Shown here: positions 1-57,100 of the stretch, piece after piece
Numbering within the stretch: position 1 is the stretch's first letter
How the letters are laid out: every line of letters starts with the position of its first letter
From: a virus
Lineage: Duplodnaviria > Caudoviricetes
IMG/VR virus record: IMGVR_UViG_3300043540_000139
Span: 1 to 57,100 of that record
Strand: one strand, 5' to 3'
Length of the DNA: 57,100 nucleotides
The notes under the pieces: model-generated
Seen by the model: the letters and a program-made list of their open reading frames with translations, nothing else
Told to the model about the DNA's origin: nothing
Databases searched by the model: none
Program-made: the position numbers and the translations under genes

Positions 1-13
1 ATGTGGGTTAGAA

Positions 14-1205
14 TTAAAGAATTCAAAAAAAGGTTAAATCTTTCAAATCAAACTTTTTATGAAAGAAAACAAAATTAATAAAGTTTTTATTTCTTACAGA
101 TAAAAGGTGTAATAAATTGTGAAAAATAAAATATCAAATAAAGATTTAAGTGCTGCCAGAGTAAATAAAAAGGATGAGTTTTATACTCAACTTTCTGATA
201 TTGAAAAGGAGATAAAGTATTACAAAGAGCATTTTAGAGATAAAATTGTTTATTGTAATTGTGATGACCCTAGAGTAAGCAACTTCTTTCATTATTTTTC
301 TTATAATTTTGAAAAACTTGGATTAAAGAAACTAATTACGACTTGTTATAAAAATCAAGATATGGATCTATTTAGTCAGAATAATTCTGAACGAGCCATT
401 TATTTAGAATATACTGGAGACAAAAACAATAATAATATTCCGGACAAAGTAGAAATTGGTATTAACTACTTAAAAGGAGATGGTGATTTTAGAAGTAAAA
501 AATGTATTGAACTCTTGAAACAGGCTGACATTGTTGTTACAAACCCACCTTTTTCATTATTTAGAGAATATGTTGCACAACTCATTGAATATGATAAAAA
601 ATTCCTGATAATTGGTAATATCAATGCTGTTTCATATAAAGAAATATTTAAACTTTTTAAAGAAAATAAAATATGGTTAGGTGCAAGCATTCATAGCGGA
701 GATAGAGAATTTGGTGTTCCCTCTTATTACCCTTTAAATGCAGCCGGTGTCCGAGTAGATGAAAAAGGCAATAAATTTATTAGAGTTAAAGGAGTAAGAT
801 GGTTTACTAATTTGGATTATAAAGAACGGCATGAAAACTTAATACTTTACAAAAAATATAATCCAAAAGACTATCCGAAATACGACAATTATGATGCGAT
901 TAATGTGGATAAGACTTCTGATATACCAATGGATTATGAAGGGGCTATGGGTGTTCCAATAACTTTTTTAGATAAGTATAATCCTGACCAGTTTGAAATA
1001 CTAAGTTCAAATGATATAAGATTAAACGAAAATGTTCCATACAAAGAACATGGTCTTATAAAAGACAAAGAAGGGGCAATAAACGGCAAACCGAAATATG
1101 TTAGAATCGTCATTAGAAATAAAAATGTTTTAAAGGGCTGATGTTATGAAAATAGAACTCAAAGAAATAACGGTTAAAGAATTCAAAGAAAGTTTTTATT
1201 TCTTA
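14..1205 (+). repeat. Direct repeats flanking the MTase gene
   Basis: TTAAAGAATTCAAA at 14-27 and 1174-1187; AAAGTTTTTATTTCTTA at 80-96 and 1189-1205. Confidence 0.7.
119..1141 (+). CDS. Adenine-specific DNA methyltransferase, EcoRI-methylase family (orphan)
   Basis: 340 aa. N-terminal KKDEFYT...YCNCDDP, LKGDGDFRS and catalytic motif IV VVTNPPFSLF; C-terminal YDNYDAINV...MGVPITFLDKYNPDQFEI, all typical of this family. Confidence 0.9.
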   Translation: MKNKISNKDLSAARVNKKDEFYTQLSDIEKEIKYYKEHFRDKIVYCNCDDPRVSNFFHYFSYNFEKLGLKKLITTCYKNQDMDLFSQNNSERAIYLEYTGDKNNNNIPDKVEIGINYLKGDGDFRSKKCIELLKQADIVVTNPPFSLFREYVAQLIEYDKKFLIIGNINAVSYKEIFKLFKENKIWLGASIHSGDREFGVPSYYPLNAAGVRVDEKGNKFIRVKGVRWFTNLDYKERHENLILYKKYNPKDYPKYDNYDAINVDKTSDIPMDYEGAMGVPITFLDKYNPDQFEILSSNDIRLNENVPYKEHGLIKDKEGAINGKPKYVRIVIRNKNVLKG

Positions 1206-1223
1206 TATTGGATTGTAAAATAA
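1146..1223 (+). pseudogene. Probable truncated 5' stub of the cognate (DUF262/HNH-type) nuclease gene
   Basis: 25-codon ORF MKIELKEITVKEF... starting 4 nt after the MTase stop. From memory it matches the N-terminus of the nuclease that follows EcoRI-family MTases in bacteria. It breaks at the repeat junction 1174-1205. Confidence 0.45.
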
Positions 1224-1249
1224 AATTAATTAAAACTAACATATAAAAA

Positions 1250-3193
1250 ATGTCACAGCAAAATTTGTTTTCAAATGTAGCAAATCCTAATCAAAAAAGG
1301 ATTACCGAACTTGAAAAGATTATCAAAAAGGCAAAAGTCGCTTACTATATAGATAGTAAACCAATTATGTCTGATGATGATTTTGATTTATTAAGAGATG
1401 AATTAAAAATTCTGGACCCCAACAACAGAATACTTGCTTTAACAGGAACAGATGTTAAAGATAAAAAGGGTTGGGCTTCCAAAAAACTTTCCGAACCAAT
1501 GGGTTCTCTTGAAAAAGTAAATTCAATGAAAGAATTTAATGATTGGGCAGAACAACACAAAGGAAAGAAAATGGTTTATAATCCCAAAGGTGATGGTGGA
1601 AGTATTGAATTGACTTACCTTAAAGGTAAACTCGTTTCTGCTATAACCAGAGGTGATGGATATGAAGGATTTGATATTCTTTCCAATGTCCTTAAAATGA
1701 AAAACGTAAAACCTACCATTAAAACAACTGCCGATGTTGTTATTCTTCAAGGTGAAATTTTAATTTACTATACTGATTTTCTTGCACTGAAAAAACTTGT
1801 AAATGACCCTGAGAAATATAAAAATCCCAGAAATACTGCCAATGGTTTAGCCAAATCACAAAGCAATAGTGATTACTGCAAATTCCTTACTATATTATAT
1901 TGGGGTGCTTCTATTCGTGGTAACAAAGTTCTTCCAGATGATTTTGAAGGTGTTTGTAAACACTATGGTGTTAAATCAATTGGAACATATCAGATAAAAC
2001 ATCTTCAGGAATATTATGATAAACTTGGAAAGGATCCAGACAAGAGAGAAGAAATAATGAGAAAGATTTATAATTTTGATATTGATGGTTTCGTTGTTAA
2101 GTGTAATGAACCACCACAAATGCGAGGTAATACACCTGTCAATTATATTGCCGTTAAATTTCCAGCACCTGCCGCAGTAACAAAGATATCAGAAATTCTT
2201 TTAGATAAAGGAAAATCTGGACAGATAACTCCTGTTGCGAAATTTGACCCACCTGTAAATCTTATGGGTGCTACAATAACAAAAGCAAGTATTGGTTCGT
2301 GGAGTTTGATGCAACAGAAAGGATTATTTCCGGGAGCAATCGTAAAGGTTATCAGAGCCAATGATGTTATCCCGAAAATAGAAGAAGTTGTAACTCCTGC
2401 TACTGTAAAATTTACACTTGCAGATGCACAAAAAATAATGGGTGATACGAATGTTGTTGTTCGGGGTGCTCATTTATTTACAACAACCAGAGATACTCAA
2501 ACGGTAATTTACGAAATTGTAAATATGTTTAAGATACTTGAAATACAGAATGTTGCTGAATCTACAATAGAAGCAATTGTAAATCATTTTAATATCAAGC
2601 ATGCTTATGAAATATTTGATGTTGATTTTGATAAAATGAAAACTGTTGCTGGTTTTGGTGATAGCAAAATTGATAATCTGAAGTTACAAATTCAAGCAAA
2701 ATCCAGAGTAAGTTTTAAAATATTTATGGATTGTCTTAATGTAAATAATATGGGAACTTCCAGAATAGTTGAAATTGTCAATACTTTTGGTTTGAAAAAT
2801 GTAAATGATTTATATAAATTAAAAGAACAAGACTTTCTGAAAGTAAATGCTTTTTCAGATGTTCTTGCTAAATCTGTTTATGATGGATTGCAGGCAAAGA
2901 AAGATTTCGCTTATCAACTTGTTAACAGACTAATTATAGATGATGATATTGGTAAACCTGTTTCAAATAAACTTGGTGGTAAAAAATTCTGTATTACAGG
3001 AAGAACAAGTATGAAAAGAAGTGATATGGAAAAACTGATTGAAGCCAATGGTGGCAAGAATAGTTCAATCGGTAGTTGTGATTATCTGATAAATAATGAT
3101 TCGGATTCCACCTCTTCCAAGAATAAAAAAGCAGCAGAAAAAGGAATTCCTGTAATAAGTGAAAAACAATTCTTTAAAACATTTGGATTATGA
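1250..3193 (+). CDS. ligA: NAD-dependent DNA ligase
   Basis: AYY...MSDDDFD (domain Ia), MGSLEK, KxDG (PKGDG), TRGDG, NPRN, IDGFVVK, IAVKF, OB fold GQITPVA...RANDVIP, HhH repeats and a C-terminal BRCT domain (FCITG...GIPVISE). Confidence 0.95.
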   Translation: MSQQNLFSNVANPNQKRITELEKIIKKAKVAYYIDSKPIMSDDDFDLLRDELKILDPNNRILALTGTDVKDKKGWASKKLSEPMGSLEKVNSMKEFNDWAEQHKGKKMVYNPKGDGGSIELTYLKGKLVSAITRGDGYEGFDILSNVLKMKNVKPTIKTTADVVILQGEILIYYTDFLALKKLVNDPEKYKNPRNTANGLAKSQSNSDYCKFLTILYWGASIRGNKVLPDDFEGVCKHYGVKSIGTYQIKHLQEYYDKLGKDPDKREEIMRKIYNFDIDGFVVKCNEPPQMRGNTPVNYIAVKFPAPAAVTKISEILLDKGKSGQITPVAKFDPPVNLMGATITKASIGSWSLMQQKGLFPGAIVKVIRANDVIPKIEEVVTPATVKFTLADAQKIMGDTNVVVRGAHLFTTTRDTQTVIYEIVNMFKILEIQNVAESTIEAIVNHFNIKHAYEIFDVDFDKMKTVAGFGDSKIDNLKLQIQAKSRVSFKIFMDCLNVNNMGTSRIVEIVNTFGLKNVNDLYKLKEQDFLKVNAFSDVLAKSVYDGLQAKKDFAYQLVNRLIIDDDIGKPVSNKLGGKKFCITGRTSMKRSDMEKLIEANGGKNSSIGSCDYLINNDSDSTSSKNKKAAEKGIPVISEKQFFKTFGL

Positions 3194-3325
3194 AAATGAC
3201 ATTTGATAGAGTTTATCAAATGCTGGGAATACAAGGATTTGAAAAAAAGGTAGAAAGTTTTAAGAATAAAACCAAAGAACAATCCGAAAAAAGAAAACAA
3301 ATAAAGAAGAATAAGACTTTATATT

Positions 3326-4024
3326 GTGAGTAATTTTTGGAAAATATATTACATATCACTGTCAGTGATGTTCTTGTTTTATTTTATAGTATATAAAAGA
3401 AATTTAATTAAAAAATTTTGGGAAACAATTATGTTCAAAAAAAGAAGAGAAAAAATTTTACAGGAACAAAAAAACAATCAATTGGTTATTGATTATATAA
3501 ATGCTACTGTAAAAGATATAAATAGCACTTATAAATATTATCCTTTACATTCTTTTTTATCACAGTTGAATAATCTAATTTTAAACATTCAAAACAAATC
3601 CAATGAAATTCTGAAGTTGTTTTACAAAGAAATTGGTTTAAAGGAATTAGAAACATTAAGAACAAATGCTACTATTAAAACTAATCAGATAAAGAATAAA
3701 TTATCACTTCTGGATAAAATCAATAATTATAATGAAACTATATTTCACGAAAAGGATAAGTTTAATAAACATTGTCAGCAAAGAATAAGTTTTGAAAATA
3801 ATATCTTAAAACATCAGTTGGAACTCATTGAAAAGATAAAAAAAGATTATACGGAATTAGATAACACATTAGAATATGTTCAGAGAATAGCAAAATACAA
3901 TACCAGATTAGAAGATGATGATTTTAATGTTATATCAGAAAAATTAAATTTTATTCAACAAAGGTTAAAAATTATTGCATCAAAAGAACAAAAGGTATTT
4001 TATAACATTGTGAATAATGATTAA
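3326..4024 (+). CDS. Hypothetical protein with N-terminal TM helix and coiled coil
   Basis: 232 aa ORF; hydrophobic IYYISLSVMFLFYFIVY followed by a long heptad-rich region. Confidence 0.55.
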   Translation: MSNFWKIYYISLSVMFLFYFIVYKRNLIKKFWETIMFKKRREKILQEQKNNQLVIDYINATVKDINSTYKYYPLHSFLSQLNNLILNIQNKSNEILKLFYKEIGLKELETLRTNATIKTNQIKNKLSLLDKINNYNETIFHEKDKFNKHCQQRISFENNILKHQLELIEKIKKDYTELDNTLEYVQRIAKYNTRLEDDDFNVISEKLNFIQQRLKIIASKEQKVFYNIVNND

Positions 4025-4079
4025 TTATTAACTTTACTTTGAAGAATAAAAATATTATATTTAAAAAAAATAAAATCTC

Positions 4080-4640
4080 ATGACAAAAATATTAGTTGAA
4101 GTTGAAAATATACAACCGACATCACCGGAAACTCCGAACAATTTTATTTTGAAATTAAAAGAAAAAGATGGAACAAGAAATCTTAAAATAATTATTGGAT
4201 TATATGATTCCCAAATAATTGCTTTTGAACTTCAAAAATTAAAATCTGCAAGACCACTTGCCCACGATTTATATAAAACAATTTTAGATAAATTTGATAT
4301 TGAATTAAAATATACTGAAATCACTTCTATGGATTCTGATGAAGGTGTATTTTATGCCAATATAAATCTAAATGATAAAATTTTAGATTGCAGACCTTCG
4401 GATGGTATAATAATGGCATTGAAATTTAATGCACCTATTTATGTCAATGATAATTTATTTAAACTTGTTGGAGATGAAGGATTTAATACATCATTTGCAC
4501 AAAGCACACTTACTACAGATATCCTAATAAAACAAAAAGAAGCACAATTACTTGAAGCATCAGAAAAAGAAGATTATGATTTAGCAGATAAAATCAAAAA
4601 AGAAATTGAAAAATTAAAGAAAAGACAATCTGGTATTTGA
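4080..4640 (+). CDS. Bifunctional nuclease (DUF151/BFN) with C-terminal UVR motif
   Basis: LKIIIG...RPLAHDL, GVFYA, DCRPSDGI..A...APIYV; C-terminal EASEKEDYDLADKIKKEI is UvrB/UvrC-like. Confidence 0.88.
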   Translation: MTKILVEVENIQPTSPETPNNFILKLKEKDGTRNLKIIIGLYDSQIIAFELQKLKSARPLAHDLYKTILDKFDIELKYTEITSMDSDEGVFYANINLNDKILDCRPSDGIIMALKFNAPIYVNDNLFKLVGDEGFNTSFAQSTLTTDILIKQKEAQLLEASEKEDYDLADKIKKEIEKLKKRQSGI

Positions 4641-4677
4641 TTGTTGGTTTTGGTTTTTATAAATAGGATTCAAAATA

Positions 4678-5349
4678 ATGACTATGAGTATCAAAAACGA
4701 TTTAATAGTAAGCCCATATAATATGGGTTCTACTAACTTCTTGTTTTTCTATCTAACCAAAACAATAATTCCAAACATAGAAAAATATAAAAACAAAGAA
4801 AATCAAGAATTCAATATTTTATTTTTTTGTGATAATGAAGATACTATGAAATTTACTTTTGGACAATTTGAAGAATTTTTAAAAACGTCTTATAATGGTG
4901 TTTATAATATAGAAATATCCCCAAATGGATTAATTTATTTTGGTAAAGAATCTATAAAATCTGCTGGGGAAATTTCATTTAAAAGACTAAAATCTAATAT
5001 TTATAATGGGATGGTGTTTTCAGTAGATGTAACATTCCTATTGTTTGATGTTAAAAATAAAATCAATAATGTTATAAACAATATTGGTGGAACAAATGTA
5101 ATTATTAGTGTGTTGCATGATTTAAAACATAAAAAAGTAAATAATTTTATTTTAGATTATGTAATTAACAAGTCTTCTTATGTAATTGGAACACATATAA
5201 TTCGTGAAAATTATACTCCGGTTTATGACTATTTATTTGCAAAAGATAATATGTTAGTTAATTTAATTAATCGTGGTTTTAGTATATCATTTTATTCTGA
5301 TGTAATGGCAGTTGAAGAAGAAAAAGAAAATGAAACCATTATATTATAA
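4678..5349 (+). CDS. Hypothetical protein
   Basis: 223 aa ORF preceded by AGGA and by TATAAATA at 4658-4665. Confidence 0.6.
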   Translation: MTMSIKNDLIVSPYNMGSTNFLFFYLTKTIIPNIEKYKNKENQEFNILFFCDNEDTMKFTFGQFEEFLKTSYNGVYNIEISPNGLIYFGKESIKSAGEISFKRLKSNIYNGMVFSVDVTFLLFDVKNKINNVINNIGGTNVIISVLHDLKHKKVNNFILDYVINKSSYVIGTHIIRENYTPVYDYLFAKDNMLVNLINRGFSISFYSDVMAVEEEKENETIIL

Positions 5350-5381
5350 ATGTTTCTTATATTCGTATAATATTATGATTA

Positions 5382-5963
5382 ATGTTAAAAGAAAAAGTAA
5401 TCAAAAAACGTAGTTATGAAGATGACTCATTATTATTTCCACTCTTACCACCTCCAATACCAAAAGCAAGAATTATTCAAATATCTGGGCTTATTGATGA
5501 AGAATTACACCAGAGAGTGGTTGCTGATTTGGTAAATTTTGAACAAGAGAACAAAGACCCAATCTTTTTACATATAAATTCTTATGGCGGATATGTTTAT
5601 GAAATGCTTGGCATTTTAGATATAGTCCGTTCTTCTCAATGTAAAATTATTACTGTATGCACTGGTAAAGCAATGTCAGCGGCAGTTCCTATTTTAGCAT
5701 CTGGATTAAAGGGTGAAAGGAAAATTGGTAAGTATTCAACTATAATGTTGCATGAAGTTTCGTCATTCACTTATGGAAAATTATTTGAATTAAAAAACGA
5801 AACTGAAGAAACTGAAAGGTTGCAGAAACTATATATAGATATATTAGGCAATTTAACAGGGAAATCAAGTAAAGTTTTCCAACAAATATATGATACACAT
5901 AGAGATACTTATCTCACTCCAAAAGAGGTTATAAAATTGGGTATTGCTGATAAGATTTTATAA
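5382..5963 (+). CDS. clpP: ClpP-family protease subunit
   Basis: IFLHINSYGG, catalytic Ser in GKAMSA, His in IMLHE, Asp in RDTYL, and the terminal LGIADKI. Confidence 0.9.
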   Translation: MLKEKVIKKRSYEDDSLLFPLLPPPIPKARIIQISGLIDEELHQRVVADLVNFEQENKDPIFLHINSYGGYVYEMLGILDIVRSSQCKIITVCTGKAMSAAVPILASGLKGERKIGKYSTIMLHEVSSFTYGKLFELKNETEETERLQKLYIDILGNLTGKSSKVFQQIYDTHRDTYLTPKEVIKLGIADKIL

Positions 5964-6071
5964 TCTAATTTTCTACAAAAATTTTCTTAAAATTCCCAAT
6001 TTACGTGCAGTTCAAAAATATTTATAGTAGATAATTTTGATACTACATTCAGTTAAATTTTTCAATTTTAA

Positions 6072-6079
6072 TATAAATA
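6072..6079 (+). promoter_or_regulatory. Candidate T4-type late promoter (TATAAATA)
   Basis: Exact T4 late -10 consensus upstream of the HEG/sheath unit. Further intergenic copies at 4658, 32694, 33849 and 39747. Chance hits are likely in such AT-rich DNA. Confidence 0.4.
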
Positions 6080-6094
6080 ATTTGGAGACTTGAT

Positions 6095-6766
6095 ATGGCA
6101 TTTGATATTGAATCAATCATCAAGAAAAATGAATGGTCAAGAAAATATTCTCTAAACGAGAATTATTTTGACGAAATTGATACTGAAGAAAAAGCATATA
6201 TTTTAGGATTTTTATATGCGGATGGCAACGTCTCCAAAAAAAAATATACCATTCAAATATCCCAAAGTATAAAAGATGGAGATATATTAGATAAAATTAG
6301 TTCAAACTCATCAACTCCTATAAAAATTTATAAAAATTCATTTAAAAGAAATTATAAATTATTTAGTATAAATTCTAAACACATGGTTTTAAAATTAAGG
6401 GAATTAGGATTAAACCCAGCTAAAACATTTACTATTACCTATCCTAAATGGATAAAATTAAATTTACAAAGACATTTTATTCGTGGTTATTTTGATGGTG
6501 ATGGCTGTATATATTATAACAATAAAAGGTTGGAATTTATATTAGTTGGAAGATTAAATTTTATTCAAAACATTCAAAATATTCTTATGAAAGAATGCGA
6601 TTTAAAACAAATAAAAATTAGGAAAGAAAGAAATGTTTATAGGTTGAATTATTGTGGGAATATTCAATGTTTAAGAATTTTTGATTGGTTATACAAAAAT
6701 TCCAATATTTATTTAGAAAGAAAATATAATAAATTTTTGGAAGCAAAATTATGTTTAAAAAAATAA
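6095..6766 (+). mobile_element. Free-standing LAGLIDADG homing endonuclease
   Basis: Two motifs AYILGFLYADG and HFIRGYFDGDG, C-terminal YLERKY; lies directly upstream of the sheath gene. Confidence 0.9.
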
Positions 6767-6795
6767 GTTTCATTTCATTTTAATAGGGAAAAACA

Positions 6796-9177
6796 ATGGC
6801 AAATTTTGATATATTCGTAAGTCCGGGTGTCTTCACCAAAGAAATTGATATTACTTTTGTTCCAGCTGGGGCAGCAAGTATTGTAGGAACTGTTATCGGA
6901 ATGACAATGAAAGGACCAGCATATATACCTGTAAGAGTTCAGGGATATTCTGATTTCGTTGCACGGTTCGGACCAACCAATCCTAATTTATATGCTCCTT
7001 ATGCTGTAAAAAGTTATTTGAGAAACGCATCTTCTGTTTATGTAATTAGAATTTTAGGAACAGATAATGTTACTTTGGGTAAGGCAGCACAAATTGCATT
7101 TCCGAGTTCAGGGATAGCCGACAACTCAACTGTTGCTTCTTCGGCGGCATCTACGAATACTGTGTTTGCAATTTTAAGACAGAGACCAAATTCAAAGACA
7201 ACATTTTTGTCTTACACTGGTAATTATTCTTCTGTCACAATTTCTGCTGAAGGAAAAGCAGTAGTGGTTTCTTTTGATCCCAATCAAGAAACTTATATAA
7301 GAAAAGTTTTAGGAACAGATTCAACAACAGCATATTTAGGTGATGCTTTAACCGGAGTATATGTTGATGCTGTATTTGATTATGCTTCAGCAACAGGTTC
7401 TATCACAGGTTCAGGAACAGCACAATTAATAAGCACAAATGCTTTTGAACCAACTTATTACAAAAGTATTGCTGGTGGTTATACAACCGCAGGAACACCA
7501 ATTATAGTTTCACAAAACTATAGTGGCAGTGTTTATAATCTTTTCAAATTCTATACTTTAAGTGATGGTGATGCTTCCAATTACGATATAAAAGTTTCTA
7601 TTCTTAATGTTGAAACATTAGATTCAAATGGTAATCCAATTGAATTCCCAAAATTTGATGTTGTAGTAAGAGGATTTACTGATACAGATAGAAAATCAGT
7701 AGTATATGAAACATTCGCAAGAGTTACATTAGACCCAACTGATAAAAACTTTATTGCAAGAGTAATTGGTGATAGATATTATACTGCCGACTTAACTCAA
7801 AATCCACCAGAAGTAATTGAAAGAGGTGAATTTGACAATAAGAGTAAATACATCAGAGTTGAAGTTTATGATGGATATCCAGCAAGTGCAAGACCTTCTG
7901 GATTTAAAGGAATTCCGAAAGGACAATCTCCTAAACTTATTCCAGCAATTCCTTATAAAACCAATCATCTTGATGCCAATAATGATTTAAGTGAAAATGT
8001 ATTTATGGGTGTTGATTTTAGTGAAGATGGAATAATTTCCAGATTGAAACCAACTGTAACACAAATAGCAGAAACTAATTCTCCATATACTTCTTCAAGT
8101 GATAGTGGCTTCTTATTAATTTCAACTCCATTTGAAATAGGTTCTTCTGCAAACTTAAGCAGTTCATATACAATCACAAACATTTCAGTGACAAGTGGGA
8201 ATTGGAATCAAGGTGTAATTCAATTCACAGTTCCGACATACGGTGGTTTCAATGGTTATTCACAAGAATATCCAGAAAAGACATTACAATGCAATGGTTC
8301 TTTAACTGCTGGATATATTAATGCAGCAAAAATTATTTCTAACACAAGGGAATTTGATACTAACTTGGTTGTAACTCCGGGTGTAAATTCTTCAACTCCG
8401 GGAAATGTTGTTGGTAGAATGTTAGAAGTAATTGAAGGCAGAAATGATTGTTTCTATATTATTGATGTTGCAGCAACTTCTGATGTTGATAGTGGATTAG
8501 ATACTTCAATTGCAAGTGCAATTGAAGAAGCAGCAAAGTATGATTCTTCTTATGCAGCAACATATTACCCTTGGTTGAAAATTCAAGATGTTGATAATGA
8601 TAAATATGTATGGGTCCCACCTTCTGTTGAAGTATTTGGTGCTTATGCTTACAATGATAGAGTTGCACAACCTTGGAGTGCAGTAGCAGGATTTACCAGA
8701 GCAGGATTAAGTAATGTAAAATCAGTCAGAAAGAGAATTACTCAATCACAATCTAACACTTTGTATAATGGAAAGATTAACCCAATCGTTTCATTTGCAA
8801 ATGAAGGTATCGTAATCTTCGGTCAAAAAACTCTTCAAACAAAAACATCTGCACTTGATAGAGTTAATGTAAGAAGGTTGTTACTTGAAGTTAGAAAAAT
8901 GATTGCATCATTCGCAAAATATTCTGTATTTGAACCTAATGATGCACAAACAAGACAATCTCTTGTAGCAATCATTAGACCATATCTTGCAAGAGTTCAA
9001 GAATTAAGAGGTTTGTATGACTTCAGAATTCAAATTGACAATACAACTACAACACCTGATTTAATTGATAGAAATATCCTTTATGGTAAAATATTCTTGA
9101 AACCAACAAGAACAGCAGAATTTATTGCTCTTGATTTTATACTTACACAAACTGGTGCTAACTTTGATGAAATGTAA
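6796..9177 (+). CDS. Contractile tail sheath protein (T4 gp18-like)
   Basis: N-terminal FVSPGVFTKEID; C-terminal YAATYYPW, AGFTRA, GQKTLQ..SALDRVNVRRLL, GKIFLKPTRTAEFIALDF. Confidence 0.95.
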   Translation: MANFDIFVSPGVFTKEIDITFVPAGAASIVGTVIGMTMKGPAYIPVRVQGYSDFVARFGPTNPNLYAPYAVKSYLRNASSVYVIRILGTDNVTLGKAAQIAFPSSGIADNSTVASSAASTNTVFAILRQRPNSKTTFLSYTGNYSSVTISAEGKAVVVSFDPNQETYIRKVLGTDSTTAYLGDALTGVYVDAVFDYASATGSITGSGTAQLISTNAFEPTYYKSIAGGYTTAGTPIIVSQNYSGSVYNLFKFYTLSDGDASNYDIKVSILNVETLDSNGNPIEFPKFDVVVRGFTDTDRKSVVYETFARVTLDPTDKNFIARVIGDRYYTADLTQNPPEVIERGEFDNKSKYIRVEVYDGYPASARPSGFKGIPKGQSPKLIPAIPYKTNHLDANNDLSENVFMGVDFSEDGIISRLKPTVTQIAETNSPYTSSSDSGFLLISTPFEIGSSANLSSSYTITNISVTSGNWNQGVIQFTVPTYGGFNGYSQEYPEKTLQCNGSLTAGYINAAKIISNTREFDTNLVVTPGVNSSTPGNVVGRMLEVIEGRNDCFYIIDVAATSDVDSGLDTSIASAIEEAAKYDSSYAATYYPWLKIQDVDNDKYVWVPPSVEVFGAYAYNDRVAQPWSAVAGFTRAGLSNVKSVRKRITQSQSNTLYNGKINPIVSFANEGIVIFGQKTLQTKTSALDRVNVRRLLLEVRKMIASFAKYSVFEPNDAQTRQSLVAIIRPYLARVQELRGLYDFRIQIDNTTTTPDLIDRNILYGKIFLKPTRTAEFIALDFILTQTGANFDEM

Positions 9178-9192
9178 TACTTATATTATATG

Positions 9193-9222
9193 AAAGGGGA
9201 ATTAAAACCAATTCCCCTTTTC
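9193..9222 (+). terminator. Intrinsic terminator after the sheath gene
   Basis: 11-bp stem AAAGGGGAATT (9193-9203) / AATTCCCCTTT (9210-9220) with a 6-nt loop and a short T tail. Confidence 0.75.
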
Positions 9223-9317
9223 GTATAAAAACATCATAATCACAATAAACACAAAACACATAATCAAATTACAGTAAAGGTTTTTTATAAAAAAATAATG
9301 ATAAGGAATTTAATATT

Positions 9318-9809
9318 ATGGGACAATTTTATGCTGACGATCAAGTAGCATTATCTTTTTCAACAACAGCGGCAAGTGATGGAAGATATTATACCAATGG
9401 ATTTGTTGCTTGTGGTTCACCAAGTTGGTCATTTACTATTGTAAATCTTCCAAGTTCAGCAGATGCTTTTGGTTTAAGAGTAGAGTGCAATAATTCTAGA
9501 CATAATGTTCCGGGAAATCAAGGAATAATTAATCCATTAATAAATTCTTTAATGAGCACAAATTATAATCCACATTCAATTTCTGCAATGAAAGATGCTA
9601 ATTTTGATAATAACTGGGTTCCATACAAGCCAGAATCAGAATTTTATATTACTTCTTTCACAGCTGGAAGTAAGGCAGTTTGTGGATCTGATACCGGAGT
9701 ATTTCCAATTCAGGGAGCAGTAAGATATTTAAGATTAAGTATGACAGCACAACCAACAACAGCAACAACTGCTTTCTTCTTTGATTCAGTTAATATATTA
9801 AGGGGGTAA
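9318..9809 (+). CDS. Putative virion structural protein
   Basis: 163 aa, S/T/G/A-rich and beta-like, AAGGA RBS, follows the sheath. No clear gp19 tube motif. Confidence 0.5.
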   Translation: MGQFYADDQVALSFSTTAASDGRYYTNGFVACGSPSWSFTIVNLPSSADAFGLRVECNNSRHNVPGNQGIINPLINSLMSTNYNPHSISAMKDANFDNNWVPYKPESEFYITSFTAGSKAVCGSDTGVFPIQGAVRYLRLSMTAQPTTATTAFFFDSVNILRG

Positions 9810-9815
9810 ATATCA

Positions 9816-10268
9816 ATGAAATTTAATTTTCTAACAGATAGGAAGAAGGTTAATGCAATTAATGCAATTGTTAATAAAGTAACTCACAAATATAATAAAG
9901 CAATTATAAAAGCAGCTAATTTAGTAAGAACAGCACACAAAAATAACAAATCATTTTGGTTAGCGGGTTATCTTGCACAAAACAGAAGAACAATTGAAGG
10001 TGAAGCAAGAGATGAAATTGAGAAATTAGAATTAACCTATCCAGAAAAAGCAGATGCAGGATTACAAGTATTAAGAAATTTAGATGATATTGATAAGAAA
10101 TATTTTGGTCATCCACAAATTCCTAATATGTGGGACTGGGTAAATGGTAATAATAATTGGAAAAAACTTTTAGGAGAAAATAAAATTATAAAAATAACCA
10201 AATCACAACTTAAAGAAATTATTAGGGAAGTAATATTAAAAGAAAATAATGATAAATATGATATGTAA
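9816..10268 (+). CDS. Hypothetical protein with internal KITKSQLKEIIREVILKE leader-like motif
   Basis: 150 aa. The frame stays open about 70 codons past the TAA, so this may be a premature stop. Confidence 0.55.
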   Translation: MKFNFLTDRKKVNAINAIVNKVTHKYNKAIIKAANLVRTAHKNNKSFWLAGYLAQNRRTIEGEARDEIEKLELTYPEKADAGLQVLRNLDDIDKKYFGHPQIPNMWDWVNGNNNWKKLLGENKIIKITKSQLKEIIREVILKENNDKYDM

Positions 10269-10506
10269 TTATATTTTGTAAAAGGTGATAAGACAGTAAC
10301 AAATATCAGCCAAAACTTTAAAGATGCCGAAAAAGCACTTAAAGGACATAATACTTATACACAGAATAAATTTGGATATGGAAGTTTATATGTTTGTAAT
10401 GTAAAATCAAAAGATTGGAAAGCAAATAAAATAACAAAAGATTTCTTCCAAAATCAGTTAGCATTTCTAATATGCAACTGAATACTGAAATTGGGATAAT
10501 AAAAGA

Positions 10507-12768
10507 ATGGCAGTTGAATTAAATAATACGGATATACAAGCCCAAAGATTAAAAGAAATTATAAGATACCGCAAAGACCCTATTGCATTTTTAAAAGAAC
10601 AATGCAAAATTAAACATCCACGCAGGGGTATTATACCATTTGAATTATTCCCAGCACAAGAAGATTGTATTAAAAATTTTATAAATCATCGTTTCAATAT
10701 TGTATTAAAATCCAGACAATTGGGTATAACAACTATTGTTGCTGGTTATTGCACTTGGCGTATGGTATTCTTTCCACATCAGGAAATTAGAGTTGTTGCA
10801 ACCAAAAATGAAACAGCACAAATTTCAATTGAAATGGCTAATACAATGGTAGACAACATTGAACCTTGGATATTATCTATGCTTGGTGCAATTAGAGCTA
10901 CTGAAAGAAAACATACAGTAGAATTGTTGAATGGTTCTCGTATGTCAGCATTTGGACAAGCCAGAGGAAGTAATCCCGATACTGGTGTTGGTAGATCATT
11001 ATCTTTATTAGTAGTTGACGAAGCAGCACTTATTCCTAATATGACAGATATTTGGACATCAATTTATCCAACACTTTCACAGGGTGGAAATAGTTGTGAT
11101 GAAAATACAATAATTTTTACCGATAAAGGTTTATATAGAATTTCTGATTTAAATCCAACTCAAAATTTATCAGAAGGATTTTATGATTTAAAAAATATTA
11201 ATGTTATAAATAAAAATAATAAACCAGAAAATGCATTAAGTTATCATATTTCAAAACCTATATTAGGAAATAAAATTTATTTTGATAATGGTAATTTTAT
11301 TATTGTTTCTGATGAACATCCATTATTATGTAATTTTGATAATGAAGAGTTTTGGAAAGAAAGTAAAGATATAAAAATTGGTGATACTATAGTAGGACAA
11401 TATAATCAAAATGTGTTTGGTAGTTTAATAAAATATCCAGAATTTAAAAACTATCACAATATAAGAAAAAATTATGAAATGAATAATATTGATTTTTCTT
11501 ATCTTTGTGGATTGTTTGTTGCAAAAGGAAACTTAATTAAGAAAAACACAAAACCTTATGCAATTAATATTACCAATGGAGACGTTGATATTCAAAATTG
11601 GTTGAGAAACAATAAATTTAAAAAAATTGATGATAGACATTTTAGATTAACAAATTCTTATGCAACCGAAAAATTAATATTTTTAGGTTGCAAAGAATAT
11701 TCCAAAAACAAAACAGTGCCTAACAAAATATTGTCTTCTACAAAAGAAGAACAAATTTCATTCTTACAGGGATTGTTTGACGGTGATGGATGTTCAAGTG
11801 GAAATATGATAAAGTATGATTCTGCATCCGAACAATTAGTTATAGATGTTCATACAATGTTATTGAATTTTGGTATTATATCATCTATAAAGAAAATAAC
11901 CCAGAAACCAACAAAACTTGTAAAAAAATATAATGGAACTGGTTATGAATTAAGGATATACGGTGAAAATACAAGAAAATTTTATGAGATTATAGGATTT
12001 AGATTGCAAAGAAAACAATTAAATTATAATAAAATAAAAGATAATAAAAATTTTAGTTTATATAACATTTCCGACAAAAATAATTTTAAAACAATGGCTC
12101 AAAAAAGCGGATATGTTTTGTATCATTCCAAGAACAATAATAATAAAAAATATTTAAGAGACTATATAAACATAGAAAGATATTTATACACTAAAAATGA
12201 TAATATATCTAAACATTGTGCAAATGTAATTTTGGATATATACGATAAAGATTTAGAAGAACATAAAATATTTAAAGAAGAAGTGTCTAAACAAGAAAAT
12301 AATACCAAACTATATTTAAAAGTTTCGCATATAGAAAGAACAAAAATAGAAAAACCAATGTATGATTTTATTGTTCCGAACACACACTCTTTCGTTGGGA
12401 ATGGAATAATAAACCATAATTGTATCGTTTTAAGCACTCCCAGAGGAACTTCAAACTGGTTTTATGATACTTTCCGTAAAGCAGAAGATAAAGACTATAA
12501 AGAAGGTGAAATTCCATTTCACCCAATAAAACTTATGTGGTGGGAAAATACAGAAAGAATGAATACACCATTAGAACCAGATGAAAGTATTCCCGGTGGA
12601 TATACTAATCAATGGGCAAGGGCAACTTTTGCTAATTTGACATTAAAACAAATTGCACAAGAATATTGTGTTTCAGAAAATACTATGGTTACTATTAGAA
12701 ATAAAGAGAATAATAATATAGAAACAATTTCTATAAAAGAATTGAAAGAGAGGTTAAAAAATGAATAG
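10507..12768 (+). CDS. terL: Large terminase piece 1 (ATPase domain) with one cis intein and C-terminal split-intein N-half
   Basis: T4 gp17-like: FELFPAQ, Walker A LKSRQLGITT, Walker B LLVVDEAA, and spliced PTLSQGGN|CIVLSTPRG. Ends IAQEY|CVSENT... Confidence 0.93.
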   Translation: MAVELNNTDIQAQRLKEIIRYRKDPIAFLKEQCKIKHPRRGIIPFELFPAQEDCIKNFINHRFNIVLKSRQLGITTIVAGYCTWRMVFFPHQEIRVVATKNETAQISIEMANTMVDNIEPWILSMLGAIRATERKHTVELLNGSRMSAFGQARGSNPDTGVGRSLSLLVVDEAALIPNMTDIWTSIYPTLSQGGNSCDENTIIFTDKGLYRISDLNPTQNLSEGFYDLKNINVINKNNKPENALSYHISKPILGNKIYFDNGNFIIVSDEHPLLCNFDNEEFWKESKDIKIGDTIVGQYNQNVFGSLIKYPEFKNYHNIRKNYEMNNIDFSYLCGLFVAKGNLIKKNTKPYAINITNGDVDIQNWLRNNKFKKIDDRHFRLTNSYATEKLIFLGCKEYSKNKTVPNKILSSTKEEQISFLQGLFDGDGCSSGNMIKYDSASEQLVIDVHTMLLNFGIISSIKKITQKPTKLVKKYNGTGYELRIYGENTRKFYEIIGFRLQRKQLNYNKIKDNKNFSLYNISDKNNFKTMAQKSGYVLYHSKNNNNKKYLRDYINIERYLYTKNDNISKHCANVILDIYDKDLEEHKIFKEEVSKQENNTKLYLKVSHIERTKIEKPMYDFIVPNTHSFVGNGIINHNCIVLSTPRGTSNWFYDTFRKAEDKDYKEGEIPFHPIKLMWWENTERMNTPLEPDESIPGGYTNQWARATFANLTLKQIAQEYCVSENTMVTIRNKENNNIETISIKELKERLKNE
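11092..12420 (+). mobile_element. Cis intein (443 aa, Ser1) with LAGLIDADG endonuclease in terL
   Basis: Starts SCDENTIIFT, contains SDEHP and FLQGLFDGDG, ends MYDFIVPNTHSFVGNGIINHN|C. Confidence 0.9.
12667..12765 (+). mobile_element. Split intein 1, N-half (33 aa)
   Basis: CVSENTMVTIRNKENNNIETISIKELKERLKNE then stop: intein block A only. Confidence 0.88.
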
Positions 12769-13279
12769 TGTATTAAAAGGATACAATACTATTAATAAAA
12801 CATTAAATGAAAATGATTTATTTGAATTACAAGAAACTATTGATATACTTAATAGAAATAATTTTTGGAAAAATACAAAATATGAAGTGTTAACTCCGAA
12901 TGGATATTTACCTTTTGATGGATTAAAACAAGTAAAATCAGATTTGTATAAATTTTATTTAGAAGATGGTAAAGTTTTAGAAGCTACATTAGACCATATT
13001 GTAGAAACAAAACAAGGAGATTTATCTATTATTGATTGTTATAATAATAATTTAGAATTAAAAACTTTAGAAGGTTTTACAAAAATAAACAAAATAGAAA
13101 AAATAGGATTAGATTATGTATATGATTTAGTTAATGTAAAAGATATACATAAATATTACACAAATAATATTGTATCTCATAATTGTTGTGTTTCTGGTGA
13201 TACTTTTGTTCAAATACAAACCAAAGATGGAGTAGTTTTCAAAACCAGAATTGATGAATTAGAAAGATTTATTTTATAA
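12761..13279 (+). CDS. Large terminase piece 2: IntC1 (141 aa) - one Cys extein - IntN2 (30 aa)
   Basis: YEVLTPNGY..F, EATLDH (block B), VYDLVNV..HKYYTNNIVSHN ending at 13183, then Cys at 13184-13186, then CVSGDTFVQIQTKDG...IDEL (13187-13276). Overlaps the stop of piece 1. Confidence 0.9.
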   Translation: MNSVLKGYNTINKTLNENDLFELQETIDILNRNNFWKNTKYEVLTPNGYLPFDGLKQVKSDLYKFYLEDGKVLEATLDHIVETKQGDLSIIDCYNNNLELKTLEGFTKINKIEKIGLDYVYDLVNVKDIHKYYTNNIVSHNCCVSGDTFVQIQTKDGVVFKTRIDELERFIL

Positions 13280-13532
13280 TACCAAATCCAGAAAAATATA
13301 ATATGTATTTTAATAATAATCCGATGATTATGGAACTAGAAGTTGAATCAAAAAACACATAAAGTATAAAAAAATATTAATTGATGTTTATAATCATAGT
13401 TTGTTTATATATGGAGACAATTCTTCTTATGTTGGGAAAGTAACTAAAATAGTTTTTAAAGATAAAAAGACTAATCAAATAGTTATGACATTTAAAAAAA
13501 GGGATAATGAATCCCTAATGGAGGACATAAAT

Positions 13533-13934
13533 ATGACAGTTAAAATTAAAAAATCCGAATTGAAAAAACTTATTAAAGAAGAACTTGGGAAAATGATGTC
13601 TCTTCCAACATTTAGTTTATTGGGTGGTGCAAAATCAAAAGTATGGGAACAATCAGCAACTCCAGATGAAGTGGCAGAAATAGAAAAAGAACTTCCAAAA
13701 TTACCTTTAAATCATATCGCTGGAATAATTAAACAAGATTGGAAAAATGTATGGTTTGGTGCAAAACCATATTTAGATGCTTTGTTTTCATTAAATAGTA
13801 TTAAAGATAATTATGGATCAGACAGTGGTTTAAGTATAGTTGCATATTTTCTTTCTAATGCAGCACAATGGAAGGGTCCGGTAGCAAAGATTGTAAAAAA
13901 AGAATTAAAAAAAAGATTAAAGAATGGTAGATAA
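13533..13934 (+). CDS. Leader-bearing hypothetical phage protein lying between terL pieces
   Basis: GGAGG RBS before ATG 13533; MTVKIKKSELKKLIKEEL leader; C-terminal DWKNVWFGAKPYLDAL...YFLSNAAQWKG domain. Confidence 0.7.
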   Translation: MTVKIKKSELKKLIKEELGKMMSLPTFSLLGGAKSKVWEQSATPDEVAEIEKELPKLPLNHIAGIIKQDWKNVWFGAKPYLDALFSLNSIKDNYGSDSGLSIVAYFLSNAAQWKGPVAKIVKKELKKRLKNGR

Positions 13935-14082
13935 ACTCGTTCATATCATTGAAGTAATAGTTGTAATTTTGGGAATTGCGAGTTTAGTTTCTTTTGTAGT
14001 AGTATTAATTTGGTGGTTTGTAGAATTAAAAATAGATGATAATGAAAACATTAATTCAAACATTAAAAGAAGTAAAAAGTAA
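13924..14082 (+). CDS. Small single-TM membrane protein (52 aa)
   Basis: MVDKLVHIIEVIVVILGIASLVSFVVVLIWWFVELK...; below the ORF-track cutoff, overlaps its neighbours. Confidence 0.5.
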   Translation: MVDKLVHIIEVIVVILGIASLVSFVVVLIWWFVELKIDDNENINSNIKRSKK

Positions 14083-14314
14083 ATTTGCTTCAGATGAAGT
14101 TAAGATTGAAGAAGACTTAACTAAATTTTGGGTTACTTTTATTTGGCAAAATGGATGGGAAACAATATCAAGACATAGATTTAGAAAAGATGCAGAAGAA
14201 ATTAAAGAATTAATATTAAAAAACAAAACACCTTTGGAAATAAAAAATGTTATAGATAAACAAAATAAGACTAGGTTTTCCAAATGGGTTGCTCCATATT
14301 GGGTAAATTGGTAA
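14036..14314 (+). CDS. Hypothetical protein
   Basis: 92 aa; MKTLIQTLKE leader-like start. Confidence 0.55.
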   Translation: MIMKTLIQTLKEVKSKFASDEVKIEEDLTKFWVTFIWQNGWETISRHRFRKDAEEIKELILKNKTPLEIKNVIDKQNKTRFSKWVAPYWVNW

Positions 14315-14425
14315 AACAATGAAAATAAAAAAATCAGAATTGAAGAAAGTAATTAAAGAAATCTTGTTTAAGTTGGCAAAGATATAGCTTCTATGAAGAA
14401 AGAATTAATTAAAGATAGAAAATAA

Positions 14426-14779
14426 ATGATACAAGAAAAATTCATAAAGAATAATAAAAAAGTAAAAGTATTAACACAGGATGGTTATAAAGACTTTTCT
14501 GGTGTAAGGAGTTTATATAAAAAAGTTTTATATGTAATTACTTTTACCGATAATACCGAAATAAAAATAACTGATAATCATATATTATTCTTACCAGATG
14601 ATAAAGAAATATCTGCAAAAGAATTGATGATTGGAGACCAATTAAAATCTAAAAATGGTTTGAAAACAATTTCTTCAATAACAGTTTCAGGTAATCTTGT
14701 ATCTGGTTTTAAAGTGTTTGATTTGGTAGATGTAAAAGATGTAAATACATATTATACCAATGATGTTTTATCACATAAT
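14426..14779 (+). mobile_element. Split intein 2, C-half (118 aa)
   Basis: VKVLTQDGYKDF, KITDNH, VFDLVDV..NTYYTNDVLSHN|C; lacks block A. Confidence 0.88.
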
Positions 14780-16885
14780 TGCAATTTTAATTTATCCGGT
14801 GAAACTGCACTTGAACCCGAAAAACTTAACTTTATTAGGGAAAATTATACCAAAGAACCGATTGCAAAAGAAGGACCTAATCAGGAATTGTGGATATGGC
14901 GTTATCCAGAAACAAATAAAAATTATATTTGTTTACCAAGAGGGGAAAAAATTCTAACAAATTCTGGTTTAAAAAACATTGAAGAGGTTACCAATCAAGA
15001 AAAATTATATGATATAAATGGTAATATAACAGATATTGTTGAAATCAAGAAAAGAAATTACGATGGTGATATTTATGAAATATTTTTACACACACACTTT
15101 AGAAGCAATAAATTTACAGATGAACATCCTGTTTATGCGAGTAAAGAAAACAAATTATTTAGAAATTATAAAACAAATCACGATAAATATAAATTTAATG
15201 AAAGATATAGAATATTTTCTTTTAAGTATATTGAAAGTAAATATTTAAAAATTGGGGATTGGGTAAAATATCCTAATATATATAAGAACAATATTTTGAA
15301 TGAAAAACAAATTTTACAAAAATTTGACAAATATTCGGAAATTGGTAGAACTGATTTTAAAATTAAAGATAAAAATTTTATTTTGGATAAAGATTTTTGG
15401 TGGTTAGTTGGTTTATGGTTAGCAGAAGGTTGGATTGAAAACGGATATAATAATGACAAATCTATTCTTTTTGGTTTGAATATAAATGAAACAGAATATT
15501 CAAAAAAAATATCTATTATTGTTAATAAATTATTTGGTAGAAAATTAACAATAACATCAAAACCCATAAACAATAGTATGATTTGTAAATTTAATTCTAA
15601 ACAATTAGCAATGTTTTTGTTTGACAATTTCGGTAAATATGCAAAAAACAAAGCAATACCAGAATGGGTTAAGTTTTTACCCAATGAATTAAAATTAAAT
15701 TTGATATATGGATATTATAATGGAGATGGATATTTAAAAAATAAATCAATTCCAAACAAACCACATACAGTTAATTTTGTCAGTGCTTCTTTAAATTTAT
15801 TGGAAGGAATTCAGGATATTTTATTTTCTTTGGGGATAATAAGTTCTTTACAAAAAATAACAAATGGTGGTATTGGTTTTATAAAAGACAGAAAGGTTAA
15901 TATTTCTGATAAATATAGTCTTGATCTTGGTGTATTTGATACCAATAAATTTTTAAAATTAAACAATGATATTCAATATTTAAATGACATTTTTTATAAA
16001 AGAAGAATTAGATATTGTTATTTTAGTGAAGATGAAAATTATATTTATTTTAAAATAAAAGGCATAAAAAAACATCAATATAATGGTGATGTATATAATT
16101 TTGAAACAACAGCACATTCATTTTTAGTAAGAGGTTTAGTTACACACAATTGTGGAGTAGACGTTGCAAAGGGTGATGGTTCTGACTTTTCTGCAGCACA
16201 AATTATATGTATGGAAACCTTTGAACAAGTTGCAGAATTTAAAGCAATGATAGATAAAGAAAGATTTGGACAATTGTTGTGCAAATGGGGGATGGATTAT
16301 AATGGAGCATTATTGGTAATTGAAGATAACTATGGCGAAAGAACAATTCAAAAAGTAATTGATTTACATTATCCAAATTTATTCTGGATGGATACAAAAT
16401 TCAAAGGATTAATATTTGATAATTTAGAAAAAGTAAAAATAAACAAAAGAAGTCCGGGTTGGCATACAACAGCCAAAACCAGACCTTTAATTCTTGAAAA
16501 TATTTTGAAACAATTGAGGGATTCCGTAGATGATGAATCTGGATTGGGTGGTATCACAGTTAGAAGCACCAGATTGTGTTCTGAACTTGAAACTTGGGGA
16601 TATTATGGTGGTAGATTAGACCACGCATCCGGGAAACATGATGACTTGATATTTGCAATGGCAATCGCTGCGTTTATCCAGACAGTTTATTCCAAAATAA
16701 CTGAAAGAGAAAATAGGGATGCTGTTGAATTCATGAAACATTTTAGTAATTCTGGAAAATTAGTTGATATGAATTTCGGTGTTTATGGAACAAATACAAG
16801 AAGTAGAAATATTATCAATCAATATGATGTGGATGGTGTTGATATTTCTTGGTTGCTAAAAGATAAACCTGATGAGGAGAAATAA
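14426..16885 (+). CDS. terL: Large terminase piece 3: IntC2 plus RNase H-like nuclease domain with one cis intein
   Basis: Begins with an intein C-half ending VLSHN|CNFNLSG; spliced KNYI|CGVDVAKGDGSDFSA, LVIEDN, GWHTTAKTRP and HDDLIFAMAIA nuclease motifs. Confidence 0.93.
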   Translation: MIQEKFIKNNKKVKVLTQDGYKDFSGVRSLYKKVLYVITFTDNTEIKITDNHILFLPDDKEISAKELMIGDQLKSKNGLKTISSITVSGNLVSGFKVFDLVDVKDVNTYYTNDVLSHNCNFNLSGETALEPEKLNFIRENYTKEPIAKEGPNQELWIWRYPETNKNYICLPRGEKILTNSGLKNIEEVTNQEKLYDINGNITDIVEIKKRNYDGDIYEIFLHTHFRSNKFTDEHPVYASKENKLFRNYKTNHDKYKFNERYRIFSFKYIESKYLKIGDWVKYPNIYKNNILNEKQILQKFDKYSEIGRTDFKIKDKNFILDKDFWWLVGLWLAEGWIENGYNNDKSILFGLNINETEYSKKISIIVNKLFGRKLTITSKPINNSMICKFNSKQLAMFLFDNFGKYAKNKAIPEWVKFLPNELKLNLIYGYYNGDGYLKNKSIPNKPHTVNFVSASLNLLEGIQDILFSLGIISSLQKITNGGIGFIKDRKVNISDKYSLDLGVFDTNKFLKLNNDIQYLNDIFYKRRIRYCYFSEDENYIYFKIKGIKKHQYNGDVYNFETTAHSFLVRGLVTHNCGVDVAKGDGSDFSAAQIICMETFEQVAEFKAMIDKERFGQLLCKWGMDYNGALLVIEDNYGERTIQKVIDLHYPNLFWMDTKFKGLIFDNLEKVKINKRSPGWHTTAKTRPLILENILKQLRDSVDDESGLGGITVRSTRLCSELETWGYYGGRLDHASGKHDDLIFAMAIAAFIQTVYSKITERENRDAVEFMKHFSNSGKLVDMNFGVYGTNTRSRNIINQYDVDGVDISWLLKDKPDEEK
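14930..16150 (+). mobile_element. Cis intein (407 aa) with LAGLIDADG endonuclease in the terL nuclease domain
   Basis: CLPRGEKILT, FTDEHP, LVGLWLAEG, IYGYYNGDG, VYNFET..HSFLVRGLVTHN|C. Confidence 0.92.
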
Positions 16886-17066
16886 TAAAATGAAAATAAA
16901 AATTGGTTCAATAATTGAAATTGATGGCGAACAATGACAATTTAAAATTTATGAATTGTCTGGAAATAACGAGTGTGGGTGGAAGTAAAACAGATATTAT
17001 TTGGATTAAATCAGATAAGTTATATGGTAAAAAATAAGGTTTCTTAAAAACTAAAATTTTTTAATT

Positions 17067-17303
17067 ATGAAAAACAATAAGCATTTAAAAGAGATTTATT
17101 TAAAGAATTCGTTATCAGAACCACTTGAAGAAAGATTAGGATGTTTATTCAGGGTAAATGATAAAGTTTCAATTGGTTATTTGTTCAATGATGATATAGC
17201 GAAGAAACCGGGAATGTTCTGTTCGGAAGAAAAACAGATTGATAAGAAGCATTGGAAATATTTTCGTTCATTTGCAGATAACAATATTTATGAGATAATA
17301 TAA
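17067..17303 (+). CDS. Hypothetical protein
   Basis: 78 aa ORF coupled to the next gene (TAATG overlap). Confidence 0.5.
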   Translation: MKNNKHLKEIYLKNSLSEPLEERLGCLFRVNDKVSIGYLFNDDIAKKPGMFCSEEKQIDKKHWKYFRSFADNNIYEII

Positions 17304-18085
17304 TGGATATAACAAAAGCAAAAATAATAGGGAAACTTAAAACAAAACCATTGCCAATGTTGGATGTAAATAACAATAAAGAATTTACAGTTCCAGCAAC
17401 CGAATATGATATCATTCAGGTAAATGATTTTGGAGCAAAAGGGAAAATCTATGTTACTAATAAATGGTATAAACCCGGAGTTCCTGTTATTATTGCTGAA
17501 CCATTAGTAGATAGTTATAAGGAAGTCAAGAATGAACAATTAACAAAAGTTTATCCAATGATTGCACAATTTACAACCAAAGATGAATTAAAGATGAACA
17601 ATATTGAAAAGTATGCAAATCAAAATAATGGAATGAGAATGATATATGATAGGAAACCAGATGGAAGTTATTTGATAAAAATTTATCAATGGGGAAAACT
17701 AAATCCAGAAGCACATAAGAAAGTAAAAGAATTGATATTAAAAGAAGAATATATTCAAGAACTAAAAAAACAAGAATCGGTTAAACAACAGATAAAGAAT
17801 GTTATAAGAAAGCAATTAATATCAGAAGATATAAAATTAATTCCCAAACCGAATTATAGGGTTGGTTCAATTGTTTTGGTAAGATTACCAGCAAGTGGAA
17901 GTAGAACTATTAAGGTAAAGGTAACCAAAAAATCAAAAGACATAGATGATACAGGGTCACCGAGATTTGATGGAATAGAATTAAATTCTTCCAATCAAAT
18001 TGTGTATAGAAATTTAGGTGGGAAGAAAATTCCAAATACAGTTTGGACTTATGAAGACCAAATAATAAAAGTAGAAAAGTTTTAA
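17303..18085 (+). CDS. Hypothetical multi-module protein
   Basis: 260 aa; internal QIKNVIRKQLISE leader-like segment. Confidence 0.6.
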   Translation: MDITKAKIIGKLKTKPLPMLDVNNNKEFTVPATEYDIIQVNDFGAKGKIYVTNKWYKPGVPVIIAEPLVDSYKEVKNEQLTKVYPMIAQFTTKDELKMNNIEKYANQNNGMRMIYDRKPDGSYLIKIYQWGKLNPEAHKKVKELILKEEYIQELKKQESVKQQIKNVIRKQLISEDIKLIPKPNYRVGSIVLVRLPASGSRTIKVKVTKKSKDIDDTGSPRFDGIELNSSNQIVYRNLGGKKIPNTVWTYEDQIIKVEKF

Positions 18086-18130
18086 AAATAGGTTTCATAT
18101 CTTTTTATGTAATATAAGGAAAAATAATTT

Positions 18131-21100
18131 ATGGCAAATTTTTGGGATAGACTAAATAATTTAGTTAGACGTAAAATTACCAGACGTAGAGTTCCAACAT
18201 CTGTTCCTTACGGGCAGACAGGTCCGGGATTTTATTCATCTCAGGTATTCGGTTCAAAATTGGCAACAAGTATTTATGAACATAATCTTCAATCAACAGC
18301 AGATAGATTGGCAAGAATTAGGGATTATGATGCAATGGATACCACACCAATAGTTTCAACAGCATTAAATGTTTATTGTTTAAGAAGGGGAACAAAAATA
18401 CCATTGTTAAATGGTAGTGTTGTAAAAATAGAAGAATTATTAAAGTTATCTAACGAAGAGTTAGATGGTGTATATGTTTATTCATATGACATTGGAAATA
18501 GAAAAATTACAAGTGGAAAACTTCTTAATGCAATGCAGACAGGAAAAAATGTAGAAATATGGAAACTAACATTAGATGATAATACTATTGTAGAAACAAC
18601 GCCAGAACATAAATTTATGTTAAGGGATGGTTCTTATAAAATGCTTAAGGACTTAAAAGAAAATGATTTTTTAATGCCATTTTATACTAAATTAAGCAAA
18701 AAAGAAGATGTAAAACACAACAACCATAAAGTAAAGAAAATAGAATTTTCTTGTTACGATGATGTATATGATTTAACAGTAGAAAAATATAGTAATTTTG
18801 CAATTGTTACTGATGATAAAAGAAACGGTATATTTGTTCATAATTCTGATGATGCTTCTTCTTATGGGGAAGATGGACAAGTTTTAACAATCAGTTGTAA
18901 TAATCAAAAAATGTTAGAAGATTTAGAATATCTATTCTACGATATTCTTAATGTTGATTTTAACATTTATCACCAAATTAGAACACTTTGTAAATATGGT
19001 GATAAATTTGAATTGCTTTCAATTGAAAAAGGTAAAGGTGTAACTGGAACGATTGCATTACCGACAGCAGAAATTGAAAGGGAAGAAGCGTATGATGGTG
19101 ATCCCACAAGTGTAAGATTCAGATGGGTTGCACAAATAGGTGCGGCTTATAATGAATTTCAGGTTGCACATTTTAGATTGATGGGTGATGATAATTTTTT
19201 GCCTTATGGAAGATGTTTAAAATGGGATTCTTATATTGAAACACCAACTGGATTTAAAATGATTAAAGACATTAAAATTGGTGATGAAGTTTATTCTTTT
19301 GATACAAAAACTGAAAAGAAAATTATTACAACAGTGAAAAATACTGTTTGTTCAGGTAAAAAACAAATATATAAAATAAAATCAAAAAATAATGAATTGG
19401 AACTATCAAAAGAACATAATATAATGATTTGGGATGAAATAGAAAATAAATTTAATTACAAAAATATTTATGATTTAAAAATTGGGGATAAAATAGTAAT
19501 AAATAAACAAACAATAACCGATAATGAAATTAAGCAATGTAAAAAATACGACAAATCAAATAGATTAACTGATGAATATATTTTAACACCTATAATTTCA
19601 ATTGAAAAAACAGATGATTTTGAAGACGTATATGATATATATATTGACGAACAAAATCATAATTTTTTTGCAAATGGTATTGTGGTTCATAATTCCGTAT
19701 TGGAATCTGGAAGAGGTATCTGGAAGAAATTGCAATTGCTTGAAGATGCTATGTTGATTTATAGAATCAGTAGGGCAGCAGAAAAAAGAGTGTTCCAAAT
19801 TGAAGTAGGTAATATTCCATTTGACCAGATTGAAAATTATATTGAACAACAAAGAAGTAAAATTAAAACAGAAACAATTATTAATCCTTCAACTGGAGAA
19901 ATTGATTTAAGGTATAGGGTTAGTGCTTTAACAGATGATTATTGGTTAGCAAAACGTGGTGATATGATGTCTACAATTGAAACATTACCAGGTGGATGTC
20001 TTGCTTTAAATACAAAAATTGCATTGCTTGACGGAAGAAATTTGGAATTACAAGAAATTATAAAAGAATATGAACAAGGAAAACAAAATTGGGTTTATTC
20101 TTGTAATCCAAAAACAGGTGAACCTTGTGTTGCACCAATTTCGTGGGCTGGAATTACAAAAAGAAATACACAAGTTTTGAAATTAACATTGGATAACAAT
20201 TCGGAACTGATAGTTACACCAGAACATAAAATGTTAAAAAGAAGTGGAGAATTCATATCTGCTGAAAAATTAAAGGTTGGTGATTCTCTTATGCCATTTG
20301 TTAGAAAAATAAATTCAGACAATACTTGGTTAGACGGATATGAAAAACTGTATGATAATAATTCAAATAAATGGGTATTTACGCACAGACTTGTGAAAGA
20401 ACAATTTAAGAATAATTTGATTAAGGAATTTGTGTTTGAGTCTAAATATCAAAATGCAATCAAGAATGTTATTCATCATAAAGATTTCAATAAAAGAAAT
20501 AATAATCCAAGTAATTTGGTAATGATGAATAATTTTGACCATTTAAAATTACATCAAGAATATTGTAGAAATCCATTTAGAAGAAAAGCAATCTCTTCCT
20601 CTTTGAAATATTTTTGGAAAAATCAACCAGATGAATATAAAACAGAAAAGAAAAATCAATTGGTAAATGGATTACAAAACAAATTTAAACAAAACCCAGA
20701 ATTCAAGAAAAAATGGTATGAAAAAGCAGGTAAAACTCAATCTTTTACAAAGAAAAACAACAAAGAAGTAAATGATAAAATAATTGAAAATAATAAACTG
20801 ATGTGGAGAAATGATGAATATAAAAATAAAATGATAAACAATAATTCAACAAGATGGAACAATCCAGAATTTAGAAAAAATACAAGTAAGAAATTTTCTG
20901 AAATAAAAAAATATAAATATGATTCTGTAATTCATAAATATATTGTGGATGCTTATAAAAATGGAAACGATGATGGCGACAAATTAGCAAAATGGATGAA
21001 TGAATCCGAAGAATTTAAAAACAAATTTTATGAATTAAATCCAATTGCAAAACATTATACAAAAGAATTCAAAAGAGGATTGGTAAGAAAAATTATTTGT

Positions 21101-22111
21101 GATTTAGGTTATGATGGGTTTAGAGATTTTAAAGAAAAAGTTCCAATGTTTAATCATAAAGTAATTAAAATTGAATGGTTGGAAGAAAAAATTGATGTTG
21201 GAACAATTACTGTTGATGGGGATGAAATATATACAAACAATCATACATTTGCTTTAAGTGATGCTTTAAATGGCTGTGCTATTTACGTTAAAAATAGCAA
21301 CCTTAATGATATTGAAGATGTTGAATATGTAAAACAACAATTGATTACATCTTTGGGTGTTCCAAAAGCGTTCTTGCAATTTGAAGATGATTTAGAAGGC
21401 AAATCATCTGCGTCCAAAGTTGATATGAGGTTTGCAAGAACTATACAAAGAATACAAAAGATTATGATTTCTGAATTTACCAAGATTGCAATTTTGCATT
21501 TGTTCGCAAAAGAAAAATATGATGAAAATGAAATTTTTAATTTTGAATTAAAGATGCATAATCCTTCAGCAATTATGGAATTAGGTAAATTGGAAATTAT
21601 GGAGAAAAGATTTGATATTTATAATAAAGCAGTAAACGATTCTAAGGCAATCAGTATGACAAAAGCCAAAAAAGAAATCTTGAATATGACTGATGAAGAA
21701 TTGAAAGATGAACAAAAGCAATTGGAAGTAGATGCTAAATTCAGTGCCAAAGTTCAGAAGTTAGCCGATCCTACCCAACAAGAAAGTGGTGAACAACCAA
21801 CTGGTGGAAGTTCAACTGAAAGTAGTGGTGGAGAAGAACAGGACAAATTATCTGATATGTTAGATAGTTTAGAAGCAGATAGTTTAGGTGGAGAAGCAAA
21901 CCCATCAATTAAACAATCTGATAAAGGAGAGTTAAAAACTGGTTCTGATTATGATTTGGCTGGTGATTCATTAAACGGTAGTATTCAACCTAATCCCGAT
22001 AAAGATGTTTTATTTGAAAACATTTTTTCAAAGAACGGGAAATTAAAACTGGTTGATTTTTTGAAGCAAACCAAATTAGATAATGGAGATAATTCAGATG
22101 AGCAAGAGTAA
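18131..22111 (+). CDS. Portal protein (T4 gp20-like) with three inteins
   Basis: YDAMD..PIVSTALNVY|SDD, RTLCKYGD, VAHFRL..DDNFLPYGR|SVLE, LLEDAMLIYRISRAAEKRVF, IETLPGG|SNLNDIEDVEY, LGVPKAFL, DMRFARTIQRIQ. Spliced length 577 aa. Confidence 0.95.
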   Translation: MANFWDRLNNLVRRKITRRRVPTSVPYGQTGPGFYSSQVFGSKLATSIYEHNLQSTADRLARIRDYDAMDTTPIVSTALNVYCLRRGTKIPLLNGSVVKIEELLKLSNEELDGVYVYSYDIGNRKITSGKLLNAMQTGKNVEIWKLTLDDNTIVETTPEHKFMLRDGSYKMLKDLKENDFLMPFYTKLSKKEDVKHNNHKVKKIEFSCYDDVYDLTVEKYSNFAIVTDDKRNGIFVHNSDDASSYGEDGQVLTISCNNQKMLEDLEYLFYDILNVDFNIYHQIRTLCKYGDKFELLSIEKGKGVTGTIALPTAEIEREEAYDGDPTSVRFRWVAQIGAAYNEFQVAHFRLMGDDNFLPYGRCLKWDSYIETPTGFKMIKDIKIGDEVYSFDTKTEKKIITTVKNTVCSGKKQIYKIKSKNNELELSKEHNIMIWDEIENKFNYKNIYDLKIGDKIVINKQTITDNEIKQCKKYDKSNRLTDEYILTPIISIEKTDDFEDVYDIYIDEQNHNFFANGIVVHNSVLESGRGIWKKLQLLEDAMLIYRISRAAEKRVFQIEVGNIPFDQIENYIEQQRSKIKTETIINPSTGEIDLRYRVSALTDDYWLAKRGDMMSTIETLPGGCLALNTKIALLDGRNLELQEIIKEYEQGKQNWVYSCNPKTGEPCVAPISWAGITKRNTQVLKLTLDNNSELIVTPEHKMLKRSGEFISAEKLKVGDSLMPFVRKINSDNTWLDGYEKLYDNNSNKWVFTHRLVKEQFKNNLIKEFVFESKYQNAIKNVIHHKDFNKRNNNPSNLVMMNNFDHLKLHQEYCRNPFRRKAISSSLKYFWKNQPDEYKTEKKNQLVNGLQNKFKQNPEFKKKWYEKAGKTQSFTKKNNKEVNDKIIENNKLMWRNDEYKNKMINNNSTRWNNPEFRKNTSKKFSEIKKYKYDSVIHKYIVDAYKNGNDDGDKLAKWMNESEEFKNKFYELNPIAKHYTKEFKRGLVRKIICDLGYDGFRDFKEKVPMFNHKVIKIEWLEEKIDVGTITVDGDEIYTNNHTFALSDALNGCAIYVKNSNLNDIEDVEYVKQQLITSLGVPKAFLQFEDDLEGKSSASKVDMRFARTIQRIQKIMISEFTKIAILHLFAKEKYDENEIFNFELKMHNPSAIMELGKLEIMEKRFDIYNKAVNDSKAISMTKAKKEILNMTDEELKDEQKQLEVDAKFSAKVQKLADPTQQESGEQPTGGSSTESSGGEEQDKLSDMLDSLEADSLGGEANPSIKQSDKGELKTGSDYDLAGDSLNGSIQPNPDKDVLFENIFSKNGKLKLVDFLKQTKLDNGDNSDEQE
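18377..18844 (+). mobile_element. Portal mini-intein 1 (156 aa)
   Basis: CLRRGTKI...TTPEHKF...VYDLTV...IFVHN|S. Confidence 0.92.
19214..19693 (+). mobile_element. Portal mini-intein 2 (160 aa)
   Basis: CLKWDSYI...SKEHNI...VYDIYI..HNFFANGIVVHN|S. Confidence 0.92.
19997..21295 (+). mobile_element. Portal intein 3 (433 aa) with HNH endonuclease
   Basis: CLALNTKI...VTPEHK; HNH motif FTHRLV...VIHHKDFNKRNNNPSNL...H; ends IYVKN|S (Lys replaces the penultimate His). Confidence 0.88.
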
Positions 22112-23276
22112 TCTTGATATATTGAAAGAACTAACAAATCAGTTAGTTGAGAAAGATACTGAATTAAAAAAATCACAATTGAAATATTTTGAGATGTTTA
22201 ATTCGGTTGCCCATCCGATGATATTAATTGACAAAGAAACTACACAACCATTAGAAGTAAATGAAGAAGCGGTTGATGTTTATGGATACTCTAAAGAAGA
22301 GTTTATGAATATCACCAAAGGTCAAATTGTTGTTGATTTTGAAAATTTCCTTGATATTATAAAGAACAATAAACCTTATAGGATTGGATATGACAAAACA
22401 AAAGATGGTCATAAAATTCCAGTTGAAGTATATTATAGTTATTATAATTTAGATGGTAAAGATGTAGTAATTTGTTCAGTGATTGACATTAGTGATAAAA
22501 TTAATATCATTAGAGATTTAACTTTGAAAAATGAGTTATATAAAGGAATGATAGAAAATACGAATGAATTGATTGTTAGATCAGATATGCAGCAAAGAAT
22601 GACATTTATGAACGAAGCATTTTGTAAGTTGTATGGGATAAAAGTAGAAGATTATTTGGGAAAATCATTTATTTCGTTTGTTCATCCAGATGATTTACCA
22701 TTAACCAAAGCAAACATTGAAAAATTGAAACAACCACCACATAGAGTTCGTTATTCCCAAAGAGAAATGACAGTCAAAGGGTGGAGAGAAATTGAATGGG
22801 AAGTAACACTTATTTATGATTATGATAAACAACCATGTGAATTGCAGGCAGTAGGAAGAGATATAACAGATTATCTTGAAACAAGAAGAGAATTGTTGGC
22901 AAGGGAAGAAGAATTGCATATCAAAAATGAATATTTTGAGAAGTTATTGAAACTGTTCTGTTTCCCGGCATTTGTAACTGATTTGAATCATAAAATATTA
23001 GCATATAATTCCGAAGCTAAAAGATTTATTAATATTGAAAATCCTACTGGTGAATATTCCTATAAATTAATGATTCACAAAGAAGATAGAGAAAAATTTA
23101 AAGAAGATATAAAACAACATTATATAGATAAAGAAGAAGATTTAAAGAATAATTTGTTTGAAGGGTATTATAAAATGATAAATTCGGAAATAGGTCACAT
23201 CAAGATTACATCAGTTAGAAATTTGAAAAAAGAATTAGTGGCGTTAATTGGGACTGTTTCTTTTGGAGGAATTTAA
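22098..23276 (+). CDS. Multi-PAS/PAC sensor-like protein without output domain
   Basis: VNEEAVDVYGYSKEEF, KDGHKIPVEV, MNEAFCKLYG..EDYLGK..FVHPDD, AVGRDIT, and a third PAS-like segment. GGAG RBS before ATG 22098. No kinase or GGDEF motifs. Confidence 0.85.
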   Translation: MSKSNLDILKELTNQLVEKDTELKKSQLKYFEMFNSVAHPMILIDKETTQPLEVNEEAVDVYGYSKEEFMNITKGQIVVDFENFLDIIKNNKPYRIGYDKTKDGHKIPVEVYYSYYNLDGKDVVICSVIDISDKINIIRDLTLKNELYKGMIENTNELIVRSDMQQRMTFMNEAFCKLYGIKVEDYLGKSFISFVHPDDLPLTKANIEKLKQPPHRVRYSQREMTVKGWREIEWEVTLIYDYDKQPCELQAVGRDITDYLETRRELLAREEELHIKNEYFEKLLKLFCFPAFVTDLNHKILAYNSEAKRFINIENPTGEYSYKLMIHKEDREKFKEDIKQHYIDKEEDLKNNLFEGYYKMINSEIGHIKITSVRNLKKELVALIGTVSFGGI

Positions 23277-23277
23277 G

Positions 23278-23514
23278 ATGCAAGACAGTGGAAATAAAAC
23301 AACAAACGGGTGGAATGAATGGAGTAAATATGTTCTCAAAGAACTTGAAAGATTAAACGACAATTACGAGGCTTTACAGAAAGATTTTACTCAACAGATT
23401 CAAGAAGTGAAAATTGAAATTGCAACTCTTAAAGTCAAGGCAGGTGTTTGGGGTTTGATAGCTGGAGCAATTCCGGTTGCTATTGCATTAATAATTTATA
23501 TTCTTAAATTGTAG
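23278..23514 (+). CDS. Small coiled-coil protein with C-terminal TM (XhlA/holin-like)
   Basis: NGWNEWSKYVLKELERL...LKVKAGVWGLIAGAIPVAIALIIYIL; GGAGG RBS. Confidence 0.65.
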   Translation: MQDSGNKTTNGWNEWSKYVLKELERLNDNYEALQKDFTQQIQEVKIEIATLKVKAGVWGLIAGAIPVAIALIIYILKL

Positions 23515-23560
23515 TAACAAAAATAGTTTCTTAAAACAATATAAACAAGAGGATAAAATA

Positions 23561-24418
23561 ATGAAACACAGTAAATTTTTGAATTCCGGTCTTATTGATT
23601 ATGCTTACCAAAAACAATTGATTAGTGAAATTATTGCTGGTAGTGATTATAAGCCAATGATTACAGGTTATATCGCCGCATTGAAGAAACTAAATTTGGT
23701 AAAAGAAGAAATTGATATCTTCAATCAATTAACGGATACTTATATTACTGATAAAAATTTAACTTATAAATTCATATCAGAAATAAAAGGTGATATCAAA
23801 AATAAATTAAAAGACGCTGATTCATTAAACAAACAAAGACAAATGTTTTATGAAGAAGTCAGAAAGATTATGCCTAATATTCAGAAAGCACTTAATGATG
23901 ATATTCCAAGATATAAATTCTATGCTTCCATTAAGAATTTTGTTGATGACTCTTTATTGTCAACTTTGAATGCCAAAGAAAGAACTATAATTAGTGAAAA
24001 CATTTCTGAAAATCTTATGAAGAATACACAATTGGTTGAAAATGTAAGGGATATGAGAGATGCTAATGATATGCCGAAACAAGCAGATCCATTGGTTGTT
24101 AGTGTTATGATTAAAGAATTCTGTAACAAATGGAAAAAAACTCTTTCTCCAACACAATACAAATATCTTGTTGAATATACGACAAACGGAAGAACCATTA
24201 ATAAGGATTGGTTAGAAAAACTTAAAAGAGAATTTAAATCAATTAACTATAAACTTATTAAGGATAGTGCTTCCAGAAAGAAAGTTGCTCATTTCTTAAC
24301 AGTATTGAATAACAAGAAGACTGCCATTGCAGAAGACATATTACAGTATGCTGAAGTATTAGATACCATTAATGAGGTTACAATTCCGGAAGGATCAAAG
24401 CCAGAAGTCATTAAATAA
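23561..24418 (+). CDS. Conserved head-module protein (KHSK..N.G.I family)
   Basis: MKHSKFLNSGLI start and YKFYASI motif; from recollection, similar genes follow the portal in large T4-like phages. Confidence 0.6.
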   Translation: MKHSKFLNSGLIDYAYQKQLISEIIAGSDYKPMITGYIAALKKLNLVKEEIDIFNQLTDTYITDKNLTYKFISEIKGDIKNKLKDADSLNKQRQMFYEEVRKIMPNIQKALNDDIPRYKFYASIKNFVDDSLLSTLNAKERTIISENISENLMKNTQLVENVRDMRDANDMPKQADPLVVSVMIKEFCNKWKKTLSPTQYKYLVEYTTNGRTINKDWLEKLKREFKSINYKLIKDSASRKKVAHFLTVLNNKKTAIAEDILQYAEVLDTINEVTIPEGSKPEVIK

Positions 24419-24618
24419 GATGATGAAATCTTTGATTGAAATATTGTTTGAAGATGAACTTACTCCCCAAGAGAAGCAGAAAAAAAACAGTTGAGTCAAT
24501 ATAACAAAATTATAATGAAACAACCGAAAACAGCTCATCATTGGGAAATTATGATGAAAAAATATGCAGTAAAAAAAGGTTATAATTTTTATTATGGTAG
24601 ATAAATGGAGACAAATAA

Positions 24619-25029
24619 ATGAATACTTTAGTTGATTTTTTTAAAGACAAAAATATAAACGAAGATGATGAATATTGGAAAGAAGAATTCTTTCCAGAAG
24701 ACAAAGACGATGATGATGATGATGATGATAAAAAAAACGAATGTGATGAATGTATTGAAACATTGGATAGATCTGTGATTGAACAGAATACCACAACATC
24801 TGCTGGTTCATTTGGGTATATGATGCCGTTTGGTGCAAAAAGACCAGGTGTAACCGATTATATGGAAAAATATGATTTATTAGATGACCCAGAAGAAAAA
24901 GAAAAGATAAAGAATTTGGATAAAGGACCTAACCCTGATAGAACATATAAAAAACTTGATTGGGATAAGTTGGATAAGAAACACAATGAAAATGCAATTA
25001 TTTCTTTGAAATTACATAATATGTTTTAA
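24619..25029 (+). CDS. Acidic hypothetical protein, possible head protein
   Basis: Poly-Asp tract, EQNTTTSAGSFGYMMPF and GPNPDRTY motifs. Confidence 0.55.
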   Translation: MNTLVDFFKDKNINEDDEYWKEEFFPEDKDDDDDDDDKKNECDECIETLDRSVIEQNTTTSAGSFGYMMPFGAKRPGVTDYMEKYDLLDDPEEKEKIKNLDKGPNPDRTYKKLDWDKLDKKHNENAIISLKLHNMF

Positions 25030-25048
25030 TAATAATATTTTGAGGAAT

Positions 25049-25882
25049 ATGAAAATTATAACCGAAGCAGCTATTCCGCAACCAGCAAGAATTATGTTGG
25101 TAAAAAATAGAGTAACCAAAGCCGGTAAAATGGCAATGGAAGAACTGTTTCCAGAAAGTTTTAAAACACATAAAGATGCAACTAAAAGGGCAAAGGAATA
25201 TGTTAAGACCAGAACACAAACAGATTACAGAACTGATACGAAACAAATTGATACTGAAAACTATGGAAGATTGATAATTGTATTCACACAGTTTTATTGG
25301 TATAAAGGAGATAGTCCTGAAATTACAACCTTATCTTTTACATTGAAGGGAAGTGATGTTATTGATGTTTATGATTATATAGTTGATACAAAAGTCTTTT
25401 CACAAGAAATGACTTCAAAATATAAAATCAAAGTTAAACCAAAAGTATCAATTCCTATTTCATCCAACAACACAGAAGAACAAAAAAAATACCCAAGACT
25501 TGTTGAAATTGGAAAAATAGCAAGTAATTATTTTCGTAGTCTTCCGGTTATAGAAGACGAACCACCACAGGGATATGGCAATTCAATGTCATATTTGACT
25601 TCTAAAGCAGACCAAGAAAGGTTATATGATTATCAGTTTTTTGAATGGAATCAATTTTTTGAAGCAGAACATTTTGCAAAAAAATATTTTATTCAAGGAT
25701 ATGATGTGTATATTGGAAAAACATCATTGAAAAGCAATTCGGTTATGTTGTATGTATTGAAAGCATTAAAACCAGAACCTATTCCTATTTTTAAGAAAAA
25801 ATATTTCTTTATGCCAAGTATTCCAATTCCTGTTTGGGGTAAAGAAGATATTGGTAAAGTAGGTTATATTAACGGAGAATAA
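25049..25882 (+). CDS. Hypothetical protein
   Basis: GAGG RBS before ATG 25049; starts MKIITE. Confidence 0.6.
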   Translation: MKIITEAAIPQPARIMLVKNRVTKAGKMAMEELFPESFKTHKDATKRAKEYVKTRTQTDYRTDTKQIDTENYGRLIIVFTQFYWYKGDSPEITTLSFTLKGSDVIDVYDYIVDTKVFSQEMTSKYKIKVKPKVSIPISSNNTEEQKKYPRLVEIGKIASNYFRSLPVIEDEPPQGYGNSMSYLTSKADQERLYDYQFFEWNQFFEAEHFAKKYFIQGYDVYIGKTSLKSNSVMLYVLKALKPEPIPIFKKKYFFMPSIPIPVWGKEDIGKVGYINGE

Positions 25883-25952
25883 TAAAATATGGAAACATTA
25901 ATATCAATATATAATAAAATCATAAATGAGGGTGATACCAAATTAAAATAAC

Positions 25953-26162
25953 TTGCAAAAACAATGTATTTCAATTGGACATTTTGGAAGAAAACATACT
26001 GCTGAAACAAAATTAATAATAAAATTAAAAACTATAGGACATAAACGAAATTTGGGAAACAATCATTCAGAAGAAACAAAGCAAAAGATGAGATTGGTAA
26101 AAATTGGTTATATTCCTTGGAATAAAGGTTTAAAAATGAAAAAACGTGCAATCACTAATTAA
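25953..26162 (+). pseudogene. NUMOD3-motif remnant of a homing endonuclease
   Basis: GRKHTAETKLII, GNNHSEETKQKM and PWNKG, with no nuclease domain. Confidence 0.7.
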
Positions 26163-26831
26163 TATAATAAAAGAAATTAAACAGAAATGGGAAGATAGTT
26201 TTATTCCTCCAAAAGACCAAAAATGGAATAATACAGATAATTCCAAATCAAATAATTATGGTTTTAAATATTGTTCTTATATGAATGACACTCCGCAAAA
26301 TAGAAGTAACATGGATTTTTTATTAAAACATGGACCAAATCCAGATAGAACTTATGATGATTATAAATTTCCTTGGGAAGATGATGAAGAAAAAAATGAA
26401 GAAATGGTAATGAAAGAAAAACTGAAGGAAGCAATAATAAAAATGTTAAAAGAAGAAATAGTTGTAAAAAGACAACCTAATGATAGATATACTTGTCCAT
26501 ATTGTAATAAAACAGATATATCTAAAAATTCACTTGGTATGCACATATTACATTGTCCGGGAAAGAAAAATTCTATTGCAAAAAAAATAAATTAAAAACA
26601 GTATCAAAACAAACCAAACCTATAAAAGTTGCAAAAGTAGGTAAATCTGGAACATATACTGAAGGATTTAAAGTAGGTGAAACAGTAATGGTTAATTTAG
26701 ATGATAATTCAAAACAAAAAAAAGGTGTTATCATTTCTTTTGATCCAGAAGATGATGTTGCTGGATATATTAGTATTGGAGGTGTTGAATATAAAACAAA
26801 CTTTTCTTGGGTTGAAAAAATAAAAAAGTAA
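26146..26831 (+). CDS. Hypothetical protein with C2HC zinc finger, split at an A8 run
   Basis: CPYC...H...C finger. One extra A at 26580-26587 joins ORF 26146-26595 to ORF 26553-26831. Confidence 0.5.
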
Positions 26832-26929
26832 GATATAACTAAAAATTACGAATTTTTGAATAATATTTATGTATAGAAGAATGTTTTGTTGTTTTATTAT
26901 AAAAACAACAGTTTCTATAAGGATAAATT

Positions 26930-27250
26930 ATGAAAATATTGATAAACAATATAAAGAATCATAAATATTTTGATTTAAAATATATAAATAACTTGTGTGT
27001 AGAAGTCAATAAGAATACCAAACTTATTGAATTTTCTCCCGTCAAAGTTGATAGTTCTGAATATGGTTTAAGATATGTTACCATTAGAACAAAATATAAA
27101 GATTCCAAAAATAATTCTTCTTGTAAACTTATTTTATCTGAAAACAGTAAAGGTGAACTTAAAGTCTATTCAAGAAAAGGATTTATAATTTCCTTTATTC
27201 CAGATATTGAATTGTTTCAAAGAATATTAAATAAAAAGGTAGGACAGTAA
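26930..27250 (+). CDS. Hypothetical protein
   Basis: 106 aa with AAGGA RBS. Confidence 0.55.
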   Translation: MKILINNIKNHKYFDLKYINNLCVEVNKNTKLIEFSPVKVDSSEYGLRYVTIRTKYKDSKNNSSCKLILSENSKGELKVYSRKGFIISFIPDIELFQRILNKKVGQ

Positions 27251-27362
27251 AATATTATGGTTAAGAAAATAAATAATATCAAAGATAAAAAAGGAAATTT
27301 ATATTTTACTGTTGTTGATGATGGTTCAATAAAACCAAACGTTAATAAAGGAGAACAAAAAA

Positions 27363-27875
27363 ATGATTAAATTAACAAAATCTTATTTAAAACAATTGAT
27401 TAGAGAAGCATTTCACGAAAAAGAAATTGCTGCTAAATACAAATTGGAAAGTAGAAAAGAAATTGCAATTTTTTCTGATAAATTTTATAAAAGATATAAA
27501 TTGAAACTTCATAATCTCAGACCTTTGAAATCAAATTCATTTTTGGATGTTGGTAGGGCTTCATATGATAGTTACTTTACCGAAACATTTAAACCACCAT
27601 TAGAAATAATTTATAAGAATACAAGATATAAAGAAGTAAGAGGTTCTTCTATTATTTTAAATACTAATGTAAATATAAACGGAATTACCGAACCTGATTA
27701 TATTCGCAAAATATACACAATCAGTTATGAATTAAAAGGTATAGTAAAAACAAAGAAACAAACAATTTTACACTTTTTTGATTATGGTAAAACAATAGAT
27801 GAAATATTTAATAAATTTGACAAATTCATAAATGAACAATACAGACCACTTATAGATCATGTTTCAAATTTATAG
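27363..27875 (+). CDS. Leader-bearing putative internal head protein
   Basis: MIKLTKSYLKQLIREAFHE start; AGGAG RBS. Confidence 0.65.
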   Translation: MIKLTKSYLKQLIREAFHEKEIAAKYKLESRKEIAIFSDKFYKRYKLKLHNLRPLKSNSFLDVGRASYDSYFTETFKPPLEIIYKNTRYKEVRGSSIILNTNVNINGITEPDYIRKIYTISYELKGIVKTKKQTILHFFDYGKTIDEIFNKFDKFINEQYRPLIDHVSNL

Positions 27876-28182
27876 AATCTTTGGAAACAAGAGTAGTTAT
27901 ATGCTTGATGCAAACAAAAAAATAAAAACACATAAAATAAAAGAATGGAGTAACAAAATGAAAGCAAGACAAATGCCAGATGGTTGGAACGAAAAAATAA
28001 GTCAAATATCAAGTAAACCGAAATCAGAAACACACCAAAAAAATATTGGTGTTTCCACAAAAAGGCATTGGCAAGATGATAATTTTAGAAATAAAATTAC
28101 AGAAACAAGAAAGGTTACTGTGAAGAAAAAGTGGAAAAATTTTCCTAACCAATATCAAAAAGGAGAGTTATATGAACAATAA
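27859..28182 (+). pseudogene. NUMOD3-like homing endonuclease remnant
   Basis: KPKSETHQKNIGVSTKRHWQDDNFRNKI basic repeats; directly upstream of the protease gene. Confidence 0.5.
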
Positions 28183-29905
28183 TAATTTAATGCTTTTGAA
28201 AGAATACCGTATTTTGCAAACCAAAAATAATTTTATAGTTGAACATGTAGAAGAAGGATACGAAAAAATAATATTAAAAGGTAAATTGCAAGAAGCAGAA
28301 GCAATGAATCATAATGAAAGATGGTATCCAATGCCTATTCTTGAAAGAGAAATAGAAAATTTCAAACAACTTATTAGGGAAAATAGGTCTCTGGGTGAGT
28401 GTGTTACTCCTGATACAGAAGTGCTTACAATTAACGGTTGGAAACCAATAACTAATGTTGAAGTTGGAGAAAAAATATTTACTTTAAATTTAGATACAAA
28501 CGAAATCCAAATTCAAGAAAATGAAATTGTAACCGAAAGAGAACATAAAGAAGATATGATACATATTTATAATAATTCTTCATTAGATATGATGTTAACT
28601 CCAAAACACCAAGTTGTATTGTGGGATAGATATAATAGAAGTTATATTTTGACAGCACAAGAATTGATGGAAAAAATAAATTCAAATGATTCAAAAGTTA
28701 ATCATTCTTATATCAAAAAAGGTGGCGATTGGATTGGTGAAACACCAAGTGAATTTATAATTCCAAATTCTGAATTTAAAATTAAGCCAGAATTGTGGGT
28801 AGCTTTTCTTGGACTTTATTTGACAGAAGGATATTCTTATGAAACAAATTCAAAAGATTGCAATAAAAAAATAGTTGTTATCACACAAAAAGAACAAGAA
28901 GAAAAAGATATGATAAGAAGTTTGATTGAAGAAATTGGATTTGAATATACTGAATATATAAGAGAAAATGGTGAAACATCGGATTTTTATATTTACCAAG
29001 ATGAACTATATGAATATTTGTTAACACTTGGAAACTCAAAAGAAAAATATATTCCAAATGAAATAAAAAATTGGAATAAAAATTTATTATCAATAATGCT
29101 TGATTGGATGTTGATTGGTGATGGTAGAAATAGGCATAATTATAAAAATGAATCATTAAAAAAATATACAACAATATCAAAAAAACTTGCAGAAGATGTA
29201 TTAGAAATTATGATTAAACTTGGCAATGGTGGTTCTATAAGAACATATCAACCACAAGATAGATATATTGGCGATAGATTAATAGAAGGAACAAATAGCA
29301 ACTTACAATATACAGTATATTATAATACATCAAAAGGAATCTATCTTGATAGTAGGTTTGTAAAAGCAGAATCGGTTCCTTATAATGGAAATGTATATTG
29401 TGTTACAGTTCCGAATAAAACTTGGTTGATGAAATATAATAATAAAATTAATTGGACACATAATTGTGACCATCCGGATAATGCAATAGTCAATCTTGCA
29501 AATGTATCACATATTATTCGTGAATTATGGTGGAAAGGAAAAGAAGTTTGGGGTAGAATTGAATTACTGAATGGTCCAGACCCATACGGAACACCTTCGG
29601 GTAGAATATTAGAATCTTTGGTAAGACGTGGTGTTACACTTGGTATTTCTTCCAGAGGTATTGGAAGCACTAAAACTGACAGCGAAGGTAGAGAAATAGT
29701 GCAACCAGATTATCAACTTATTACTTGGGATTTTGTTTCCAATCCATCTACACATAATGCATTTATGTTGAAAGAAAATAGAACATATAAAACAAGTAGA
29801 AGTTTGACAACCGAAGAAAGAAATAAACTTAAATATGAAAAATTAAATAATGTTCTCAATACAACTTTAAGATATGAAAAAGATACTGGTATTTTTATAT
29901 TTTAA
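28172..29905 (+). CDS. Prohead core protease (T4 gp21-like) with intein
   Basis: LQEAEAMNHNERWYP, spliced LGE|CDHP, VSHII, TPSGRIL, catalytic GISSRGIGS, WDFVSNPSTHNA. Spliced length 222 aa. Confidence 0.95.
   Translation: MNNNNLMLLKEYRILQTKNNFIVEHVEEGYEKIILKGKLQEAEAMNHNERWYPMPILEREIENFKQLIRENRSLGECVTPDTEVLTINGWKPITNVEVGEKIFTLNLDTNEIQIQENEIVTEREHKEDMIHIYNNSSLDMMLTPKHQVVLWDRYNRSYILTAQELMEKINSNDSKVNHSYIKKGGDWIGETPSEFIIPNSEFKIKPELWVAFLGLYLTEGYSYETNSKDCNKKIVVITQKEQEEKDMIRSLIEEIGFEYTEYIRENGETSDFYIYQDELYEYLLTLGNSKEKYIPNEIKNWNKNLLSIMLDWMLIGDGRNRHNYKNESLKKYTTISKKLAEDVLEIMIKLGNGGSIRTYQPQDRYIGDRLIEGTNSNLQYTVYYNTSKGIYLDSRFVKAESVPYNGNVYCVTVPNKTWLMKYNNKINWTHNCDHPDNAIVNLANVSHIIRELWWKGKEVWGRIELLNGPDPYGTPSGRILESLVRRGVTLGISSRGIGSTKTDSEGREIVQPDYQLITWDFVSNPSTHNAFMLKENRTYKTSRSLTTEERNKLKYEKLNNVLNTTLRYEKDTGIFIF
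28400..29464 (+). mobile_element. Intein (355 aa) with LAGLIDADG endonuclease in the prohead protease
   Basis: CVTPDTEVLT, LTPKH, FLGLYLTEG, MLIGDG, VYCVTV...WTHN|C. Confidence 0.92.
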
Positions 29906-29925
29906 AATAATTGGAAAAAGATAAA

Positions 29926-30111
29926 ATGAAATTAACAGATAAATATTTGAAGCAATTGATAATTGAAGTAATCAATGAAGAAAAGGAAAATGGAAAGATT
30001 ACTATTGATAAAAACCACAATATTTTTATTGATGGTAAATTAGTTTATAAAGCAATTTCTGTAAATGCGAAAGGAGATAAAACAGAAATTAATTATCAAA
30101 AGGTAGGATAA
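29926..30111 (+). CDS. Leader-bearing small protein
   Basis: MKLTDKYLKQLIIEVINEE. Confidence 0.6.
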   Translation: MKLTDKYLKQLIIEVINEEKENGKITIDKNHNIFIDGKLVYKAISVNAKGDKTEINYQKVG

Positions 30112-30115
30112 AAAT

Positions 30116-30793
30116 ATGAAAAAATCAACAATTATTAATGAAGGAATTTGGTCAAGAATAACTAGTTGGGTTACTGATAAAATCGGTGGTAAACTTGACG
30201 AAAAGAAATTTGCTGATGGTTTGGCAGATTTACTTTTACAAGCATATAAATATAACCCAGCAGCATTTGTTTATTATAATCCTTATGATATCACTTTTTA
30301 TCCAACAGAAGGAACAACAGGAAGTTATGCAGTAGTTAAATTACCAGATAAAAGAAAATATTATGTTGCAAATCCGAAGAAGGGAATTAGTATTGAAATT
30401 CCTATATATAACAAACTTGATAATGTTATGAAATATATTTGTTATCTTGAAAAGAACAAAATAACCCCAGAAGAATTAAAGACACAAATGAATTTCAAAA
30501 AATCACAACACGGAAAAATAAAACAAGCATTAAAAACAAATATGAATATTACTCCGGCTATGCAAGAAAATTTCAAACTAACAAAATCATATTTAAAGCA
30601 ACTCATAAAAGAAGTTATTGAAGAAACCAGAAAAGATAGTGGTAAGTGTCCCGAAGATGGTTGTGTTCAAAAAAAACCTAATGGTAAATGGGGTGTTATA
30701 TCAAACAAAACAGGGAAGTTCTGGGATGCTGATTATGATACAAAGGCAGATGCAGAGGCAGGATTACGTGCTTATCATGTTCATAAAGGATAA
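30116..30793 (+). CDS. Putative internal head protein, two modules
   Basis: Starts MKKSTIINE|G; internal FKLTKSYLKQLIKEVIEE before a C-terminal GKWGVIS...AYH module. Confidence 0.65.
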   Translation: MKKSTIINEGIWSRITSWVTDKIGGKLDEKKFADGLADLLLQAYKYNPAAFVYYNPYDITFYPTEGTTGSYAVVKLPDKRKYYVANPKKGISIEIPIYNKLDNVMKYICYLEKNKITPEELKTQMNFKKSQHGKIKQALKTNMNITPAMQENFKLTKSYLKQLIKEVIEETRKDSGKCPEDGCVQKKPNGKWGVISNKTGKFWDADYDTKADAEAGLRAYHVHKG

Positions 30794-30798
30794 AACAA

Positions 30799-31143
30799 AT
30801 GACAAAATTAACCAAATCATATTTGAAGCAATTGATTAAAGAAGAACTCAAGTATTACAATAGTCATGGTTATACAATGACTTGGAAACATATGAAAGAA
30901 CTTGAAGTTTATGAAAGAGGAAATTATAAACCAGAAGAGGTGAAGCAATGGGAAAAGAAGTATAATATCAAAGATACTGATAAATGTATTTGGGTTACAA
31001 AAAATAAACGTGATGTTAAAAGATATTTAGAATATGACAATGACAGTAGTAACAATCCGATTTCATTTGAAAGAAAACAAGGATTCATTATTCCAGAAAG
31101 CAATGATGGAGATGGTGGTTTTCTGTTTGTATTAAAAAAATAA
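30799..31143 (+). CDS. Leader-bearing protein
   Basis: MTKLTKSYLKQLIKEEL; AAGGA RBS. Confidence 0.65.
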   Translation: MTKLTKSYLKQLIKEELKYYNSHGYTMTWKHMKELEVYERGNYKPEEVKQWEKKYNIKDTDKCIWVTKNKRDVKRYLEYDNDSSNNPISFERKQGFIIPESNDGDGGFLFVLKK

Positions 31144-31154
31144 GGATAAACAAA

Positions 31155-31574
31155 ATGATTAAATTAACAAAATCTTATTTGAAACAATTAATTAGAGAGT
31201 GCTTAAATGAAACACCGATTGCAGGATATGTTCCTGATAGCACAGTTGACAGAAGATTATATAATCAAGGTTTAAAGCAAGGTCATACTTTATATGAACC
31301 AACTTTTGCTGAAGAACAACACGAAAGAATGAGAATGGAATCATTATTATTCCATTCACCAAATCCACAGCAATATTATTTGAGATTGACAAAGATTACC
31401 AAACCTCAAAAAATGTATGGTGCTTATCTTATGTTATCCAATACTTATGCAAGAGAAGGACATGCACAAAAGAAACAATTGTTATGGAAAGCAATTCAGA
31501 TTGCTGTAAAATATTTAATGAAAAACGGTTACGGTGCTTATGTCAAACCAAATGATAGAAGAATATTTGGATAA
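31155..31574 (+). CDS. Leader-bearing protein
   Basis: MIKLTKSYLKQLIRECLNE; AAGGA RBS. Confidence 0.65.
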   Translation: MIKLTKSYLKQLIRECLNETPIAGYVPDSTVDRRLYNQGLKQGHTLYEPTFAEEQHERMRMESLLFHSPNPQQYYLRLTKITKPQKMYGAYLMLSNTYAREGHAQKKQLLWKAIQIAVKYLMKNGYGAYVKPNDRRIFG

Positions 31575-31582
31575 TAAATATT

Positions 31583-32092
31583 ATGGAAAATAATAATAAT
31601 AACAATCAATTGATTGAACAATATTTGAGAAAACTTATTTCTGAGGAATTGACAAAGAAGAATAGAGATAGTTTTATAAGTCAAGTATTGAGAATGGGTA
31701 AACAACTTGGAATTAGTCTAAACTCAAATCTTATAATTTTAAGAGATGTTTTATTGGCATTAGTTCCAAAACTTGTAACAGATTACCCATATAGCAAACC
31801 AGAAAGGGATAAGATAGTTAGGGCTATAAATCAAATATTTATTGGAAACATTGAAAGTCCCGGAACAACTTTGCAACCAAAATGGGAAAATGAACAACAA
31901 ATGATGACATATATAAATTCTGAATTTCCAAATGGTATGGTAGGTTCTATAATTCAGGATTATGCTGGATATAAATATAAGGTTTGGAAATTTAATAAAC
32001 CAGCAATGTATATACATGTTCAATCTCTTGATGATGGCAAAGTTTATTGGGTTGATACTGAAGAAATGTTGAAAGGTTTCATTAAATTATAA
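31583..32092 (+). CDS. Leader-bearing protein
   Basis: LIEQYLRKLISEE near the N-terminus. Confidence 0.6.
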   Translation: MENNNNNNQLIEQYLRKLISEELTKKNRDSFISQVLRMGKQLGISLNSNLIILRDVLLALVPKLVTDYPYSKPERDKIVRAINQIFIGNIESPGTTLQPKWENEQQMMTYINSEFPNGMVGSIIQDYAGYKYKVWKFNKPAMYIHVQSLDDGKVYWVDTEEMLKGFIKL

Positions 32093-32107
32093 CAAAATAT
32101 ATTATAG

Positions 32108-32464
32108 GTGAATAATGATATGAAAAATGAAATTGATAAAAGTTTGGAAATAATACTTAAAAAAAGTATTAACGCATATCTAAACGAACAGCAATTTGAA
32201 AGTGAATTTGAAAAAATTCAGAATCAACCACCTGAATACAATGTTTATGCTATGATGAAATTATTGAATAGACATAGAGAATTGAAAAAAGAATTTATGA
32301 ACTATAAACAATTATATGGAAGAAGAAACAGTAACATCAAAGCAAGTGAAATTATATTCAGAAATTATATTTTAAATGACCCTGCATTTGAAAGAGAATA
32401 TAGGAAAATATTAGATGATTTTCAGGGTAAAACAACTGAAAAATTACCACCAATTCGTAAATAA
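32108..32464 (+). CDS. Hypothetical protein
   Basis: 118 aa; ILKKSINAYLNE leader-like segment. Confidence 0.55.
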   Translation: MNNDMKNEIDKSLEIILKKSINAYLNEQQFESEFEKIQNQPPEYNVYAMMKLLNRHRELKKEFMNYKQLYGRRNSNIKASEIIFRNYILNDPAFEREYRKILDDFQGKTTEKLPPIRK

Positions 32465-32476
32465 AAAGATACAAAA

Positions 32477-32698
32477 ATGAAACTAACAAATAAATATTTG
32501 AAACAATTGATTAAAGAAGTAATTAATGAAAGTAAATTAAGGATAAATTTTTGTAGCGAATGTTTCTTTGTTGACCATTCTGGAAGTTTCATTCTGGGTG
32601 CAGATTGGAATAAATGAATAATTCCTTATAAGGATGTTGTTGAAGGTGGTAGAACATATCATATTCCAAAAGAAATTCCTAAATGGTGTCCGTTATAA
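32477..32698 (+). pseudogene. Leader plus decayed CxxC...PKWCPL domain
   Basis: MKLTNKYLKQLIKEVINE..CSEC, in-frame TGA at 32615-32617, then IIPYK...IPKWCPL. Confidence 0.55.
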
Positions 32699-32744
32699 AT
32701 AAAAATAGTTTTCTTAAAAAACTTCTTAAAAATATTTTTAGATT

Positions 32745-33182
32745 ATGAAAATTAATAAGCAACAATTTAAAGCACTTGTAAAAGAATGTCTGGTTGAAAT
32801 AATAAGCGAAGGTGGATTGGAATTAATACCTAAAACTTATGAAATTAGAATGAATGGAACAACTACCCAACAATCACCTTTTATGAAAAAGATGAATGAA
32901 ACAATATACAAACAACCAGCAGCAAAGTCAAAACCGAAAACTATTACAGGTGATCCGTATTTAGATAGTTTAATTGCAAATGCAGAAGATGGTGAAGCAA
33001 AAATGTATCCCGGAGGACAAAGTTTTGGAGCAAATCCAAATCCAGTTATGACAGAACAAACAAGGATACAATCAGATACCAATGTATATCAAATGGACCA
33101 TGTAGATTATTCAAAATTTTCCGATATATTTGATGATGATAAAAAATTTAAAAAGGCACAAAGCAATGTTAAACCAACCTAA
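32745..33182 (+). CDS. Leader-bearing head-module protein
   Basis: MKINKQQFKALVKECLVEIISEG. Confidence 0.65.
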   Translation: MKINKQQFKALVKECLVEIISEGGLELIPKTYEIRMNGTTTQQSPFMKKMNETIYKQPAAKSKPKTITGDPYLDSLIANAEDGEAKMYPGGQSFGANPNPVMTEQTRIQSDTNVYQMDHVDYSKFSDIFDDDKKFKKAQSNVKPT

Positions 33183-33720
33183 AAAATATAACAGCAAGTC
33201 CTTTGAAATGAAATTGATTATCAAAGAAGATGATGCTAAAAAAAGAAAGAACTATTTGGATAAAACTTTTGGTTCAGAAGCACCAGAAATTGGATTTAAA
33301 GACCCGTTTGGTGGAGATGGAATAAATGCTGGGGAAGGAAATCCAGATTTTCCTCAATTAACAGAAATGTATTATTATTACAGTAATTCATTGGTATTCA
33401 AATTAAATGATACTTATGGTGTAATGCACGGAACAGATGATATGTTAATTAAATTTCCAGCAAAATGTAAAGTCAATTTTAATTGGGATAAATATTTGGA
33501 ACCAATATCTTATAATGCTTGTATTAGAAGTTTAGCAACAAAAGGTATTTGTGCTCCATTCCAAAATAAATATTTATTGTTTAAATTAAACCAAGATACT
33601 ATTGATGTTCAAGAAATTCCTTTTGAACAATCTACTGATTATTTCAAACTTCCTGATAAATGGATGGACTTTTTAGAAATTATTCAAGAAAAGCCAATGA
33701 TTGTTTCTGATTCTAAATAA
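33130..33720 (+). CDS. Hypothetical protein (true start possibly 33166 or 33208)
   Basis: Long + strand ORF; MKLIIKE at 33208. Confidence 0.55.
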   Translation: MMMIKNLKRHKAMLNQPKKYNSKSFEMKLIIKEDDAKKRKNYLDKTFGSEAPEIGFKDPFGGDGINAGEGNPDFPQLTEMYYYYSNSLVFKLNDTYGVMHGTDDMLIKFPAKCKVNFNWDKYLEPISYNACIRSLATKGICAPFQNKYLLFKLNQDTIDVQEIPFEQSTDYFKLPDKWMDFLEIIQEKPMIVSDSK

Positions 33721-33865
33721 TAAAGGAATTATATAATTTGACAGGGTGGAGTAAAGTTTTAGGGATTGATACCAAACCATTTACTCAAGGTCCTTTTATT
33801 GAAGATATAAAATGGAAAAAAGCAATTAAAGAAAAATTAAAAGAAATATATAAATAATAGAATAT

Positions 33866-34111
33866 ATGAAAGAACAAACAAAAGTAGTTTTGAAATTAAT
33901 GAATTTCATAACAGATAGTGTGGAAGTTATGGTAAACCCATATAATAAAGAATTTCCGAGAAGTAAATTATTTCAAAGAAAAATTGAAAGGGATATGAAA
34001 ACCATCAAAAAATATTTATTGACTTTGAATAATGAACTGGAAAGATTTGATTATGAAAAATTAAAAAAGAAAAAAGCAGAAGAATTGAAATTGAAAAGAA
34101 CGAACAAATAA
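33866..34111 (+). CDS. Hypothetical basic protein
   Basis: 81 aa; TATAAATA at 33849. Confidence 0.5.
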   Translation: MKEQTKVVLKLMNFITDSVEVMVNPYNKEFPRSKLFQRKIERDMKTIKKYLLTLNNELERFDYEKLKKKKAEELKLKRTNK

Positions 34112-34160
34112 ATAATCAAATGGTTTTATATTCTTTATATATAACATAAGGAAAAATAAG

Positions 34161-34511
34161 ATGGCACAAAAATTAAATGAAATCCAATTAAGGGGTTTAA
34201 TCAAAAAAATGATTGAAGAACAAAATAAACCAAAAGAAACACCAAAACCAAATGCAACACCAAAAAAAACCAGAACAACTTCAAAAGTTGTAAAGGAACA
34301 ATTACCTGATACTCCTAAAGCAGAAGGTCCTCAGTCTTGGTTTTCGGTTGTAAATATCACAAGAATTCTTCAAAACAAATTAGGTAGAGAATTAGCAAAC
34401 AATAAAGATGTAAGAGCAGAATTGTCTGGTGTGTTAGCAGAATTAATTAAGAAAAGATATACATATCCAGAAGTTCAAGCATTAATGTCTTTCATTGAAA
34501 AATATAAATAA
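34161..34511 (+). CDS. Leader-bearing protein
   Basis: KLNEIQLRGLIKKMIEE; AAGGA RBS. Confidence 0.6.
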   Translation: MAQKLNEIQLRGLIKKMIEEQNKPKETPKPNATPKKTRTTSKVVKEQLPDTPKAEGPQSWFSVVNITRILQNKLGRELANNKDVRAELSGVLAELIKKRYTYPEVQALMSFIEKYK

Positions 34512-35136
34512 TGAACAGAAGAAGGAAACTAAAGTAAAAGTAAAGATTGGTTTGGATATCAAGATTATTGTAGATTTGAATGAAAACGAATTTAGAAGTG
34601 GTGTAGATAAAAGGATATTGATTGAGAAATATGTTAAATGTGGAATTTGTGAAGGGTCTGGTTCTTTGTTGAAGAAAGAATCTTGAAATATATGCAAAGA
34701 ATGTTTCGGTGTTGGTGTTGGTTGCAAAAGTTGTAAAGATGCTGGTGTAGTTATGGATAAACCCTGCAATGTATGTGGTGGTGAAGGAAAAATGGAAAAG
34801 AAAGTGATGGAAAGAATCGTTATTCCAGCAAATGCAAGGAAAGGTCAAAAATATATTTATAGAAACAAAGGAGACCAAGGGGTAAGAAACCATAAGTCTG
34901 GAAGTTTAATAATTGAAATTGGTGGATTATCCAAAACCAATTTTGATATTTATAAAAATGATATTATGATGTATAAGACGATTGATATTGAAGTAAATAA
35001 TATGGAAAAAATATTTAAGGTAAATGTAAAACCTGGAATTAAATCTGGTGATATATATAAGATTGATAAGATGGGTATGGTAAATGAAAACAAAAAGGTT
35101 ATTGGTGACTATTATATTAAATTTAAGGTGGTATAA
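34495..35136 (+). pseudogene. DnaJ zinc-finger/C-terminal fragment lacking the J domain, interrupted by in-frame TGA
   Basis: GLDI...CGICEGSG..ES*NICKECFGVG..CKSCKDAG..CNVCGGEG..IPANA..KGDQG..PGIKSG..GDYYI; TGA at 34684-34686; no HPD motif. Confidence 0.75.
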
Positions 35137-35140
35137 TATT

Positions 35141-35571
35141 ATGAAAATCAAAAAGTCAGAATTGAAGCAAATTATAAAAGAAGTATTACTTAATGAAGAA
35201 TTTGCAGATATGGCAGAATTTAAAGTCGGTTGTGAAAGGGCTGGAAATGGCTATCATAATGTTCAAATGATGATTCATGGTAAAGTAATAGCAAGTGTAA
35301 AAGTAAAAGATAATGTAAATAAATTATATGAAAAATTATTTGATTATTGCAAAAATGCCATTAACAAAACCAAACCAGCAATTTAGACCCAAAGGCAGTA
35401 AAGTTTATAGAAACATTGCACGGAAAATTTGAACCAAAAGGAATTGAATGTCCTGATTGTCATAAGAAAGAATATGTTGCATATAAAAGAGTTCCGAAAG
35501 GGGAAGAATTAGTTTATGTATATTACAAATGTTTAAATTGTGGTTCAAAAGATGTAGAACCTATTGATTAA
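35141..35571 (+). CDS. Leader-bearing protein with a frameshifted CxxC-CxxC zinc ribbon tail
   Basis: MKIKKSELKQIIKEVLLNEE ORF ends at 35386. An overlapping frame without ATG encodes CPDC...CLNC to 35571. Confidence 0.5.
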
Positions 35572-35588
35572 AATAAGGGACAAATAAA

Positions 35589-35993
35589 ATGAAAAACGGA
35601 TTTAAATTTAATAGTGATGAAGATAAATACTATATCTATTTTGATGATATAGGAAAAAAGGTATTAGTATATAATACCCCGAAACCTTTTATATTAAGAA
35701 TTGGTGGGAAAGGTCCTCAGAGTGCAACAGATACAACACCAACAATTCCTCCACAATTATATTCAGTATTAAAAGTATTAGTGGAACATCCAGGAAGAGT
35801 ATTTACCAGAGATGAAATTGCAACACATTTGATTGGGACTTCTAATAAAGATTTTATTAAACAAGGTGGATATGCACAACAAGAACAATATGTAAATGTA
35901 AGGATGTCTAATTTAAGAAAAAAATTGGGTCCTATAATGGGAAATCAAATAATGACTACAAAAGGTGGTTATGTTTACGAAGAAAAAATATAA
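35589..35993 (+). CDS. OmpR/PhoB-type winged-helix DNA-binding protein without receiver domain
   Basis: VLKVLVEHPGRVFTRDEI...VNVRMSNLRKKLG...IMTTKGGY. Confidence 0.82.
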   Translation: MKNGFKFNSDEDKYYIYFDDIGKKVLVYNTPKPFILRIGGKGPQSATDTTPTIPPQLYSVLKVLVEHPGRVFTRDEIATHLIGTSNKDFIKQGGYAQQEQYVNVRMSNLRKKLGPIMGNQIMTTKGGYVYEEKI

Positions 35994-36011
35994 ATTTTAT
36001 TTTATATTGTT

Positions 36012-36377
36012 ATGGTAAAGAAAAGAAAAAAAGATGTTGATGAAGTTGAAGTTAAAAAATCCACTTCAAAATTTATTTCAAAATGGTTAGAACACCATTT
36101 CCCTGAAATTCAAAAAGTTTATACTGATAAGAAAAAAGTAATTGAGATTTTAGGTGAATTAAAATTTGATAATGAAGTTGATAAAAGATGGTATCAGAAT
36201 TTTATGATAGGAGTTAAGAAAAGAAAAGATGTAGAACTATTGACATATTTGTATGATATATTCTTATCTGGAGAAGGTTTAGTTGTAGATAGTCCAGAAG
36301 GAGAAACATACGAAACAAATTGGAAGAAAAGATATAAGAATAAGTTTAAAGATAATAACAATTATAATAAGGAATGA
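36012..36377 (+). CDS. Hypothetical protein
   Basis: 121 aa ORF. Confidence 0.55.
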   Translation: MVKKRKKDVDEVEVKKSTSKFISKWLEHHFPEIQKVYTDKKKVIEILGELKFDNEVDKRWYQNFMIGVKKRKDVELLTYLYDIFLSGEGLVVDSPEGETYETNWKKRYKNKFKDNNNYNKE

Positions 36378-36445
36378 TAATATTTATATGTGTATAATAC
36401 AAGGGTTTTATTTTTGGTAATATAAAATCATAGGAAGAAAATAAA

Positions 36446-37150
36446 ATGATAACCAAGAAAACAATTGAACAAATTATCAAAGAAGAAGTATATAGAAAAA
36501 AGGCATGGGATATTGTCAAAAAACATAAAAAGTTATTTGAACAAGATGCACCTCCTTCTCCTTTGACACAAACAGCACCGGCATCAGATAACCCTAAATA
36601 TAAAACCAATGCTGAAGCAAAAGCCGCATTGGAACAATATTGGCAAAACCAAAAAGAAATTGAACAGTTATATGCTTTGATTAAACCTACATTGGATATC
36701 ATTGGCGAAAAAGAAGTTGGTGGTGCTCAAATATTAAAAGGTGTTGAAGCATATATGAGGGATTATAATAAATCTACTCTTAAAACATCTGCATTAATTG
36801 CTAAAATAACTGTTAAAGAAAGCACCAAAAAAGAAAACCCAAAATACAAAGAATTGTTTGAAAAGGCATTGACATACTGTAATGATGCTGTTCAAAAATC
36901 TTTGAATGATATGAAAGAAGCAATGAAGAAAGTAACTATCATTAAAGATAAAGTATTTTCCGTAGAACCTCTTGTTGAAGGAAAGAAAATTGACGAAGGT
37001 ATAGTAAAAGACTTTTTAAATATTATTAAAAATATTTACAAAAAGTTGATTGAATACGGAAAGTTATTCTTGAATGGATTTAAGAATATGACAAAAGAAA
37101 ATGATAAACTTAATTCAGCAGCAGAAAAATATCTTAAATCTTTGGGATAA
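36446..37150 (+). CDS. Leader-bearing coiled-coil protein
   Basis: MITKKTIEQIIKEE, plus internal LFE, LVE and IDE sites. Confidence 0.65.
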   Translation: MITKKTIEQIIKEEVYRKKAWDIVKKHKKLFEQDAPPSPLTQTAPASDNPKYKTNAEAKAALEQYWQNQKEIEQLYALIKPTLDIIGEKEVGGAQILKGVEAYMRDYNKSTLKTSALIAKITVKESTKKENPKYKELFEKALTYCNDAVQKSLNDMKEAMKKVTIIKDKVFSVEPLVEGKKIDEGIVKDFLNIIKNIYKKLIEYGKLFLNGFKNMTKENDKLNSAAEKYLKSLG

Positions 37151-37173
37151 TAATTTATTTTATTATATAAAAT

Positions 37174-37764
37174 ATGGATTATAAAACATACAATTTGGTG
37201 GTTGTAGACATTCAACCCGAATACCAAAAATTTTTTGGATTTAGTGTTTACAACTTTATTAAATGGGTAAATAATACCCAATTCAAATCTATTCATTGGT
37301 TTTTTAATGGTCCTGATTTGGGTTATGGTTCTGAAATGGAATTACAAAATTGGTTAACTGATGTTTGTGGATTAGAACAAGACAAATTGTATGATATAAA
37401 TTTTTATGATAAGGGTTATGCTTTCTTTCGTTCTTGTATAGATAGACATATTAGTGATAAAGAAATAATTCATCTTATTCGTTTTATGTTGGCAAAAGGT
37501 GTTGATGATTCAAGGGATATGGATAAAGACTTCTGGGATGATTTTGAAAAACAGTATAATTATTTCCAAAGTTCAATTAGAAGATTATTGGATAAAGCAG
37601 ATGATTTGGTAAATATTCCAGAATTGTTAGGTTATATAAAGAACAGAATATCTGGGAATAGTTTATTGGTTGGTGGTGCAAAAACAGAATGTTTAAAAGA
37701 AGTTGAATTATGTTTCAGAATACTTGGTAAAACTTATAAAAAGGAACCAAAATGGATTTATTGA
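37174..37764 (+). CDS. Isochorismatase/cysteine-hydrolase-like protein
   Basis: LVVVDIQ (Asp), YDKGY (Lys), LVGGAKTEC (Cys). Confidence 0.65.
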   Translation: MDYKTYNLVVVDIQPEYQKFFGFSVYNFIKWVNNTQFKSIHWFFNGPDLGYGSEMELQNWLTDVCGLEQDKLYDINFYDKGYAFFRSCIDRHISDKEIIHLIRFMLAKGVDDSRDMDKDFWDDFEKQYNYFQSSIRRLLDKADDLVNIPELLGYIKNRISGNSLLVGGAKTECLKEVELCFRILGKTYKKEPKWIY

Positions 37765-38288
37765 AAAAAAATACTAGGAAAACAATCAATGAAGTAAATT
37801 ATTTGGATTTAGCAAAAAAGAAAATGAATTTTACTAAACCTTGTCCTTCTTCACAAGAAGCATGGAGATTTGCAAGTAAATTAGCAAAAATTCTTGGTGA
37901 TGAGGCAGAAATTGCTACTTCCACCAGAATGGGAGGATATTTACAGAAGATATCTGGGGATACTGATCACGGAACTTTTAATTGGTATTATGATGCTAGA
38001 CATAAAACAGTTACAATTGATTTTAAAGATGCAGTTGGAACGCATAAACCAAAGTATGTTTATCCGAGATACGGATACAGAGAATTTATTGCTCAAATTT
38101 ATACTAATGAAAGGACTGGTGAAGTTGAAGTAAAATATACTGCTAATAAAAATGAAGCGTATGCAATTGAAAATAATGATAAAGCAATAGAAAGGTTTAG
38201 AAAATATATTGATAGAATAGAATATGATGGCAAAGATATGAATTTTGAAGATTTTACAAACAAACCCAAAAAGGTTTATAAAATATAA
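37752..38288 (+). CDS. Tandem paralog 1 (MDLLK...TINE|VNYLDLAKK family)
   Basis: Highly similar to 38345 and 38967. Confidence 0.8.
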   Translation: MDLLKKNTRKTINEVNYLDLAKKKMNFTKPCPSSQEAWRFASKLAKILGDEAEIATSTRMGGYLQKISGDTDHGTFNWYYDARHKTVTIDFKDAVGTHKPKYVYPRYGYREFIAQIYTNERTGEVEVKYTANKNEAYAIENNDKAIERFRKYIDRIEYDGKDMNFEDFTNKPKKVYKI

Positions 38289-38344
38289 AAGAAGTTGAAA
38301 TATGTTTCAGAATACTTTATAAAACTTAAAAAAAAGGAACCAAA

Positions 38345-38911
38345 ATGGATTTGTTGAAAAATACTAGGAAAACAATCAATGAAGTAAATTATTTGGATTT
38401 AGCAAAAAAGAGAATAAATTTTATTAAACCTTGTTATTCTTCAGAAGAAGCATTGAAATTTGCAAGTAAATTAGCAAATGCTTTGGGTGATGAGGCAAAT
38501 AGTTCTACTGTCACTAGATGGGGAATATCTCATAAACAGGGAAGTTCTAGAACGGGAAGATATTTAGATTCTAGATCTGGGGGAACTATGCACGGAACTT
38601 TTACTTGGTATTATGATCCTGAATATAAAAGAGTTTCAATTGATTTTAAAGATGCAGTTGGAACGCATAAACCAAAGTATGTTTATCCGAAACAGGGATT
38701 AATACATTTTATTGCTCAAATTTATACTAATGAAAGGACTGGTGAAATTGAAGTAAAATATACTACTAATAAAAATGAAGCGTATGCAATTGAAAATAAT
38801 GATAAAGCAATAGAAAGATTTAAAGACTATATGGATAGTATAGGACATGAAGGCAAAGATCTGTATTTTGAAGATTTTTCAAACAGACCTAGAAAGGTTT
38901 ATAAAATATAA
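38345..38911 (+). CDS. Tandem paralog 2
   Basis: Same family, with an approximately 11 aa insertion in the variable region. Confidence 0.8.
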   Translation: MDLLKNTRKTINEVNYLDLAKKRINFIKPCYSSEEALKFASKLANALGDEANSSTVTRWGISHKQGSSRTGRYLDSRSGGTMHGTFTWYYDPEYKRVSIDFKDAVGTHKPKYVYPKQGLIHFIAQIYTNERTGEIEVKYTTNKNEAYAIENNDKAIERFKDYMDSIGHEGKDLYFEDFSNRPRKVYKI

Positions 38912-38966
38912 AAGAAGTTGAAATATGTTTCAGAATACTTGATAAAACTTATAAAAAGGAACCAAA

Positions 38967-39512
38967 ATGGATTTATTGAAAAACATTTCCGAGAAAACAA
39001 TCAATGAAGTAAATTATTTGGATTTAGCAAAAAAGAGAATAGATTTTACTAAACCTTGTCCTTCTTCAGAAGAAGCATATAGATTTGCAAGTAAATTAGC
39101 AAAAATTCTTGGTGATGAGGTAAATAGTTCTACTGTCACTAGATTTGGAAGATATTTAGATTCTAGGTCTGGGGAAACTGTGCACGGAACTTTTCAATGG
39201 CATTATGATGCCAACCAAAAAACAATTGATATTTATTTTGAAAATTCAACTGGAATGCATGAACCAAAGTATGTTTATCCGAAACACGAATTCAAAGATT
39301 TTATTGGTAAAATTTATACGAATGAAAGGACTGGTGAAGTTGATGTAAGTTATACTACTAATAAAAATGAAGCGTATGCAATTGAAAATAATGAAAAAGC
39401 AATAAAAAGATTTAGAGAATATATGGATAGAACAGGACATAACGGCAAAGATATGTATTTTGAAGATTTTACAAACAAACCCAAAAAGGTTTATAAAATA
39501 GCAGGAGTATGA
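38967..39512 (+). CDS. Tandem paralog 3
   Basis: Same family. Confidence 0.8.
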   Translation: MDLLKNISEKTINEVNYLDLAKKRIDFTKPCPSSEEAYRFASKLAKILGDEVNSSTVTRFGRYLDSRSGETVHGTFQWHYDANQKTIDIYFENSTGMHEPKYVYPKHEFKDFIGKIYTNERTGEVDVSYTTNKNEAYAIENNEKAIKRFREYMDRTGHNGKDMYFEDFTNKPKKVYKIAGV

Positions 39513-39745
39513 AAAGACTAACTGAAATAGTCGCTGACGTTTTGAAAGAAAGTCATTATTATTATATTACTGATTTAGGACATTATTTCAGTAGCACAAT
39601 GGGTAATGCTCCTAAACCTAAAAGATTTACTGTTTGGGATAGTAATACTAACCAACCTATTGAATCATCAAATGATATTGGATATTTGATGAATAAATAT
39701 CAAATCCAAAAAGTTTATGCTTACAACAACAACAAAGCGACTTAA
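39509..39745 (+). CDS. Leader-bearing small protein
   Basis: MKRLTEIVADVLKE|S. Confidence 0.6.
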   Translation: MKRLTEIVADVLKESHYYYITDLGHYFSSTMGNAPKPKRFTVWDSNTNQPIESSNDIGYLMNKYQIQKVYAYNNNKAT

Positions 39746-39773
39746 ATATAAAATAACATAGAGAGGATTATCA

Positions 39774-40526
39774 ATGCCAGTTACCCAAGTAAGAGGATAT
39801 AATGTAGTTCCGGGTGTTATTGATAATGCCTCTATGTTGATATTAACAAGTAATTGGATTTATTATCCAGAATCTGCTTCTGCTTGGAATTTCACTGTAG
39901 GCAATCAATTTATTTCTCAAACTACAACTGCTGCACCATTTGTTGTAAGTTCAACAAGTTTAGTAACTAATTTGAACGCACAATATATCAATGGTGTTTC
40001 TTTGTCATCTATTACGGCACAATCAACTTGGGGACAAATTTCTGGAACATTATCGGCACAATCAGATTTGTGGATTCAACTACAAGCCAGAAGTTTAACA
40101 TCTCACACACATACTTCATTCAGTAATAACATATCTATTATTGGTAACTTATCAGCAAATAATATTTATACTAATGGACAATTTATAAGTAGTGTTTCTG
40201 ATGGAACTGCCCCATTGGTAATAAGTTCTACAAGTGTTGTAAACAATTTAAATGCAAAATATCTTGATGGTTATTCAATTTCATCTTTGTTGTCACAATT
40301 TGTAAGATTAGAAAAACCAAGTGGATTAGTCAATGGAATTAATTTCACTTATACAATTACAGGTGGAACATTATTGACTTCCACAGAAACAGTTTATTAT
40401 AATGGTATTGCATTAGATCCAAATGATGACTATTCAATATCCGGACAAGTCATTACGCTTTTATTAGCAAGAGCACCCAACAATGGTGATAAAGTTCGTG
40501 TTAGTTATTTTAAACAGGTAACATAA
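39774..40526 (+). CDS. Tail fibre/virion structural protein
   Basis: Two GxQFIS...APxVxSSTSxVxNLNAxYxxG repeats; C-terminal EKPSG...VYYNG...DYSISG...GDKVRVSY beta domain; TATAAATA at 39747. Confidence 0.75.
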   Translation: MPVTQVRGYNVVPGVIDNASMLILTSNWIYYPESASAWNFTVGNQFISQTTTAAPFVVSSTSLVTNLNAQYINGVSLSSITAQSTWGQISGTLSAQSDLWIQLQARSLTSHTHTSFSNNISIIGNLSANNIYTNGQFISSVSDGTAPLVISSTSVVNNLNAKYLDGYSISSLLSQFVRLEKPSGLVNGINFTYTITGGTLLTSTETVYYNGIALDPNDDYSISGQVITLLLARAPNNGDKVRVSYFKQVT

Positions 40527-40529
40527 TAA

Positions 40530-43500
40530 ATGCCAACAAAAATTACACAACAACAAATTGGTGACCAACAAATCACAAAATCCAACTTAAACTTAACAGG
40601 AGTAGGAGAATCTGTTATTACAAGTTTAAGTGCTGGTTCTGGAATTGCTATTACTTATACCGGTGCTGATTATGGCACTGGTTTAGTTACTGTATCTGTT
40701 ACTTCAAATTATTCTGGTATTAGTGGATATTCTGGATTAAGTGGATATTCTGGATTAAGTGGACAAGGTTATTCTGGTTATAGTGGCTTATCTGGTGCTT
40801 CTGGATTTAGTGGAACTTCTGGAATAAGTGGTTTTAGTGGACAGTCAGGATATTCTGGTTATTCTGGTTATAGTGGAGAAATTGGTGCTGGTATTCAATA
40901 TTGGGATAGATTGTCTTCTACTGCAACAACATTAAGTAATACTGCTGATTATGTTGGTGTTGGTATAATAAATCCAACAGATAAGTTTCATGTTTGGGGA
41001 AACGATACATCCCCAACATATCCTTCAAACGCTCCACAAAAAAATAGTATAATAATTGATGGACCTACTGCTGCTGATAAAAATTTTGTTATTAACGATG
41101 ATGGCTCTGGTAAATGGGCAATGCAAACATATAGAGATGAATCCGGACAATATTTTTATTTATATAATTTTGAAACAGAAAAAGAAGTTTAAGTATGGTC
41201 ACAAAATGGAAGACAGGGAATAAATAAACAAAGTAATATTTTAAATTATCATAATAATTATTTAGGTATTGTTGATATTGGTTTAGATGATTTACATGTT
41301 GGTGGAATATTTACAGGACCAAAACAAATATTATATGAAATTCAAATAACATCAGTTACTGGAACAAATGATAAATTCCAATGGAGAAAATCTATAGATA
41401 ATGGTTTGTCTTGGAGTAATTATTCTTCTGAATTTTCTGTTGGAAATTTATATAACCCAATTGCAATTGATTATGGTGTTGAAGTATCTTGGGAAAGTAT
41501 AACCGGACATGATACGTCTAATGTTTGGCAATTTACAGCGTTCCCACAATTACCACAAGGAACATTAACAATTGCTCCTCCTTTGTTTGATGAGGTTCAA
41601 ATGACATCAGATTATTCATTGATATCAGCAGATTTTAGAGATTTAACTTATACTTTAAATTCTACAACAATTGATGGAGAATTTTTCCCAACCGGAACTT
41701 TGGGAGCAATTTATATTGCAAGTAATCGTATGTTCCGTTCTACCTTTGTTGTATTGGAATCTGCTGGTGTTGGTTTTACTTTGGTAGCAGAATATTGGAA
41801 TGGTTCATTTTGGACTACTTTGAATGTTTTTGATGAAACAAATAATTTTTCAAAGTCTGGAAATATTACTTGGGATCCCCCTTCTGATTGGGTTAAAAAT
41901 GTTCCAGATGGAATGGACCCAAATTATTACTATTATTGGATAAGATATAGAACTTCAACTAATGTTACAGTATCACCAATCATTAATGCTTTTATACCAA
42001 ATGGTAGTTATAGATTTGCAGTTTATTCTGCACACTTTGATACACATCCTTCATTTTTAATTTCTCCAGATGGCAAAATGAAACAATATGGAAAATTTCA
42101 ATATATTGATGGGACACAAGGATTAAATAAAGTATTAGTTTCAGATACCGAAGGTGTTGCTTCTTGGCAATCTATATCAGGTATTAGTGGATATAGTGGA
42201 ACGAGTGGTATTTCTGGTTATTCTGGTTATTCGGGAGTTTCTGGATTTAGTGGAACGAGTGGTATTTCTGGTTATTCTGGTTATTCGGGAGTTTCTGGAT
42301 TTAGTGGAACATCTGGTATTTCAGGTTATAGTGGAACAAGTGGGTTTTCTGGAACAAGTGGAATCTCTGGTTATTCTGGAACATCTGGTTGGAGTGGGGT
42401 TTCTGGATTTAGTTCTGTTTCAACAACTGCTGGAAATTTTGGAATAACAATTGATGGTGCTGGAAGTGCAATTACTACCGGAGCAAAAGGTTGGATACAA
42501 ATTCCTTATAATGCAACCATTACTTCTTGGTATTTATTTGGAGACCAAACAGGAAGTATTGTTATTGATGTTTGGAAAAATACTTATTGTGTAGATACAG
42601 AAACAGAAGCGTTAACAAAAAATGGGTGGAAGAATTATAAAAATTTGATAATTGGTGAAGAAATTTTAACATATAATGTTGAATCTAAAAAAACAGAATG
42701 GAAAAAAATAGAACAAATTAATATATTTAATTATAATGGTGTTATGTATAAACTTGGTGGGAAACAATTTGGAGCATTAGTTACACCAAATCACAGATGG
42801 TTAGTTGAAACTTTGCATGGTAGAAAAAATACAAAAGTATCGTATAGTATAATAGAAACAAAAGATTTATCAAAATCTTCTTCACAATCTTTAATTATTG
42901 GTAGTGAATATGATGCACCAATAACTAAAAAATATTCCGATGAGTTTGTAAGAATATGTGCTTGGTATTATACCAAAGGTTCTTTAAAATCAAAAGAAAA
43001 ATCAATAATTATTACACAAAGTTTTAAAGAAAATTTAAAATATTGTTTGGAAATTGAAGAAAATTTAAAATTAATTGGTTGTAAAGAAATAGAAAATAGA
43101 AAAGACAGTGTTGTTACAAAAAGAATAGGGAAACGAGGTAGTGTAAGAAGAAAAAATTTATGGTTTAGAAAAGAAGTGAAAATAAAATCTAATTGTTTTA
43201 ATTGGGTTATAACTGGCGAAGATGTTGATTTAATAACAAATTGTATAAAAGGAGAGAAAAGAATTCCAACTATGGAATTTTTACTGAACTTAACCAAAGA
43301 ACAACTTGATATTTTTATTGAAATTTCTATTATTGGAGATGGTATTGATAATACTGGAATGTTTACACAATGTAATCAAGACAGAATGGATATGTTTCAG
43401 ATAGCAAGAATTTTGGCTGGGTATTCTCCAAAATTAGATAAAAACAAAAATTGTTGTTTAAGAAGACGTAGAAATAAAAATATAAAAAAACTAAACAAAA

Positions 43501-43817
43501 TATATTTGAACAGTTTAGATAAAAAAATTGTAAATTATACTGGGGATGTATGGTGTCCAACCGTTGAAAATAGTTTGTGGATGGCAAGAAGAAATGGTAA
43601 AACTTTTATTACTGGTAATTCAAATTATCCTCCAACTGTTACTGATACAATTTGTGGAACACAAAAACCAACATTAAGTTCAGCAACAAAAAATAGTAAT
43701 ACATCATTAACATCTTGGACAACTTCAATTGCTTCTGGTGATATTATAAAATTCAATGTTGATAGTTGTAATGTTATAACAAAAGCGACATTATGTATTA
43801 ATGTTATAAAAACATAA
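40530..43817 (+). CDS. Fibre-like virion protein with Ser-Gly-X repeats and an intein; one in-frame TAA at 41190-41192
   Basis: ORFs 40530-41192 and 41406-43817 share a frame and the 71 codons between them are open. C-terminal GITIDGAGSAITTG...IDVWKNTY|SNYPPTV domain. Confidence 0.75.
40713..40877 (+). repeat. (Ser-Gly-X)n collagen-like triplet tract 1
   Basis: SGISGYSGLSGYSGL... Confidence 0.85.
42177..42410 (+). repeat. (Ser-Gly-X)n tract 2 including an exact 54-bp tandem duplication
   Basis: 42194-42247 is identical to 42248-42301 (SGTSGISGYSGYSGVSGF x2). Confidence 0.85.
42588..43619 (+). mobile_element. Intein (344 aa) with degenerate LAGLIDADG domain in the fibre protein
   Basis: CVDTETEALTKNGWK, VTPNHRW, SIIGDG, VWCPTVENSLWMARRNGKTFITGN|S. 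Confidence 0.88.
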
Positions 43818-43850
43818 TATTTATTATATATAATAAAGGAGATTTAAAAA

Positions 43851-46010
43851 ATGGCAAAAAGAGTAGCAGAATATTTGTTTACTGGTTCAACAACATCTTA
43901 TTCGGTAAGTGGTGTTGGTTATAATTCAGCAGTAACAAATATGGGAAATTTAATACAACAATTTACTGGTATAACACCAACAGATAATTGGGCTGGTCCA
44001 TTGCCAGTTTCGGTAGGAAGACCGATGGAAGCATCAACTGCAATTCCTGTAATGTATCCGATGGCTATAAGATGGAGTTCAACTTTGGATTGGGTATTCT
44101 TTATAGAAAACTCTACAGCAGCATCTGCTTCAAGAAGAATTGTTTTATATACTTATAATAGAACTAATGGAGCATTTACTTGGATTGGATTTATTACTGC
44201 AACTTTGCCAACTGCAACAGCACATACAATTCGTGGATTTAGAGTAACTTATGATACATACTCTACTGGAACTGTTGGAACAGGTGGAACACCATCAACA
44301 ACAATTACCGGAACAGGAACATTATGGGTTGATAATAGAATTAGTGTTGGTTCAAGAATTGGATTTGGCTCAACAAACCCCACAGAAATTTCAGCATCAA
44401 ACTGGTTTATAATTTCTGCTGTTTCTGCCAATGGAACTATTACAATTACTAACCCTGCTACTGTTGCAAACGGAACTTCTTATGTCATTGAAGAATTGAG
44501 AACCATTATTGTTACTACAAATGCAACTGCTGGTAATGGTGGAATGTTTATTGTTAAAGGATTAAATTATTCAGACTTTACAGTTGGTGGAACTACAATT
44601 TCTGCAGCAACAACAACAGATAAACTAAAAGCATGTTATTGGATGCGTGATGCTGCAACATTATCAAATACTGCTGCGTGTGGTTTAGCAATGGAACCTA
44701 AAAGTAGTTTATCAACACAACTTGTATATATAATTGATGGAACAGCATCTCCAAAAGTTTATAAATATAATATTAGAGATAGTTTAACAGGATTATCTTC
44801 TGGTGGAACTTCTGCTGGTTTTTGGTTTGCAACAGGAACACAATTAGCAACAGGAACATTATCACAGGTTAATAACGGAAGATTTGGTTCTGTGAATCAT
44901 GGACCTTGGGCAACTTCTGCTGGATTATGGTTTGCAACAACAACAAGAATATATTTCGCTTTAACCGGAAATATTACTGCTGGTAATAATTCATGGTTTT
45001 CTGGTTCTATGGTTGAAATACCACCATCGGGAACTGCTACAATTCAAGCGGGTTCTGTTATGAATAGTGTAGAAATTTCAGATAGTATTGATAGATTAGT
45101 TGTAATGACAACTGGTGCTGGTGGTGTTAGAAGTTATATTACACAATTTAATACTTCTTCAAATCCATTTGACCATATATTTTTAAATGATGATAAACAA
45201 CTTGATCAATCAACAGGTTCAACAGGAACACCATTACATGCAAGTATTCAAGCATCTACATTTTCTGTTTGGGCAGAAGGAGGTATTTTATATCTTGCAA
45301 GAAACCAAACAACAGCAAACCAAAATCAAATATATACAATTCCAATTGGAGCACATTGGACTTATGCTGGTGCTACTGGTAATTTACAAAGATTAATTAC
45401 CGCAGAAATTTTAACACCGAATTGTAATAAATATTATAGGGTTTATGTAAATTCAGCAAAATATATTGGTGATGATACGTTAGGATTACAACCAGAACCA
45501 TTTAAAACATATTATAGGACTGCCGGAATAAGTGATGATACTGGTTCTTGGACATTAATAAATAATGCTGGAGATATTTCTGGAGTGGCTGGTGCATCAT
45601 CAATTCAATTTATGTTTGAATTCAAAACAATTGGGACTTATTGTATTCCAGCAAGAATTTATGGTATATCAGTTATATATGAAGACCAAACAACTGATAG
45701 TCATTTCCAACCTTCGGTTGGACAGTCAAGCACAACAAATAAAATATTTGCTTGGAGATTTAGCACAGCATTTGGAAGCACAGTTCCTACTTTATATATA
45801 AAATTATATGATGCTGTAACAAATGGAGTTTTATTAACTGATGATACTGTAAGTTCTAGTAGTGGTATTTGGGAAAAATCTACTGATGGTGGAATCAATT
45901 GGACAACCACAGGTTTAACAGCAGATAAGACAAATAATACAACATATATAAGATATACACCAACAACTCTTGGTGATAATATTAGAGTTCGTGCTTTATT
46001 AACTCAATAA
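43851..46010 (+). CDS. Large T/S/G-rich virion structural protein
   Basis: 719 aa, beta-rich, TITGTGTLW-type fibre motif, AGGAG RBS. Confidence 0.7.
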   Translation: MAKRVAEYLFTGSTTSYSVSGVGYNSAVTNMGNLIQQFTGITPTDNWAGPLPVSVGRPMEASTAIPVMYPMAIRWSSTLDWVFFIENSTAASASRRIVLYTYNRTNGAFTWIGFITATLPTATAHTIRGFRVTYDTYSTGTVGTGGTPSTTITGTGTLWVDNRISVGSRIGFGSTNPTEISASNWFIISAVSANGTITITNPATVANGTSYVIEELRTIIVTTNATAGNGGMFIVKGLNYSDFTVGGTTISAATTTDKLKACYWMRDAATLSNTAACGLAMEPKSSLSTQLVYIIDGTASPKVYKYNIRDSLTGLSSGGTSAGFWFATGTQLATGTLSQVNNGRFGSVNHGPWATSAGLWFATTTRIYFALTGNITAGNNSWFSGSMVEIPPSGTATIQAGSVMNSVEISDSIDRLVVMTTGAGGVRSYITQFNTSSNPFDHIFLNDDKQLDQSTGSTGTPLHASIQASTFSVWAEGGILYLARNQTTANQNQIYTIPIGAHWTYAGATGNLQRLITAEILTPNCNKYYRVYVNSAKYIGDDTLGLQPEPFKTYYRTAGISDDTGSWTLINNAGDISGVAGASSIQFMFEFKTIGTYCIPARIYGISVIYEDQTTDSHFQPSVGQSSTTNKIFAWRFSTAFGSTVPTLYIKLYDAVTNGVLLTDDTVSSSSGIWEKSTDGGINWTTTGLTADKTNNTTYIRYTPTTLGDNIRVRALLTQ

Positions 46011-46036
46011 AATAAAAAAGAAAGGATTATTATATT

Positions 46037-46216
46037 ATGGCAATTCATTTGGAAAAAGGACAACCTTTAAAGGAACATAATGACTTAATAGTATTTCTTT
46101 CAGGTGATTATGAAGAGAATGATTTAGTTTTAGTTGCAAATATTAAAAACCCAGAAGAAGCAATTTGTCAATATGAAGCAAAATATATTGCTTATGGGAA
46201 CGAGGTATATCAATAA
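46037..46216 (+). CDS. Small hypothetical protein (59 aa)
   Basis: AAGGA RBS; TAATG coupling with the next gene. Confidence 0.5.
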   Translation: MAIHLEKGQPLKEHNDLIVFLSGDYEENDLVLVANIKNPEEAICQYEAKYIAYGNEVYQ

Positions 46217-46401
46217 TGGCATTAGATGATGTAAATTTCAATGAAGGAGATGGACAAGATTTTATTGTTGAAATTCCAACCGAAACTTCACATTCTGCCT
46301 TGGATATTTTATTTGAAACTGATGGTGCTTGTTTAATTCTTGAAACACCATTAATTACTCCGGGTGCTGGTGGTGAAACCAGTCACGTTTTCGTATCTTA
46401 A
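46216..46401 (+). CDS. Small acidic protein
   Basis: 61 aa ending GGETSHVFVS. Confidence 0.55.
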   Translation: MALDDVNFNEGDGQDFIVEIPTETSHSALDILFETDGACLILETPLITPGAGGETSHVFVS

Positions 46402-46523
46402 TTTATATTATAATTTTTATAATAAAAGTAAATGAACAAATAAGTGAAAATTTTGCAGCATATAATTTTGCAACAGAACCCCCAGAAAGAATATCTGGGT
46501 TAAATTTTACATATAATATTTTT

Positions 46524-46868
46524 GTGAATGGTTTAACATCAAATGTTCCAGTTGTTATTCAAGAAACAACAGTAACAGGAGTATATTCAATTACATTTAC
46601 GCCAAGTTCAACTGGTGTTTGGTTTGTAGAGATGACAAGTTCTTCGGCAGTAATGAACGCAGAATATTTTGTAGTAAGTAATGATATATCAGATTTTGTT
46701 GCATTATTGACAGACATTTATGATTCCAATTTTGGTAAATGGGAAATGACAAATAATCAACTTAAAATGTATAGAACTGGTGATAATTCTGTATTACAGA
46801 CATTCAACTTATTTGATATTAATGGTAATCCATCATTAACAGGAGTTACCAGAAGGATTCCGGTATGA
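46524..46868 (+). CDS. Putative virion Ig-like protein (start uncertain)
   Basis: GVYSITFTP..GVWFV and GKWEM...LQTFNLFD; the frame is open upstream to about 46400 without ATG. Confidence 0.55.
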   Translation: MNGLTSNVPVVIQETTVTGVYSITFTPSSTGVWFVEMTSSSAVMNAEYFVVSNDISDFVALLTDIYDSNFGKWEMTNNQLKMYRTGDNSVLQTFNLFDINGNPSLTGVTRRIPV

Positions 46869-47224
46869 GTATTATAACTTATGGTTTAGATCCAACGATT
46901 AATAGCAAATTAGTTACATTGGGATATGGTCTTGAAATTTCCGTAGAAGTTATAATCACAGAAATTCCTCATGTTGGTGGTGGTAGAACTTTCAGACCAA
47001 AAAGAAAAAAGATTACAATGAAGTTCAGAGCACCCGGAGAAGAAGATTATCAATTTGTAAGTTTTTTTGAAGATGAAGATGAAGATTTAATGGAAAAAGA
47101 TGAATTGAAATTATTATTCACAAATGTTAGAAGTAAGGAAGATTTAAAAATATTTATTGTAGATAACATTAAAAAGAAACCTAATGGTTTTAAATTCACT
47201 ATTAAAGATGGGGAATTTAAATGA
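46865..47224 (+). CDS. Hypothetical protein
   Basis: 119 aa, ATGA overlap with the previous gene. Confidence 0.55.
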   Translation: MSIITYGLDPTINSKLVTLGYGLEISVEVIITEIPHVGGGRTFRPKRKKITMKFRAPGEEDYQFVSFFEDEDEDLMEKDELKLLFTNVRSKEDLKIFIVDNIKKKPNGFKFTIKDGEFK

Positions 47225-47823
47225 AACTTGATATCAGTGAAAAACAATTAGTTGAATTTGACATTGAAATTGAAGGTGCGGATTCAAAAGAAATAAAGCC
47301 AAGACTTATGTTACACGATAAAAATTATACTTTATGTTTTGAAGGTGTATTGAAAAACAAAAAATGTATTTTCAATATTCCTAAATTGTATAATATTGTA
47401 AAAAATGAATCTGTCGCATCTGATATTGAAGTAATTTATAATGGGAAGTTTTATAAACCTTGGAGTGCTACAATTGATATTGAAAAACCAGTTGTATTCA
47501 ATGTTAAAGAAAACAATGAACCTAAAATCAAAACAGAAGCAACTCCATTCAAAGTAAATAAAAGTGCTGTAAAAATATCAAAAATACCAAAGGGTTTAAT
47601 CAAAGAAGAAGCAAATGAAAAAGCAAAACAATTAGTAAGAGAATTTATTAAGATGTGGAAAGGATATAAAGTTAATGAACAAAAGAAAATGATGAAAGTA
47701 TTAAATCAAAACATTTCTGAAAAATGGATTAAATGGGGTAAGCAAGTATTTGAAGATATTAATAATCCAAAAGCAAAGTTTATATTGTCAGCATTATCAA
47801 CATTAAATAATACCGTAAAATAA
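47221..47823 (+). CDS. Hypothetical protein
   Basis: 200 aa; EVIYNGKFYKPW motif. Confidence 0.6.
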   Translation: MKLDISEKQLVEFDIEIEGADSKEIKPRLMLHDKNYTLCFEGVLKNKKCIFNIPKLYNIVKNESVASDIEVIYNGKFYKPWSATIDIEKPVVFNVKENNEPKIKTEATPFKVNKSAVKISKIPKGLIKEEANEKAKQLVREFIKMWKGYKVNEQKKMMKVLNQNISEKWIKWGKQVFEDINNPKAKFILSALSTLNNTVK

Positions 47824-48383
47824 TGAACAATCTTAAATCAATTGCATTGAATATATTGAACGAAACACCAGATTATGTTTATGTTCGGGGTTCAAAAAAA
47901 GGATTGGAATATACTGATCGTGATGCTTATACTTTTGGTTATAGATTTGAATTCAAACCAGAAAATTTTAAGATGGAAAACAAATCAACCCATTGGGATA
48001 TATTTCATACCGAAAGAGTTCCTTATTCAGGTAGGTTATGGAAGAATTCAAAATTAATTACTTTTTGGAGTTATCCGGAAACAACTGAAATATTAAGACA
48101 GATTATAAAGGATATTAATATGTATGCTTTGGAACATAAAATGATGCTTACAGTAACTTCATCTTGGCGAATAGAAGAAGTGGTTGAAAGATTAACTGGT
48201 AAAGTGATAACTCCATTCAATAGGGACAATTATCCAATAGATATTATTAAGATATCACAAAATATGCGTTATGGTAATTATTATTCATTAACAACCAATC
48301 CTGAATATAGACATTCTGAATATAGATTAGAAGTAGTTCCTATTAATGATTATTTAAAACCATTCAAAGGGGAATGGGAATAA
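47823..48383 (+). CDS. Leader-bearing hypothetical protein
   Basis: MNNLKSIALNILNE|TPD...SGRLWK..KLITFWSYP. Confidence 0.65.
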   Translation: MNNLKSIALNILNETPDYVYVRGSKKGLEYTDRDAYTFGYRFEFKPENFKMENKSTHWDIFHTERVPYSGRLWKNSKLITFWSYPETTEILRQIIKDINMYALEHKMMLTVTSSWRIEEVVERLTGKVITPFNRDNYPIDIIKISQNMRYGNYYSLTTNPEYRHSEYRLEVVPINDYLKPFKGEWE

Positions 48384-48417
48384 ACAAATAAGGATAAAAG
48401 AAAAAGTGTAACATAAT

Positions 48418-48960
48418 ATGAATTCCCTTAAACAAATATATTATCAAATTCTAATTGAACAAAGAGTTTCAGATTTGGAAAAGGCAGAACAGATTGCACT
48501 ACAAACACATTTTTGGCAATTTAGAAAATCAGGACAATCTTATTTAAATCATTTAATGAGAATTGTAAGAAGATGTAAAGCATTGGGTTATAACGAATAT
48601 ATTCAGGTTATAGCATTATTACATGATACTTTAGAAGACAGTAAATTTCCTCAAAAAACAAGGGAACTGATAAAGAAAAACTTTACTAATGGGAACGAAA
48701 TATTAAGACAAATAGAATATTTAACTCGTGATTATAATACAGACTATAATGAATTTGTTTTGAATATTTGGAAGAAAAGTCCCAATGTCGCTTTTAAAAT
48801 AAAGATGTTGGATATGTTAGATAATTTAATTGATAATCCCGAACCAGCACAAGAACAAAAATATAGGGAATCAATATTAAATTTATTAAACAATAAAGTT
48901 CCTATTGATTTGATACCAAAACAGATTTTAAATAAACTTCAAATACATAAAGGAATATAA
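48418..48960 (+). CDS. Small alarmone hydrolase (SpoT/Mesh1-like HD domain) with leader
   Basis: A..H..QFRKSGQSYLNH, IALLHDTLED, YLTR, KIKMLDMLDNL; leader MNSLKQIYYQILIE. Confidence 0.85.
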   Translation: MNSLKQIYYQILIEQRVSDLEKAEQIALQTHFWQFRKSGQSYLNHLMRIVRRCKALGYNEYIQVIALLHDTLEDSKFPQKTRELIKKNFTNGNEILRQIEYLTRDYNTDYNEFVLNIWKKSPNVAFKIKMLDMLDNLIDNPEPAQEQKYRESILNLLNNKVPIDLIPKQILNKLQIHKGI

Positions 48961-49289
48961 ATGAATACATTGAAAAATATAGCAAAAAAAGTTATATTAA
49001 AACAAGCAATCGGAACTGATAATTGAAGTGTTTGCTTATTTCAAAAATTATGATGAACAACCTTCAGCAAAGAAATTAAAAGAAAAATATCTATTCCTTA
49101 CAGATTTTAAAATTAAGGAATTACAAGAAAAATATCATTTGATTTGGAATTTTACATTACCTAATTCAAAAGGGTATAAATCCAAAGAAGAATTGAGTAG
49201 TAGATTTAGGTAAAATTATCCTTATCAACAGGTGAAAAGGATTGGCATTATTTCAGAATTAGTTTAAAAAATAAATTAGAAGAAGTATT

Positions 49290-49499
49290 ATGGTAGTATT
49301 ATTAGTGATAGTGACTTTTGTGATAGCAGTTGTAATTGATGTTATTTTCTTTAATATTAAAGAAAATAAGAAAGAAAAAGTATTAGTTCCTCAAACTAAA
49401 CCAGAATTTTTTTACACACCAGAATTGGGAATAACAATGACTGATGGTGGCGAACTTATCAAAGATGAAGATAAAAAAAAATTGAAAAAGGAACAATAA
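49290..49499 (+). CDS. Small single-TM protein
   Basis: MVVLLVIVTFVIAVVIDVIFF...ELGITMTDGG. Confidence 0.6.
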   Translation: MVVLLVIVTFVIAVVIDVIFFNIKENKKEKVLVPQTKPEFFYTPELGITMTDGGELIKDEDKKKLKKEQ

Positions 49500-49506
49500 C
49501 AACAAA

Positions 49507-50961
49507 TTGCAAACTTTAAAAAATATATTATTTCAGAAAATAATTTCAGAAGGCAAAAAAGAAGATTTGATATTAGAATTATTGAAGTCCATTATCAAGG
49601 GAACTAAATTTGACCATAAAGTATATATTGCTGGTGGATTTGTTCGTGATGAAATTATAGGTGAGCCTTCTAAAGATATTGACATTGTAGTTGAACTTCC
49701 CGGTGGGGGAATTGAACTTGCGGAGTTTATTGCAAAAAAACTGGGAATATATAAACCCGGAACAAACCCAGTTGTATATGAAAGGTTTGGAACAGCAATG
49801 TTGTATTTAGATAATGTCATATATAAAAATGTAAAACTTGATGGTATAGAAGTAGAATTCGTTGCTTCTAGAAAAGAACAATATCATCAAGATAGCAGGA
49901 AACCAGAAGTATCGTATGGGAGTCTTAAAGATGATGTTTATCGTAGAGATTTAACTGTGAATTCATTACTTAAATCTTTGACTACCGGAGAAATACTGGA
50001 TTTAACTGGATATGGGAAAGCAGATATTGCAAAAGGTATTGTAAGAACCCCTTTAGACCCAGACATTACTTTTAAAGATGACCCATTAAGAATGTTAAGA
50101 GTTATAAGATTTACTGTCAAATATGGTTGGCATTTACCGAAATGGATGATTGATGGCATTAAAAGAAATGCCTATAGATTGAATATAATTTCCAAAGAAA
50201 GAATAAAAGATGAATTGAGCAAAATACTGGTATCACCTAATCCTGTAACTGGAATAAGATTGTTACAATTGACAGGACTAACTAAATATATAATACCAGA
50301 ACTTGATGATTTGGTAGGGATGAAACAAAACAAATATCATAAAGATGATGCTTTCAAACATACAATGGAAGTATTGAAAAATGTTCCACCAAATTTGGTT
50401 TCAAGACTGGCTGCCTTAATGCATGATATTGGCAAAGTAAAAACGAAAGAAGTCATAAATAATGAAGTTCATTTTTATAAACATGAAGATGTTGGTGCTG
50501 AAATGGCAAGGGAAATAATGCAACAATTGAAATTTCCAAATGATATAATTGATGCGGTTTGTCTTCAAATCAAAAACCATATGAGATTGAAAAACTCTGG
50601 TAAAGAAGGAACTGATATTTCAGATAAGGCACTGCGTAAATTGAGAAATGATATTGGTCCTCATTTAGAAGGTTTGTTTGATTTGATACATGCTGACAAC
50701 ATAAGTCATACTGATGATGCGTCAATGCCCTTGCAAATTCCCAGAATAAGAAAAAGAATGAAAGATTTGCAAGATATTCCAGTTCAACAGCATGTAAAAT
50801 TACCATTGTCAGGAGAAGAAATAATGCAACTAACCGGGCTTAAACCCAGCAAACAACTGGGAGATTTGAAAAGAGCGCTGGAAGATAAGTATTTTGAAAA
50901 CCCAAAAATGAGTAAAGAAGAAGCAAAAGAATTTGTATTAAAAGTTTTTAGGAAGATGTAA
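49507..50961 (+). CDS. cca: CCA-adding tRNA nucleotidyltransferase with HD domain, with leader
   Basis: AGGFVRD..DIDIVV, flexible loop RKEQY..SRKPEV, RRDLTVN, DDPLRMLR, LMHDIGK..HEDVGA. No poly(A)-polymerase GRRF signature. Leader LKNILFQKIISE; TTG start. Confidence 0.9.
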   Translation: MQTLKNILFQKIISEGKKEDLILELLKSIIKGTKFDHKVYIAGGFVRDEIIGEPSKDIDIVVELPGGGIELAEFIAKKLGIYKPGTNPVVYERFGTAMLYLDNVIYKNVKLDGIEVEFVASRKEQYHQDSRKPEVSYGSLKDDVYRRDLTVNSLLKSLTTGEILDLTGYGKADIAKGIVRTPLDPDITFKDDPLRMLRVIRFTVKYGWHLPKWMIDGIKRNAYRLNIISKERIKDELSKILVSPNPVTGIRLLQLTGLTKYIIPELDDLVGMKQNKYHKDDAFKHTMEVLKNVPPNLVSRLAALMHDIGKVKTKEVINNEVHFYKHEDVGAEMAREIMQQLKFPNDIIDAVCLQIKNHMRLKNSGKEGTDISDKALRKLRNDIGPHLEGLFDLIHADNISHTDDASMPLQIPRIRKRMKDLQDIPVQQHVKLPLSGEEIMQLTGLKPSKQLGDLKRALEDKYFENPKMSKEEAKEFVLKVFRKM

Positions 50962-51000
50962 AATAACTATATCTTCCGTATTACTACTATTTATGTGTAT

Positions 51001-52473
51001 ATGAAAACTTTGAAAAATATATATTTTGATATTTTATCAGAATCTGAAGCATCTGAAAAAGCCAAGAAGATGGGATTACATCATGTTGGTTTTGGTAATT
51101 ATCAAACTAAATCTGGGAAAGTTACCTATAGATATGATGACCAGCAAAATAAATTTATTAAAGTAGGACAAAGTGATAATATTGACGACACTGAAGATAC
51201 GATTAAGAAAAGTGATATTGGGAATATAAAGTCTTTTAAAAGAAGTATTGTAGCAAAAACAGACCCCAGAAAAGAAGAATATAGAATGAATCAAAAGTTA
51301 TATGAAGATAAAAATTATCCTTTCTATATTGATAAAAATAAATTGAGTAAAGAACAATTTATTTTAAAAAAAGATGTTCCTTTCAAATCGGAAAAACATA
51401 AAAACATTCTTCAACATAATGCCAGAAAATTAATTTCTCAAGTATCAACCAATCTTGATTCTGGTGAAATAAATTTATTATATGAATATTCTGCAAAGTT
51501 TTCTGAAAATTGTGTTAATGCTGGAATAAGTGTAAACAATGCTACAAAGTTATTTAATGATAATATTGGTAAGTTATTATATCAGGAAGAAGAAAGCAGG
51601 GGAAGACAGTTTGGTGATCATGGAATTAGACATGTTATAGGTGATATTCTTTATGCCGATAAATTTGTAACAGAATTGAATAAACTATTACCAGAAGAAA
51701 AGAAATTATCCAATAGAAGAAGATTATTAATGGACGTAGTATTATTAAATCACGATATGGGATATACTGTGAAAGATGTTAGAGAAGACCCCACATTTAA
51801 AAATTCAATATCACACCCGGCAATAAGTATGAAAATGTTTGTTCATGATTTATCAAATGGTAAATATAATTCACTGCATTTAAAACAAGACGAAGTAAAT
51901 TTCATAAAAGCAGCAATCACAACACATGATAATAAAACTATTGATTGGAATAAACAACCAGAATTATCTGCTATTAGGTTGTCTGATAATATGGGATTAT
52001 TCCAAAAAGAAAAATTACCATATTTGTTTTCAAAAGTAGAAGGTTCTCAAAAAATATTGGAAGATTTGCATAAAGACTGTAAAGAAAACAAAGGAAATAA
52101 CAGAAACAAATTGATTAAACAATTAATGTTTGGTGTTACAAAAACAAATTTGCCTAATCAAACAAAACATTCATTATTAAGGGCAGCAAGGGAAACCAAT
52201 TGTTTTACAGCAAAAGTTACACTTGGTATGTGGGCTGGGGAAATTGATACTGTGAAATTTGATAAGAATGAAAATGGGAAAATATATGCTGATATAAAAA
52301 TAAAACATAATCAATACAATAAAAAATTACAAGAAGCAGGTTTTAATTTGGGTGGAGATAAATTTAAAAAATTTGCTGAAACATTAGGTGTAACAAATCT
52401 TCAATCTTCAAACCATTTGGAACTTAAAGATGATATGGGGAATGTGGTTTTAAAATCTGATGTTATTGAATGA
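51001..52473 (+). CDS. HD-domain phosphohydrolase with leader and N-terminal AKKMGL..GFG.Y module
   Basis: DHGIRH, LLNHDMGY, SHP, TTHD, RLSDN; leader MKTLKNIYFDILSE. Confidence 0.75.
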   Translation: MKTLKNIYFDILSESEASEKAKKMGLHHVGFGNYQTKSGKVTYRYDDQQNKFIKVGQSDNIDDTEDTIKKSDIGNIKSFKRSIVAKTDPRKEEYRMNQKLYEDKNYPFYIDKNKLSKEQFILKKDVPFKSEKHKNILQHNARKLISQVSTNLDSGEINLLYEYSAKFSENCVNAGISVNNATKLFNDNIGKLLYQEEESRGRQFGDHGIRHVIGDILYADKFVTELNKLLPEEKKLSNRRRLLMDVVLLNHDMGYTVKDVREDPTFKNSISHPAISMKMFVHDLSNGKYNSLHLKQDEVNFIKAAITTHDNKTIDWNKQPELSAIRLSDNMGLFQKEKLPYLFSKVEGSQKILEDLHKDCKENKGNNRNKLIKQLMFGVTKTNLPNQTKHSLLRAARETNCFTAKVTLGMWAGEIDTVKFDKNENGKIYADIKIKHNQYNKKLQEAGFNLGGDKFKKFAETLGVTNLQSSNHLELKDDMGNVVLKSDVIE

Positions 52474-52482
52474 TAAATAAAT

Positions 52483-53286
52483 ATGATTGTTAATGAAACT
52501 AAATCAAAACAGAATATAGAACATTTATTGTTTGAATTTTATATTGACAAAGATGAATATATAGATTATAAAACAATAAACCTTAACGACGAATTTGACC
52601 AATTAAACAGACTACTCTTTAACAACAAAATAATAAGAAACATACCATTAAAATTTGAATCAAATAAAAAACGATTAGGTTGGTTAAAATATAATACACA
52701 ACGATATTGGAAAGACGAATCAAAAAGAATATTTGCAATTAAAAAAAATCCATTATCATTGGGAATAAGTAATACTTTTAAACAAACCTATAAAACATTT
52801 TTAAATACATTAGCACACGAAATGATACATCTTTATTTAATGCAAAATAATTTAGATGAAAAAGACGACCACGGACCAGCATTTTTAAAGATAGCAAATG
52901 AAATTAATGGCAAAGGGTTGGGTTTTAATATAACAATAAAAAATGATGAAGGATTAACTGTAAAAAACATTCCGAAACAACCTTTCGGAATAATAATGAT
53001 AAAAATTGAAAGGTTTAGTGCTAATAGTGTAAGACATTGTGATTTATTCTGGTCTGCGATAAAAAATATAAAGGAAATTGTAGATAGCAGAGAAAGGATA
53101 TTTAATTTTTGGAATCAATATTCAGGCAATAAAGCCAAAGTATTTATTGTAGAAAGTAGAGACCCAAGAGCAGCATTATATCTGCATAGGTCAATTAAAA
53201 CCAAACAGAAATATCAAAGAGTTTTAAAAGAAGAAATTTTTGACGAAGTTTTGCGAACAAGTAGAATTCTATATAAGAACTATTAA
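52483..53286 (+). CDS. SprT-like zinc metalloprotease
   Basis: FDQLNRLLFNN, TLAHEMIH (HExxH), DHGPAF; N-terminal segment ends HLLFE. Confidence 0.85.
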   Translation: MIVNETKSKQNIEHLLFEFYIDKDEYIDYKTINLNDEFDQLNRLLFNNKIIRNIPLKFESNKKRLGWLKYNTQRYWKDESKRIFAIKKNPLSLGISNTFKQTYKTFLNTLAHEMIHLYLMQNNLDEKDDHGPAFLKIANEINGKGLGFNITIKNDEGLTVKNIPKQPFGIIMIKIERFSANSVRHCDLFWSAIKNIKEIVDSRERIFNFWNQYSGNKAKVFIVESRDPRAALYLHRSIKTKQKYQRVLKEEIFDEVLRTSRILYKNY

Positions 53287-53340
53287 TAGATTTTGTAATA
53301 ACAATTTTTGGTTTATTATAAAATTTGAAAAGGAATTCAG

Positions 53341-53751
53341 ATGGAAGCAAAAAATAACTTGCAGATATTAAAGAAAATAACTGAAGAATTAACTGACAAG
53401 GATTATTTGCTTAAAAGGAAAGTAGCTATTTATGAAAAAATTATTCAAACATTAGTCAAAGGTATTTGGATAATTGATAGCAATGAAAAAACTATCTATG
53501 CAGATGAACTTGTAACAAAAATGTTAAAATGTTCTTTAGAAGATATGCAAGACAAATCTGTATATGAATTTATATCTGATATGGATAAGAAGATAACAAG
53601 AAAATATATTAATGATGGTATCAATAAAATCAAGGAAGTAAAATTGATAACCAAAGATGGAAAAACCATCAAAACAAAAATAACGAATATGGTTTCTGAT
53701 GAAGAGTTGAAAGAAGAAGGAATTAAGTTTTTATTGGTAAACCAAAAGTAA
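53341..53751 (+). CDS. Stand-alone PAS-domain protein
   Basis: GIWIIDSNEKTIYA...MLKCSLEDMQDKSVYEFI...KLITKDGK. Confidence 0.75.
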   Translation: MEAKNNLQILKKITEELTDKDYLLKRKVAIYEKIIQTLVKGIWIIDSNEKTIYADELVTKMLKCSLEDMQDKSVYEFISDMDKKITRKYINDGINKIKEVKLITKDGKTIKTKITNMVSDEELKEEGIKFLLVNQK

Positions 53752-54109
53752 AGTAAAAATAAGAAGAGTAATTCAATGGAAAACAAACCAATTGAAGAAA
53801 GAAGAGAACACTAAATTCAAAATGGATGTTTATAAGTCTTCTATTGATGCCAATGATAAAAAAGAGTTGGTATCTGCATTTATGTCTGATTTAAAAGATT
53901 TGTTATTCAATTATAAACAAATCCAAGGAATATCATAATATATGAAAACATTAATAGAAATGCTAAATGAAGAAATGTTACCAAAAAGGGCAGTGGATTT
54001 TAATAAACTTCCAGAAAAAAATTTGGGATTTGGAAATAGAAGATGTTCAAAGAAAACAACATATCAATCATTCTATAATTGGAAAAAATTTTAAAGAAAA
54101 ATAATTGCC

Positions 54110-54538
54110 ATGAAAAGGACTTGGACTAAAATTGCAGCAAAGGATTTTACAGATGGAAATCATCCTAAATATGAACATTTATTTAATAAACTCAAATGGG
54201 AAAAGTGGGAAATTGGTAAATCGCTTCCATTTGTCCCCAGAACTGCTATTAAAATCGCTGTAAAGGAACTAAAAATCCCAAGGGTAACTCACTATGCCAT
54301 AAGCCGAGATATGGTTCCATACAACTTATATGGAATCAGGGGGCTATTTTCCAACGGTATTGTAAAGGCATATATTCTTGATACAGGGGATTCGGCTGTT
54401 GTTTTGGCTACCGATTTCTATCCAAAGGATGAAACTGATAATTTGGATGAAACCACAACTGGTTCAATATTGAAGAAAATGATGAAAGCAGAATCCAAAG
54501 AACTAAAACTTATGAATGTCGTTATGAATTATGAATGA
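54110..54538 (+). CDS. Hypothetical protein
   Basis: 142 aa; locally higher GC; ends LDETTTG... Confidence 0.55.
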   Translation: MKRTWTKIAAKDFTDGNHPKYEHLFNKLKWEKWEIGKSLPFVPRTAIKIAVKELKIPRVTHYAISRDMVPYNLYGIRGLFSNGIVKAYILDTGDSAVVLATDFYPKDETDNLDETTTGSILKKMMKAESKELKLMNVVMNYE

Positions 54539-54954
54539 AATGACAAACTCCGAACTTTCAATTTTTGATATCAAATCTATGATTTTGGAACTGATTACCA
54601 AAAAGAATATTAATTATCTTATGGATAATTTGAGTGTGATAGTAAAGGGTATTAATAACGATGATGAATGGAATGGCGGGAACAAAAAAGATGATTTAGT
54701 GATAACTTGGAAAAGCAAAGAATCAAGATTTTTTTGGATATGATTTGAGTATAGATGGTGATTGTAATATTGAATGGTTTTGGAAAGGAAGTTATAGAAA
54801 AACCAGAGATAATCTGGTAGAATATCCAGATTTAGAAATAGACAATATTTCTATTTCAAACTTAAAATTTTCTACAGCAAGAGAAAAAGGATATAAGGGA
54901 AGATATACAAATGATTTAGAAAGTGTGCAAATACCAAGTGATGTAAAAAGTTAA
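54531..54954 (+). pseudogene. Hypothetical gene split by a 1-nt frameshift
   Basis: Deleting one T in the T7 run at 54729-54735 fuses ORFs 54531-54743 and 54745-54954. Confidence 0.45.
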
Positions 54955-54979
54955 TTGGAGAAGTGGTTAAAAGATACAA

Positions 54980-55306
54980 TTGAACAGAAAATATATAAAT
55001 CAATATTACATAATGAAACCATATGAAAACGCACCAAAAGGATTAGTAAACTTTGATGGGGAGATAACAGATATACCATTATTAAACAGTAAATTTCATA
55101 ACACTCTGCAACCAAGAGGATGGAAAAAGTTTAAGAGAGAGAATGATTTCTTCAAAAACTATACTTATTCTTGTCCGGGTATTATGATTTATGGAAATTT
55201 ATATGATAGGAAAATAGTAGTTCAAATAGGACCATCCAGATTTACAATTCAATCTGTAGAAGATTTAAGAAAATATTTCAAAAGCAAATTTAACATAGAT
55301 TTATAA
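54980..55306 (+). CDS. Hypothetical protein
   Basis: 108 aa, TTG start. Confidence 0.45.
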   Translation: MNRKYINQYYIMKPYENAPKGLVNFDGEITDIPLLNSKFHNTLQPRGWKKFKRENDFFKNYTYSCPGIMIYGNLYDRKIVVQIGPSRFTIQSVEDLRKYFKSKFNIDL

Positions 55307-55608
55307 AATATTTATATTATATATGATACCATATACAATTAATGACATTGAATTTATATCAAGTCAATCATATTCAAATTTGAAAACGAAAGATGGAAAG
55401 AAAATTGATAAAAAAATTTCCAAAAGAAGTTTTAATAATTGCAATGAATGATTCTAATTCAAGGGAGTGATAAATCACCAATTAATAAATTAATTAACTA
55501 CATTACAATTCAGTAGAAAACTTGGTGTTCAACCCAAAGCAATACAAGAAGATAAAATGACTTTGATAAATGTTTTATCAAACATTATAAAATAAGGAAA
55601 TAACGAAT

Positions 55609-55941
55609 ATGAAAATATGGAAAACTATTTTATGCTTCTTTGGAATTTGCAAGAAAGAAGTTGTGCAATCAGAAGAAGTTAAAAAAATCGTTATCAACCC
55701 AACAGAATCTGGAATTGCAACACCAGAAGAAATTCTTTTTATAGAAACACCAAAAGAAGAAACTATCCCAATTTCAAGTGCAAGTGATGATTCTATGAAA
55801 GAATTAGAAAAAATGATTGTGGAAAGAAAAAAGGAAATAAAACCGAAGAAAACAAGACCTAAATATAAACAATATAAACAAAATGGAAATAGTTGGAATA
55901 GTAAAAAAGGGGGTAATAAGAAAAAAGCAAAATCCAATTAA
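55609..55941 (+). CDS. Hypothetical protein with basic C-terminus
   Basis: AAGGA RBS; MKIWKTILCFFGICKK. Confidence 0.55.
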   Translation: MKIWKTILCFFGICKKEVVQSEEVKKIVINPTESGIATPEEILFIETPKEETIPISSASDDSMKELEKMIVERKKEIKPKKTRPKYKQYKQNGNSWNSKKGGNKKKAKSN

Positions 55942-55993
55942 ATTGTTTAGGTCTGTATAATTCGGTTTTTTTCCCCCTTAAAACAACAACTAT

Positions 55994-57100
55994 ATGGCAA
56001 AGAAAAAAAAGAGAACTATTGAAACAGTGCCAGAAACAACGAAACCTATAACTACAAAAAAGAAAAAAGATGAATATGTAAAGATAAATTTTAAACATAT
56101 AGATTTCAGTAAAAATCAAAATGATTTCATAAAGAAGATTATCAACAATGATGTAACATTTGTATTCGGTCCCGCTGGAAGTTCCAAAGCACAACCATTA
56201 TATAGTAAGATATTGACTAAAAATGGTTGGGTTTATATGAAAGACATTAAAAAAGGTGATTATATAATTGGACAAGATGGGAAAGAAAAAAAAGTAACTG
56301 GTGTATTTCCATTTAAAGAAAAAATGGTTTATAAAGTTTTAATGTCTGATGGCAGTTATACAAAATGTTGTGAAGACCACTTGTGGTTTACTCAAACATT
56401 ACAAGATAGAGAATTTAGAAAAAGAACAAAAGGTAATAGAAAATTAAGATATGTTTCACCAAAATTTGGTAGTGTTAAATCTCTGGGCGAAATTAAAAAT
56501 ACTTTGAAAATCAAAGGAAGATATAATCATTATATACCATTAGTTGAACCAATTGATTTTGCAAAAAAAGAACTTTTGATAAATCCATATATAATGGGAT
56601 TATTACTTGGGGATGGATGTTTTATAAACCCTAAAAAAATAAATGTGGTAACTGCTGATGATGAAATAGCCAATTATGTTTTGGAAGAATTTAAAAACGA
56701 CAATGATTTAAAGGTTTATATAAGTAAAGATAAAAGAAATGGGTTAAAAACGATAAATTTTAGTAAAAATACAAAATGTATAACAAACAAAATTTTTGAT
56801 ATATTTAAAAATTTTGGTTTACACAATAAAAATTTTGATGAAAAGTTTATACCAAATGATTATTTGTTTAGTTCTTTAAATGATAGATTTGAATTATTAT
56901 GCGGATTAATGGACACCGATGGTTATGTATCAAAGTATTCTGTGGCATTTACTACTGCTTCTAATCAATTGATGAAGGATATAACTTTTTTAGTTAATTC
57001 ATTTGGTGGGACTGTAAGTGTAAAAAAATATAATGGTTGTTATAAAAAAAATGGTGTTTTGGTAAACTGTAAATATTATTATGTAATTAATATTAATTTA
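55994..57100 (+). CDS. phoH: PhoH-family ATPase with intein (runs off the window; absent from the ORF track)
   Basis: MAKKKK...SKNQNDFIKKIINNDVTFVFGPAGSSK, a Walker A variant of GPAGTGKT, then the intein. Confidence 0.82.
   Translation, partial: MAKKKKRTIETVPETTKPITTKKKKDEYVKINFKHIDFSKNQNDFIKKIINNDVTFVFGPAGSSKAQPLYSKILTKNGWVYMKDIKKGDYIIGQDGKEKKVTGVFPFKEKMVYKVLMSDGSYTKCCEDHLWFTQTLQDREFRKRTKGNRKLRYVSPKFGSVKSLGEIKNTLKIKGRYNHYIPLVEPIDFAKKELLINPYIMGLLLGDGCFINPKKINVVTADDEIANYVLEEFKNDNDLKVYISKDKRNGLKTINFSKNTKCITNKIFDIFKNFGLHNKNFDEKFIPNDYLFSSLNDRFELLCGLMDTDGYVSKYSVAFTTASNQLMKDITFLVNSFGGTVSVKKYNGCYKKNGVLVNCKYYYVININL
56189..57100 (+). mobile_element. Ala1 intein with LAGLIDADG endonuclease in the PhoH P-loop (partial)
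   Basis: AQPLYSKILTKNGW, KCCEDHLW, MGLLLGDG, LCGLMDTDG. The C-terminus is outside the window. Confidence 0.82.

Follow-up and report, generated by a model that had tools for sequence, protein, structure and literature searches.

A phage large terminase encoded in three pieces, with two split inteins at adjacent codons and a putative one-residue middle extein

Layout of the terminase locus

The window analyzed here, a stretch of 57,100 nucleotides from IMG/VR record IMGVR_UViG_3300043540_000139, encodes a large terminase subunit (TerL) whose coding sequence, as read from ORF translations, is split over three collinear genes on the + strand (Table 1), arranged in the order of their segments in the TerL protein. 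TerL is interrupted by four inteins in total, two full LAGLIDADG inteins and two split ones, and within the QE-x-x-x-x-F motif IntN1 lies at site 3|4. The ATG of gene 2 overlaps with the piece 1 stop codon, a GAGAGG precedes it by 7 nt, and translation of gene 2 looks coupled to that of piece 1. IntC1 comprises a 104-aa core and a 37-aa leader, and other ORFs take up 1.15 kb ahead of piece 3. The exteins sum to a spliced TerL of 572 aa (195+82+1+50+244), a total that is valid if intein A starts at Ser196, a start consistent with the GG-x-C spacing of homologs. The original prediction had described the same three-gene anatomy, including the piece ends, half-intein lengths, and junctions, and its 572-aa product is correct given this start of intein A.

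Table 1 Features of the terminase locus, in nucleotide positions of the window and residues (aa) of the gene concerned.
Feature	Position	Strand	Description
TerL piece 1 gene	10507..12768	+	753 aa; Terminase_6N, Intein_splicing, LAGLIDADG_3 matches
Piece 1 N-extein	aa 1-195	+	spacing relative to L103/L104 and phage TerLs
Full LAGLIDADG intein A, within piece 1	aa 196-638, nt 11092-12420	+	
Piece 1 second extein	aa 639-720, nt 12421-12666	+	C-terminal end ...LTLKQIAQEY
IntN1, N-half of split intein 1	12667..12765	+	33 aa, CVSENTMVTIRNKENNNIETISIKELKERLKNE; Cys1 abuts QEY
Gene 2	12761..13279	+	172 aa: IntC1, Cys142, IntN2
IntC1	aa 1-141 of gene 2, nt 12761-13183	+	end ...YYTNNIVSHN; aa 1-37 are the leader
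Putative middle extein, single codon Cys142	13184..13186	+	block A register and QE..F spacing
IntN2, N-half of split intein 2	13187..13276	+	30 aa, gene 2 residues 143-172, CVSGDTFVQIQTKDGVVFKTRIDELERFIL
Three small ORFs between intein 2 halves	13401..14314	+	177, 52, 92 aa
TerL piece 3 gene	14426..16885	+	819 aa
IntC2, C-half of split intein 2	14426..14779	+	118 aa; end ...YYTNDVLSHN
Piece 3 first extein	aa 119-168, nt 14780-14929	+	N-terminal CNFNLSG..., CNFNLSGETALEPEK from nt 14780
Full LAGLIDADG intein D, within piece 3	aa 169-575, nt 14930-16150	+	
Piece 3 nuclease-domain extein	aa 576-819, nt 16151-16882	+	

The Terminase_6N match of piece 1 was obtained with Pfam, and the C-extein matches annotated TerLs in 314 phage records. 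Without their inteins, the exteins are collinear with T4-type TerL (Terminase_6), as aligned to two phage TerLs and to L103 and L104, the two loci that encode the nearest TerLs (55-57% identity to that of the window). Walker A and B motifs and the nuclease Asp residues are kept relative to relatives at this level of identity, and all reading frames are open, as are those of the portal and prohead protease genes, which likewise bear inteins. The source phage is a large, intein-rich, T4-like, uncultured virus; the record covers only about 17% of a genome, and an unbroken second terL may lie outside it. A second assembler, applied to the single public DNA run X1, which may be the source sample of the window, reproduced positions 10400-13232, including the HN-C-C junction, and 14129-14985, including the second junction.

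The split inteins and the residue between them

Both long intein halves have the CatC chain (6dsl_B) as their best PDB match (E=1.9e-8 for IntC1 of gene 2 and E=1.7e-17 for IntC2). For IntN2, a PDB search with a cut-off of E=10 gave the CatN chain (6dsl_A) alone (E=0.087). No PDB match was found for IntN1, whose best local matches are the IntN segments that end metagenomic TerL pieces, among them P0034 (56% over 34 aa). The AlphaFold2 (AF2) model of gene 2 (pLDDT 87) is similar to solved inteins, with Foldseek retrieving gp41-1 at E=5e-6 and 6dsl_B at a TM-score of 0.70 (normalized to the target), and a HINT fold is thus predicted. Because both long halves match CatC and the gene 2 model matches solved inteins, the half-inteins are not chance resemblances.

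All family-invariant residues are kept in both C-halves (G48, H79, D122, V126, N135, and N141 for IntC1; H52, D99, N112, S116, H117, N118, C119, and F121 on the IntC2 side). Each intein has the features of class 1, i.e. a nucleophile at residue 1, a block B Thr-x-x-His, a block F Asp, a His-Asn end, and a +1 Cys; these are Cys1, T76-x-x-H79, D122, H140-N141, and Cys142 for intein 1, and Cys143, T49-x-x-H52, D99, H117-N118, and Cys119 for intein 2. In both cases, the block B motif sits in the C-half.

In this anatomy, Cys142 is at once the +1 nucleophile for intein 1 and the -1 residue for intein 2. The block A register, in which C-V-S-G-D-T of IntN2 resembles C-V-S-E-N-T of IntN1, places it outside both inteins. 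We fetched 80 intein-free TerL loci. In all 79 homologs with the motif, QE and F are separated by four residues; the remaining locus (L039) is without the motif region. The window has the same spacing (Y, C, C, N) only if Cys142 is included, so that, on comparative grounds, we regard Cys142 as a genuine extein residue. The one-residue middle extein that had been proposed is therefore upheld, and intein-free homologs reading QEYCNF, which would speak against it, did not appear among these 79, all of which have four residues and not three. Two named phage TerLs show the motif as QECDC[DN]F, and the position equivalent to Cys142 is occupied by S or C in L103 and L104. The structural core of the three-piece, single-cysteine arrangement is thus supported by every sequence comparison that was run.

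The closest relatives each have one of the two sites occupied, whereas the window has both. L104 carries a split intein at QEY|CCDF, and L103 a contiguous 154-aa mini-intein at QEYS|CNF, followed by CNFNLSG. Without the intein, the motif reads QEY-S-CNF in L103 and QEY-C-CDF in L104, P0006, and P0135, while the sequences of P0006, P0014, and P0135 show IntC|[CS]CDF. Among the relatives seen, four adjacent insertion sites make QE|x|x|x|xF a hot spot. Judging from their sequences, multi-piece TerLs are common: 20 of 150 among the matches listed are TerL middle pieces with an IntC at the start and an IntN at the end, their middle exteins shrink to 0-11 residues, and two stand-alone bridge genes (P0030 and P0034) would contribute zero residues to the product. 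A full-text literature search found no description of the tandem one-residue arrangement of the window, in agreement with the earlier statement that none was known.

Pairing, history and alternative readings

IntC1 and IntC2 are 35-37% identical, which is too low for an assembly duplicate. When 197 IntC domains were placed in a tree, IntC1 clustered with P0006 and P0014 (SH-aLRT 95), and the nearest entries to IntC2 were P0050 and P0115. By these sequence comparisons the two C-halves are of different lineages, and two invasions are therefore likelier than a duplication. In P0006 and P0014, a DUF559 domain is fused in frame ahead of IntC, and the leader of gene 2 gives a weak alignment with the tail of this domain. 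A homing endonuclease was looked for with Pfam and PHROGs in the three ORFs between the intein 2 halves and none was recognized; they gave weak sub-threshold Pfam matches only, along with phrog_13953 (unknown function) and a weak phrog_8120. Among 67 contiguous relatives, an N-part closer to IntN1 than to IntN2 tends to occur with a C-part closer to IntC1 than to IntC2 (Spearman 0.33, p=0.006, relatedness not being controlled), and because of this correlation the sequence data favour pairing of IntN1 with IntC1 and of IntN2 with IntC2.

We consider it probable that three polypeptides and two adjacent class 1 split inteins yield the 572-aa TerL, and that no selection for a novel role was involved in the origin of this arrangement. 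Two atypical TerL-type split inteins, with a short N-half and a long C-half, would occupy adjacent codons (QE-Y|C|C-N-F), IntN1 docking into IntC1 and IntN2 into IntC2. Trans-splicing would then take place twice, linking QEY with Cys142 in one reaction and Cys142 with CNF in the other, whichever came first, and inteins A and D would be removed by cis splicing. Two HINT domains one residue apart, if both were assembled at once, may clash. As for its history, an L104-like ancestor would have carried one split intein at QEY|CC, on whose behalf a DUF559/Vsr-like homing endonuclease formerly acted; an intein from a different lineage would then have entered at the next codon (C|C), to be split later by inserted DNA. 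Gene 2 would add a single cysteine, but the earlier view of a whole gene serving to deliver this residue is better replaced by that of a by-product of two invasions and later splits.

A broader scenario, which we put forward as rather doubtful, is that inteins pile up on one codon or the one after it, since they need only a downstream Cys, which Cys1 of the next intein can supply. This would generate natural, mutually orthogonal atypical pairs and bridge genes giving one residue (the window) or none (P0030 and P0034); in the present locus, the pairs would be truly orthogonal, the splicing order fixed, and the terminase gated by three gene products.

It is also improbable, though it would add to the main model without conflicting with it, that the arrangement is a checkpoint under selection, akin to the AND-gate or checkpoint of the original prediction, in which the need for three gene products, or reducing conditions freeing three cysteines, times DNA packaging. 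The three separate translation units, the ORFs that precede piece 3, and the three consecutive catalytic cysteines at the junction would suit such a role. Against it, a scan for promoter-like signals scored no higher than shuffled sequences, close relatives do with one intein or none, and the intein-rich genome and the homing endonucleases in relatives suit selfish spread.

There is still less chance that gene 2 is a dispensable relic, with IntN1 and IntC2 joining QEY to CNF while IntC1-Cys-IntN2 stays inert as a self-docked, circularly permuted intein. The two inteins are paralogous, and such joining is conceivable because the GOS-TerL IntC accepts the AceL-TerL IntN, a cross-reactivity documented in a review (PMC11766414); the product might be one residue short. 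The single-chain AF2 model of gene 2 is of high confidence over the IntN2 segment (pLDDT 87-97), which could be docked in cis onto IntC1. The IntN of L104, whose IntC resembles IntC1, is also slightly nearer to IntN2 than to IntN1, but the likeness scores of 52 and 58 fail to tell the pairings apart. However, the QE..F spacing would be three, compared to four in the 79 homologs as well as in L103 and L104, the catalytic residues of gene 2 are all intact, and its translation looks coupled to that of piece 1. Moreover, no plausible route leads to a permuted intein gene, whereas invasions and splits in succession explain the gene order, and the correlation between N- and C-parts has the sign of cognate pairing.

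Finally, four inteins in one gene are a heavy load, the record is far from complete, and a single DNA run, possibly the source sample, was reassembled, but with open frames (also in the intein-bearing portal and prohead protease genes), preserved ATPase and nuclease motifs, and both junctions recovered by the second assembler, it is very improbable that this terL is decaying or non-functional in a defective phage, that another terminase is used, or that the locus is an assembly artefact.

If two trans-splicing reactions do join the three pieces through Cys142, no natural multi-piece protein would be known to have a smaller middle extein, and the locus would demonstrate from nature that a pair of HINT domains can function with one residue between them. 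For engineers, the locus would provide a candidate compatible pair of atypical split inteins for nearly scarless three-piece ligation, with IntNs of 30-33 aa that are within reach of peptide synthesis. The hot spot and the very short middle exteins show how far selfish elements fragment an essential phage gene, and the locus is a system for studying how paralogous inteins avoid cross-reactivity.

Comparison with known systems

The closest known systems are GOS-TerL, AceL-TerL, and Cat-TerL (6DSL; Cat is an engineered consensus), which share with the window the host protein, the motif region, and the Cys1/Cys+1 chemistry; the Cat chains are direct sequence matches to IntC1, IntC2, and IntN2. 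Both junctions of the window, QEY|C and C|CNF, lie in a TerL host, within the QE-x-x-x-x-F motif and before a Cys. The original prediction took the insertion site of AceL-TerL and GOS-TerL to be equivalent to junction 2, a placement supported indirectly by the end of the CatC chain (...SHA-CE) and by relatives reading QEFE|C and HN|CEFLGSS. The short-IntN/long-IntC split is also the same, as atypical TerL split inteins are described with an IntN of 25-37 aa and an IntC of 104-122 aa (PMC2677866, PMC11766414), compared to 33+141 aa (104-aa core) and 30+118 aa in the window. In contrast, the known cases each have one split intein and two pieces, whereas the window has two lineages at adjacent codons and three pieces.

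Clustering of insertion sites in conserved ATPase motifs is described for haloarchaeal MCM and for DnaB, in which sites a and c are two residues apart (PMC10643990, PMC4760082). These inteins are contiguous, and the available portions of both articles do not report co-occupancy one residue apart; in the window, both adjacent sites are filled and both inteins are split.

In the fractured genes of Dassa 2009, a split intein has a free-standing homing endonuclease gene between its halves (PMC2677866). In the window, too, a split intein interrupts the gene of a phage enzyme, and the parts all lie on the same strand. Relatives P0006 and P0014 hold a Vsr-like/DUF559 endonuclease in this place, fused to IntC and not free-standing; in the window, gene 2 follows piece 1 with no gene in between, and the three ORFs gave no endonuclease match. 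A further difference from fractured genes is that the window has two fractures, one codon apart.

In SICLOPPS, an IntC-target-IntN fusion is made as a single chain and its cognate halves cyclize the target. Gene 2 has the same IntC-X-IntN order, but its halves come from different inteins, and cyclization is impossible for an X of one residue. The topology of the locus is that of engineered tandem protein trans-splicing, namely N-piece-IntN(a), IntC(a)-middle-IntN(b), and IntC(b)-C-piece; such systems are laboratory constructs with a peptide- or domain-sized middle, whereas the arrangement in the window is natural and its middle would be a single residue (PMC7210297, PMC12707363).

The three-piece terminase and its inteins

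The window (57.1 kb) was estimated to cover about 17% of the virus genome, and nearly all of its long ORFs lie on the + strand. Translation of all three terminase ORFs bore out the original prediction of a large terminase (TerL) in three pieces, carrying split-intein halves and a single Cys. Piece 1, with Pfam matches to Intein_splicing, LAGLIDADG_3, and Terminase_6N, ends in ...LTLKQIAQEY followed by a 33-aa tail (IntN1) opening CVSENT; its stop is overlapped by the ATG of gene 2, and GAGAGG lies 7 nt before that ATG. The predicted 572-aa spliced product is correct if the first full intein starts at Ser196, a start that agrees with the GG-x-C spacing of homologues. By register and extein spacing, this intein seems to start at Ser196 with Cys at +1; the Ser1/Cys+1 combination, found in GOS-TerL, is called rare in PMC11766414. 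With two full-length LAGLIDADG inteins and two split ones, the TerL gene set carries four inteins.

Features of the window and of two related TerL loci in viral contigs (L103 and L104)
Feature	Position	Strand	Description
NAD-dependent DNA ligase	1250-3193		with BRCT domain
Piece 1	10507-12768	+	753 aa; TerL ATPase exteins interrupted by full LAGLIDADG intein
First full-length intein	11092-12420		LAGLIDADG type
Gene 2	12761-13279	+	172 aa; first 141 residues (IntC1) end YYTNNIVSHN, then Cys142, then 30-aa tail (IntN2) opening CVSGDT
Three ORFs downstream of gene 2	13401-14314
Small ORFs, MKIKKSELKKLIKE-like start	13533-13580; 14320-14385
Piece 3	14426-16885	+	819 aa; 118 residues (IntC2) ending YYTNDVLSHN, then CNFNLSGETALEPEK, second full LAGLIDADG intein, nuclease domain
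Second full-length intein	14930-16150		LAGLIDADG type
Portal, T4-type	18131-22111		1326 aa
PAS-domain protein	22083-23276
Prohead protease	28172-29905		577 aa
CCA-adding/poly(A) polymerase-like enzyme	49507-50961		with HD domain
L103, small ORFs, MKIKKSELKKLIKE-like start	439; 3785
L103, break in terL	4590-4610		near Walker A
L104, small ORFs, MKIKKSELKKLIKE-like start	3079; 4819

The split halves are of the atypical TerL type. The best PDB match of both gene 2 (E=1.9e-8) and the head of piece 3, IntC2 (E=1.7e-17), was CatC, an engineered consensus atypical TerL intein (6DSL chain B). The sole PDB match of IntN2 at E up to 10 was CatN (E=0.087), and IntN1 gave no match in the PDB search. The AlphaFold2 model of gene 2 (pLDDT 87) matched solved inteins, gp41-1 with E=5e-6 and 6dsl_B with a TM of 0.70 normalised to target. 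No invariant column is lost from either C-half on alignment with 15 and 14 relatives: block B retains its His and block F its Asp, the last residue is still Asn, and IntC2 also has Cys at +1. The half sizes of 33/141 aa (intein 1) and 30/118 aa (intein 2) fit those of AceL-, GOS-, and Cat-TerL, given as 25-37 and 104-122 aa in PMC2677866 and PMC11766414. BLASTP gave no alignment between IntN1 and IntN2; by eye and local alignment, 11 of 26 residues are common to both.

The window genome is intein-rich and its structural module heavily invaded. The portal holds three Pfam intein-splicing-domain stretches and a sub-threshold HNH match, and the prohead protease has a weak LAGLIDADG/intein signal with a splicing-domain match below the Pfam cut-off. 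The DNA ligase, PAS protein, and CCA-adding-like enzyme fit the gene content of a large phage. Near the terminase pieces of the window, L103, and L104, many small ORFs share a start motif like MKIKKSELKKLIKE; they may form a mobile small-gene family or carry a common N-terminal signal. A promoter/terminator scan gave 44 promoter-like sites, no excess over the 56.6 that shuffled sequence would yield. The sequencing-run search placed the window in one DNA run (X1, possibly its own source sample) and listed no RNA run holding it. X1 holds two variant contigs at window 14031-14158 (six differences) and a few other single-base variants, and therefore strains of the window phage coexist in that sample.

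Cys142 and the insertion sites of the QE motif

Two named phage TerLs carry the motif AAQEC-D-C[DN]F. We fetched 80 TerL loci from viral contigs for their motif spacing; one, L039, is without the region, and the other 79 show the intein-free motif in one open frame. In 79 of 79 exactly four residues separate QE from F, these being CDCD in 66. The window has four (Y, C, C, N) only with Cys142 counted. Cys142 is thus a real extein residue, as had been predicted, the homologues lacking such a residue that would speak against it having failed to appear. Likewise, the CVSGDT of IntN2 falls into block A register with the CVSENT of IntN1 and the CTSGDT of L104 only when its residue 1 is taken to be the second Cys. 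The reading in which the first Cys starts IntN2, leaving no extein residue, is ruled out by this register and by the QE-to-F spacing.

With only the C-extein of the window as query, a scan for loci gave none. A clade-specific scan of TerL loci retrieved two relatives, L103 and L104, at 55-57% identity. In L104 a single split intein is present: the N piece closes with ...KKKIAQEY and a 31-aa IntN, and seven ORFs (3.8 kb) separate it from a C piece with a 113-aa IntC and then CCDFILSGETA. In L103 a single contiguous mini-intein of 154 aa lies between ...KQIAQEYS and CNFNLSGDTA. Each has one site filled, and therefore the window is the union of two separately existing states. The L103 intein lies one residue downstream of that of L104, yet its C-part is closest to L104's (53%), which hints that an intein could shift by one codon. 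The terL of L103 is broken by a masked/unknown stretch (XX in translation), where the frame also seems to change; the likely cause is a gap in the sequence rather than another split.

An exhaustive HMMER search with gene 2 gave 805 proteins at E up to 0.001, of which 150 were listed (metagenomic relatives, P-numbers). The junction IntC/[CS]CDF recurs in P0006, P0014, and P0135. Among the listed relatives, the QE motif has four adjacent insertion sites: QE/C (P0143, P0013, P0027, P0118), QEY/C, QEYx/C, and QEYxx/C (P0010, P0018, P0097). Four consecutive peptide bonds of QE-x-x-x-x-F, the motif with both insertions, thus take inteins in different relatives.

Origin and pairing of the two split inteins

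The 150 listed relatives and the window supplied 197 IntC domains for a tree; with 106 columns to build on, it resolves only a minority of its forks. IntC1 clusters with P0006 and P0014 (SH-aLRT 95), and IntC2 lies nearest to the rows P0050 and P0115, where no set is starred. IntC1 and IntC2 share 35-37% identity. Each is closer to its nearest outside relative among the matches listed (46-51% for IntC1, 47% for IntC2) than to the other. In-situ duplication of one intein was rejected, as the tree does not place IntC1 and IntC2 as sisters. The arrangement would be accounted for by two invasions, each of its own codon and the codons adjacent, after which the endonuclease would have been lost and the second intein split by inserted DNA.

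P0006 and P0014 have a DUF559 (Vsr-like) domain fused in frame ahead of IntC, not free-standing; it is the endonuclease type of the 'fractured genes' of Dassa (PMC2677866). P0006 may be a chimera of gene calling or assembly, since its N-terminal 70 aa look unrelated. The 37-aa leader of gene 2 aligns weakly to the tail of the DUF559 domain, with no such alignment to P0014. None of the three ORFs downstream of gene 2 matched an endonuclease in Pfam or PHROGs.

Collinear gene order, spacing, and history favour pairing of IntN1 with IntC1 and of IntN2 with IntC2. Across 67 contiguous relatives, with relatedness left uncontrolled, greater likeness of the N-part to IntN1 than to IntN2 tracks greater likeness of the C-part to IntC1 than to IntC2 (Spearman 0.33, p=0.006). 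Against this pairing counts the cross-reactivity of IntN and IntC from different TerL inteins, documented in PMC11766414; similarities of the IntNs to L104 do not discriminate between the two pairings. A three-chain complex prediction (piece 1 tail, gene 2, piece 3 head) scored 0.22 against a mark of 0.32; controls were not folded alongside, and the score weighs neither for nor against the pairing. The single-chain model of gene 2 is confident on the IntN2 segment, which may be docked in cis.

With cognate pairing, Cys142 would have to serve as the +1 nucleophile of intein 1. For intein 2, its carbonyl would be the scissile -1 position; both splicing orders should lead to one and the same product. 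The 83% of the genome that lies outside the window could hold a second terL. Overall, the proposed structure of three pieces, two adjacent split inteins, and a one-Cys extein is well supported, and we consider it likely to be right. A gating role for the arrangement and strict orthogonality of the two pairs are speculative possibilities. Such an arrangement is of real interest to intein biology and protein engineering.

Other middle pieces and comparison with known systems

A script flagged an IntC start with an IntN-like tail in 31 of the 150 listed proteins. Inspection of those tails leaves 20 genuine middle pieces, counting that of the window, and the remaining 11 are ordinary TerL C-termini or other sequence. 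At the Walker B motif, some of the matches listed have two inteins flanking a short middle extein. Two stand-alone genes, P0022 (140 aa, IntC/CVLIDE/IntN) and P0070 (145 aa, IntC/CSMVYIDE/IntN), have the Walker B strand of TerL as their entire extein. The same 6-8-residue extein lies inside longer pieces (P0002, P0005, P0012, P0023, P0035, P0049, P0060, P0075, P0081, P0090, and P0095).

In P0034 (375 aa) and in P0030 (129 aa), one intein ends in HN and the C-[VI]-x-G-D of the next comes immediately after, a zero-residue spacer. If read so, two inteins would occupy one site with zero extein residues, and P0030 would add nothing to the product; the N-terminus of P0030 may be truncated. The loci of P0014 and P0030 were not found in viral contigs. 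P0150 (1937 aa), an anaerobic ribonucleotide reductase (NRDD) with four Pfam intein stretches, holds two contiguous paralogous LAGLIDADG inteins parted by one Cys (...LLSSN/C/CVTEET...), a contiguous counterpart of the window arrangement in another enzyme.

Among the matches listed, only the window has a stand-alone gene whose middle extein is one residue long. No close relative of gene 2 turned up among the viral contigs, and the sole hit of a word-indexed protein search (1 of 40 candidates) was the protein of the window itself. The DNA pattern HN-C-C-[VILFM]-x-G-D-T had 0 matches in viral contigs; it is narrow (it requires G-D-T), so this absence is weak evidence. Its 18 matches in metagenome contigs all lay in short ORFs of 16-71 aa, which are not inteins.

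Our literature search, including queries aimed at the arrangement and with most subscription journals and supplements outside its reach, found no co-occupied adjacent split inteins, no one-residue extein, and no natural three-piece terminase. The known systems it turned up are single atypical split TerL inteins (PMC2677866, PMC11766414), close but separate insertion sites in DnaB (a and c, two residues apart; PMC4760082) and in MCM (PMC10643990), and engineered tandem trans-splicing schemes (PMC7210297, PMC12707363).
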